From contig OZ024741.1 in assembly GCA_964016885.1 (NCBI GenBank), positions 300,328,001-300,392,000 of the forward strand: 64,000 bases of DNA. Direction: 5' to 3'. This document shows, piece by piece, positions 1 through 64,000 of the stretch. Source of the stretch: Eledone cirrhosa (taxonomy: Eukaryota). Position 1 is the first letter of the stretch. The number at the start of each line of letters is the position of its first letter. A model generated the notes under the pieces. It worked only from the letters and a program-made list of their open reading frames with translations, searched no databases and had not been told where the DNA came from. Made by a program: the position numbers and the translations under genes.

Positions 1-559
1 TATCATCTGAGTCTATCGTGAGGATTGCCCCGCCCTCCTCCTTTAGCCGGGAAGGGCAGGCAGTTTTTATCTGTCTGGTGGCCATGGCGAAAGAGATAGT
101 ATGGTGGACACGTTTGAAAGGGCTGAAGACGAGCACTTACCTCTTCGGTGATGCTCTGATTAACTTTTTCAAATTTCGTTTGAAAAGGAAAATCAGAGTA
201 GAGAAGGAAGTGCTCTCTTCCCAGCATTTTGTTGAAAGATGGGTGAGAGAAGCAAGAATGGCCCGAGTGAATGGGCCGACTCTGAGTATATATCTGTAAA
301 CTAAAGGTGGAAAACTGGGAGAGGGCACTTGCCTTGGTGGTCAGGGTCATTGTGGCTTTTTACTGGGCTTTCTCCACAAATGTCCCTCCGAAGTCTCCCC
401 CCTATTGGGGAATTTTTCATTGTTATTTTCATTGTTATTTTTGTTACATCCTCTGTTTTTGTTTTTTTACACGCAGAAATGCCCATTTGTACTGTCCTGC
501 ATTGTCCTGCACTGTCCTTAATGTCTACTTTATGTAAACCCTTGTGGTTAATAAAGAAA

Positions 560-603
<44 letters not shown>
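1..603 (+). mobile_element. Tx1/L1-like LINE 3' end (ORF2 C-terminus, 3'UTR, (TTA)n tail)
   Basis: ORF 18-299 (AMAKEIVWWTRLKG..LINFFKFRLKRKIRVE..FVERW) matches the C-termini at 4500-4739 and 63524-63991; (TTA)n tail at 562-603. Confidence 0.85.
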
Positions 604-942
604 GGCGTTGTACAGAGGATTAGTGAGAGAGGCAAGAATGCCCGGGCCTACTCTGAGTATGTGCCTCTAAATTGAAGGTGGAAACTGGGAGAGGGCAGTT
701 GCCTTGGTTGTCAGGGTTTACCGTGGCTTTTTTTAATGGGCTTTCTCCACGATGGCCCTCAGAAATTCCCCCCCCCCCCCTATTGGGGAATTTTCATTGT
801 TCCTTTTTTGTTACATCCTTGTTTTTTTTACACGCAGAAATTCTCATTTGTACCGTCCTGCATTGTCCTGTACTGTCCTTACTTTGTGTAAACCCTTGTG
901 GTTAATAAAGAAAGCATTATTTATATTATTATTATTATTATT
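604..942 (+). mobile_element. Second 5'-truncated copy of the same Tx1-like LINE 3' end
   Basis: Near-copy of ~244-580 (ggaaactgggagagggca..., aaacccttgtggttaataaagaaa) ending in (TTA)n. Confidence 0.85.
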
Positions 943-3900
943 GGTCAGTTCGGACGCTATTTGCTAGCTCCCAGTAAGTCGCTTTATTTACCTGTTATAA
1001 TTATTTGTTGCTTAATTTTTCTTGTTATGTAATGGATATAAGCCATTGGACTTTGACCTGTGAACATCCAAAAGCCCTTCGGGTGCGTCTGGGCACGCAA
1101 AACCCACATCAACCGAGGCAAAATGTACGCCATAGTAAACGTACTTTTTCAACTCCCTATAAGCGTGAGAAGTAAGGCGCCCAAAGTGCTATCTCTGTGG
1201 GCAGAAGGGTTACCTCAGAGCCTTCAGCCCGCAGAAGACAGCCAAGAAGAGCCACCACCACCCCTCCTCCGACGCCTGATTCGCTACTACCAAGAGCAGG
1301 TCAGGAAACAGAGGCAGAAGACCCTTCCACGGTGAGTAGGATGGCAACGTCCGTGGCACGCATACCAAGGCCACGGACAACTAAAGCAGCGGCAGCAGTG
1401 GTGGCAACACCAACAGTCGCAGTAGCCACACCGGCGGCAAAATCCCCGGAGTGGTCTCCACTACCACCACCAACAGCAGTGGAGCTCATACCTCTTCCTG
1501 ACGCCACGGAGTCCGACATGGAGTGTGAGGCGCGAGGGAGGTGGCAAATGGTCTGCCATAAAAAACAAAAAACAAAAAAAACCCTTAGCTTCACCCTCCA
1601 AAAGTGAAGGCAGACAAAGAGGGGTAAAGGCTGTAAGGAGACTTGCAGCAACACCACCACCATCACTATCACCACCACAAGCATCACCACCAACAATAAC
1701 CACAACCAGCAGCATCACCAAAAACACCAACATCGCAAACACAACAAAACACACACCCCCAACAGCAACAACAAGAAAACAGCAACAAAATCGCCCCTCC
1801 TCCCAAAAAGTACACAGTCATAAACATGGCAAATAAAGAACTCCTACAACACATAAAGCAGCACACAGACATCACAAAAAGGATTGGATCTCGCCATACG
1901 GGCCATCTTCCTGGACCCAGAAGGTAAGTCGGTGGTGCTGGAGGTGACCGGTAGCGAAGGCAATGCTTTCAGGCTAGTAGCAGTCTACGTCCCAACAGGG
2001 GCAGGGCGGCCAGATTTCTTCAGACGTCTAGAGACCTTTCTTGGAAAGTCCCGCTCTTTAGTGTTAGTCGGCGACTGGAACAGTATCTTAGATGCACGCT
2101 GGGATTATGTGGGGCTAGTAGACAGGGTAGGAGGGTATAAATGCCTTAACAACCTGTTCAGACGTTTTGAACCGTCTGACAGATGTAGACTGGATTATCC
2201 GAATCTGGCAATGTGGACATGGGCAAACCGCATCTGGTCATCCAGATCGTATTTAGATAGGGTATTCTGTAGGAAAACAGATAACGCTAGTGTAGATTGT
2301 CCTCAATTTAAAGTAGTCGACTACATGGAGCACAAATTTGTGATCTGTGATGCTGAATTAGATAGACTCCATAAGCAAGACCTGATTAGCGAATTAGTTA
2401 AGCATGCGTTGACGGGTGCAATCGTCAACAAGACGTGGTGTTTTAGCCTGAAAAGGGCTATTAGAGTAGAATCGATAAGGTTTAGCAAAGGAGTAGTGAT
2501 AGAGGAAAATAGAGTAGAGGGAGAGTTGGTTAGAAAACTAGAAGAAGCGTTTAGGACAGGCATCGCAACCGAGCTGCTTCCGGCGAGGTTAGCACTCGAC
2601 CAATTCTTCAACGCAAAGCATGAGGGCTGCGTTGCCAGAGCTAGAACGCGTGCTGTAAGACACGAGGGGATGAAAGCAGTTCAATGGGGCTGGGTGGTGG
2701 AGGCGCGACGTGGCAACAAGTCCACAATTCGGTCTTTGCCTGATCAAAACGGGTGCATGTTGCTCGAACCCGAGCAGATGTGTGCGGCTTTTCAACAGCA
2801 CTTTGATCAAATATTCAGGAGCGGCGGCGGGCCGGATCGGAGTATGCACTTCAGTGCATACCTCGACGGACTGTCGCAGCTCTTGACGCCGGTAGCGCAG
2901 TGCTGCGAAAAGCCGATAACAGCCAATGACATACGGGAAGTAATGTCTGACTGCACGAGGGATAAATCGCCAGGTTTCGATGGTCTACCTTACGAGCTTT
3001 ATCCATCTACAACAACCACCATCTCATGCAATGCATCATAGAGAGGGTGGTTAAAGAACCTGGCACGGGTTTGGCCCTGATCATCTTGGATCAAACTAAA
3101 GCATTTGATAGGGTCGACCATCGGTACCTGGCTGCGGTCCTCGAGGCGGCCGGCTTCGGGCCTGTTTTTAGCGGCTGGATCGCTGTAATGCGCAGCGACA
3201 TCTGCACGATTGTGAGGGTGAACGGTCACCTGTCGCAGCCGTTCAGCTAAATGCGCTCGGTCCGCCAGGTTTGTCCCCTCTCGTCCCTCTTGTACGTACT
3301 GGCCCTGGAGCCATTACTGCACAAATCGAAGACCATGAGAGGGGTCTCTCGCGAAACGGGAAGCGGGAGATCCGTTTCGGGTTTCGCCGACGCCGTCACC
3401 TTGGAGACATCGAGCACCAACCACGTCCAGATTTTCGGTACCTGTCTCAAGGAATACGAAGCGGATACAGAAGCAAATATAAACCAGAAATGTCGGTGGG
3501 CTTGCAACCCGGTACCTGGAGAGGCAAGTCCATGCCGTCCGACAGCGTCGTTGGGCGCTGGACGGAAGGACCGGTTAAATTGCTCGGTCTCTGGTTCGGT
3601 CTAGACATCCAGATGGAGAAAAGCTGGAGCGAGGTGACGAGCAGGGTGGCCACTCTCACCCAGAAATGGGCCGAGATTAGGCTGTCTCTGAAAGGTCGGG
3701 CGGAGGTGGCGAATGCGTACATAGCGTTCGTCATCTGCTGCCACCTGACCTTCGCAACTTGCCCCCGCCCAACTCTGACCAAAATGGAGCGCCTTCTCTT
3801 CCGCCTTTTGTGGAAGGGACGTGCCCCCATGATGAGACGATCCATCTGCTGTTAACACACGTTGCGTGAGGACAGGGCATGCCGTGGCTGATGAAGTGCA

Positions 3901-4772
3901 AATATGCGCTGAGTCTGCGATATCTCTGGTGCTCCCTTGACGGTGAAAAGGTGTGGTTGCCGTTTGCCAGACGCGCTTTTCCCGTTCTCGTCTCCTTGAC
4001 GGAGCTGCAGTCCTGGATTAGGAAAAGACTGAGAGATAACGCTTGGAAGCCGGAATGTTTCCAAGCGCTCACTGGGCACTGATATCGGTGGAACATCCAT
4101 CTCGGTGTTATGAGGGCTAGTGGAGGGGAGAGCGCTAGTGGAGGGGAAGAGCGACGACGTTCTCTGGGAAACCCTGGGCGTCGAAGACGATCAGCTGTTC
4201 GCTCTCTTCAAGAGGACTTTCATCCCGGGAACTATGGGCAACTTCCAGAGAGCCTGGCCTGGCAGTGCTACCGGGGAGCGTTGCCGGTTCTGGATAAGCT
4301 CTACAGGCACGCAGGTGCTGTCAGCCGAGCCTGTCTGAGATGCGCACAAGGCGACGTCCTGCACGCATTCGTTCAGTGCCCGAGGATTGCTGACTTGTCG
4401 AACAATTGCTGTCGCGTATAGGACGGACCCAGTTATCGAATAAGTCCATTGTTCAGATAGCCCCACCACCCTCCTCAAATAGGTAGTAGAGCTGGCTGTG
4501 TTCACCTGCCTGGTGGCCATGGCGAAAGAGATTGTGTTGTGGACAAGGTTGAAAGTGTTGAAGATGGACACTTTCCATCCGGTCAATCCCTGATTAACTT
4601 TTTCAAGTTTCACTTGAAGAGGAAAATCAGGGTGGAGAGGCAAGTGCTGTCTTCTAGTAATTTTGTTGAAAGGTGGGTGAAAGTGGCGAGTCGGGTCCAA
4701 GTGAAAAGGGCCCACTCTGAGTATGCGCCTGTAGACTGAGGAGTGGGAAAACGGAAAGAGGGCACTTGCCCT
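943..4772 (+). mobile_element. Decayed, internally deleted Tx1/L1-like LINE (ORF1 zinc knuckle, ORF2 APE-RT-CCHC)
   Basis: Degenerate knuckle CYLCGQKGYLRAFS at ~1187; APE motifs LVAVYVP, LVGDWN, SYLDRVF and KSPGFDGLPYELY in 1884-3041; RT motifs LDQTKAFDRVDH, VRQVCPLS, FADAV in 3026-3604; C-terminal CLRC..HAFVQC; many frameshifts. Confidence 0.88.
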
Positions 4773-4774
4773 TT

Positions 4775-5200
4775 AGGTACCCGGACAAACGATCATCCAC
4801 GAAACTCGCGAGCCACGTATGTTCCCTCAGGGACTCAAGTATAGACTACTCCATTCAATGGAAAGCCATCACTAACTCCAAACCATACGCAAGGGGCAAT
4901 CCTACTTGTGGACTGTGTATTGATGAACAGACAAATATCCTAGGGAGACCACGCAATAGCGATTGCCTAAACTCAAGGAATGAAACACCTCTTACATAAC
5001 TACAAAGCTCCGGATTACCAACAACATTCTAATTTTCTCAGCAACTCAAACTACTTTTCGGATTGCATCGCTTGGGTGAAGTGACCGTTTCTGCGCATGC
5101 GCGTTCAATCGGTTATTCTTCCTATTCCGTACAACCATGACCAGTCCGAGCTGAAGATCCGTTACGGTATGGTAAACTAACTGTTCCAAACGCCTCAAAA
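4775..5200 (+). mobile_element. Penelope-like element 3' fragment (GIY-YIG C-terminal part)
   Basis: STKLASHV..YSIQWKAI..PY..CGLCIDE..LNSRNE resembles the C-termini of the GIY-YIG ORFs at 35000-35482 and 61072-61563. Confidence 0.7.
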
Positions 5201-5440
5201 TCCTGATGCCTCAAACAAACCTAAAAACTGAAAAAACGCAGTTTTTCACCTAATGCGGGCCCTAGGGGATCAAAAAGTTGAATTTTTATGTGCATAACAC
5301 TCCCTGAAACATAGGTAATTTATTGGAATTCTTGCTTAACCCTGTATTTAAACTAACTTATATGTAAAAATACACAGTTCCAACCAATTTCAGTAAAGTT
5401 ACTGTTACAACTTCTCCTCATCTAGACTGTCCTCTGATAG

Positions 5441-7186
5441 CACCGTGTAACATATTTTTTGTTTCCCGGTTCTAAGTGTCATTTCCTGGTTTGTTATATC
5501 CCATTATTATTTAAAAAAATACTATTATTTAGTCAGAAGTTTGGGTTTGTGGTCAGGAGTTTGATATTTCGAAATTTTCATATTTTTCAAGAAAAAAAAC
5601 ATTTCTCTTAAATCTATCAGTTCATATAATTGAATCAACAGAGTATATATTTATTTTATTACACAAGCTTATCAAAAGCAAACAGGTAAAAGCAAATAAC
5701 ACTTATAAAGCAACTTATACACGTCAGAAATGACTGGATTTCCTGGATTTGCGGTTGTAGTCCAGGTCGCATTCCCGCACTAGCCCCCAGATATAATCCC
5801 CCATCATTTTTTCATTGTAGTGGCCCTGGTACCTCCGCTCTATCTTTTTCACATCTTGGTAGAATCGTTCGCCTTGTTCTTCTGAGTAGGCGCCCATATT
5901 GTCCTTGAATTTTTCCAGGTGAGCGTCCAGCATATGGAGTTTAAGCGATATCCTGCAACCCATGGCGCCAAAAGCTTTTATCAGATCCTGCACCAGTTGC
6001 TGGTAGTTTTCAGCTCTGTAGTTGCCCAGGAAGCCCTTGACAACAGCCTTGAAACAGGTCCATGCTGTTCTCTCAATCCTATTGAGCTTATTGAAGAACT
6101 TGGTAGACTCAAGCACATTCTTTATCTGAGGTCCAACAAAAATTCCACCTTTGATTTTGGCCTCAGATAACTTGGGGAAGAACTCAAGAAGGTACTTAAC
6201 AGCGGCTGATTCTTGGTTGAGAGCCTTCACAAACTGCTTCATCAACCCCAACTTAATGTGCTGTGGCGGCATGAGCACAATCCTGGGATCAACCAGTGGC
6301 TCCCACATGAGGTTCCGGGTCACAACTACAAATTATGTTCTGCTGCTCCCAGTTCTTTCTTTTGTGGTGGTTAGAGGTGGCTCTGCTGTTCCAAAGGTAG
6401 AGGAAGCATTGGAATTTAATAAAGCTTCCTTGGAGTCCAAGCAGGAAAGCCACCATCTTGAAATCTCCAATGATTTCCCAATTGTACTGGTTGTATTGCA
6501 GAGCTTCCAAGAAGACTTTCACACTATAGTAATCTTCCTTCAGGCAGACTGAATGAGCTAGGGGCAGTGTCGGGAACTTGTTTCCATTGTGGAGGAGGAC
6601 AGCCTTCAAACTTGTGGTGGAGATGTCTATAAATAGCCGCCACTCCTTGGGCACAAACGGCACCCCAATAACGTCAAACAGTCCAGGCACGTCATGGCAG
6701 AAGCAGAGGCCATCCCTAAGAGTGTAAAAACCTGCGAAAGATTCTGTCGACTTCTCTGACTTGTCACCTGCAGTTCCTCCTTGACCAATTTCCACTGCTT
6801 CATCCTGGAGACGAATTCTTAAAACACAACTTACACTTTATTCAGGGTGCGAAAATCCAGTATCAATAAATCTCTTTAATCCAGTTTTTAACAATTTTAT
6901 ACTTTATTACACTTTTATAATTTTCTTTAGGTATTACTCTTTATTTTGTAATTTTAATTTAACCTGAAACATATATAAAAAAAGTTATTTAACATAAGCA
7001 AATTAAACTTACATACGACGTAAAATCCAGCCTACAAATAATTCTAGTGAATAGCATAGAATTGTTTACAAACCCAAAATTTTAACTGTTTAATAGAACA
7101 TTTTTTTATTTATTTGGGACCTAAGCAACACAAAAAAGTGATTACAAGCCAGGAACAGAGAAAAAAAAATCTGTTGTTACACGGTG
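5441..7186 (-). mobile_element. Chapaev3-type (CMC superfamily) DNA transposon, internally deleted
   Basis: TIRs CACCGTGTAACA (5441) / TGTTACACGGTG (ends 7186); TAG on both flanks (5438-40, 7187-89) = 3-bp TSD; transposase remnants inside. Confidence 0.85.
5724..6810 (-). pseudogene. Frameshifted Chapaev3-like transposase
   Basis: EWRLFIDIS..SLKAVLLHNGN, GDFKMVAFLLGLQG, PPQHIKLGLMKQFVKAL, GIFVGPQI, SEEQGERFYQD..RYQG; split over two frames, N-terminus missing. Confidence 0.85.
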
Positions 7187-7899
7187 TAGTCAAATACAGA
7201 ATATGCCTGGTGATATGTAGTGTGTCGCAGCATCAGGAATTGTTCTCATCAATTAGTTTTTATGTTCAGCTGCTGTAGTACTGTTGCCGGTGCCATGGCC
7301 TAATGTTATGTTTATCCAAAAGCTTGTAACTGATATGGGTCTATTCTGCCTTCTGGTATAGCCAGGCCACAGAATAGATTATGAATCTAGTCAACAATTG
7401 CGCTTCGTTTCTTTAGATATGCAAATGGATGTGGAGATTATGTTCCACCACTATTTTTTCCTCACTTCGTTTAAGCTTAAGTTGTTTCTCACTTTCTTCT
7501 TTTCACGTGTATATGCGGATGTCTCATCACATTTCAGATGACGGCAAATTAATTCATGTGCATTTAGATATTTTGAGACCTTTTGTATTTGGTCGGAGAA
7601 AATGTTATATTTAAATTTAATATTTAACAGTACATCAGTGGTATTTACACACTTATCGGCTAAATCCCATGTTCCGTGAAGGATCTAAAGTAAGTTTGAA
7701 TATTTATGTAACACATTAGAAATGGAGATCATTAATATATTTTACATTTTGTTCAATGGTCACCTACTTCAGAAAAATAGAAATGATGAATTCATCTGAG
7801 TGCTTCTGATAACGGAATTAATAGGCGTTATAACCCTCATAACAACATCAGTACTGGGCAGAATGTAAGTTCTTCAGGGAGTTATCAGAAGCCTTCCAC

Positions 7900-8790
7900 T
7901 AACCAGGAAGGATGTTAAGCCTTCTAAGTCAAGATATAGAGTTTTAAAGAAGGAGTGTGACGTCTCAAATTCCCACTTTTCGATAACCCTAATTGGCATT
8001 CCATCAATTTTAGAACAAATGGGAAAAAGTTTTCAAAGTTATTTAACTAACTTTGCTTCCATTCAAGATGTCAGGCAAGGCGCCTGCTTCACCTAAGTTG
8101 AGATGTCAGGTTGTACAGGCAGGTTAAAGAGCTAAATACATAAGAAATATCTATCCTCGAAGTCTAAGCCGGCATGGATGAAGAGTTAGCAAAGAGGACA
8201 ATAGGGCTTACGCAAGAAAGAACGTAGAGAAAATATAAGATTGTGCTGTAGCAGAGGATCACCTATCCGGAACTCATACATGTAGACTTCTCGCTTATCT
8301 GTTTCATTGTCCAGGCATTTTACGATGTGTTATCAAACCCAGCTATCATTGAAATCTTGGACTAGAGCAATACACCTTTCTGTCCAAACTGTTCTTAAAG
8401 ATGTGCTTTAGCACATGTCAGTAACTCTACAAAGCGCTTAGAGTACGTTGCTTTCGGAGCAATCTTATCAGGTAGTCTAGCTGCTGCTCTGAAGGAATGG
8501 CCACAGCTCTATGCTTAAGAAAACATCACTATGACCTGAAAAAGTCACTTACCTTGATCAGGGCTCCGAAGAACTCAATTCCAACTTTGAGATGACGAAG
8601 TAACTGACCATGATAGAATCTATCTAAGCCGAAGGAAAATGCATTGAAGATGCTAACAAAAGGTAAGTGCAACGTTACGGTAACTTCATTTGAATTGACA
8701 AAATGGGAACTGGGAGACGCATGGTGAAGCCTTAGGACTGAGGTATAGATGGCTTTCAGGATACTGGTTCTAACTAATTAAACTTTACAT
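7900..8790 (+). mobile_element. Highly decayed HERO/R2-group (RLE) non-LTR retrotransposon 3' part
   Basis: ICFIVQAFYDVLSNPA read from 8297, then PFCPNC; resembles the ISFLIxAxYDVLPSP..CxxC region of these elements; boundaries approximate. Confidence 0.45.
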
Positions 8791-10279
8791 GGATAGCAAA
8801 TATGAAAGCCATTTATTCCACGAGAGATGACACAACGAAAGCTACAAATTGTCCTTTGAATGAAATGACTATTCTGAGGCAACTTCCTCCAGACACGTAA
8901 GTCGGGGCCCAAGTATTCCTGGCTGAGTCCCCGTGAGAAATATGTCTGTTGCTGACTCGGGCGAACCGCGCGATGTCCCCCCCCCCCCCGTTCATGTCAT
9001 TGATGATGCGATTTAGCCCATCCACGAGATGTATTTTGCATACGAATCCAAAATATTTTGCGTAGGTAGTTTTGAAGCAATTTACAAATATGAAAGTCAT
9101 CCAAATTAGATCTTGCAATGGTATTTTTATTTATGTAATTATGGTGATGTAGCAACATCAAAACTTTCAATGAATTTATAATTTCATAACATTTTTAGAT
9201 ACTGTTTGAAAATTTGAATTTCATTTTAATGAAAAAATTGCATTAAATCTTACTCTTTCTCTCCTGATATATGATATTGAAGTGAATTAATTACAAGTGA
9301 GGTAGAGAAATTACAACTGTTATTAGATTTTCACAGGCGTTCGATTATGCCCGAAATTTTATAATTGCAAAATTACTATTAGCAAGGGGCTGCTGCCAAT
9401 CTTTATTGATGGAATTAAAGTCAAACAATTTCAGGATCAAAGTCCGATTTTCCTTTACATAAATACTAATAGCAGCGTTAAAATTGGTATAGCAGTGAAA
9501 ATTATGGCCATAAAACTAATGTCATAGATTGCTGTCAAAATGAATATAATTTGGGTACGTTAGTAAGGTAAAGTGAAATTTAAAACAAAATTGTGTATTA
9601 TATATATTTTGAATTAACACGATAATGAAACATATTAATATGGATAGGAATATTGGTTCCATAAATTTTGAAAATGAAAATATATACAAAGGTGAAAAGA
9701 TTGGTTTCTATACATGCACATGCACATACACACACACACGCCCGCATACGAGCACACATGCGCATATACGCCCCCCCCAAAAAAAAACACACACACAAAC
9801 ATGGACACACGCTTATATATATATATATATATATATATAGTAATAATAATAAATGTGGAGACTAATCGAAAAGGATAAGATATATAAGATAATATATAGA
9901 AGATCCCGTTAAGGGTGAAAGCAGCGATTATTTGCTTAAACATTAATCTGTTATTTTTATCAATATACATATGTATATATATATATATATATATGTATAT
10001 ATAAATTCAAATTAAAAGATATATGTGTGTAGCCTTGTATCATTACAGAAACACAAAGTATTTTGTACATATGTAAAACATATAATATTTAGTAAACAAT
10101 ATATAATTTAAGGTGGAAAAGTTATTATTTTTCTTGGGGCCTCCGTTTCATACTTTCTAAACCATTACGAAAATCGATCTAAGCAATCGAAAGTCGATTA
10201 GCAATTATCGATTGAAATTTTCTACTGCGAAACTCATCATACATATTACATATGTTATGATACTTTAAATAGATAGATA

Positions 10280-10461
10280 GGAAAAGGTTCATGACCCGAC
10301 GGCAGAGCTTAAGCCGTTTCGACGGCTATTTCTGGACCGTCGAAACGGCTTGAGCTCTGCCGTTGGGGTCTTGAACATTTTACCATTACCCACTCTACTA
10401 CCTTAAGTATTGAGTACTCTGGTGCGTATGGTCCACCTGGTTCCTTTCCAAACTTCCTTCG

Positions 10462-10463
<2 letters not shown>
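10280..10463 (+). repeat. Short dispersed element with 5' hairpin, ending in (TA)n
   Basis: Family copies at 15005-15200(-), 29060-29197(+), 55617-55738(-); shared ...acccactctactaccttaagtattgagtact..ggtgcg..atggtcca.ctggttcctt. Confidence 0.75.
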
Positions 10464-10515
<52 letters not shown>

Positions 10516-11109
10516 AGTAAGTATGTTTTGAAACAGTGAGCAGGTTTGAAATTAGAAAAGGGATGCACGTCCTTCTATACTGTGTGATCCATCACGCGGC
10601 GTACACTTTCACTCCTATCCGGGAAATCCAATGCAGAAAAAGTGTAATTCCTGTGGTGCCTGTATGCCATGATGATCTCAGATTTGAGGTTAACTGTATT
10701 ATTTTTTCATCTGACTATCTCCACGGCTTCCGCCAGATATAGCTTGCAGCGTCCATCACACACTGAATACGCAGCTGCACGTTGCATTATACTCCAGTGG
10801 ATAGGTGTGTGCGTATATATAGGTGTGTGTGAATATATACATATGTGTACTTAAAAGAACTGAACGTATATGTTTATGGGTGGGTGTGATTGTCGCCTAT
10901 GCAAGTATTGCATGCGTTAGCTAATATACGTTTGACCTTGTGTGTATATATGTACGGACACCTATCTATATTTACATAAGCATTTTGTATAGGTATGTAT
11001 GTAGATGTATGTAAGTGTAAGTATATATGTAAATATATATATATATATATATATGTATATAGAATAAGGAAAAGCGAAGTAGTTTCAGATGTTCAAGTCT
11101 TTTAATAAT

Positions 11110-11298
11110 AATTGTTACTACTTTAGGCACAAGGCCAGCAATTACCCAGTGCATTACTGGTACTTTATTTTATCGACCCCGTAAGGATGAAAGGCAAAGT
11201 CAACCTCGGCGGGATTTGAACTCAAATCGTAAAGCGACGTAACTATGCTGGAAAGCATGGCGTCCGACCCTCTACCGATACTGCCAATCCACTGCCTA
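11110..11298 (-). mobile_element. tRNA-derived SINE
   Basis: Minus strand has A-box-like TGGCAGTATCGG and B-box GTTCAAATCC, then gcctttcatccttacggggtcgataaaataaagtaccag; near-identical copies at 11898 and 59177. Confidence 0.85.
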
Positions 11299-11897
11299 TA
11301 AGTATTTTAATAATAATGCTGTGATATATATTTCAATTACGACAGTGGTCACACTGTTCCGTGCGCCAGTGTCGCGACATCGTCAGACAGCTTTTTACAT
11401 AATAAGGTTATGTTTCCGAGGCAATCCAAATTGAATCGACATGGGAACAAACGAAGTGTGTGCTCTTGGGTTCTTCGTCCATTCCCCTGTGAGTACCAAT
11501 TCACCCCCACCGGTCTGCGCAGGCGCAGGTCCGTAGGAAGTTGACCATTAGCTACCGCAGATTTCAACGACTTGAACATCTGAAACTACTTCCCTTTTCC
11601 TTATTCGATATTTACTCCGTCACTCCTATGTGGAATAAGTACGTTGAGTGCTTGAATTGAATTGCATCAATGTTTACCCTAAGTATATATATATATATAT
11701 ATATACATATTTAAAAAAAGGAAAAGAATGACTGCACTTGTAGTTCTAAATGATTTAATTTCATAATATTATAATATAATGAGTTGGGTAGATCTAGTAA
11801 GTTCCTTGTTAACTTCGGTAGGAAGATCTTTAAAGATTCCTGGTTAACTTTCCTACCGAAGTTAACAAGGAACTTACTAGATCTACCAACTCATAAT

Positions 11898-12084
11898 TGT
11901 TTCTACTTTTGGAACAAGGCCATCAATTATCCTAGTGTATTACTGATACTTTATTTTATCGACCCCGTAAGGATGAAAGGCAAAGGTAACCTCGGCGGGA
12001 TTTGAACTCAGGATAGCAAGAGCCGTAACTCTATGCGTCAAAGCATAGCGTCCGACCCTCTACCGATACTGCCAATCCACCACC
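11898..12084 (-). mobile_element. tRNA-derived SINE with 15-bp TSD
   Basis: Same family as 11110; TSD CTACCAACTCATAAT at 11883-97 and 12085-99. Confidence 0.88.
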
Positions 12085-12103
12085 CTACCAACTCATAATA
12101 TTA

Positions 12104-12435
12104 TCTATATATATAAAACTGAGGATGTCTGTGTGTGTGTGTGTGTGTTCCTTGAGTTTGAATCCCTAATAATCGAGAAGTACCCAACTGATTGTTTTCA
12201 AACTTTACATGTGTATTACTTGTTTCAGGGAGTGTTATGCACATAAAATTCAACTTGTTGATCCCCTAGGGCCCGCATCAGGTGAAAAACTTCATTTCTT
12301 CAGCTTTTTAGGGTTTTCTGAGGCGTGACGTCTAGCCGATTTTCCCGAAATTTCAAGGAATATTATGCACATAAAGATCCCGTTAAGGGTGAAAGCAGCG
12401 ATTCTTTGCTTAAACTTTAATCTGTTATTTTAATA
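12104..12435 (+). mobile_element. Non-autonomous Helitron-like element (5' part)
   Basis: 5' TCTATATATATAAAACTG..; homologous to 24637-25090, 14258-14662(-) and 5205-5312(-). Confidence 0.6.
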
Positions 12436-12439
12436 AATA

Positions 12440-12990
12440 CTAACAGAATGGCCCAGCGCTGCTCGGGATTCTAAACATAGACTGGCATGTTTATCCCTCC
12501 TTTCTGAAACAGTAAAGAAAAGTACAGAGTACCTCTGCCTGTGGATGGTGTCTACATTTTGTGTTATAAAAAGAAATTCGCCGTAGATTACCAAGGTTTG
12601 AACTTAATTGGGTGCCTGAGAGTAAAATGTTCGAACAACGAAAGCCAAGACGATAGGGTTAAGTAAAAAGGCATTCGACAAACCGAACAGGTATTTGTTG
12701 TGCTATGGTACTATGAAAGCAATAGTTACAGAACAGTAAGCATGTTGAACTGCAGTGGCGGAGAGTGGTGTTGTCTTACTGCTTTCAAGTTTCGTCGTAT
12801 GTTCAACAATTGATGCAGAAGTCCTAATGAAAAGTGAAGTCGCCTTGGGTGAATAGGCAAATAATTATCCATTACGATTTTGCAAAAGCATGTAATTGCG
12901 TTCCCTCTCTTTTTTGTTTTTGTTTTTGCTGCTATTTATATTTTGTTTGTGTATGCAAACATATCTGTACACGAATATATAATTATATAT
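12440..12990 (-). mobile_element. Helitron 3' module
   Basis: Minus strand ends cccgagcagcgctggg-ccattctgTTAG; 12930-12990 matches 24478-24540. Confidence 0.55.
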
Positions 12991-12995
12991 ATATA

Positions 12996-13530
12996 TCCAG
13001 TTAACCTCATTCTCCTCTGTATCACTATTGAGCTGACTTTTGGGATGCTCTCATACAGCTCTGAGTTTTTCCTCCTCAGTGTATACTGATTAATGTTCAG
13101 AGCCATTCCCAGCATTCTAGTGTAGCACCCATCCACCATCTGAGGGAGTTTCGTGGTCAGTGTCCAAGTCTCAGACCCGTACAGCAGCACAGACTCGACT
13201 CCAGCAATGAAGAGGCGGATTTTCAGGTCTTTACGAAGCTCCGATTCCCACACCAATCTCAAGCTGTGGCACGCCGCCCAGGCTTTGGTCTTCCTCTCAA
13301 CCACATCATCTTCCACATCATCACCGACATCCAGAGTTGACATTACACTCAGTGCTCATATGGGAGCCCCTACATGGACACACTGGAAGAGGAAGACCAA
13401 GGTTAACGTATGTTGATGCACTAAGGACAGACACTGCTCTGTTGGAGACGCAGAACATGGCAGCGATAATGAGGGACAGAGACCGCTGGAGATAACTCGT
13501 CCATGGATCTCTGGAATTTTACCCGCCCTA
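12996..13530. mobile_element. RTE-like LINE 3' fragment with internal inversion
   Basis: Minus 12996-13310 encodes KIRLFIAGVESVLLYGSETWTLT..RRMRLTG; plus from ~13316 continues HHHRHPELTLHSVLIWEPLHGHTGRGRPRLTYVD. Confidence 0.85.
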
Positions 13531-13581
<51 letters not shown>

Positions 13582-13589
13582 GAGAGAGT

Positions 13590-14222
13590 GCTGGCATATC
13601 TAAGAACTGACTAACTGTCTGATGAGGTCATAGCCATTCGATGGCTATGATCGAAATATATATAGCAGTAAATAAAGGATTATGAGTTCATGCAATTGAC
13701 TTATGTTTCGTCACTATTATAACTCCGGAACCAACATAGGTCCTTTTATATGAACATTTTTTAGTATTCTACTCTAACCATAATTTTCAGTAGTACCACT
13801 CCACTTAAATTCCTCAATTTAAGAATGACCTGTAGTATCGAATTTCATACTATAAACCTCAATTGAATATATATCTGACCAGGAATGCTTTTTGCGAAAA
13901 TCAGTCATGGAACTATTGTGATCTTGCTTGACGGTTTGAACTTTACAACACCACCTGCTTCTTTGAGGTGAAATACCAACCCTACTAACATCTACAGACT
14001 GACCAATGAGAATTAAGACTATTCCTGCTGACAACATTAACTTATTCCTAAAAAGCTCATATGTCCCAAGACTCTGATACCATCAATACTATAAACACAG
14101 AGCTGGCATATCTAAGAACCGACTAACTGCCTGATGAGGTCATAGCCATTCAATGGCTATCATCGAAATATATATAGTAGTAAATAAAGGATCATGAGTT
14201 CATACAATTGACTTATGTTTCG

Positions 14223-14228
<6 letters not shown>
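13590..14228 (+). mobile_element. Retrozyme-like / PLE pLTR element with two direct repeats, each carrying a hammerhead
   Basis: Repeats 13590-13716 and 14102-14228 (period 512); non-coding; (TA)n on both flanks. Confidence 0.8.
13614..13669 (+). ncRNA. Type I minimal hammerhead ribozyme
   Basis: actgt-CTGATGA-ggtcatagccat/atggctatgatc-GAAA-tatata-TA-gcagt; second copy at ~14126-14181. Confidence 0.85.
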
Positions 14229-14257
<29 letters not shown>

Positions 14258-14260
<3 letters not shown>

Positions 14261-14760
14261 AATAACAGATTAAAGTTTAAGCAAAGACTCGCTGCTTTCA
14301 CCCTTAACAGGATCTTCTGAAACTATAAAAATCAATCTGTGTACACAGAAGTATATATTCCAATAAACGTTACACTATATATATATATACACACACTATA
14401 TATATACATATACACACACACAGCTAGCGTCATAATGTCGTAATGCAGACAGACATACAAACAGATATTATAAAGGCGCGAGGTTTGGTGCCTAATGCGG
14501 TCCCTAGGGCATTGAAAATTTGAATTATTTTTGTTGAAAACACTCACACGACTATAAGTATTAAATGTGTACAGGTTGAAAACAATCGGTTGGGTGGTTC
14601 GCGAGATTTAGGGAGTCAGACACACAGACAGACAGACATTCTCTGTTTTACATATATATAGATTTGCTCTAGGGTTCTTCTATATTTGATATATATTTAT
14701 CCTTATCGAGCCCCCTTTGGATTTTAGTCTTCACATTTATTATTATTACTATATATATAT
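14258..14760 (-). mobile_element. Non-autonomous Helitron-like units
   Basis: 5' TC at 14662; reverse complement of the 24637-25090 family; adjoins part of a preceding unit's 3' module. Confidence 0.65.
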
Positions 14761-15244
14761 CACTTATATAGTGATATATTTATCACTTATTTTTTATCAT
14801 TTATTTTGTTTTGACCTGTTTAGCTTGATTTGGTTTTTAGCTTGAGTGGTTAATGCTTTGTTGACCACCTCTCCAGTTTTGTATGGCTTCTTAACTATTG
14901 AGCACTTGGGCCAATATCATTTCTGATTTTTGCGTTTCGCTTCGCTTTTCCTGCCCGCCGAAAATGCAATTCTCACTGAATCTTTATTTGTATATATATA
15001 TATATAACGGCGGAGTTGTGGTAAGGAACCAGATGGACGATAACGCACCAGAGTACTCAATACTTAGGGTAGTAGAGTGGTTAATATGAAAATGTATGAC
15101 TCCGACGGCAGAGCTCAAGCCGATTCGACGGCTGTTTCTGGAGTCCAGAAATAGCCATCGAAACGGCTTGAGCTCTGCCGTCGGGGGTCATACATTTTCC
15201 TATATATATATATACCAAAATATATACCAAAAATATATACCTAA

Positions 15245-16731
15245 ATGGCAATTCCATATAACTTTGCCATAAGGATTTGCACAATAGTTTCAGATAAATA
15301 CACATGCTACACACGGCTAGAATTAAAAAAATACACTTATCAGCAGAAACTACCCACCATCCCTAATCAACAATGGATTCCAACGTACCCTACAACTCGA
15401 CATCCAGGAACTCATACACCCCAAACCCAGGAATGAACCGCAACAGAAATCTCTACCATACATCTCCACACACAACCCCCTCAACTATGAGGCATTCGAC
15501 ACCATCCTCCAGAACATTCCTTTACTAAAAAGAAACCCGTGAATGAACAAAAATCCTCCAAACACACAACATCATAAAGAGCAAAAGACAACCTAAATCC
15601 ATAAAAAACATCCTCACATAAGCCTAAATCGAACCAACCCTCACAATGAACCCTACAGTAAAAAAATGGGGAAGGCCCAACTGCGGCGTATGCATAAATC
15701 TAATAGTGGGTTCAACATTCCATTTTAAACAAGGACAACATTTCACAGTTAAACACAACTTTACATGTGCGTCTGAAAACCTAATCTATGTTTTGACCTG
15801 CTCAGGTTGTCAAGAGCACTACATAGGACAGACAGAATACAGCCTCCGACAACGTTTGAACGTCCATAAATCACAAATCAAAATAGAGTAATACAGAAAG
15901 ATTGTGTTTAGGGAACATATCGCCAAGTGTGCACCCAACCAACATCCAAACTTTAAAATGTTCCCCATTTACAAATTCATAGACCACGCTACTTTCACCC
16001 ATCGTACAAATAAGGAAACGTATTTCATTAACAAATTCCAACCTCTACTTAATGCACTAAAGTTCGGACTAAACTAAAACTAGAACGAACAATGAACCAA
16101 ATCCAAATACTCTCTAAAGAGTTACCTCCCTACACCCTACCTAACCCTTTTTCTTATATAAATTAAATACCATCCATCATTTCTGTCCCACTCTGAATTA
16201 CCTCGCCTTGCATATTAACTCTCTAAAAAGGGAAATCCTATCAAACCCCAGACTACCATTGGCCTCCATCATGGATCAACTAAGCACTCTTGATATATTA
16301 AGACATTTTGATCTGCTTATCTTCAAGAACTATGCCTGTAAATAATTTTTTTTTTCTTTCACATTGCCCTATTATGTTCCACATTACCCCTCTTTTTTTT
16401 CTTTTTTCTTTTCATATGAAACACCTTGTTTGTAAATAACATTATTCTTTCTGCACCATTTCTTTAACATGTTCAACATTTTACAACAATACAAATTATT
16501 ATCAGTTAATAATGCATAAAAATGCTGAAAGCGGTAATAGACAATTATTAAATATATAATTAAATAAATAAATGCCATTGTTAATTAATAAATAAATTAA
16601 CTAATATCTTAACACTTCACACAAAGTAAAATAATTTTTTTTAATCATTTTCTAACCCAGAAAAAAGAGAAAAAAAAATAAAAAGGAAAAAATTATATTT
16701 TTCTTCCTAATAATCGTCTTTTTCTCCCTGT

Positions 16732-16740
<9 letters not shown>
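15245..16740 (+). mobile_element. Penelope-like element 3' half (Neptune-like GIY-YIG), decayed
   Basis: NCGVC..NFTCASENLIYVLTCSGCQEHYIGQT..LRQRLNVHKSQI (15646-15891); AT-rich 3' region ending at (TA)n; clade tentative. Confidence 0.8.
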
Positions 16741-16780
<40 letters not shown>

Positions 16781-16885
16781 ATATAGAAATGACTTCTACA
16801 GGACTAGAACTGTTTCATTCGGAAGACTCTGCTTTGTATTGAGAACGTTAGTTACTGTGCTTACCCCGATTGGACCCGGGATAAA

Positions 16886-16942
<57 letters not shown>

Positions 16943-16997
16943 ATGTGTGTGTGTGTATATATATATATACATACATATATATAGGTGTGTATATATG

Positions 16998-17030
<33 letters not shown>

Positions 17031-17149
17031 GTATGTGTACGTATGTTTCTAAGTCTATTTACATATGTGTGTTTAAGTATGTGTATGAATGTGTCTATGT
17101 ATGTAGGTGTATATGACATTGGATGGCAACAGTCCACTTTTACCTATCA

Positions 17150-18130
17150 GATATGGTTGCTTTGGCCTCCGGTCCCTGACCTCGCTGGCTTTGCCGGCGT
17201 TTCTTTCGTCGGTGACCTCATGATGCGTCACCGTCATAAGGGACTTCCAAAACACAATGGAACCCTCTCTGATCGGGGAACCTGAGGCCGCCTGTGAGAC
17301 GTGGGACCGGCTGGGACTTAGCCCAGTAGACATCCCTCTTCAATCGTTCCCTGCTGACGTCAAGTGTCCCCAAAGCATTTGGGATGCATCCAGTGCAGAC
17401 TGGCCTCAGACAGGCTCACGCGTCAGCTCGACCAGCACGGCCTTGCCTGTTTTCGCGCGGCCTCCAAACCCCACAGTGGTGCCTGGCTCCAAGCCTTGAT
17501 CACCTTCGCTACAGGCACACAGCTGGATAACAAGAGCCTGCGCATCGGCGTTTCTCCGTGGCTTGGCAGGCGAATCTACAAGCCACATAAATACTGCTGT
17601 GGATCCACCGTGAACTCTTTCGGCCTCCCCCCACTTTCCTGTCGCCACAGTGCCGGCCGCCTTCCATGCTATGCTGCCCTCAACGAGGTCATAAAACATG
17701 ACTTGGATGCTGCAGACTTCCCCTCCAGGCTCGAACCGGTGGGGCTGGACCGAGGGGACGGCAAAAGGGCAGACGGTATGACTATCTTTCCGTTCCGCGT
17801 TGGTAAACCCCTCGTCTGTGATGCCACTTGCAGCGACACTTTCTCCAGCCGTAACCTGGTGCAGTATGCGACTAACCCAGGTTTTGCTGCACGTCGGGCT
17901 GAGGAGGCCAAACTCTCCAAGTACCAGTCACTCTCCCACAGGTTTGCGGTCGTGCCCTTGGCAGTGGAGACGTCTGGTGTCCTTGGCCCTAGGGCTACCT
18001 CCCTACTCACCACCATAGGCGCTGAGGTGGCCAGCCGCAGGTATTAGCCTCGCAAGTTGGAATGGTTCTTCCAGCGCATCGCTCTTACCTTCCTCCGGGA
18101 AAACGCCATCCATCTCCATTCTGTTCGCCG
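17150..18130 (+). mobile_element. CRE-like RLE non-LTR retrotransposon C-terminal fragment
   Basis: SGAWLQAL..SLRIGV..CCG..LSC..GR..ALNEVIK..LEPVGLDRGDGKRADG..DATC.DT..EEAKLSKY..PLAVETSGVLG (PD-D/ExK-type endonuclease). Confidence 0.8.
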
Positions 18131-18623
18131 GGCCTGTGGGGAGGCCAGCACGCGGGACCCCATTTGCTCACCCTACAGAGAGATGGGGAGGGCAGGGGGA
18201 ATGGAAGCGATGAAAGTGGGAGTTTGGCACTTCCACGTTCGGCCCATATCCTTGTGGTTGTGTTCATTATCTATAGAGATCATTTTTTTATATTATCTAG
18301 TGATTCTGACCATTTCTCTACAAATAAGTTAAATATACCTCCTTCTGTATTTTGAGTATATGTAGGGATCTGTATGTGAGTACATGCGTACCAGAGATTT
18401 GTATGTGTAAGTCGCTATCTATCTTGTCTTTCATGTCCGATCTTTACCCCTCCCCATCCCCTTCTCTCCCCCACTACTTGCAAAGGACGGCCCTTAGTGT
18501 GAGTATAGCCTATCGAACGCTTCAACCAAGTCTAGAAGTGGAAGGCAAGCAGATGGTCTTCCATGCATGAATGCACACGACAGCTTGATCGGATGAGAGA
18601 TGGACGTTACTTCGAGGATAGAC

Positions 18624-18691
<68 letters not shown>
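18624..18691 (+). repeat. (GAT)n microsatellite, probably a LINE tail
   Basis: ~22 perfect GAT units. Confidence 0.9.
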
Positions 18692-18693
<2 letters not shown>

Positions 18694-18759
18694 ATAATGA
18701 AATAATGAGTGGACGCAAAATACCACGTTGTTAGAATGAGCTGTATATATTTACTAACT

Positions 18760-19710
18760 GGAAAATTTAACGCACAATCAAAAACCCGGCTGATGCTGCC
18801 CTTTTACAACAAAATCTGGATACCATATACAAATGGGCTGAAGACAACAACATGCAGTTTAATGCTGGAAAATTTAAAGCCCTACAAAACCAACCTGCAA
18901 TCACAAATACAATACAACACAGCTACACCGGGCCAGGAGGGATCGAAATCCCCGTGTCGAAATCGATACTAGACCTGGGAATAGACATGACCAACGATGC
19001 ATCTTTTTCTTCCCACATCTTGAAGGTTGCGACAATGTGCAGATGACTCGCTGGCTGGATCTTGAGTACTTTCCGGGCAAGAGACTGAGAGACCATGTTG
19101 ATATTATGGAGGACCTTTGTCCTAATCCGCCTGGACTATTGCTCCCAGCTGTGGTCACGCCATAGTATCAAACTTATCACGGAGCTTGAGGCAATCCAAC
19201 GAAGCTACACCAAGAGGATTGCGACGATGACGGAGATAAGCTACTGGGAGAGGCTAAAAGAACTGAACCTCTACTCCTTGGAACGAAGAGGGGAGAGCTA
19301 CGTAGTGATATACATATGGCACCAAACTTTGGTATCGGGAGCTGGACCAACCCCCAAACAGGACGTCACAGTGTGGTACCAAAGGTCCCGTCTTTCAATT
19401 CTAGAATAAATAGCATATATTGCATAGCCTTTGGTTGAAAGACCCTCAAGTTTTTATCAAGCTGCCAAGAAATATGAGAGATCTGCATGGTGGGGACATG
19501 GATGTTTTCAAGAAATATCTTGACACTCTGTTATCGAGAATCCCGGACGAGCCCACAACACGGAACGAAGTTAACCTAAGGTCAACAACAACGGACTCCC
19601 TCTTACACCAATAGCCAGCCAACACAGGCTGGAGATAGAACGTGTAGCAACAAGGGTGCGGCCCCAGTATGGCCTCAGCGGAATGGCTGGAACAGGTAAA
19701 AGAGTAAAAT
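18760..19710 (+). mobile_element. CR1/L2-group LINE 3' fragment
   Basis: KWAEDNNMQFNAGKF, RLDYCSQLWS, LEAIQRSYTKRI, YWERLKELNLYSLERR, FKKYLD.LL..IPDEP. Confidence 0.85.
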
Positions 19711-19712
19711 AG

Positions 19713-19758
<46 letters not shown>

Positions 19759-20609
19759 ATGTGTGTGTATCTGTATGTGTGTGTGTGAGTGTGTATGTGT
19801 GTGTGGGTATAAGCTCTATGTTTAAGTGTAAGTGTTCATCAATGATTTTATTGAAATCCATATAATAATTTTAAAAAAAGCAATTTCTATTAATATCCGT
19901 TTTGTTTTTAATACAAATAAGAATTCACACATATATGTTGTCACAGTTGCTCGTTTCACTGCTTCTATATTTATCATTCAATGAATTGGAGACTAGCCCG
20001 CGACTTTATGTATATATGCATGTGTGAATGTTAGTTGCTGTGTATATATCAGAAACTATTGTAAAGAATCACATTTTATTCATTCATTAGAATATGAATT
20101 GTACAAATCAGGCCAGTGTTATAAATATTGCAAATGACTCAAAATAACTCGTTAGGTGTAATGTATTTTATATTCAATATAATTGATTTTGGATATTTTG
20201 AACGAGTGGTAATCATCTACATTATATTTTACTCACCAACATAAATTATTGCGCCATCTCATAACTACAACATGTATAATAATTCTAATATTCATTTTTA
20301 ATTAAAATAGCTTCAGAATCTGAAATTCCAATAGTGTTTCAATTCCTCTATTCTACTTAATTGTGTCTTCGTCTGTGGTTCAGCTTTTCAGTAATACGTT
20401 TTTTGTCTATTATTACTATAGAAAAAGCTTGTTATAATTTGCGATGTTTCATTTATTTATTTACACACACATGAATATCCGAACGCATATGTAATTGTAT
20501 TTACAACTCCAAGAATGTATTTATATGTATGTACGTATGCATGCAGGCATGTACGTTTTATGTGTGTATGCACATATATATACACACACACACACATACA
20601 CGCGCGCGC

Positions 20610-20640
<31 letters not shown>

Positions 20641-20659
20641 TATATATATATAAAAAAGC

Positions 20660-20868
20660 AACGATCGACTTTCGTGAAATAGGACCGGGGAAACAATGTT
20701 TCCATCGGTCTTTCCAATTGTTAATACTATCTATCGGGCGCAACTCCAGGTAGAAGGAGCAACGTAAAATAAGGTGCCTTGCTAAAGTACATAACGCATC
20801 GGCCAGTCCGGAAATCGAACTCACAACCTCACGATTGTGAATCCCATTCTCTAACCACTCAGCCTCAC
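20660..20868 (-). mobile_element. tRNA-derived SINE (second family, CORE-like)
   Basis: Minus strand: ggctgagtggttaga (A box)..gagttcgatttcc (B box)..tttagcaaggcacctta. Confidence 0.7.
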
Positions 20869-20944
20869 ACATCCACATACAAACACACACACCCACACAC
20901 ATACCCACACATCTCCCCCCCCCCCACATATATATATATATAAT

Positions 20945-20992
<48 letters not shown>

Positions 20993-21002
20993 CATATATA
21001 TA

Positions 21003-21702
21003 TCATTATCTATAAAAGGCAGATTTTTTGTGTCTGTATGTATGTTTCAATTTTATACATTTACACAATTCCAAAAATATTGAATGAATAATTAAGCAGA
21101 ATGTTTACAAATATTCTAACTTGGGTCATGGGCGACCTTATTGGGTAAAAAATGCCACAATTACGGAAAAATCGATTTATTTCAACAATCGATGATTTCT
21201 CCTCTCTCCTATGATATACGTTTCCTATATCTACTCCCATTCATCACCTCCCCTTAAAATTGCTACCTTCTCTTATAAGTGTTTGTGAAAAAGAGAAACA
21301 TTGAAAAAAAACATATACACACATTATGTGGGTTCATACACACACATATATGTTGGTATGGTTACGATTGACGTCATAGAAACAAGAGCGCGGGAATTTC
21401 AATCAATCAACGCATACACAGTTTGTTTTAGAAATAACAAGAGCATATAATGATAAAGAGATCGGCCTTACACTTTCAAACTAAATTTGTCTGTATAAGT
21501 AACATTAACCCTTTATTTTCGACATAAAAATACACACATACATACAAATACCTGTAAATATTTTTTGGGGGGCCTTTCTTATCAATCTTTTTACATTCAA
21601 TTATCAGCCTTATACTTTCAAAGTCAATTTTTATGTTGAAGTAACTTTCAAACTTTAATACATACATACATACATACATACATACATACATACATACATA
21701 CA

Positions 21703-21734
<32 letters not shown>

Positions 21735-24106
21735 CACACATACATACAAATACCTGTCACTTAATTTACACACACATCGGCCTTACACTTTCATACACAC
21801 ATACATACATATACACACATACATACAAATACCTGTCACTTAATTTACACACACATCGGCCTTACACTTTCAAACTAAATTTGTCTGTAGAAGTAACTTT
21901 AACCCTTTCTTTTCGACATAAAAATACACACATACATACAAATAGCTGTACATTTTTTTGTTGGGGGGGGGGCTTTTCTTATCAATCTTTTTACATTCAA
22001 TTATCAGCCTTATACTTTCAAAGTCAATTTTTATGTTGAAGTAACTTTCACCCTTTATTTTTCGATACCCATTTACTTTCTAACATTTGTATCTCAACAA
22101 CAAAAACAATATTCATAAACAGACAGTAGACTTTCAAAGTCAATTTTTCTGTAGAAGTAACTTTCACCCTTTCTTTTGGACATAAAATGCCATCTAAAAA
22201 GCGAAATCGCGTTCAAGCGTAACAGTCGACGGCGAGAAGCTGCACGCGGTGTGACGAGCCCCAACAGCCCTTACTGGCACCTACGGGCTTTCAAGTATGA
22301 GCAAAACGTTAATTACTCGATGCGCTCTGACATAAATATAGGCGAGATACGCTTCAATTGCCAATTCTGCAATGCTACAAAGTGGGCTGGGGAGCCACCT
22401 GCAATTTGCTGCTTAAACCGTAACGTCACCTTGCCCCCTCTTCCGCAACCGCCAGAGCCTTTGAAAGAACTACTGACTGGCTATACCTCAAGGTAAAAAA
22501 AAAAAACCCCGGATCCCCCCAATAAAAGACGCTCCTGGGGGTACCGGAAAAACTTTTGTAACGAATTTGATTCTCGCTAAGATTCGTCAGGAGAAAAAAG
22601 TTTCGTTGTCCGTTGCATCGTCCGGGATCGCTGCTACTTTGCTGCCGGGAGGCAGGACAGCACATTCAACCTTTAAACTCCCTTTGGATTTAGTAAAAAT
22701 TGAGACACCAACATGCAATATCAGCAAGAGTTCACACAAAGCTATGGTTCTCAAAAGATGTTGCCTCATTGTTTGGGATGAGTGCACAATGGCACACAAG
22801 GGTGCCCTTGAGGCATTGGACAGGGCCTGGAAAGACATTAGGGATTCTACGGCTCCTATGGGTGGCGTAACCCTTCTGCTATCAGGGGATTTTCGGAAAA
22901 CGCTGCCTGTCATCCCCAAATGGACAAGAGCTGATGAAGTGCGTGCCTGTCTTAAGTCATCCATGTTGTGGCTCCAGGTGAATAGTTTGTAACTGAGCAC
23001 AAATATGCGTGCTCATTTGCATGGTGACAACATGTCTGCAGCACAGAACATTTTAGCACTTGGTGAGGGCAAGATCCCTGCGAATGACAAGGGCGGCATA
23101 GCAATCGACACCCTGTGCAACATTGTGAGCAAAACTTCTGACCTTTGGGAAGCAGTTTTTCCTAATGTCTCATCTAACTTTAAAAACCTCGATTGGCTCA
23201 GCGAAAGAGCCATCCTTGCTCCGAAAAATACCATGGTTAATTTTATTAACGAGCAGCTGATTGAAAAGATTCCCGGTAAAGAGCACATCTTCAAATCAGA
23301 CCCCGACGATATCGTTAATTATCCGGTTGAGTTATTAAATCTCCTTGAGCCTCCAGGGCTCCCGCCTCACATTATTAAGCTTAGGGTTGGCTGTCCCATT
23401 ATGATAATAAGGAACTTGCGTCCACCAAAGCAGTGCAACGCTACTCGCATGGTCGTCAAGTCACTGACACCCACTTGATTGAGGCCACCATTGTAACGGG
23501 GTGCGGAAGAGGGGAGAATGTTTTCATTCCAAGGATGAACCTTTTCCCTTCGGCGTCAAATATCCCGTTCGATTTCCGACGATCCCAATTCCGGGTGAGA
23601 CCATGTTTTGCCATGTCCATTTACAAGTCACAAGGGCAAACATTGTCGGTGGCGGGCATCCATTTTGAGGAGCCATGCTTCTCCCATGGCCAACTTTATG
23701 TTGCCTGTTCCCGCGCAGGGAGCAGGAATGGACTTTTTGCTTACTCTCCTCAAGGGATGACACGCAATATCGTCTACAAAGAGGTACTATAGATGTTGGT
23801 GCAGGTGTTGGAGCTATGCCGTCTGGAACACTATTTCCTTGTAGGGTATCTCATGGCGGACAGATCTGACACCCAGCGGCATCAGGGCCACCATCTTGCA
23901 ACTTTGGTCTCCTAAATTCGCTATTGGAGGATTATTAACCCATCATTGATTGACCAAAATGCTAATTGGTTCGTAACTTTTAATAATCGGTTCAACTGCT
24001 TTATGCACTAAATTGATAAGCTTATTCGCTTTCAAACCACGTTTACCTGTATGTAACTTTTCATAGCAAATGAACAAACCCGAGCAACGCCGGGCTAAAG
24101 TGCTAG
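21003..24106 (+). mobile_element. Internally deleted Helitron with PIF1 helicase remnants
   Basis: 5' TC at 21003; 3' hairpin cccgagcaacgccggg + CTAG (24103-06) in A|T context; zinc finger CQFCNATKWAGE..CC; PIF1 motifs GTGK, GIAATLLPGGRTAHS, WDEC, GDFRKTLPV, KSQGQTL, HGQLYVACSR. Confidence 0.92.
22540..23792 (+). pseudogene. PIF1-like helicase of Helitron (disrupted)
   Basis: ORFs 22567-22992, 23005-23478 and 23433-23792 cover the helicase motifs with a stop and a frameshift. Confidence 0.88.
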
Positions 24107-24179
24107 TATATATATATTTCTGTGTGTGTATATATATATATATATATTACACACACACAGAAATGTATATATGTTTCTG

Positions 24180-24472
24180 TAGCACTCCTCAATTCCTCCC
24201 TCTCTCCCTCCCGCTATCCCCCTCTTGTAGTCTGTCTCTTTCTTTCACTCTCACTCTCTCTCTACGCATGCGCAAAAAACATTCGCACGCGCGCACGTGT
24301 TTTAGCGTCTATTCACCCCCCCCCCCCCCCGCGATCCCCCTCTCGTAGTCTGTCTCTTTCTTTCACTCTCACTCTCTCTCTACGCGTGCGCAAAAAACAT
24401 TCGCACGCGCGTACGTGTGTCCACTGTCGGACAGACAGACAGAGAAATTGCTGGTTATGTATTATAAGGAGA
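24180..24472 (-). mobile_element. Probable non-autonomous Helitron 5' fragment with ~118-bp internal tandem duplication
   Basis: Minus strand starts TCTCCTTATAATAC..tctgtctgtctgtc; duplicated block at 24213-24420. Confidence 0.45.
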
Positions 24473-24484
24473 TATATATATAAT

Positions 24485-25081
24485 TATATATTCGTGTACA
24501 GATATTTTTGCATACACAATAACAAAATATAAATAAACGTATTTATTTCACAAGGCTCAATAAGGATAAATATATATCAAATATATATATAAGAACTCTA
24601 GAGCAAATCCCGAGTAACGCCGGGCCATTCTGTTAGTTTATATATCTAAAACAGAGAATGTGTGTCTGTCTGTCTGACTCCCTCAAACTCGAGAACCACC
24701 CAACCGATTGTCTTCAAACTTTACACATGTAATACTTATGCTCCTGTGACTGTTGTGAGCAAAAAATATTTGAAATTTTCAATGCCCTAGGGACCACATT
24801 AGGCGATTTAGCGATCTCTCTCTATAATTCTTAGTCTTTCTTTTTAGATAAATACATAGATATAACGTTGCGCCCTTATAATATTTGTCTGTATGTCTGG
24901 CTGTCTGACATTATGACGTTATATCTGTGTGTATATATTGTATATATAGTGTGTGTGTATATATATAGTGTGTAACGTTTTTCGAAATATTTACTTCTGC
25001 GTTCACAGATTGATTTTTTAGTTTCAGAAGATCCCGTTAAGGGTAAAAGCAGCGATTCTTTGCTTAAACGTTAATCTGTTA

Positions 25082-25153
<72 letters not shown>

Positions 25154-25299
25154 CATATTCGTGTTCAGATAGTTTTGCATACACAACAACACAATATAAA
25201 CAAACGTATTTATTTCACGAGGCTCGATAAGGATAAATATCTGTCAAATATATAAGAACCCTAGAGCAAATCCCGAGCAACGCCGGGCCATTCTGCTAG
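24485..25299 (+). mobile_element. Head-to-tail tandem non-autonomous Helitron
   Basis: 3' hairpin + TTAG at 24609-36 abuts a new 5' end at 24637; second hairpin + CTAG at 25272-99; 24485-24636 duplicates 25150-25299. Confidence 0.8.
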
Positions 25300-26136
25300 T
25301 ATATATATAGCTGCTGATCGAACTTCGAATATGCTGTACTATTGTATTACTATCTCCTAGACATAATGATTAATTGATTAATTTAATTTGACAATTCCAT
25401 TGATTGGTTAATTATTTAAGTTTGTTTAATAACGGTCTGGTTGAGTGCTTAATTCAGTGTGTGCATGGAATTTTTTCCATTGCTCATAATTTTTGAATTG
25501 GCCACCATAAACCGGGGTTACCCCCCTTTGCAGTAACATGTGCTTCACACCGGGTTTGGGGTTAGAACGAAAGCCTGTTGAGAAAGTAAATTCCCCTGTT
25601 CGATCTTCCAGAAGCCTAACTTGTATAACAAGCGGATTTTGTTGATTTGGGATTTACAGAAACCTCACTTAGATATTCAGTCATTTCGAAGTGATAGTCC
25701 AGGTATGTAATCTATACAGATATGTGCATATATGTATGTATGTATGAGATTCTTGTATGTATATATGTGTGTGTATATATCCTTTTCTCACTAGTCAGTT
25801 CCTTCATTGCTACAGATCACGCGGCTGAATTAGCGGTCGCTATTTTCAATTTGCAAAGCACTTTAAACTGTATCTTATTACTCTGAGGTCTATACATTGT
25901 CGAGTGCTTGGCTGCACTGCTAAAGGCATTCGTTGGCTTAGCTGCTGATCGAACTTCGAATATGCTGTAGTATTGTATATATATATATATAAAATTTAAA
26001 AAAAAAAATATATATATAATAAGAATATATATATGTATATATATATATTAAAAAATTGGTCTTTTTGGAAGCCTACATATATATATATATATACATACAT
26101 ACATGTGTGTGTGTGTGCATGTGTGTGTGTGTATGA

Positions 26137-26218
<82 letters not shown>

Positions 26219-26926
26219 GGTTGTATTTTATGGCAATATATATTATCTGAAAATGTATGTTGAAACAGATATTGTTGTAATTTGGGAGGGCAATGCTACC
26301 TGAAAAACTCACGGCCTGATTGTCTTCAATTCAATTGATTATTTTTATTTCCAGGTCGTTTATTTAAATAACAGGATGGTTGTTTGTTTATTGATTGTCA
26401 AAGCTTTTTCATCACACATTCTGTCACCATTTCAAACACTACTTTTACTGTTATTTTGGGTCTCTTCTTTGTTGTTTTAAACATATTATTTTAGTGAGCT
26501 TTGTACTTGGCTAGCGTTACGTCCGGGTGTGTGTGTGCTTTATTAATTATGATTTTATTTTTCTCTCTCTCTTTCTTTAATACCCCGTTGTATTTGGTTA
26601 CTTGTTTTATCTTTGTGCCTGTGCGTTTCTGGGGTTTGTGGTCTGTCTATTTGTCTTATTAGTTCTGTCTTTGTATATCATTATATTTTCCTTGTGCGCT
26701 ATATTGTGAATTCGCTACCTTTTCACTCATATTTCGACTTAGCAATGGTCGGATTTCATTTATGTTTGTCGCCTCAAGGACCTGATAGAAGTGAAACCCA
26801 ACAGTGGGTGGTTGTTTGATATCATGACCCTCCAAATGTATATAATACTATATATATATATAAATGTAAGTAAGCACAGATATACATATACATAAATATA
26901 TTATGTATACACACACACACACACAT

Positions 26927-27017
<91 letters not shown>

Positions 27018-27066
27018 CTTGTTGTAACCCAACAATTTTAAATAAAACTTTTGCATATATATATAT

Positions 27067-27120
<54 letters not shown>

Positions 27121-27123
<3 letters not shown>

Positions 27124-28260
27124 GATGAATATAAAATGAAAGTGCTTTTTGTTAAAAAAGGAATTTATTAGGTATTGACATATGTTTCTGTAACAGACCG
27201 AATACCTATGTATCGCTGCTTGCGTAATCATATAATGTTAGCAAGTATTCGATAGCAAATGTATAATCAGTTGTCACTTCTTCAGAGATTTTGGATAAAT
27301 TGGATAAAATCAGAAAAATTGATGTATTTATATTAGTAAAAGAGGAAGGAACAGAGGGGATAGTATATGACAGATGGTAAATTAATTTACTGCTAAACAA
27401 GTATATAATGGGTTTCTAATGAGAATACCATGAGTAAATCTAAATAAGAATTTTGGGAGTGCCAATTTTAATCTCTACTTGACCAACTGGACAGTGGACT
27501 ACCAGGATTGAACGCCTGTCTCTATCTCCGTTTGATTGTCAAAATAGATATTAACATTCTTTATTAGTCTTAATTCTATCAACTCTTCTATTATTTACCT
27601 TTTAATACAAACTGCTATAGATAAAATGAGATTTCTGATTTCTTGATTCAATTCCCTAATGCATATACCAGCTGGCTACTGGCATTGATGTTATTTAGTA
27701 GCAATCGAAATCTCCCCCTTCCCCAATTGACACTTTATAATTAATACTACTGCACCAAATGACCAGCCCTGTCCACTGTCCAGTTGGTCAAGTAGAGATT
27801 AAAATTGGCACTCCCAAAATTCTTATTTAGATTTACTCATGGTATTCTCATTAGAAACCCATTATATACTTGTTTAGCAGTAAATTAATTTACCATCTGT
27901 CATATACTATCCCCTCTGTTCCTTCCTCTTTTACTAATATAAATACTTCAATTTTTCTGATTTTATCCAATTTATCCAAAATCTCTGAAGAAGTGACAAC
28001 TGATTATACGTTTGGTATCGAATACTTGCTAACATTATATGATTACGCAAGCAGCGATACATAGGTATTCGGTCTGTTACAGAAACATATGTCAATACCT
28101 AATAAATTCCTGTTTTAACAAAAAGCACTTTCATTTTATATTCATCCTTTCTACATTTTCTCCGGAATATAATTTATACTCGTTGAGCAAACCTGCACGT
28201 ACGCTGTTCATCTCTAACGTAACGATATATTATCACTACATTATTGATAACCTGAAATTT
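27121..28260. mobile_element. Fold-back PLE-type element: ~380-bp inverted arms with an HHR-like core
   Basis: Arms 27121-27499 / 27771-28149; CTGAAGA at 27985..GAAACATATGTC at 28082-93, then AATAAA; (TA)n flanks. Confidence 0.75.
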
Positions 28261-28355
<95 letters not shown>

Positions 28356-29214
28356 GTACCTATGGGTTATATCGAACATTGAAAATAATCTTCGATTCGT
28401 TTGTAAATAAACAGCCCGATTTGAAGTTATGCCGTGCCGGTGACCAATCCTTACCTGTTTGTTTGACACCGGGTTTGAGGAACAATCAACCTTTTTCCGG
28501 GTCATTACACTTCATCGGGACTGTATACCTCTGCCAGTCTGTTGAACGGTTGAAAACATATTATTTCGTAAGAACTTATCGGCTGAGTAGCCTCAGTTGA
28601 ATTCCAAGCGAGTTACGGCCGGCCTTGCCGAATATGAAAAATAAAATTATTTTATTTCTCGCCCAACCACAGCTGATATATAAATGTAAGTATGCACACG
28701 TACACATATATACACATTTATATATTAATACATACACACACATATATACATATATATATATGTACGTATGGGTTATATCGAAAATAAACAATGAATTTCG
28801 ATTTGTTTTCGACTTTACATACTTTATCCTTAGAATCTGCAGTATAGATTTCACTTTACGCCTGACTGGATTTCTTCACTCCCTCTTTGTTCTACCGGCA
28901 AGTTCAGCCACCCCTACCTCCCACCAAATGCCATGATAGATTTATTTGTCTTTATAACACATTTTAACCAATCCTCTTGACAATTACTATCTTCCCATAT
29001 AAGGAAGTACCCCTTGATAAGTTTTGTTATTTATTTACCAGGCTAAAAATTCTTACTTAGTCCAGAAATAGCGGTCGAACCGGCTTGAGCTCTGCCGTCG
29101 GGGTCATACTTGTTCCTATTACCCACTCTACTACACTAAGTATTGAGTACTTTGGTGCGTTATGCTCCATCTGGTTCCTTACCACAATTCCTTCGTTATA
29201 TATATATATATATG

Positions 29215-30942
29215 TTAAAACAATGAAATAAAAAATCAAGTCATTAGAAATATACTTCACTGCTTTACGATCGTTTCTAGGTGATGATAATACATCGTAA
29301 CTATACGTTGTTATCGATCTATGTAAGGTTAGTTACAAAATATCAAATAAGGAGAATATTTACTTACATGCATTTCACCAGCTGTTGTCAAAAGCAATAA
29401 TAATTTTATTCAAAATTAGTAGTAAATTAGTATTATGTTTAGTTCTATGACCTTATTTGGAGGTAGTTGAAGAACTAACCAATCAGATTGTTTTTTTTTT
29501 TCCATATGATGTTAAGATGAAATATAATTCACTTTAGTTGAGGTCATGAGCTTTTGAAAGACATCGTTGGACAATTTCTCCTCTATAATATTCATTCCTA
29601 GCAAAAACTACAAACACCAAACAATACCATTGAAACAAATACCTAATGAGGTTATTCCTATTACACCAAACAACCGAAAAACCACACCAACTATTACTAC
29701 ACGATCTATGACCAATGTTATCAACTCACATATGAATACCAAGCATTCAAAATCTCATAATCTACCCAATAATAACACCAAATACAACCACGGTAGTTTA
29801 CCAAATTCCACAAATACGGATACTAACCATAGGAATTCTTCTAGAACACAGCACATTAATAAAAGTGGTAATAAGAACTTATCTAAAAACCGCAAAACAA
29901 ACACAACAAGGTACAACGCACCCTTCAACCTGCAAACTATTGGACAAATCCCCAAAAAATTCTTTGAAATTCTACATAAACATTTTCCACCAAACCACGG
30001 ATACCACCAAATATTTAACAGATATACTGTTAAATTCTCATATTCTACATCAAACAATCTCCAGCAAAAAATAAGCAACTACAACATTTATAAATTTTAA
30101 AATAATATGACCACACCACCACAACATAATTTAAATAGGACTGCACCTTTTAAAAGGACAAATAATACAATCCTTCAACCTGTAAAACACAACCACCCAA
30201 ATCACCAACACAAAAACAACATAACACAAAATCACAATACAACACTAGCACTAAACCACACACAAAGCAACCTTCATTCTCCCGCTAACATTAATTACAA
30301 TAGGAATAGCTCAAGAATTAATGAGAATGGTATGGGTACCCCCAACAGCCATCACACGTATGGTTGTAATTGCAGAAATAGAAGCATTTGCCCCTTAAAT
30401 GGCAACTGTTTCATTAACAATGTAATATATAAATGCCCTGTATCTACTACTGACTCCAACAAAACATATATAGGATCTACATCAAACACATTTAAGAAAT
30501 ATTACGCACAGTCTAGTAGTTTTAACAATACTAAACTAGCTAACACCACATTTTAGCTGAAGCAGTAAATAACTATAAAAAGAAAAAAGTAGATTTCAAG
30601 CTATCGTGGAACACCATTCTACAAAGAACTCCATATCTTGGGAACAGGAGAGAATGCAGGTTATGTTCAGGGGAGATCTTGGAAATCACTAAATCTAAGG
30701 ACGACTTATTGAATAAAAGACAGGAACTGATTATAGTTTGTAATCACCTTATACGAAAAACATTTAAATACTATAAACCTAATTAAATATTCTAAATATC
30801 AGCTCACTATAATTCTATGTAACGTAACATTTGTTAGTATCCCTTTCCCCTAATTATACGCATTCATATTTTTTTAGTTTCTTTAGATTTATGCGTTAAT
30901 GTCTAAGGGCAACAAGGTACACAACCACCCTTAATTGCATGA

Positions 30943-31025
<83 letters not shown>

Positions 31026-32035
31026 CGTGTGTGTGTATGTTTGTATATGCGAGTATATGTGTATGAGTGTTTATATGTGTGTGTGTACATTTATGTATGT
31101 GTACTTACATATATGTATGTGTGTATAGGAGTGTATATGTAAAAATATATATATAAATATATGTATGTATGATTGTGTGCACATGTGTAGATGTATGTAT
31201 ATGTTTGCATCTATTTATGTGTATGTATATTTTTAGTTGAGTATCAATATAACTATACCTCTATCTATATTGTGTGTATATGCACTTTGTGATCTATGAA
31301 ATTTATGCGTTTTGACTATGTCAACATGTATTTATCTGAGTTTGATTATTTATACATAGACATATTTGAAAGTATTTTAAGGCGTATCATACGCTGTATT
31401 ATATTAAGTACAATTTACCACACCGTACTATATTGTGTTACATTATATTATATTATTGCATTACTGTATTTCATTAACTTATTATAATTTTCATCGTTCA
31501 ATATACTATCTTTCCTAGTCATGACCTTAATTTATATTCACCTAAAACTCCATACAACACAACTCAACATTTAACTTTTACATTCCTTTTAAACTTCACT
31601 ATACCATATACATTCAACTATCAATTTGACAATCCCTTTCTTCCTAATAGAACTTTTATAGCATTTCTATTATTAACACCATTGAAACATTCCTTTCAAA
31701 TGGTCGTGACCTCAACTAAAGTGAATTATTTTTTCATATTAACAGCATGTAGAAAAAAACAATCTGATTGGTTAGTTCTTCAACTACTTCCAAATAATGT
31801 CATATAATTAAACATAATACTAATTTACTACTAATTTTGAATAAAATTATTATTGCTTTTGACAACAGCTGGTGATATGGATTTAAGCAAATATTCTCCT
31901 TAATTTGATATGTTGTAACTAACCTTACATATATCGATAACGGGATTTATTTTAACCTACAACATTTTCAACATACGGATTACATTGAGTTCTTCATGCA
32001 GTCTGGACCCCAAAACTTACCGTGGATATCTCTGT
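29215..32035 (+). mobile_element. 5'-truncated Penelope-like element (GIY-YIG) with inverted pLTR
   Basis: ORF pieces 29567-30786 (HKHFPPNH, CNCRNRSICPLNGNC..VIYKC..YIGST, CRLC); 29310-29552 is the inverted copy of 31706-31940; same family as 59520-61740. Confidence 0.85.
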
Positions 32036-32057
32036 ATATATATATATATTTATATAT

Positions 32058-32146
<89 letters not shown>

Positions 32147-32769
32147 CATACGTAAATATCTTTAAGTCTTTTGGAAGCCTCGACAATGCAAATGGGTAAA
32201 TCTCCGGGTAACAAGGTTCGGTGGTGGAGATAGAGATGTAAGTGGGTGTACGTTGAGATGCGTGGTGCGTATAAGATCTGTGAGATGTGTAGAATGAAGG
32301 GAAGAGTATAAAGGATAAAATTAAAATAACAACACAAGAGAGAGTTACCTTGGGAGAGATTTAATAGTACATACATATGTACACACAAAAGAAAAGAAAA
32401 GGGACAATTAACATGCGCACGCCCATCCACACATATAATACAAATACCCGCGCATATGCCGATATACATACATCTACACATGCATACGCATAAGTGTTTC
32501 CACATGCATACACCTGCACGCATGCACATCTGTCCACACACACAAAAGTGCTACCACATATACATATATAAAAACACACCTGTAAGTAAACAGTTAAAAA
32601 TACAGTATGAAATAGAAACAGTATAATGACGGTAAAATTATCGTAACATAAAAATATACAATGTAATATAATATACAATATGATATATGTATATATATTA
32701 GAAAGTGAGGTTTTTTTTACAAAATGAAAAATAACCGAGGTGTCATAGACGAGTGAAAGTATAAAGAAA

Positions 32770-33667
32770 AAAAGATGAAATCGAAAATGCAACTGGAATT
32801 CTTATTTTCAAAAAAAATATATATATTTATTTGGTTCCTTTACCGGTTTCGCAGTTCTTCTGCTTTTCAAAAGTAAAGTTGAGATGGAGGGTCTGTGGCT
32901 TTTCTCACATCTGGTTGGTCTCTGAATGTTACTTGTTTTATATGGAAAAAGTGGCTCGAAATGCCAGGTTTTTCGAGAAGTAATTTGATTGGTTGGTCAA
33001 TAATTATAATAAATTTCGCGCCAGTTCGCGTTACAAAGTTCTTCAAACAAGGGGAGGAGGAGGAGGGTCACAGGTTGTTTTTTCATATATGAGTGTTTGA
33101 ATTTCTTTTTACTTGAAAAAAGGGGCTCACGAAGGCTTTATTTTAATAAGCGTAATTTGATTGGTTATAAATGAAATTATGGCGGTCACGTGAAGAAGTT
33201 TTCATAAAATTTTCGCTCCCTTATTTGGAAATCCTTTTTAGAGAATTTTATAAGTAAAAGATAATGGTCAAGAGAAATGGGATGGGAGAATTGTTCTGTT
33301 CACGTGACAGCCATAATTTCATTTATAACCAATCAAATTACGCTTATTAAAATAAAGCCTTCGTGAGCCCCTTTTTTCAAGTAAAAAGAAATTCAAACAC
33401 TCATATATGAAAAAACAACCTGTTACCCTCCTCCCCCTCCCCTTGTTTGAAGAACTTTGTAACGCGAACTGGCGCGAAATTTATTATAATTATTGACCAA
33501 CCAATCAAATTACTTCTCGAAAAACCAGATGTGAGAAAAACCACAGACACTCCATCTCAACTCTACTTTTGAAAAGCAGAAGAACTGCGAAACCGGTAAA
33601 GGAACCAAATAAATATATATATATATTTTTTAAATAAGACTCCAGTTGCATTTTCGATTTCATCTTT
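32770..33667. repeat. Inverted-repeat mini-element with HHR-like motifs
   Basis: Arms ~32770-33195 / 33299-33667; motif TTGAAAA-gcag/ctgc-GAAA-ccgg-TA in each arm. Confidence 0.85.
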
Positions 33668-34110
33668 TTATATATATATATATATATCCCCCTATTATAC
33701 ATATATAAACACACATATATACACACACATATATATATATACACCCACACATACACACACACACGTACACGGACTCATACATATATATACAGATATATAC
33801 GGATATATATAAAGAGTATATGTGATAAAATAATACAACAAGAATAATAGTAACAATAATAAAAAAATCATATATATTCCCTATATAATCATCCGCAGAC
33901 ATTCCTATGAGATGCACATAAACACATACTTGTATGCACAAATACATATACACACATATATAGGCCGGCAAATGCATGCACCTGCACCCACATACACATC
34001 CACATATATACACATACACACATATATATATATACGCACACTTACCCACCCGCACACACACAGACCTACTCATACGTGGCTATACGTACACACTCACACA
34101 TATATATATA

Positions 34111-34161
<51 letters not shown>

Positions 34162-35837
34162 GCTCATACATAGACATACATAGACATATATACACACACA
34201 CACACATACACCCACATTCCGCCATATATGTATATATATGCACACGTCTGCACCTACAGGCGCGTATAAGCTTGTGCACACACGCACCCATGCCCACACA
34301 CACTCCCCGACACCCACCGACGTGTATATATATACATACGCATCTACTCACACACACACGCACATATCACACACACATGTCCTCACATATAAACACGTGA
34401 ACATAAACACAATATGATAATAAAATAAAATACATAAATAAATTTACAATATTTTAGGGTACATTAAAATCTGTATGTAACTGCATAAATAGGTACAAGA
34501 AAAGAAGGGGCAAAATAAAGGAACGGGTATAATAAAAAAAAGTTAAGAAAAAAAAACGGGGGGGGGGTACAGGAGAAGGTGCGTGCGTCCATACGATATA
34601 CTACACAGGTATTATGAGATGCAAACTTGTGTCCGTGTATAGAACAGGTAACAGTAACAGAACAATGATATAACAATATTAACACTTACTGTTCCAAGGT
34701 GGAACAGGTGTAGAGTATATAGTCACGATTGACGGTGTACACATTCAATGTGACGCCCGCCACGGTCGCCATGGGGTATGGCACCGTGGCTGGGTTGTGC
34801 TGTTCTAAACGTTTAGTGCAAAGGTCTGGGCGCACCCGGTTTACCTATGATTGGCCCACCGGTCATACATCGTCATCATGGCATGTCGTCAGGTCCCCTA
34901 ATCCCGCTAGTCCAATCGGGTCTGTGCGTTCTCATTCTCATTCCCCCTGCCTGCGTCACCCGGCGGGTTCCATGCTGCACCTTCTCTGGTGTCTACATGT
35001 CATGATAATTTCATCTTCAGGTTGACGGCGTCATCATTCAGTTTGACTATCTCCATGGCCTCGTGTAGGCACAATCGGCACTTTCTACTTCCAGCCGAAT
35101 ATGCACTCGCGTATCGAACGATACTCCATTCGGGGACGCATGGAGTGCCGTGGTCTTTCATGTCCCACACGAGGTCCGCTAACCTAGTGGAGTGCCTTTT
35201 GCTACGGTCCCTGAAGGAATTCGTGTGATTATACATCCGCGATTTAAAGGTCGTGGATGTTGCGCCTATGTAGGTTTGATGCGCATTCTGGGTCGTAACC
35301 ACACACTTGTATACTAAGTCCTTCATTAAGCATTTCCCCTGTAGGTGGCACTGGGTGCACGCTCTACAGTTGCAAGTTCTGCTGTCATTTCTAGTGCGTC
35401 CGATGTCCGGGCCCCGATCTGTAATGCCCCTCTCAGGGTTCTCATTGTGTAGCATCACCGACACATTTGTCCCCCGACACATTTATTTTGCCCCTTCTTT
35501 TCTTGTACCTATTTATGCAGTTACATACAGATTTTAATGTACCCTAAAATATTGTAAATTTATTTATGTATTTTATTTTATTATCATATTGTGTTTATGT
35601 TCACGTGTTTATATGTGTGGACATGTGTGTGCGATATGTGCGTGTGTGTGTGAGTAGATGCGTATGTATGTATATACAGATACGTGGGTGGGTGTCGGGG
35701 TGTGTGTGTGGGCATGGGTGCGTGTGTGCACGAGCTTATACGCGCCAGTAGGTGCACACTTGTGCATATATATACATATGTGGCGAAATGTGGGTGTATG
35801 TGTGTGTGGGTGTGTGTATATGTGTCTATGAATGGGC

Positions 35838-35884
<47 letters not shown>

Positions 35885-36292
35885 TATATGTGTATGTGTG
35901 AGTGTGTACGTATAGCAACGTATGAGTAGGTCTGTGTGCGTGCGGGTGGGTAAGTGTGCGTATATATATATATGTGTGTGTGTGTGTATGTGTATATATG
36001 TGGATGTGCATGTGGGTGCAGGTGCATGCATTTGCGGGCCTATATATGTGTGTATATGTATTTGTGCATACAAGTATGTGTTTATGTGCATCCCATATGA
36101 ATGTCTGCGGATGATTATATAGGGACTATATATGATTTTTTTTATTATTACTATTATTCTTGTATTATTTTATCACATATACTCTATATATATCCGTATA
36201 TATCCGTATATTTATGTATGAGTCTCTGTACGTGTGTGTGGGTGTGTATATATATATATGTGTGTATATATGTGGGTGTATATATGTATAAT

Positions 36293-36353
<61 letters not shown>

Positions 36354-36357
<4 letters not shown>

Positions 36358-36745
36358 TAAACGGAATAGACAATGCTGACAAATTGTTCACAGTTGAAAA
36401 ATGGTTTAATTAGGAATAAAAGAGTATTAGTGATTGTATGGGTTAGTATTCAGTTGTGGTTTTAAGTTTTTAAGTTTTTACCGGTTGCGCATTTCTAAAT
36501 GCTTTTCAAAAATAATTTTGAGATAGAGTGTCCGTGCTGTCTGCTCTGATCAGAGCAAACAGCACGGACACTCTATCTCAAAATTATTTTTGAAAAGCAT
36601 TTAGAAATGCGCAACCGGTAAAAACTTAAAAACTTAAAACCACAACTGAATACTAACCCATACAATCATTAATACTCTTTTATTCCTAATTAAACCATTT
36701 TTCAACTGTGAACAATTTGTCAGCATTTTCTATTCCGTTTACCAA
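36354..36745. repeat. Near-perfect 392-bp palindrome with no spacer
   Basis: Centre TGA|TCA at 36549/50; same family as 53419-53801. Confidence 0.92.
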
Positions 36746-37266
36746 CATATAATAACTTGTGTGTTACACCTCTATTCTTTTAACTATATATATATATATA
36801 TATGTGTGTGTCATATTGTTTATTATATTACATTGTATATTCTTTTATGTTACGATAATTTTACCGTCATTACACTGTTTCTATTGCATAATGTATTTTT
36901 AACTGTTTACTTACAGCTGTGCTTCTATATGTATATGTGGTAGCACTTTTGTGTGTGTAGGCAGATGTGCATGCGTGCAGGTGTATGCATGTGGAAACAT
37001 GTATGCGTATGCATGTGTAGATGTATGTATATCGGCATATGCGTGGGTATTTGTATGTATATGTGTGGATGGGCGTACGCATGTTAAGTTGTCCCTTTTC
37101 TTTTCTTTGTGTGTATATATGTATGTCTATATATATATGTGTGTGTGTGTGTATTTACGTGTGTAGGTAATGTTTATCTACGTATGTTTATTCGTATATA
37201 TGTGTGGACATGTGTGAGTATAAATTTACGTATATACGTGTGTGTATGTATGTATGTGTGTATATA

Positions 37267-37516
37267 TCATTATCTATAAAATGCTAATTGTTGTTGTTGT
37301 GTGTGTGTGTGCATGTTCCATGTTTATACATTTGCAGAATTTCAAACCGATTCGACTCAACGTCTGTAAGAATATTGTAAATCATCTAATTATATGTCAA
37401 CGACTCTTTATTTCATTCATACTCCCCCACAATTACGGACATAATCCATAAAACTAAATACATGACGGTTTAACCCTCTAATATAATCATATTTTCTCTC
37501 TCTACTCCCCTTAAAC

Positions 37517-37564
<48 letters not shown>

Positions 37565-38177
37565 AGAGGGAGAGAGAGAGACCGTTTGTTTTTGAGTGTT
37601 GAACAATCATACATTTATTTACTTCAATGACAAAGAGAACTTATTACATTTCATACGAAACAACAATTAGTCAAAAGCAACAGATAAATTTATTCAACAA
37701 CAACAAAAATAGCGATAAATCTTTTTTTAAAACATCTGTCAACGAACGTGGAAGAAAGAAGTATCAGTTCATTTACTATACACAATAATATTCTCTATGA
37801 GGTCACTAAACCTGCTAGAAACAGCAGCTACCTCTCCGCCATATCACACCTCTCCCTACTGTCTTAAATTTAGAAAACACACACTAGACTACCACGCAGA
37901 ACAACTCCATCGCAGCTCTGTTGTTCGGCTGGCATCGTCTACGCGCGTGTTGCGCAAGTACTGTGAAACAATAAATTTCAACACTTCTTTGGAAAGAGAT
38001 AATATCCATAGGTGAAACTACAATTGTCACTGCTGGCGCAGCTCCTGCTTCGGCAGTCCAGGTCTGCAATTCATTCACCCAGTGCCTGGCATACAAAAAA
38101 AGTGCTGCCATAAAATGGGTGGTGCAACCTAACTTTGGTAACTTACTGACCCCGAGCAACGCCGGGCTTTAATGCTA

Positions 38178-38178
<1 letters not shown>
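37267..38178 (+). mobile_element. Non-autonomous Helitron
   Basis: 5' TCATTATCTATAAAA (same as 21003); 3' cccgagcaacgccggg + CTAG at 38175-78; A|T site. Confidence 0.85.
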
Positions 38179-38249
<71 letters not shown>

Positions 38250-40679
38250 GTATATACAAGTGTGTATATATGTATGTATAGGTATGTATCTGTGTATGTA
38301 TATATATGTGTGTATGAGTGTGTATATATATATATAGATATATAGATATATAGATATATAGATATAGATATATTTAAATGTATAGAAGGTTGCGCGAATG
38401 TGTATGTGCACCCGTATGTATGTATATATGTGTACGTTTGAGTAGGATATGCTGTTCCTAAGTGATACAGAGCACGACGTAAACAACCGTCAGAAGTCTT
38501 GTGCCGATATGTATCAACAAGTGGGTGTGACTGGGTCCGTGGAAGTGAGGGAAAGAGGGTATGTGAGTATATATACAGCGATGTATGTATGTGGGGGGGG
38601 TGTATGCGCATGTAGGCGTACGAGTGTGTATGCGTAGATAGGTATGTGTCTTCATGTGTGTGTGTTTTTATGTGTGTATTCTAGTACGAGTGGGTGCTTA
38701 TTCTGAAGTGTGAGCAGACGTGGAAAGTACTGAACCCAGCATGACTCCATTGAAATGTGTCGGACGGAAATTGGTTGATGAACCGTCTGGCAGCAGATAC
38801 TGACCAGAACTTGTGATGACGTGGAGTAAAAACAGCCAATGGCATGACAAGAGTGGAATTAGGGTTTTTTGAGGGTTTTGTTTTGATGATAACACCCCAG
38901 TGATAAAATTTGCTCCGGACGTAACACCCGTGTCTGAAAGAACCCGCAGAAGTAGAATCAGCCAGATCCATACAAGGACCATGTCTCGAACTACATGCCG
39001 GCGAAAGATTTGTAACACGAATTAAACTAAGTCCAGATGCATCACTGATTTTTCGTTTCCTTTATAATATATACACTCTACTCTGAGGAATATCGAGTGA
39101 TAAATTTGGCATACCGCCTATGGAAGTACCATAGCTACCACTATACCCAACTATATATATATATATATATGTGTGTGTGGGGGGGTCTAGGGTGTAATAT
39201 ATATATATGTATATGTGTACGTGTGCATACTTACATTTATATATATATATTGTGTTAACCATTTGGAGGGTCATGAGGCTAATCAAACACACACAATGTT
39301 GGGTTTCAATTCTATCATATATATATATATATATGTATAGAGAGAGAGAGAGAGAGAAAGAGAGTGTGTAGATGTAACGAAAGAAGAATAGAATGGGTGC
39401 ATGCCGTTAAGTGTATGACTTACAATGTCTACACAGTACTTCATATTTATTTTCGTGAGGAAGAGTGAACTATTGTCAAAATAAATAGTGCACGTTAAGC
39501 ATTGATCTCTTCAAATGGAAGAAATATATTTAATAATCTTGTTAAACCAAAGACAAGTATATTAAGACATTTATTACCGTCCATTTAAACATTGCTCTCT
39601 GCATTGAACACCTCACCACTTTATTCCTATTTAAACGCTACTTGAAACCGTCATATAAATTCTATTACTGTTCTCGTTTCAATTATTCTGGATTACAGTA
39701 TATTACATCAATTAAAAGGCATATTGAAATATCTTGATCACATTTCCTGCGTTTTCCGTATCTTTAACCTTCATAGAAATGTCGATATTATTTATATGAA
39801 ATACTTTTAGCAGTTAAAGAAGGAAACGCACATGTTTTCTATTCCACTAGAATTATAGTCAAACCGTATTTAACAAGCAATATATCATCAATTTAATGTA
39901 TGGATATTTAAAATAAGGCAATTCAGCCTACTTGTAAACATATGCATCGAACATTTACTATATACAAAATGAATATATGATATATAAGCTTTTTCTAAAT
40001 CATTTGAGAAAATACTTTGCATGAAAATGCATTTACATTTGTAACACAACTAAGTGATTACATTTTGGTTCGTAATATGGAAGTCGAAATTACTTATCAG
40101 GAATTCGTTTTATATATAAACCTGCGACAAGCTGATATGGCGTGCTTTTGATATAATGATAAAATAAATATGGCTGTTTAAAAAACAATCTGAACGTTAT
40201 ATTCTATTAAACTTGGTAATCTAAAAGTGTCGGACACAAAAATTATACATATATATATTCCTATTCTTTATACCTTTTTTCCTTCCATAAGATTATTTTA
40301 GCAAATTGTCTAAGCTATAATTTATTGGAAAGCAAATGGTGGTCCACTCGCTGACCGCTCTGTGGCCTCGGCAGACAGAATAGAGAAGGCGTTTCCGCGG
40401 ACGATGGTGAAGGAGACGCGTTAGAAAAGTCATTCCCACTTGCTAGGCTCACACAGACACGTGTCAACCTCACCAGCCACCGCGGCCGCGCATAGGCTCC
40501 TGTTTGCTTATAATAGTGGAAGATGGTAAGGGCGAGAGAGACAGCAGCAGTGACAGCACATACATACATACTCATTCACCGATAGTTTCTAGGAAAGGAG
40601 TGTTGTTACTGATATATTCTGCGTTTGGAACTCTTACATTTTCTGAAGGATCACAAATTACTCAACGCTTCAATAGTTG

Positions 40680-43600
40680 CACAGAAGTACCCGGCACAGA
40701 AGTACCCGGCGTTGCCCGGGTGTAAGTCGACCTCTGGTCTGTTAGAATGTGTGAAAGTTACTTCCCGCACATCACAGGTTCAAAACTTCGAACTTCAATG
40801 AAAAAAAATAGGTTAGTAGACGCAGGTGTGTAATTTATTAATTGTAGTTACACAGTGTATCGTTGAAATTGTTCTCTGCACGACTGACGGAAGTCAAAAT
40901 CGCTTGATATTGAATGTTCAGTTAATTTGAAGCAGGGTGAAAATGTCGATTTTTTTCAGGGTTTTTTTTTTTTTACAATTTTTGCGCTCACATGTGCATA
41001 AGAAGAATTAAAAGGGCCTTCATCTTAACCGCGGCAGTTTTCAAGAATATCGGACGTTCCTGTAAAAAGTTTTCCCATGTGTAACTTTGCCTTGTTTTTT
41101 TTTGCGCAAAGTCGAGCCCCGCTTCAGTTTTATTGATTTTTTACATCAATGCGTGATCTCTGAAGTAGATTTGAGTAGCTAAAAACCTGTCCCGGTAAAT
41201 TTGCTATAGGTGAAAACAAGTTGATCAAAATTGTATCTAGGGTTATTGCCCTTTGCAACAGCCTCAACGTGTCTTCAAGTATGTTTTGTTAATTTGCTGT
41301 GGAACTAAATCTACTTTCGTCAAATCGGACCGAGGAATCAATGTTTCCATTTCTCTTTCTAGCTAGTGTACCCGGATACACACGGGTTTATAAGGCGCTG
41401 GATTTAAATAAATGAAGAAGACACGTTTCCTTGCGACTGATATTGCAGGTGGGTGTTTCCCTCTTGGATAAATCTAAGGGTAGCCTAAATAATGAATGGG
41501 CTGTACGACCGCCATGTATCAGGGTTGCCGCTATGCCACTGGAGGCCACTCCTAAAGCAATTTGTACGCATTGCCTAACTTTAGCCAGAAGCAAGTTGAT
41601 GACGAAGGTTTTGCCTGTTCCCGCCGGAGCATCAAGAAAAAAAATACCTCCCGCTCTGCAGTCAATACTGGAGATTATCATGTTGTAGGCAGTCCTCTGG
41701 TCTGACAAAAGTCGAGGTTCGTTGAGCTGTACATAAGCTGTCAAATGCACCTGGTCGTAGCTAACCTCGCGCATGTACTCGATGTTTAATGAACCGGATG
41801 CGTGCTGTCGTTGGGGCAAACCGAAGGTAGCGATGCCCTGACCTCCCATTGCTTGGACTCGTTTATCTAGGTCGAGTAAGGCCTCGTTGTAGATAGCAGA
41901 ATTATATTCAAACCCAGCCGTAGGGTCCTGACGCTGAAGTCGGCGGAGGATGTCTTCGGCCACGCTGTTTTTGTGTGCCTCCTAAACATTTAAGGGGTCA
42001 CTCAAACCGCATGTCATCAGCATGATCGAAAACAGCTGGCGCAGTTGAATTGGTGCTTTGAAGGCAGTAGCCTCCTCCAGAGTCTGATCCCATTGAGCGT
42101 CATCTTCCAAGATGCCAAGTTTGGCACATGCCTCCCTATACGTAGTGCAGAGTTTGCCATTGATGCGCCGTAGCTCAGTGAAAGAAGTAGGACCCCTAAC
42201 ACTGTGCAGCAACATACGTAAATAAAAGCACTCATGGTAATTTGGATGCACTGTGTGCACTCTCCCGATGGCATCGCTTTTAAAAACGTCTTCTCCGTTC
42301 ACGTGAACGCGTGCTCCCTGTCGGCGTCTAGTCCATTTATTATGTGCCCAGGTGTAGTAGGTTGGGACGTCGGCATAATGAAGCGTTTTAGCAAACGGAT
42401 CTTCTTGGCACAATTGGAAGAAAGCCGTTAATTTTGTTGCAGGTAGGTTGGCCACCATGCGGCTGGCGGTTTCGTCAGTATAGTACACTCTTTGCCCATT
42501 CTCCAAGCGAATATTCAAGTTTACTACTGTTGGTGAAAGCTGATGAATGTCAAAATCAAAAATCCTCCAAATCGCCTGATTGGATGAAATGTACCTGCCG
42601 ATTTGATATTGTTGTATTTCATCAGGTTGTGCCCTGCCACATTGGTGTTCAATGACAGCCATATACCCTCTCTTGTTTATGTACTTGCATATGTACTTAA
42701 TGCTCTTCACCGACATACATGACTCAATATTGATGTGAGCATTAAAAATCTTGGCAAGAAGAGGGTTATATGGTACCACCCATCTGTTGTCGAGGACAAT
42801 CTCCTGCCCGTACAGCTGTAGCCCCACCATCCGCGGGTGCGCGCCATCTATAGATAGGATAGCCGTCGATCCCTGTGCGTGTTTCCCGTGTAAATGGTCG
42901 TGGAAACCTTTTAGTGCACTTGTTATTCTCCATGCAAGGTGAATTAAAGTTAAGGGCGCCGCAGGGTCCGTGCATCAATTGTTTGCTCACGGTGTTGAAA
43001 ATTGCACATCGGTTTGCGGATTGGGCAGTTCTGCGCAAATAATGTTTTCCATGTCCGTTGGCCGTATCCTGTCCTTGCACCATATAAGGATGTGAGCATG
43101 TGGTAGTCCCCGCTTCTGCCACTCCACGGTATACATCCATGCATTAAGACCACCAAATATTTTGTCGTCTTTCAGTAGCCACATCAATTTCTTGAGTTTC
43201 TGCTGGAAGACTCTGGCTATGAGGTCGTGCCTGTCACTACTCACCTGGCCCCGGAAGAGGTAGGTTTGAATTTCCTCCCATTTTGGATTGCAAGTGAGAG
43301 TGATGAAAAGATCAGGCCTGCCAAACTTACGAACGTAAGACATTGCATCCTGAGTTCTTTGGTGCATATAACGAGGGGATCCTGTAAAACTTGATGGAAG
43401 GATCACCTGTTGTCCGACGTTTCCGGCATAGCCATCACGAATCAGGGCGTCCTGTAAATGGATGTATTCCTCCGCACGCACTTTCTTTTGGTTGAGTCGA
43501 ATAAAAAGCAGACGTTCTGCCTCGATTCTGGCAAACATATCCACAATGTATTGATTCGTCAGCTGCCTGTATCGAAGAAACTGATTAAAATCTCCACTCC

Positions 43601-46515
43601 TTACCATAAAGCGGTAGGCATAAAAGTCCATAGATGAAATGGATTTCCGTGATTCACTACCATTGGAATAATTTACATGACGAAGAGCAAAATTGTATCC
43701 GTCTTCTCCGTGGGGGAATAAAAGAGGATACTGAAGGCAATCATACGATCTATGTGTCTCTGTGACAAACACCAGCCGACTGTCACGGTGCTGAAGGACA
43801 ATATCGACAACCAAAATCACTGCTACCTCATTGGTATTTGGTGCATTGAAACGACGGGCATGCTCGCCAGCTGGTCCCCTGTCAGCCCTTATAATCACCT
43901 TGATGTTCGGCGTGGTTTCAATTTGTTCCAAGGCAAACTTGAAATCGTGAACGTAGGGATGAGTCACATGGAGCATTGTCTGCAGACCTGCTATTATTCG
44001 CCTATCTACACCCTCGTTTAACTTGCAGCGTTGGTCAATCTCGGCCTCACCTCCACCCAAAAAGAAAACCTGCAGAAACTTTGGCTCTTCATTTGGACGC
44101 GGACGAAGACTACCCATGCGATGGTAGCATTAGCCTTGAAGTCTGAATGTAGTGAAAACGTTGTCGTTGGGGTTTACGCTGTTGTTGGTGTTGTTATTGT
44201 CTACACCAAAGGAGGTCATCATGAAACAGGAGTTGTATTTCCACATATTACGGCGGAACGTTGTAGCCGTAGTGTCGTCACCTGTAAGTAGATTCAGAAG
44301 AACGTATGGCGGGTCAGCCAATGATCCTAATTGCACCTTACCTCCTGCACAACACATAGAAGGCGCCTAGCCTTGCCACTTCATTACGTTGCAGGATGTA
44401 CAGACATTATCCATTTTACCGATGGAAATTGTAGGCAGAAGTCCGTAATCTTCAGAGGGTTTATATCTGAAGGCTGCTTTTACCCAGCCTGAGCTATTGG
44501 TAGTAGTAGTTAACGTATGCCGGGAACGCTTAGCAGCAAGCCTTTTGTCTTTGTCTGCCGTGGACTCCTCTGCAAGTGCTTGTTGACGATGAAGGCGAAC
44601 CCCAGCAAGCCTGGTCTGACGGGATGTTGGTGATTCCTCCGCCAGCGCTTGATGGCGACGAAGGCGAATATCAGCAAGCCTTGTCGTACGTGATGTTGGT
44701 GACTCAACCAGCCGGGAAAGACGTATATCAACGAGTTGAGATTCGCGCTCAGACGGTGTTTCCTAGAGAAAATTAATTAATTCTACTGGTTAGCTAAGCC
44801 AATGGCAGTGTCAATAGTAAATGAGAAAAATCTAACATAAACAAAAGGGAATCAAGGTAAGACAATAAATTTAATATAACTACGATTAGAATGTTGTAGT
44901 TGCTTAAAAGTGGTGACAGTTAGGATAAACGCAGAACTTGATAACATTAAGGGAGAATATTTCATAAAAGATTAATCAATTGTGAATGAACTCATACCTG
45001 AGAACGCCTAATTCGTTGTCTCAAAGCAGTAGCTGTACATTTTTTGGAGGTAAGTCTTGAACGTTTCCGTGTGGGCATAACGACGTGTAACGAAGCTGTT
45101 AGGTTAGAGAGAGGTGATTAAATACAGAGAGAGATGACCAGATTCGTTAGCATGGTTACTGGTGAATGGGAAGGTTTGGAAATATGATTACAATAACTTA
45201 CCGAATTTTCCGGTCTATAAATTGCACTTAAAATAATTAAATTTAATAAAAAAACAGCTCTGCGCTTTATACTCCGGTGAGCCTTATGTATAAATAATAC
45301 AATGGTAATCAATCACGGCTTTAACAGAAGTAATTGATCTAGACCTAGACTAAAAGTAAAGAAGATAGCATTTTCCTGGTTGGCCTTACACGCCGTTTCG
45401 CGGACCTGATTTTAAATGATACGCCTTATATCCTGGTGAGCTTTATAGAGCGGAAAATATCTATTGGAAAAGAATACGAATTCATGACCAAGGTGTGACA
45501 AAATAGGCGTCTAATAGCCTGAAACAAACTTGTCCAAAACCCTAGGATTTTTCTCGTTAAGTATCCACCCAAAAGGAACCGTTTTTTAGTTACAAAAAAT
45601 AACCAAAGTGTATAGTAGCTATATTTCTGACATATCATGCCAAAAAGAACAATATCTTCAAAAAATGTTCTAAAGTACATTCAATCTCTCTTTTTGACCG
45701 ATATCTTAATAAGCAAGTTATCGATTTTGTATTGGCTGTCAGTGTCTATCTGCATGCAGGTGTGCACGTGAGCGCAATTAATTGCAAATACGCTCATAAC
45801 ATTTAGTCGTAAGCAGAACAAAAAATGCGATTAGAGGTGGGCTAATAATGAAGACACAAACCCTGGTGAACTTACGTTTAAACACCCGAAAAGTTACTCA
45901 CTTCCTGTGCAAAAGACTGTAACAATAGTATTATAAATTAAGTAATTTTTTAGAACCATTTGTTTAAAAAAGGAAAACATTGGTACGGACGTAACATTTT
46001 TTACAACTTTGTATGTGTACAATACAACTTGGTCAACGTGTTATTTAGTAATTTTTTTTTTTAAAAAGCATGATTATTTAAGACTGTTTGAAAATTTACT
46101 CACAGCTTTTAACATCACAAAAGACACCATTAAATACTGTATTTCCACTTGAATAAGGTGGAATATGAAAAGATAAATTCTTTAATGGTCGGTCGTTTAC
46201 TGAAACAGCTGGGAAGACATGCAGCTGGCCGTCCAATCAATAACGCACGTCCTTATATGGGCATATGACATTTATTTTTATTGCGCCAGATGTAAACTAA
46301 GAGTTCTTGTGTTCGAATTCACATAAAATTTCATTGGAATCGAAAAACATTCTGTCATAGGGTCTGATTATCGATTTTTCGAAAATTTCAAGTAGCCTAT
46401 TCCACTCCACGCGTTGAGTTTTATATATGTGTGAGGTTTCATGAAAATTGGATGAACGGTGTAGCATGTATGTTCGGAACACCAAACAATGCCCATCTTC
46501 AATTTATATATATAG
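40680..46515 (-). mobile_element. Helitron with Rep and partial PIF1 coding remnants
   Basis: 5' TCTATATATATAAA at 46515; Rep motifs PDLFITLTCNPKW, VEWQKRGLPHAHIL, KYICKYINK; helicase FFLDAPAGTGKT; 3' hairpin/CTAG at ~41359-87 and a second hairpin at ~40704-40720. Confidence 0.9.
41388..44500 (-). pseudogene. Helitron RepHel, disrupted and C-terminally truncated
   Basis: ORFs 44130-44357, 42987-44117, 42766-43140, 41982-42830 and 41388-41963 are successive RepHel segments. Confidence 0.9.
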
Positions 46516-46518
46516 AAG

Positions 46519-46590
<72 letters not shown>

Positions 46591-46604
46591 TGTCATATAC
46601 ATCA

Positions 46605-49600
46605 TACGCGCACACACACACCGACCCGCACCCGCACCCCACACACGCACACCTTTTCCTGAACATGGAACCTTGTTCTTCCCCCAACTCTCACATTCAC
46701 ATACACACACACACACACACGTACATCCACACCCATACACCACATTCAGTCCTCCCTGCTCGGACACCCCCCCTCTCCCCACTGCACCTGCCACCACCCC
46801 TACACGCCCCACATCCTTCCACCACTTGTTTATCTTCATGTTTATTTTTATTTATATTTTTTTTTTTTTTATGTCTACCCCTTCCACCCCCTCTTTTCTA
46901 AATGTCTCTCCCCCACTCCCCTACACACCCTTGGAACTCTTTTCCCACACACTTTTCGCCTGAAGAAGAGCTTATGCCCGAAACGTCCCCGTCCTCCCTA
47001 CTCTCAAGAGCGTGAAACTAATAAACCTCTGTTGGTACTGCCTCTCTGTTTTGATCCCGTTAGATTTTTCACTATACAATACACGCTCCCACGGCTTCCA
47101 TACCACTTTGGAATACTACCTTGACTACCGGCTGAACCCCGATCTAATCCGCCGTGACCACTCTCTGAACTTTCGCCACAACTTCCCACAAGGCGTTTTT
47201 TCCTTCCCTTGCATTACTTTTTGATTGATTTATTTACTGTACTTGTTTATTTCTGTCTATGATTTTTTGTCCATGATTGCCTGTGTTTATTTACGATTTT
47301 ATGATTTTCCTGTGTATACTCTCCTCTCCTTACGTTTGTTCTGTTTGATTTTCCCTCCCCATCTCTGCCTACCTTTCGCACTCACCTCTTCCTTCCACCA
47401 CCACCCGCCCCCAGCCCGCACACCCCGCATCACACACATCACTTCTCATTTCTCCTCCTGCTCTCACTCCACGCCCACCATGCCCAGCCTGAGATCCTTC
47501 CTCCACCAACTCCACACCCGCCTCAATTTTTTCCTCACCTCCTCCTCCCACCCTTCTATCTCCCCTCGGCCCTCCAACTCTCCTACCTTCTCTTCGCCAA
47601 AACCCGGCACTCCAGCCACATTCATTTCTTCAGCCACTGCCTCCACCTCCACCTTATCCCCCTCGGCTTCCGTCTACACTTCCACACGTACCCCTCCGCT
47701 TCCCCCTCCACCCAATGTATCCTCACCCTATCCTCGCGCCTCCTATTGCGCAACTCCCTCCGCTCCTCCCGTTCGACTATCCGCAAACTTGACCACCACC
47801 CTCCTCCGCCTTAACTCCGCCTGCCAACCCCTCCGCGCCCACTCCTTCTCCTCTTCATCCAAAACCTCAACCACGACCTCTTCTCTTTCCTCACCGCCAC
47901 CAAAGCCCTTAAGCTACACGCACTCCTCCCGACCACCCCCATCCATATGACCCCCAACCCTCACCCCAACCGACCCCACCAAATCCCCACACACACACCC
48001 CGCACTCCTACCCAACCACCACCCTCCACCTCATCCCTCACCACACCCTCCTCTCCTCCATCACACACCCAAACCCCACCACTTGTTGTCACCACACCCC
48101 CTGACCTCCCCTCTTCCCACCTGAGCGCTCACGCCTTCGCTTCATACCCCAAACTCCGCACAGCGATGAGTTCCGCACCCGAACGGAAGTCGAGCGATTC
48201 GTGCGACGAACGAAGCTACAGGCACATTTCGATCAAACGTCACCAGCTCCGAACGCCCCAGACCCGTTTCTCGCCCTGGGCCGACGACTATCGTCTTGGA
48301 CGCCGGGCCCAGGGCAATTTAGCACCCTGGACGCGTTCGACGATGCTTGCCGTAGCGCACTAAATCGCTTCGACTTCCGCCAACGGTCCAAACAGCATAA
48401 CATCTCACGGGGCGAACTCCTCGCTCTCCGCTCCCTCCATAGCCGAGATGACATCGTCATCAAACCGGCGGACAAGGGAGGCGCCGTCGTGGTGTGGGGC
48501 ACTTCCCCCTACATGGCTGAAGCCCTCAGGCAGCTCCGTAACCTCCTCTTTTACCGCCCTCTACCATCCGATCCCACACCTTTCTACCAACAACAAGTTT
48601 CCTCCACCATCCAACACCTTGTCTCCTCCCCCCACCGCTTCCCACCTCATCGTCCGCACCCCACGCACCCCACGCACCCCACTATCTACTTCCTCCCAAA
48701 GCTCCACAAACCCGACAACCCCGGCCACCTCATCGCCTCCGCTTGCAACTGCCCCACCGAACTCATCTACGCCTTTCTTGACTCCGTCCTCGCGCCCCTC
48801 GTCACAACCCTCTCCTCCCACATCTCCGACACCAACCACGCCCTTCGCCTATTCGACTCCTTCACCTTCCCACCCGGCCCACAGTCCTTCCTCTTCACCC
48901 TAGATATCAAGTCGCTCTATACTGTCATTCCCTACGCCGACGGCCTATGTGCCATCAAGCACTGCTTCGACCTTTTCCCCTCCACCATACCCTCTACCCC
49001 CACGCTCCTTCGCCTCACCGAGCTGGTCCTCACCCTCAACTGTTTCCCCTTCTCGGGTGAGTCTTACCAACAGGTCACCGGGGTAGCAATGGGCACAAGA
49101 ATGGGCCCAAACTATGCCAACCTTTACGTTGGCCATGTTGAGGCCCAAATTTTTGCCCAGTACACCGGCCCACGCCCGAACTGTACGGTCGTTACATCGC
49201 CGACTGTATCGTAGCCACGACCCCCACCCGAGAACAGCTCGACTCCTTTCTCTCCTTCTTCCTCTCCTTCCACCCCTCCCTCCACTTCACGACCTCTATG
49301 TCCACCACCCACGTCCACCTCTTAGACATCTCCGTCGCCTTCGACCCCGCCCACCACTCCCTCATCACCTCCGCCTTCTTCAAACCCACTGACTGCCACT
49401 CCTACCTCGACTTCACCTCCTACCACCCTATACACACTAAATACTCTATTCCCTACACCCAACTCCTCAGGATCCGCCGCTCTGCAGCCGAAATGTTGAC
49501 TTTGATCCCAGGACCTTTCCCTAGTCAGCCATTTCATCCGCAGAGGTTACCCCCTCCCTCGTCCACACCGCCCTCACGCGCGCCTGTACTGTCCTCCCAC

Positions 49601-51850
49601 CCCACCCCCAAGGTCGCTCCTTCCCCACCACCTAAGACACCTCCACCGCAGCCCTCCACCGCACCATCCTTCGCCTCTTCCGACGCCTCCAGTCCGACCC
49701 CTCCACCTACCACATATTCCCATCTGCACCACTCTCCTCATTCAAACGCGCATGCAATCTCCGCACTCTCTTCGTCAGCAGCTCCCTACCCCGGTTCTCT
49801 CCGGTTCCCTTCCCTGTTCCAGGCTTCGTTGCAACACCTGTCCCCACATCACCAACACCAGGCTCCCAACGGCCACTCTCTCTCTGTCCGGCACGCCTTC
49901 CGCTGCACCTCCTCCAACCTAGTCTATGGACTTCGCTGCACGGAGTGTAGCGCAACCTACGTCGGACAGACTGGACGTCGCCTGGCGGACCGTTTCACCG
50001 AACACCTCCGGGATATTCGTCTCGGCGGGAGTTCCCTCATCGCCCGCCACTTTGGCTCCCCTGGAAATTCCGCGCACCACCTCACAGTATGTGGCCTACT
50101 CCAATGTCACGGAACGCCGGCCACCCTCCTCAGGGTCGAACAACGCACCATCTTCACCCTACTTACCCACACTCCCCCGGCCTGAACACCCCACCCCTAT
50201 TCATTTAGACTTCGACCTCGCTGTTCACCCACCCCTCCACATATTTCCCCCACTAACACCACTAACACACTCTTCCTTTTCACCGCCCACCCCACAACTA
50301 ACAATACTCACATCCCCACCCCACCCCCGACCACGCTCTCCCAACTAACAATACTAACATATTTCCCCCCTCCAACTCCCACCTCCTCCCTATCACGCAC
50401 ACACCCACCGGTACATATATACACACTCTCACACTACCCACACACACTACTACCACCACTACCCCTCACCCACACATCCACTACCACCACCCCACAACTA
50501 ATACCACTAACATCCCCCCGACCCCACGCACACGAACACACACACTCACTCACACCAACTTACACCACCCACTCTACACACTCTACCACCACTGACCCCC
50601 ACTAACACACCCGCATTCAACCCTTTCTCCACCACTAGTATACTAACACCCACTAACACACCCTTCACCACACACACACTCATCCAAACACGCACACACA
50701 CACCAGTACACTACACTCCCTCCACCGTCCCCCACGCCTTTCTCTCCCTCTTCCCGCTCCACCCACACCCCTTCACACACACACACACACATCCCACTAA
50801 CACCTCTACTAATACACACACCCTCCGCCGCACGACCCCTTCCCACTCCACCTTTCACACCTACCCATCCTCTCTCCTCTCCACCGCACCTCCGCACACA
50901 CTGATACACCGACTTTCTCCACCTGCCAATCTCCTCTACTGCTGCTATGCCTTGACCCTCTCACCACTTCTCCGCACACACAGACACACAACCCTCTCCA
51001 CCTCTCATACTCCTCTACCCTCCCCCGGCCTTGACCCTCTGACCACTTCCTGTTGCGCGTATACCCCACATCTCCCCTCTTCCGGCCAACCCAACCACGG
51101 ATTACACACATTGGCCATCGTTCCTACCAATCAACTCCATCACAAGGAAAATATCCGGCACTCACCACACCCTCTACGGGACTACCTTAGAAACTTACCC
51201 GCAGACATACATTCACAAAAAAATTTTTCCCACACGCCACCTACATCCACAATACGTATAAACACCACACACGCGTGCGTACCCCCACATATTTACACAA
51301 TCCGCCTCCGGAATCCTCTCTCCCCTCCGCGACCCATCTGACCCCTTCCCATCCACAGGCGCGCACACACACCGACCCACACCCCACCACACACACACAC
51401 ATTTCCTGAACATGGAACATCGTTCTACCCCCAACTCTCACATTCACATACACACACACACACGTACACCTACACACATACACCACCTTCAGCCTTCCCC
51501 GCTCGGACTCCCCCTCTCCCTCTCCCTCTCCCCACTCCACCCGCCACCAGCCCTACACGCCCCACATCCTTCCACCAGTTGTTTATCTTCATGTTTATTT
51601 TTATTTTTATTTTTATTTGTTTTATATTTATTTTTATTTGAACCCCTTCCACCGTCCCCCCCCCCTTTTTTCTAAATGTCTATCCCCCACTCCCCTACGC
51701 ACCCTTGGAACTCTCTTCCCACACACTTTTCGCCTGAAGACGGGCTTATGCGCGAAACGCCCCCCCCCCCCCCCTCACTCTCAAGAGTGTGAAACTAATA
51801 AACCTTTGTTTGTACTGCCTCTGTTTTGTTCCCGTTCCATTTTTCACTAT
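46605..51850 (+). mobile_element. Near full-length Penelope-like element (RT + GIY-YIG) with direct pLTRs
   Basis: pLTRs ~46605-47075 and ~51358-51850; RT motifs KPADKGGAVVVW, YFLPKLHKP, LDIKSLYT, GVAMGTRMGPNYANL, RYIAD (degenerate YIDD); GIY-YIG NLVYGLRCTECSATYVGQTGRRLADRFTEH; frameshifted. Confidence 0.92.
46958..46990 (+). ncRNA. Minimal hammerhead ribozyme in 5' pLTR
   Basis: CTGAAGA-agagc-ttat-gccc-GAAA-cg-TC; further copies at 51734(+) and 51977-52008(-). Confidence 0.7.
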
Positions 51851-51892
51851 ATATATATAAATATTGCGTGTAATATATATATATATAAATAT

Positions 51893-52062
51893 ATAGTGAA
51901 AAATGGAACGGGAACAAAACAGAGAGGCAGTAGAAACAAAGGTTTATTAGTTTCATGCTCTTGAGAGGGTAGGAAGGCTACGTTTCGGGCATAAGCCCTT
52001 CTTCAGGCGAAAAGTGGGTGGGAAGTGAGTTCCGAGGGTGTGTAGGGGAGTAGAGGAGAGAC
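51893..52062 (-). repeat. Inverted pLTR copy with an intact minimal HHR
   Basis: Reverse complement of the pLTR 3' part; gc-CTGAAGA-a-gggc-ttat-gccc-GAAA-cg-TA-gc. Confidence 0.8.
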
Positions 52063-52638
52063 ATATATATATAAGGCAAAACCTAACCACAGAATACCAA
52101 ACTAACGAAAAAGCTAACAGATTAAAAAGATATATATATATAAAGACCACATCTTAAACTAAAAAGCTGAGGCAATTTCGGCTTGTAAACATAAATTGCA
52201 CAACACTTTCCTGTATTACAGCCCCACATTATACTCTAACGGATATCCTAACTATATGCGGATATTTTACGTCTTGATGTGGTAGCTAAGTATGTGTTAT
52301 TTTATACCATTACTTATTTGTATAGGTAAGTATATATTACCGGTATGTTTTGTGTAGGTACGTATACTTTCTCGAACGTATATTTGATTGTATATGTTAT
52401 GGCGTATATATTATATATTCTGGTACATATGCTTTGATTTTGTGTATACTGGAGTTTTGCGTCTCTGTGTGTGTATGCGGGTTCGTACGTATGTAGGGTG
52501 TGTATATCTGTGTTTTGGTGTGTGTATTTATGTTTTGGTTGAAGTACATCCCCGAACATATGTATATTTACATGTAGGTATGTGTGTGCGCTTGTTATAT
52601 ACGTATTTATTTATATGTTTATTTAATTATATGTATAG

Positions 52639-52702
<64 letters not shown>

Positions 52703-53382
52703 TTATATATATTTTTATGTGTATTTGGTGTATACATTCGTATGCGTGCGGGTACAGGCATTGCGTGGGTTCTGTATGTCCGTGCGGTGTTTTTTTTTGT
52801 TTTTTTTTTGTTTTGTTTACATACGTGCATTTGTATACCTATGCTTAGTGTTTTCGCGTATGCTTGTGTATGTACGTATATGGATGCGTGTATGTACCTC
52901 TGTATTATATTTACTTTATTCTTAACTCTGAAGCCGAGAATCATCGGTTTCCTAGTTAGAATTTTAGTCTACGACTTCAGTTATACCATTTACGTGGTTT
53001 TGTCTTTGCGTGCAATTGTTCTCCCCGCGCCACATAAGACGTATTATCTTCGTTTTTTCCTTTCATTGCCAGAGAACGTCTCTATGAACCACCTAATAGA
53101 ATATTAGTCTACGACTTCTTTTATACCATAAACGTGGTTTTGTCTTTGCGTGTAATTGTTTTTAACCGCTCCAAATAATTCTTTACCAGGGAACGTTTCC
53201 AAGTACCAAAGTATCGTCTTCCTGTCTTCCTCCGGTTGCAACGTTTTTTGAAATATTCACTTCTACGTTCATAGATTGACTTTGTTAGTTTCAGAAGATC
53301 CCGTTATGTGTGAAAGCAACGATTCTTTGCTTAAACTTTAATCTGTTATTTTAATAAATATATATATATATATATATATATA

Positions 53383-53801
53383 TTTAAAAGAATAGAGGTG
53401 TAACACACGAGTTATGATATATTGGTAAAAGGAAAAAAAAATGCTGACAAATTGTTCCCAGTGAAAAATAGTTTAATTAGGTATAAGTAAAAATTAGTAA
53501 TAGTATTGGTTAGTATTCAGTTTTGGTTTTAAGAGTTTACCGGTTGCGCATTTCTAATGCTTTTCAAAAATAATTTTGAGATAGAGCGCCGGTGATGTTT
53601 GCTCTAATCTGATTAGAGCAAACATGACGGGCGCTCTATCTCAAAATTATTTTTGAAAAGCATTAGAAATGCGCAACAGGTAAAGTCTTAAAACCAAAAC
53701 TGAATACTAACCAATACTATTACTAATTTTTACTTATACCTAATTAAACTATTTTTCACTGGGAACAATTTGTCAGAATTTTCTTTTCCATTTACCAATA
53801 T
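53383..53801. repeat. ~380-bp palindrome (1-nt loop at 53610) plus unique extension
   Basis: Arms 53419-53609 / 53611-53801; 53383-53418 matches the reverse complement of 36746-36783. Confidence 0.9.
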
Positions 53802-53856
53802 ATATATATATATATATATTTAATAGTGATAATAATATTTATACTGATATATTTAA

Positions 53857-53903
<47 letters not shown>

Positions 53904-54429
53904 GTGATAATAATATTTATACTTGTATATATAATCTATATATAATTATAAATAAGATACGGGTAATAGTGTGAATTACCCAATTACCAGTAAGAAAATT
54001 AGCTCAATATAATATATCAGATATACTACAGAGCAGAAATACAACATAGAAAACAATCAACTTTTTGCATAATGCATTTATTTGCGATTAATTTCATTAA
54101 ACAAAAATCTGATTGTTTTCTGTTGTATATATATATACATGTGTGCGTGCGTGTGCACGTGTGTGTGCGCGCGCGCGCGTGCATGTGCATGCATGTATAT
54201 ACAATTTCATTAAAATAGCTTCAATGATGAATTGTATTATTCGCTTTTAAAATGCATTTTTGACCATCTCGTACTTACTATAGGACATTTAACCTGTCGC
54301 CTTAAAGTTAATTCTGTTGAATTCGGCTCACTGCACAGTAGAACCATTTCTATATTAAATATTTATACTCTGCTTTGTATTGAGTACTCTACTTACTGTG
54401 GTTATCTCCGATTGAGCCCGGGATAAACT

Positions 54430-54499
<70 letters not shown>

Positions 54500-55734
54500 A
54501 TATATAAGATGGCTAAAATGATACAGCTTTAATTCTGCGAAAAAGACCGGCTTGCATATAAGTAATAAACTGTTTGATATTGAGATCATTAATATATAAA
54601 ACATAATTAAACCAAACGCATTGGAAATTCCATGGCTCCAAACAGAAATGTAAGATTAAATGAGGTAAATTGGGTAATGGGGCCCTATTTCAAATTCGGT
54701 ACATTACCTCATCTAATAGCGCCGAATAGGTAGACAAATGCAGACATATATAAAAGTCCACCTCAATACATACATAAACGCATACATACATACGTACATG
54801 ATGGCTGCCCCCTCGTTATCGAGTATAGCCATTGCACGGTATACCATTATTAATAATTATATATTAATTCTATCGTGCAATGCCAGTGCGTGAAGATATT
54901 TTTTAAAGTGAGGAAAGATTGTGCACTGAACCAATCCCACTATCTGAGCGTCAGTAACTATAACCCGAAAAGGAGAAAAGGTCAACATCATCGGTAACTA
55001 CTGAGCCGCAGGTATTATATTGGAGTTACCCCAGTTTCCTGAGTTCCTTTTTCCTAGAAGAATGCCATGACATAGGCTAGGGGTCCTTCACTCCCATTGG
55101 TTTAACCGCACGATCGGGAGTCCAGCCCGACTATGTCTATGTCCCCACGCATATACATACACCCATATATATGTACATGTGTATATACATATTTCCACAC
55201 TTTTGGATGGCCGTTGACTATTATGAGTTCTTCCGACCTTTGTCAGGTTTTTTTATTTGTCCTGAAGGATGTACATACGTACATACATACATACACACAT
55301 ACATACATGCGTCGGTACATACATATATACATACATACATGCACACATACATGCATGCATACATATATAATATAGGTTAAAGACTGTATTTAGTAATAAA
55401 TGACCATGCAATTTGCACGTACAAAGTTCTCCGCCGAGGCACAAGCCCAGGCAACGTATTTTTTTGAAAGACCAGCAATCACCCACGAATACCAGTCCCA
55501 CATTTCTATGCCACCAGCGATGTCCCAGGAAAAGCAAAGACCGATGCGGCTGGGCACCAGCGAGGTCGCAACTCATTGCTACTGATGGAGCAACGGGACA
55601 TTCATATATATATATATAACGAAGGAAATGTGGTAAGGAACCAGATGGACCATAGCGCACCAAAGTACTCAATACTTAGGGTAGTAGAGTGGGTAATAGG
55701 AACGAGTAACACCCCAATCGGGGTCCTAGTCGTT

Positions 55735-55833
<99 letters not shown>

Positions 55834-55854
55834 ATATACATATATATATATATA

Positions 55855-55919
<65 letters not shown>

Positions 55920-55941
55920 TATATATATATATATACACATA

Positions 55942-55994
<53 letters not shown>

Positions 55995-56000
<6 letters not shown>

Positions 56001-56890
56001 AACGTAAAATAAGAAAATTATAGTGATTAGCTTACTTAATTAAATTTCACTCCAACTAATTAGTTTCTGAAAGGGAATATAGATAGTCTCCAAATGGAGA
56101 CCATGGTGAACCCTGATGAAGAAAAGGTTTCTCCATGATCTCCATTTGGAGATATGTATATTCCCTTTCAGAAACTAATAAGTTGGAGTGAAATTTAATT
56201 AAGTAAGCTAATTACTATAATTATTTTATTTTACGTTTTTCATATAATTGTTCTGCATCCCCTTGCATTGAACCACAAAGTAACTAAGACAGAACCTATA
56301 TATTTGCTTCCATAGGTATACATCTGTATATATATATATGTTGGTAAATATACTAATTCTTTATAATTATCTCCAAATTATTTTGTTGAGTAAAAATTTG
56401 CCAAAATTACTACTATGGTTCTAGCTTGGCTACTGTCTTTTTAACACCCACTCATCACTGATTAACCTCGATGTCACGTGATGGATTCTTTTGAATTTGC
56501 CACCGAACAAGAAGGCAGTGATTTTTTCTGTGTCTTGGAATTTAGTCCCTGCTTGCTCTTTTCCATCCACTGAATTAGTATTTTTGTATAAGTTCCCTGT
56601 GTCCGCGTATCGCCAGGTATCTTAGCTGAGAATGATTCCCTGATGGCGAAAAGGTTTCTCCATGGTCTCCATTTGGAGACTATGTATATTCCCTTTCAGA
56701 AACTAATTAGTTGGAGTGAAATTTAAGTAAGTAAGCTAATTACCATAATTTTCTTATTTTACGTTTTTCATATAGTTGTTCTGCATCCCCTTGCATTGAA
56801 CCACAAAGTTACTAAGACAAAACCTATATATTTGCTTGCATAGGTATACATCTGTATATATATATTGGTAGATATACAAATTCTTTATAT
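55995..56890 (+). mobile_element. Retrozyme-like element: inverted 5' copy plus two tandem HHR-bearing repeats
   Basis: 55995-56112 is inverted relative to 56124-56243; direct repeats 56111-56361 / 56638-56887 (period 527); HHR cores at 56113 and 56640. Confidence 0.8.
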
Positions 56891-56943
56891 ATATATATAT
56901 TCATATATGTATATATATATATAATATATATATATATATATTC

Positions 56944-57012
<69 letters not shown>

Positions 57013-57074
57013 GTATATGTGTATATAATGTATATGTGTATATATATATATATATAATGTATATATACACCCCA

Positions 57075-57636
57075 CACGAAACAAAGTATCATGAAAGTTG
57101 AAGCACCCCAAAGGTCAATTACAAAAAAGATAGTTGGCATGCCATGGCCTTGACTATTGGGGTCGTTTAGAAAAGCTTAAACTTTATTTTCTTCAACGTC
57201 GCCGTGAGCGCTGCATTATCTGTATGATGTGGAAAATATTCCATCAGCTGAGCCCAAATGATGTTGGCATCATCTTTAGTATACACCCAAGGCTTGGGCC
57301 CCATTATATCCGCTCACGACAAAAATCCCACTCGCATCACATAACAACAATACGGCACAATTATTTCACCTCAATTGGCCCTGCACTTTTAACATTACAC
57401 CAAAACACATCAAAGCCGAGACAGACCCCATCAAGTTAAAGATGTCTTTGGATAAATTCCTTCAAGAAATCCCAGATAAGCCTCCTACACTCGGATATGT
57501 CTCCGTAAACAATAACTCTCTTCTCGAGTGGGCCATGGTGCCCAAACACTTATTTGTAAGACTTCGCCAGGTGGTGCTATTAAGTTAGACATGGCCTGGG
57601 CCAATGCTGGCCGAAACCTATCAAATTTATCAAAGT
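57075..57636 (+). mobile_element. CR1/L2-group LINE 3' fragment
   Basis: [45 protein letters not shown]; inserted in (TA)n. Confidence 0.85.
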
Positions 57637-57655
57637 TATATATATATATATACAC

Positions 57656-57785
<130 letters not shown>

Positions 57786-57790
57786 AACAA

Positions 57791-57880
<90 letters not shown>

Positions 57881-57925
57881 TATATATATATATACACACA
57901 TATGAATATATATATATATATATAG

Positions 57926-59111
57926 AAATTACATGAATCAAAGTTCTGTTCAAACCATTTATTAGCTTACAATTGTTTCGTCCAAACCGAGGTTTGGAGT
58001 CTTCGGAGCAATTTGTCAATGATTGTTTACATACATGACCTCCTTTCCAACACAAGAGACATACAGAAACATATGTATATATCGATGCACAGTGAGTGAC
58101 ATCCATTATAATATTTTAGCATGGCAATTTACATTCAAAAATTAAAATCATATTAAAAGAAAATGAAAACAAAATTAAAGTTAAAATACAATATCGGCAG
58201 TTTACGAAGATAATGCAAGAGGATAGTTTGAAGTAGTTAGTGTATGCAATAGTTACACGTGGGGCATGCACATGTGTCTTATTTATATAAGATTATTGTA
58301 CGGCAAGGTGTTATATGCAATAAGAGCACATTAAGCGGGCAATCAATGATATTATGGGGGTTGTATTGGTAAAGTATTTTTTATGTATGATAAAGAAGCT
58401 TGTGCGCAGAGAAATATTAAAAATGAGAAGCAAAATAATGTTATGGTTTTCGTATACACCACCATTTTCACAAACCAGGAAACGTAATATATAGATTATA
58501 TGTCCTTCACATAATCAACGATGATACAGTATTGGATGCTTGATGTATTAGGTTAGATAATTACAGCTTGTTGTTCTTTAATCCAATTTTATAGAGCAGG
58601 TTGTTTTCGTTGCGAGAGTTTACATTGCATACACTAACTACTTCAAACTATCCTCTTGAATTATCTTCGTAAATTGCCGATGTTGTATTTTAACTTTAAT
58701 TTTGTTTTCATTTTCTTTAAATATGATTTTAATTTTTGAATGTAAATTGCCATGCTAAAATATTATAATAGATGTCACCCCACTGTGGCATCGATATATA
58801 CATATGTTTCTGTATGTCTCTTGTGTTGGAAAGGAGGTCATGTATGTAAACAATCATTGAAAAATTGCTCCGAAGATCCAGACCTCGGTTTGAACGAAAC
58901 AATTGTAAGCGAATAAATGGTTCGAACAGAACTTTGATTCATGTAATTTATATATAACTGCTCTGTAGAACAACAGATGTTATTACATTGAGCTATTTAT
59001 CTTACTGGTAATAAGGTAGTAATAAATTACTGTCTTTCACTGTTTAGGGTTTGAAATATATATAACTATAAACAGTTTTAGTATATACATAACCATAAAT
59101 AGTATCCTTAA

Positions 59112-59115
<4 letters not shown>
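57926..59115. mobile_element. Fold-back element with ~325-bp inverted arms and an HHR-like motif
   Basis: Arms 57926-58250 / 58624-58949; gct-CCGAAGA..GAAA-caattg-TA-agc at 58867-58910. Confidence 0.8.
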
Positions 59116-59154
<39 letters not shown>

Positions 59155-59176
59155 TATGTGTATATATATATATATA

Positions 59177-59365
59177 ATTGTTTCTACTTTTGGCACAAGA
59201 CCAGCAATTACCCAGTGTATTACTGGTACTTTATTTTATCGACCCCGTAAGGATGAAAGACAAAGTTAACCTCGGCGGGATTTGAACTCAGATTGGCAGG
59301 GCCGTAACTCAATGCGTAAAAGCATGGCGTCCGACCCTCTACCGATACTGCCAATCCACCGCCCT
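59177..59365 (-). mobile_element. tRNA-derived SINE (same family as 11110)
   Basis: Near-identical to 11898-12084. Confidence 0.85.
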
Positions 59366-59519
59366 GTATATATATATTTAATGTATATATATATATTCAT
59401 ATGTGTATATATATATATATATATAATGTATATGTGTATATATATATTGTATATATATATACATTATATATATATATATATATACATAATAATAATATAT
59501 ATATATATATATAAATTAA

Positions 59520-61740
59520 TAAAATAATGAATAAACAAAGAAACAGTTCCTTATATTAAAAAAATTCATCATTTTACGATCGTTTCTAGGATATATATGT
59601 GTTAGAGTTGGTATGCATATTCTATAGATCTATGTACAATATTTATAAAAAACTATCAGAGGGAATATACATACCTACACATATATATGCTGTCTTCAGA
59701 AATAATGATATTTGTTTATTGAAAAAAGCAAAGATTCAATACAATAGGTCTGTTTGGGAACAGGTTTTGAATTGACCAATCAGGAGATAGTGAGGGTTAA
59801 GATAGTAATATAGTAGTAGAAGAAACTTAAATTATAGGTAGAGGAAGGTAGATTTCAGTTTTGGATGGAAAAGAGTATTATGAATGAAGGAATATTTTAG
59901 GGAAGAAATAGGTCTTATACTGACCTCAGAAATAATTTTATTTGTTCATTGAATAAAACCAATAAATATCTAATATATTCTGTCTGTATGGTAAGAGGTT
60001 TAGAATTAACCAATAGAAAGTTAATAATTGGCCAAATGGTAAAATAGTAGTAATTGAAGCTTATTTTAGGGGTGAAAATAGGTCAGGTGGTCAGTCAAAG
60101 GTATACAAGTAGTTGCTGTTATAAAATAGTAATGCCAATACAAATATCTAAGGTGACCAAAGTTTTAAGATAAGAATGTTAGTGAAAAAAATACATCTAT
60201 GAAAAGAATATAAAATTAATTTAATTGATGGGTATATTTATATTGATAAAATTATACTAATACATATAGATATGATAAATAAGAGTTAGATGCAGTTGAA
60301 AAGTGCTGTTAAAGATGAGAGGAAATTAAAAGAATATAAAAATAATATATATATATATATGCCACGAAACTACGTAGTCGAGGAATTTAGGAACAGTTTA
60401 GGTATGATACATTTTATTACTAATTATATCTAAATGTTTCTTCTCTCTTCATAATGTATATATACCTATATATATATATACATATACATATATATACACA
60501 TACACACATACATATATATATATATATACACTTATATATATATGTATATAGATATATACACACATACACACACACACATACACACATATATATATATATA
60601 TATATATACATATATATATACACACATATATATATATACATATATATATACACACATACATGCACATATACATACATACACATACATATACACACACATA
60701 CACACTTATACACACATATAATTATTGGGGGGGGGGGTTAAATTTATTAGTGAGAAATAGTAAATACATATAGTTTTCAAGGAACATAGAGTCATAACCT
60801 GAAGTTAAAGCATTATATATGTTTACTTAATGGTATCAGTTTTAGGAAATGATATTTGTAAGAAGGAAAGCAAAATTATGTAGTTCATCAGTAGTAGAAT
60901 ATTAATTATAGGTTAACTAAATTAAAAATAGTTTATATATTAATTTCTAAAGTGTATATTAATTAGGTTTATAATATTTAAAGCAGAATTATGTAGTTCA
61001 TCGGTAGTAGAATATTAATTATAGGTTAACTAAATTAAAAATAATTTATATATTAATTTCTAAAGTGTATATTAATTAGGTTTATAATATTTAAAGGTTT
61101 TTCTCAGTTTATGATTACACGATATTATTAATTCCTGTCGCTTATTTAATAGGGTATCCTTAGATTTCATTATTTCGAAAAGTTCTTGGGAACATAATCT
61201 ACATTCATTTCTACTATTTTGATAAGGGGTGTCCCTTTTGAGCACACTCCAGGTCAGGTCATATTCTATATTCCTCTTTCTATAACTATTAATTATTTCA
61301 GCTAGAGATGTTGTATTAGCTAGTGAGGCATTTTTAAAACTATGTTTGTGGGTATTAAATCTTACCTTAAAATTGTTAGAGGTAGCTCCTATATATGAAT
61401 AAATTGAGTCCTTAGTGTTAACTTTACATTTATATACTATGTTATTCACAAGGCAATTTCCTTTTAATGGACAGTTTGCCTTGTTTCTACAGTTACAACT
61501 TTTCGTGAATCCTGTATCTGAGGAGATATTATGGTTAGTTTGATGTACTGGTGGTATACTCATGTTTTTTTACACTTATATGCATTATAGGCACTTATAT
61601 TTTGTTTTATGTTCTTGGTTGTTGAGTAAGAGAATTTAACCGTTGATCTATTTAAGGTTTGATGGTATTTGTGGTTTGGCGGGAAGTTTTTCTCTAGGAT
61701 ATTAAAGAATTTTTTAGGTATATTATTCTTAATTTGTATA
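59520..61740 (-). mobile_element. 5'-truncated Penelope-like element (GIY-YIG) with HHR in the 3' pLTR
   Basis: ORF 61072-61563 CNCRNKANCPLKGNC..IVYKC..YIGAT..CRLC..KTFKYYKPN; HHR at 59567-59707. Confidence 0.85.
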
Positions 61741-61772
61741 TATATATATATATGTGTGTTTATGTATACATG

Positions 61773-61828
<56 letters not shown>

Positions 61829-61833
<5 letters not shown>

Positions 61834-62221
61834 TAAGAGGAATTCCAACTTTGTCTGATTTACTCGTTTTATTTACAATCCTTTAAAATATATATATTAT
61901 GGTATTATAATGAAATAGTATGATAGAATATTAAATTATAAGTGTTAATTGAACAAGTACTTTCATGCTTTCGCAATCTTCAGGTTCATGATATGTGGTG
62001 ACAGTCGAGTTTGCAATTTTCAACTGTTGAAAATTGCAAACTCGACTGTCACCACATATCATGAACCTGAAGATTGCGAAAGCATGAAAGTACTTGTTCA
62101 ATTAACACTTAGAATTTAATATTCTATGATACTATTTCATTATAATACCATATTATATATATTTTAAAGGATTGAAAATAAAACGAGTAAATCAGACAAA
62201 GTTGGAATTCCTCTTATTAAT
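61829..62221. repeat. ~390-bp palindrome (1-nt loop at 62025) with an HHR in each arm
   Basis: tgaac-CTGAAGA-ttgc-gaaa-gcat-GAAA-gtac-TT-gttca at 62062-62100, mirrored at ~61950-61988. Confidence 0.9.
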
Positions 62222-62274
62222 ATAATCTTCTATACACAATCATACACACACGTGTATATTTACCTATCTATATC

Positions 62275-62316
<42 letters not shown>

Positions 62317-62341
62317 AGTGTGTATACATGTATATTATCTA

Positions 62342-62383
<42 letters not shown>

Positions 62384-62573
62384 TGAGTCTTGCTTGCTCC
62401 GCTTATCTCAATTTTATAGTTCTGGTATGTCAAATTAATACCATAGAACAACCACTGTATCATAGACACCCTATATATTTCCAGGGGTACTTAGTACCTG
62501 TGGGTATATTGATCTATTTTTATGTATATATATATATATATATAGTTATGTAATAAACAACATAAGATAATTA

Positions 62574-62633
62574 TTTCATTTACCAGTGGTTTTTTGAAAG
62601 CAACCAAAATTGCCTTCATTCATCAGAATGAAA
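62574..62633 (-). ncRNA. Hammerhead-like motif (G12 mutated)
   Basis: tttcatt-CTGATGA-a-tgaaggcaa/ttgctttca-aAAAA-ccactgg-TA-aatgaaa. Confidence 0.65.
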
Positions 62634-62879
62634 AAATCCTGGTGTCTTTATTGACAGTGGACTTGAAAAAAAAAATTATAACAGATATGAAAGTGAGGCG
62701 GGCGAGAAAAAAAAAGGGGGGGGGCATAATAATAAATAAGAATATATAACAACACACACGTACACACACACACGCACACACGCACACACACTCACATATA
62801 CACACATATATGCATATGCATATATACATATATACACGCATATATACAGATATATATATATATACACAGAGATACATAT

Positions 62880-62913
<34 letters not shown>

Positions 62914-63262
62914 CCATCATAAAAACACCAACAGACACATATATATATATATACATATATATATACATGTACACACATACATATATATATAAATATACAT
63001 ATATATATATACATATATATACATACACATACATACATATATATACACACACACATACATACACACATATATACACACATGCATACGTACTCACATATAA
63101 AAGGATACATATGCATACACACAAATAAGAATAAATAATCATAATAGGCCGTCAAATACAAATAAGCAAATAAAAAATAAGGATTAAGAAAATAAAAAAT
63201 AAAAAATATTATTAAGATGACAGCGATACAAGACAGCAAAATTTAAAATAAAAATAAAGATA

Positions 63263-64000
63263 TTAATAATAATAATAATGTTTTTTTTTTTCTTTATTAA
63301 CCACAAGGGTTTACATAAAGTAGACATTAAGGACAGTACAGGACAATACAGTACGGTAAAAATGGGCATTTTTGCGTGTAAAAAAAAACAGAGGATGTAA
63401 TAAAATAGCAAAGAAAAATTCCCCAATAACTTCCGAGGGACATTTGTGGAGAAAGACCATTAAAAGATCACAGTGACCCTGACCACCAGGGCAAGTGCCC
63501 TCTCCCTGTTTTCCACCTTTAATTTACAGACACATACTCAGAGAAGGCCCATTCATTCGGGCCATACTTGCTCCTCTCACCCATCTTTCAACAAAATGCT
63601 GGGAAGAGAGCACTTCCCTCTCTACCCTGATTTTCCTTTTCAAATGAAATTTAAAAAAGTTAATCAGGGCATCAGCGAAGAGGTAAGTGCTTATCTTCAG
63701 CCCTTTCAAACGTGTCCACCATACTATCTCTTTCGCCATGGGCCGCAGACAGATAAAAACTGCCTGCCCTTCCCGGCTAAAGGAAGGGGGCGGGGCAATC
63801 CTCACGATGGACTCAGCTGATAGCTGGATCCGTCCTACACGTGACAGCAGGTGTTCGACATAAACCCACAAGTCAGCAATGCTCGGACACTGGACGAGTG
63901 CGTGCAGGACGGTTTCGTCGCCCTCTGCGCATCTTGGACATGCCCGGCTGACGGCACCTCCATGCCTGTAGAGTTTATCCCGAACTGGCAAAGCTCCCCC
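63263..64000 (-). mobile_element. Tx1/L1-like LINE 3' end (same family as 1-603)
   Basis: ORF 63524-63991 CPRC..HALVQC..AKEIVWWTRLKG; shared 3'UTR; (TAA)n at 63263-78. Confidence 0.88.

What the first reader, a model, noticed from the sequence alone, without database searches (positions are those of the whole stretch)
29259..29398. C3:G8 to U3:A8 covariation between sister hammerheads of one PLE family
The minus strand here reads attgctt-TTGACAA-cag..(~100 nt)..cta-GAAA-cgatcg-TA-aagcagt. The sister element at 59567-59707 reads cattattt-CTGAAGA-cag..cta-GAAA-cgatcg-TA-aaatgatg. Both partners of the known 3:8 tertiary pair changed together, and stem I also covaries. TTGACAA is also present in the direct copy at ~31859. 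This suggests selection on ribozyme function in a variant that standard CUGANGA searches miss.
Basis: partly seen in the sequence, partly recalled or inferred. Interest (0 to 1): 0.75.

Follow-up and report, generated by a model that had tools for sequence, protein, structure and literature searches.

The report
Swapped-core hammerhead in Hydra-type retrotransposon
About 900 copies of one jumping-gene family carry a hammerhead-type RNA motif, likely self-cutting, in which both partners of a core base pair are swapped relative to sister families; the swap is real but is already known from other such elements and likely happened only once in this group.

Summary
Positions 29257-29400 (minus strand) are a type I hammerhead motif with a U3:A8 core in the inverted terminal repeat of a 5'-truncated Penelope-like element of the Hydra type; the motif at 59566-59708 has C3:G8. 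Genome-wide, 891 copies are U3:A8, 3563 C3:G8 and only 83 mismatched (about 1% decay per site). But the two forms mark two sister families (about 60% identical in the endonuclease), and a tree needs one change, so thousands of copies are one event, not a covariation statistic. Stems I and II covary better (pair 10.2:11.2 switches five times). U3-A8 is published for Penelope hammerheads (about 1,300 in Schistosoma; Cervera and de la Pena 2014) and for natural hammerheads (Perreault 2011), and this scan noted it before on other DNA. Corrections: the 31859 copy is inverted relative to 29398 and lacks its 3' half. Small new details: U3 can pair with A17 (predicted 0.69-0.90), a possible brake; a second, unrelated U3:A8 family (6066 matches, tandem 591-base units) uses C17; the 107-base stem II domain keeps C.A and C.C mismatches. 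Cleavage is untested.

The parts
29257..29400 (-). Type I hammerhead motif of family A: stem I 5' strand 29400-29392, core U3-U4-G5-A6-C7-A8-A9 29391-29385, 107-nt stem II domain 29384-29278, G12-A13-A14-A15.1 29277-29274, 8-nt palindrome 29274-29267, A17 29266, stem I 3' strand 29265-29257
   Evidence: Sequence; fold z = -2.56; dimer model
29197..29569 (-). Inverted copy of the element's terminal repeat (pLTR) that holds the hammerhead and ends at a (TA)n run
   Evidence: 90.5% inverted match 29310-29560 to 31693-31941; matches to both ends of other family A copies
29558..30783 (+). 5'-truncated, broken ORF of the family A element: linker and C-terminal GIY-YIG endonuclease with CxCX5C motif
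   Evidence: Six-frame translation; 150 scored relatives at 88-100% identity; tree
30784..31941 (+). 3' untranslated part and sense terminal repeat; holds only the 5' half of the hammerhead (U3 at 31859); about 140 nt deleted at 31941
   Evidence: Comparison with L132 and L312
31941..32074 (+). Tail beyond the deleted hammerhead half, found at one end of other copies and similar to the stretch between hammerhead and ORF start in full-length family B copies
   Evidence: blastn to L132 5067-5200, L312 4281-4385, L308 4676-4505
59566..59708 (-). Type I hammerhead motif of sister family B, C3:G8 core, same palindrome and A17
   Evidence: (z = -3.18)
59495..61799 (-). 5'-truncated family B element (endonuclease remnant 61569-61075, long 3' untranslated part, hammerhead, (TA)n end)

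Best explanation
This is the terminal-repeat hammerhead motif of a Hydra-type Penelope-like retrotransposon family in which C3:G8 is replaced by U3:A8, likely by a single compensated change in the family's founder, and it is predicted to cut the element's RNA only when two motifs pair through their palindromes. Shown: the motif, its place and sense orientation after the ORF and before it in full-length elements (direct repeats about 4.6 kb apart in family B), fixation of U3:A8 in family A and C3:G8 in sister families B and C, compensated stems. Inferred from known PLE hammerheads: a read-through transcript with two motifs forms an 8-bp intermolecular stem III, each core cuts after A17, and a unit-length RNA is released as template for reverse transcription. 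Inferred: selection acted on the few master elements, not on the scattered copies, which decay. Predicted: U3 can pair with A17 and lower activity.
For: 891 U3:A8, 3563 C3:G8, 44 C3.A8, 39 U3.G8; by my reading of the lists the mismatched copies sit on both family backgrounds (36 B + 8 A; 37 B + 2 A), about 1% per site, with no intermediate family. Loci picked by protein alone: 15 of 16 readable cores U3:A8 with intact UGA in family A (15 of 30 loci readable), 13 of 13 C3:G8 in family B (12 of 30 loci). DNA tree of 84 of 184 copies with tested columns removed: 3:8 changes once, 10.2:11.2 five times, families A and C starred clades. Endonuclease tree: A, B, C group together (93/96), the one outgroup with a linked hammerhead is C3:G8; 20 of 22 motifs in 400 kb of blind genome sample are C3:G8, 0 in the reversed control; 9 of 11 hits in 61 metagenome relatives are C3:G8, none U3:A8. 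Nine core letters and the palindrome are unchanged while 61 of 160 other columns differ between A and B. Palindrome duplex -10.0 kcal/mol; monomer stem III has probability 0.001. Literature: U3-A8 PLE hammerheads and dimer cleavage (PMC4209133); natural U3-A8 and earlier proof of activity in vitro (PMC3088659).
Against: No cleavage or expression data. The 3:8 swap is one event in this clade; the independent-pairs test reached no significance for 3:8 (distorted because I oversampled mismatched copies) or for 10.2:11.2 (5 pairs, too few). Position 10.1:11.1 is a C.A mismatch, not the usual G-C. U3-A17 pairing is predicted at 0.90 in the monomer and 0.69 with stem III forced, and the unconstrained dimer of copy A folds 1.4 kcal/mol lower in a non-hammerhead form. 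Genome counts used core and palindrome as anchors, so their conservation among copies is partly built in. PLE hammerheads cleave poorly in vitro. No full-length family A ORF was among 150 scored matches (longest open frame 483 aa), against 834 aa in family B.
Confidence: 0.8

Rival explanations
1. Family A's ribozyme is crippled or dead: A8 arose by mutation (possibly CpG decay, since the basal family A copies have C7), U3 followed, and U3-A17 pairing locks the cleavage site; the family spread without needing cleavage or used host nucleases.
For: Predicted U3-A17 pair, analogous to the C3-G17 trap (PMC3884650); A17 is fixed (only 6 copies with another letter); basal A copies carry C7; CpG columns vary about twice as much as other G/C columns in family A (22/116 against 249/2595, includes subfamily differences); family A is smaller and has no long ORF among those scored.
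Against: All other core letters and the palindrome survived a 0.47 changes-per-site branch; the double change restores a Watson-Crick pair; stem I gained two G-C pairs on the same branch; G17 variants of natural hammerheads still cleave, about 20-fold slower; family A reached about 900 intact copies with several sublineages.
Confidence: 0.13
2. The fold is kept for a role other than cutting, such as a binding or template-switch site for the element's RT or a promoter; the 3:8 pair is structural only.
For: A conserved inner hairpin in the long stem II domain is shared by families A, B and C at sequence level; many insertions break or invert near the motif; the 2014 paper leaves other functions open.
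Against: The letters kept are those of the catalytic core, with H17 and a palindrome that only make sense for dimer cleavage; no data here for protein binding.
Confidence: 0.07

Closest known systems
U3-A8 minimal hammerheads of Cercyon PLEs in Schistosoma mansoni (Cervera and de la Pena 2014, PMC4209133; parts 1-2 of 4 read; supplements searched without hits, one file not searchable)
   Same: Type I hammerhead in PLE terminal repeats, U3-A8 instead of C3-G8, about a thousand mostly single copies, inverted pairs on opposite strands, palindromic stem III for dimer cleavage.
   Different: Different PLE clade; here a 107-nt stem II domain, 9-bp stem I, C.A at 10.1:11.1; N17 of the Schistosoma variant was not visible to me (figure only).
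Hammerheads of Hydra-clade PLEs (Craig et al. 2021, PMC8557442; section 11, passages, supplement part 2 of 59 read)
   Same: Sense-strand type I hammerhead near the 3' end, short self-complementary stem III, frequent mismatch at the base of stem II (U.U in many Hydra elements, C.A in PLE-X1_cBra), (TA)n target.
   Different: Every Hydra row in that table has a CUGANGA core and a short stem II loop; units there are mostly under 3 kb, here about 4.6 kb.
Natural U3-A8 hammerheads in general (Perreault et al. 2011, PMC3088659; passages read)
   Same: Same compensated core pair, stated there to be active in vitro on the basis of Przybilski and Hammann 2007 (not held; title only seen).
   Different: Those examples are not described as PLE-borne in the passages I saw.
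G17 hammerheads trapped by C3-G17 pairing (Kalweit and Hammann 2013, PMC3884650; passages read)
   Same: A Watson-Crick pair between positions 3 and 17 competes with the 3:8 pair.
   Different: Here the pair would be U3-A17, natural and fixed in a whole family; the passages seen do not mention A17 (0 occurrences).

Membership tests
Type I hammerhead ribozyme (dimer-type, PLE-associated) | Core U4 G5 A6, A9, G12 A13 A14, A15.1-U16.1, H17 | tested here: met
   All present in both window copies and in majority sequences of families A, B, C
Type I hammerhead ribozyme (dimer-type, PLE-associated) | Watson-Crick pair between positions 3 and 8 | tested here: met
   U3:A8 in A, C3:G8 in B and C; 4454 of 4537 copies
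Type I hammerhead ribozyme (dimer-type, PLE-associated) | Stems I and II flank the core and covary | tested here: met
   Stem I 9 of 9 paired in three families; stem II paired with different letters in each family
Type I hammerhead ribozyme (dimer-type, PLE-associated) | Usual G10.1-C11.1 pair | tested here: not met
   C.A mismatch in A, B and C; mismatches at this place also occur in published PLE hammerheads, so it does not exclude membership
Type I hammerhead ribozyme (dimer-type, PLE-associated) | Palindromic stem III/loop III allowing a dimer | tested here: met
   8-nt palindrome, duplex -10.0 kcal/mol
Type I hammerhead ribozyme (dimer-type, PLE-associated) | Match to an Rfam hammerhead model | tested here: not met
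   No hammerhead family at E up to 10 for either window copy
Type I hammerhead ribozyme (dimer-type, PLE-associated) | Self-cleavage after N17 | not testable with these tools
   Needs an in vitro assay or RNA end mapping
Hydra clade of Penelope-like elements | RT followed by C-terminal GIY-YIG endonuclease in one ORF | tested here: met
   834-aa ORFs in family B; matching pieces in family A
Hydra clade of Penelope-like elements | DKT in place of DKG | tested here: met
   Families A and B, and two further families
Hydra clade of Penelope-like elements | N-terminal RWK motif | tested here: inconclusive
   RWR at that place in A and B
Hydra clade of Penelope-like elements | CxCX5C linker, no CCHH, CxxC and CxH near the C-terminus | tested here: met
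   Window ORF pieces 30101-30553, 30544-30783, 61569-61075
Hydra clade of Penelope-like elements | Insertion into (TA)n | tested here: met
   25 of 49 A ends and 49 of 95 B ends reach a (TA) run within 125 nt, mostly at 50-70 nt; the remainder were not all examined, those checked carry the tail
Hydra clade of Penelope-like elements | Generally under 3 kb | tested here: not met
   Hammerhead-to-hammerhead unit 4616 and 4581 nt in L306 and L308; a tendency, not a strict criterion
Hydra clade of Penelope-like elements | RT phylogeny with the published Hydra elements | not tested
   Published Hydra proteins were not placed in my tree

The most novel reading that the evidence does not exclude
Family A is a natural experiment in three-way epistasis in the hammerhead core: U3:A8 with A17 lets U3 pair with the cleavage-site base and throttles the ribozyme, which an autonomous retrotransposon tolerates or uses as a brake, whereas the tandem retrozyme-like family in the same genome pairs U3:A8 with C17 and avoids the trap; the conserved C.A and C.C mismatches in the long stem II would be an undescribed tertiary contact that props up this weak core.
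Probability: 0.25. Interest if true: 0.5.

Novelty: new member of a known kind. Interest (0 to 1): 0.27.

Why it matters
It extends the known U3-A8 core to a Hydra-type PLE and shows that hammerhead counts in such genomes are too low if descriptors fix CUGANGA or a short stem II. Three sister families that share the palindrome and junctions but differ at 3:8, 10.2:11.2 and 17 give ready-made natural constructs for asking whether cleavage rate matters for PLE retrotransposition, which is an open question. The core swap itself is not news.

Tried and rejected
Intermediate lineage (C3.A8 or U3.G8 family): rejected; the 83 mismatched copies lie on both family backgrounds at about 1% and the five C3.A8 family A copies in the tree form no clade. 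Copy-level covariation as a test of selection: rejected as pseudo-replication. Naiad or Neptune/Penelope assignment: rejected on C-terminal endonuclease, DKT, CxCX5C and lack of CCHH. Pfam found nothing for the two window ORF pieces of family A that were scanned or for the family B piece. Rfam: no hammerhead match. Metagenome relatives: only 11 of 61 loci gave a motif and the relaxed scan gave 2 hits in the reversed control, so this set is weak; no U3:A8 seen. Independent-pairs tests were too small. Papers not held: Lunse et al. 2017 and Przybilski and Hammann 2007, so measured rates of U3:A8 and any listing of such variants in the former could not be read. Literature searches for U3-A8 wording returned only the 2014 paper with the exact term; a search for hammerhead + octopus + retrozyme gave nothing on these families. 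Figure-only data and one unsearchable supplement of PMC4209133 may hold the U3/A17 combination.

Full report
Observation. On the minus strand 29400-29257 reads stem I, U3-U4-G5-A6-C7-A8-A9, a 107-nt stem II domain, GAAA, an 8-nt palindrome overlapping A15.1 and U16.1, A17 and the second strand of stem I. The sister at 59708-59566 has C3 and G8 and the same 3' half. Both fold better than shuffles (z -2.56 and -3.18). Rfam finds neither. The third copy at 31859 lies on the plus strand, inverted relative to the flagged copy, and has lost its 3' half through an internal deletion of about 140 nt.

Context. The flagged motif sits in an inverted terminal repeat (29197-29569) joined to a 5'-truncated, broken ORF on the plus strand (29558-30783), a long 3' untranslated part and the sense repeat. 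This inverted arrangement with a tail at one end is the usual form of Penelope-like insertions (PMC8557442). The proteins have a C-terminal GIY-YIG domain, DKT, RWR, CxCX5C and no CCHH, and the ends sit at (TA)n, which matches the description of the Hydra clade; I did not place published Hydra proteins in a tree. Two full-length family B copies have an 834-aa frame between two sense hammerheads about 4.6 kb apart.

Counts in the genome. The shared 3' half occurs 7454 times. With the 5' half required: U3:A8 891, C3:G8 3563, C3.A8 44, U3.G8 39. Independence would give about 1482 mismatched copies, 83 are seen. These patterns cover only sublineages with A10.2-U11.2; a further 1965 matches have another letter at 11.2 and include a third family, C, and G-C sublineages of A and B. 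By my reading of the lists, 8 of 44 and 2 of 39 mismatched copies are on the family A background and the rest on B, about 1% per site, as expected from decay after insertion (median divergence of copies from their family majority 6-7%). Loci chosen by protein alone give the same picture.

One event. U3:A8 is a property of family A, C3:G8 of families B and C. The three group together in an endonuclease tree (93/96, unresolved among themselves, 58-71% identity; 15 rows chosen from 51 segments). In a DNA tree of 84 of 184 copies, with the tested columns removed, the 3:8 pair changes once, pair 10.2:11.2 five times and position 17 four times. Other hammerheads point to C3:G8 as the starting state: 20 of 22 motifs in 400 kb of blind sample, all Hydra rows of the published table, and 9 of 11 hits among 61 metagenome relatives (weak set).

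Evidence for selection on the fold. Between A and B, 61 of 160 columns outside core and palindrome differ, yet nine core letters and the six inner palindrome letters do not (rough chance 0.013 for the nine, 0.0007 for all fifteen; anchoring on these letters biases this), all nine stem I pairs stay paired with two double changes, and stem II is paired with different letters in each family. The only core changes are at 3, 8 and the free position 7. This supports selection on master elements for a hammerhead-shaped RNA. It does not show cleavage.

Mechanism. Monomer stem III is not predicted to form (0.001 in A, 0.046 in B); two palindromes give an 8-bp duplex of -10.0 kcal/mol. By analogy with tested PLE hammerheads, which cleaved weakly and only as multimers or with stem III extended (PMC4209133), two motifs on one read-through transcript would cut after A17 and release a unit-length RNA for reverse transcription. 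This step is inferred.

Family A combines U3 with A17, fixed (6 exceptions). Nearest-neighbour folding pairs U3 with A17 at 0.90 in the monomer and 0.69 with stem III forced, against 0 for family B; these models ignore tertiary contacts. It mirrors the C3-G17 trap, which lowers but does not abolish activity in natural hammerheads (PMC3884650). A second, unrelated U3:A8 family turned up in flanking DNA: 6066 matches, 99 of the first 100 listed U3:A8, tandem units of 591-595 nt, C17 in 14 of 14 readable copies, no PLE ORF tied to it in the 20 loci fetched (one locus has short hits at its edge). Its ancestral state is unknown, so it shows that U3:A8 can support a large family but is not a second polarised event.

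Comparison with what is known. U3-A8 instead of C3-G8 in PLE hammerheads was reported in 2014 with about 1,300 hits in Schistosoma mansoni from a dedicated descriptor. Natural U3-A8 covariation was reported in 2011, citing earlier proof of activity in vitro. Earlier notes of this scan hold the words hammerhead, U3, A8 in 194 findings from at least 44 genomes, including retrozyme arrays in this genome; these are unchecked leads and I did not test them. I found no description of U3:A8 in a Hydra-type element, of the U3/A17 combination, or of this long stem II domain in the searches made, but two key papers were not held and figures were not visible.

Verdict. Real, well supported as a conserved hammerhead motif, a new member of a known kind. 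Interest 0.27. The best remaining value is as a set of natural variants for testing the 3:8:17 interplay.

Noticed in passing
L032, L041, L072, L245, L249-L268 (G000, e.g. C1:15421677-15422288): Second U3:A8 type I hammerhead family, 6066 matches, in tandem units of 591-595 nt ending at (TA)n, often in inverted pairs; 10-nt palindrome, G10.1-C11.1, C17; looks like a non-LTR retrozyme with an unusually long unit.
   Followed up: partly
L225, L274, L282, L284, L300, L304: Third sister family C (C3:G8) with a G/C-rich stem II; keeps the C.A mismatch at 10.1:11.1 and C.C at 10.4:11.4 seen in A and B.
   Followed up: partly
window 29310-29350 (minus) and 59610-59650 (minus): An inner hairpin of the long stem II domain is conserved in sequence across families A, B and C while its neighbours diverge; role unknown.
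   Followed up: no
L034, L117, L122, L128, L279, L293: A family B sublineage with U17, showing G.U and G-C at 10.2:11.2, a possible intermediate of a compensated change.
   Followed up: partly
window 13618 (+), 14130 (+), 52614 from the minus-strand start: Three further C3:G8 type I hammerhead motifs of other families with an AT palindrome (positions are script offsets on the given strand).
   Followed up: no
window 47225-50185 (+): [quoted passage not shown]
   Followed up: no
window 22477-23478 (+) and 41388-44129 (-): Helitron remnants (PIF1 helicase, Helitron_like_N).
   Followed up: no
window 1857-3041 (+): Endonuclease/exonuclease/phosphatase-like ORF, probably a LINE fragment.
   Followed up: no
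window 27114-28156, 32967-33526, 36348-36751, 53417-53803, 61778-62272: Several long near-perfect inverted repeats, some with no spacer.
   Followed up: no
L141 4603-7134, L131 1539-2822, L216, L219, L309: At least five more Hydra-type PLE families in this genome, one with an 844-aa open frame; some nested in family A copies.
   Followed up: partly
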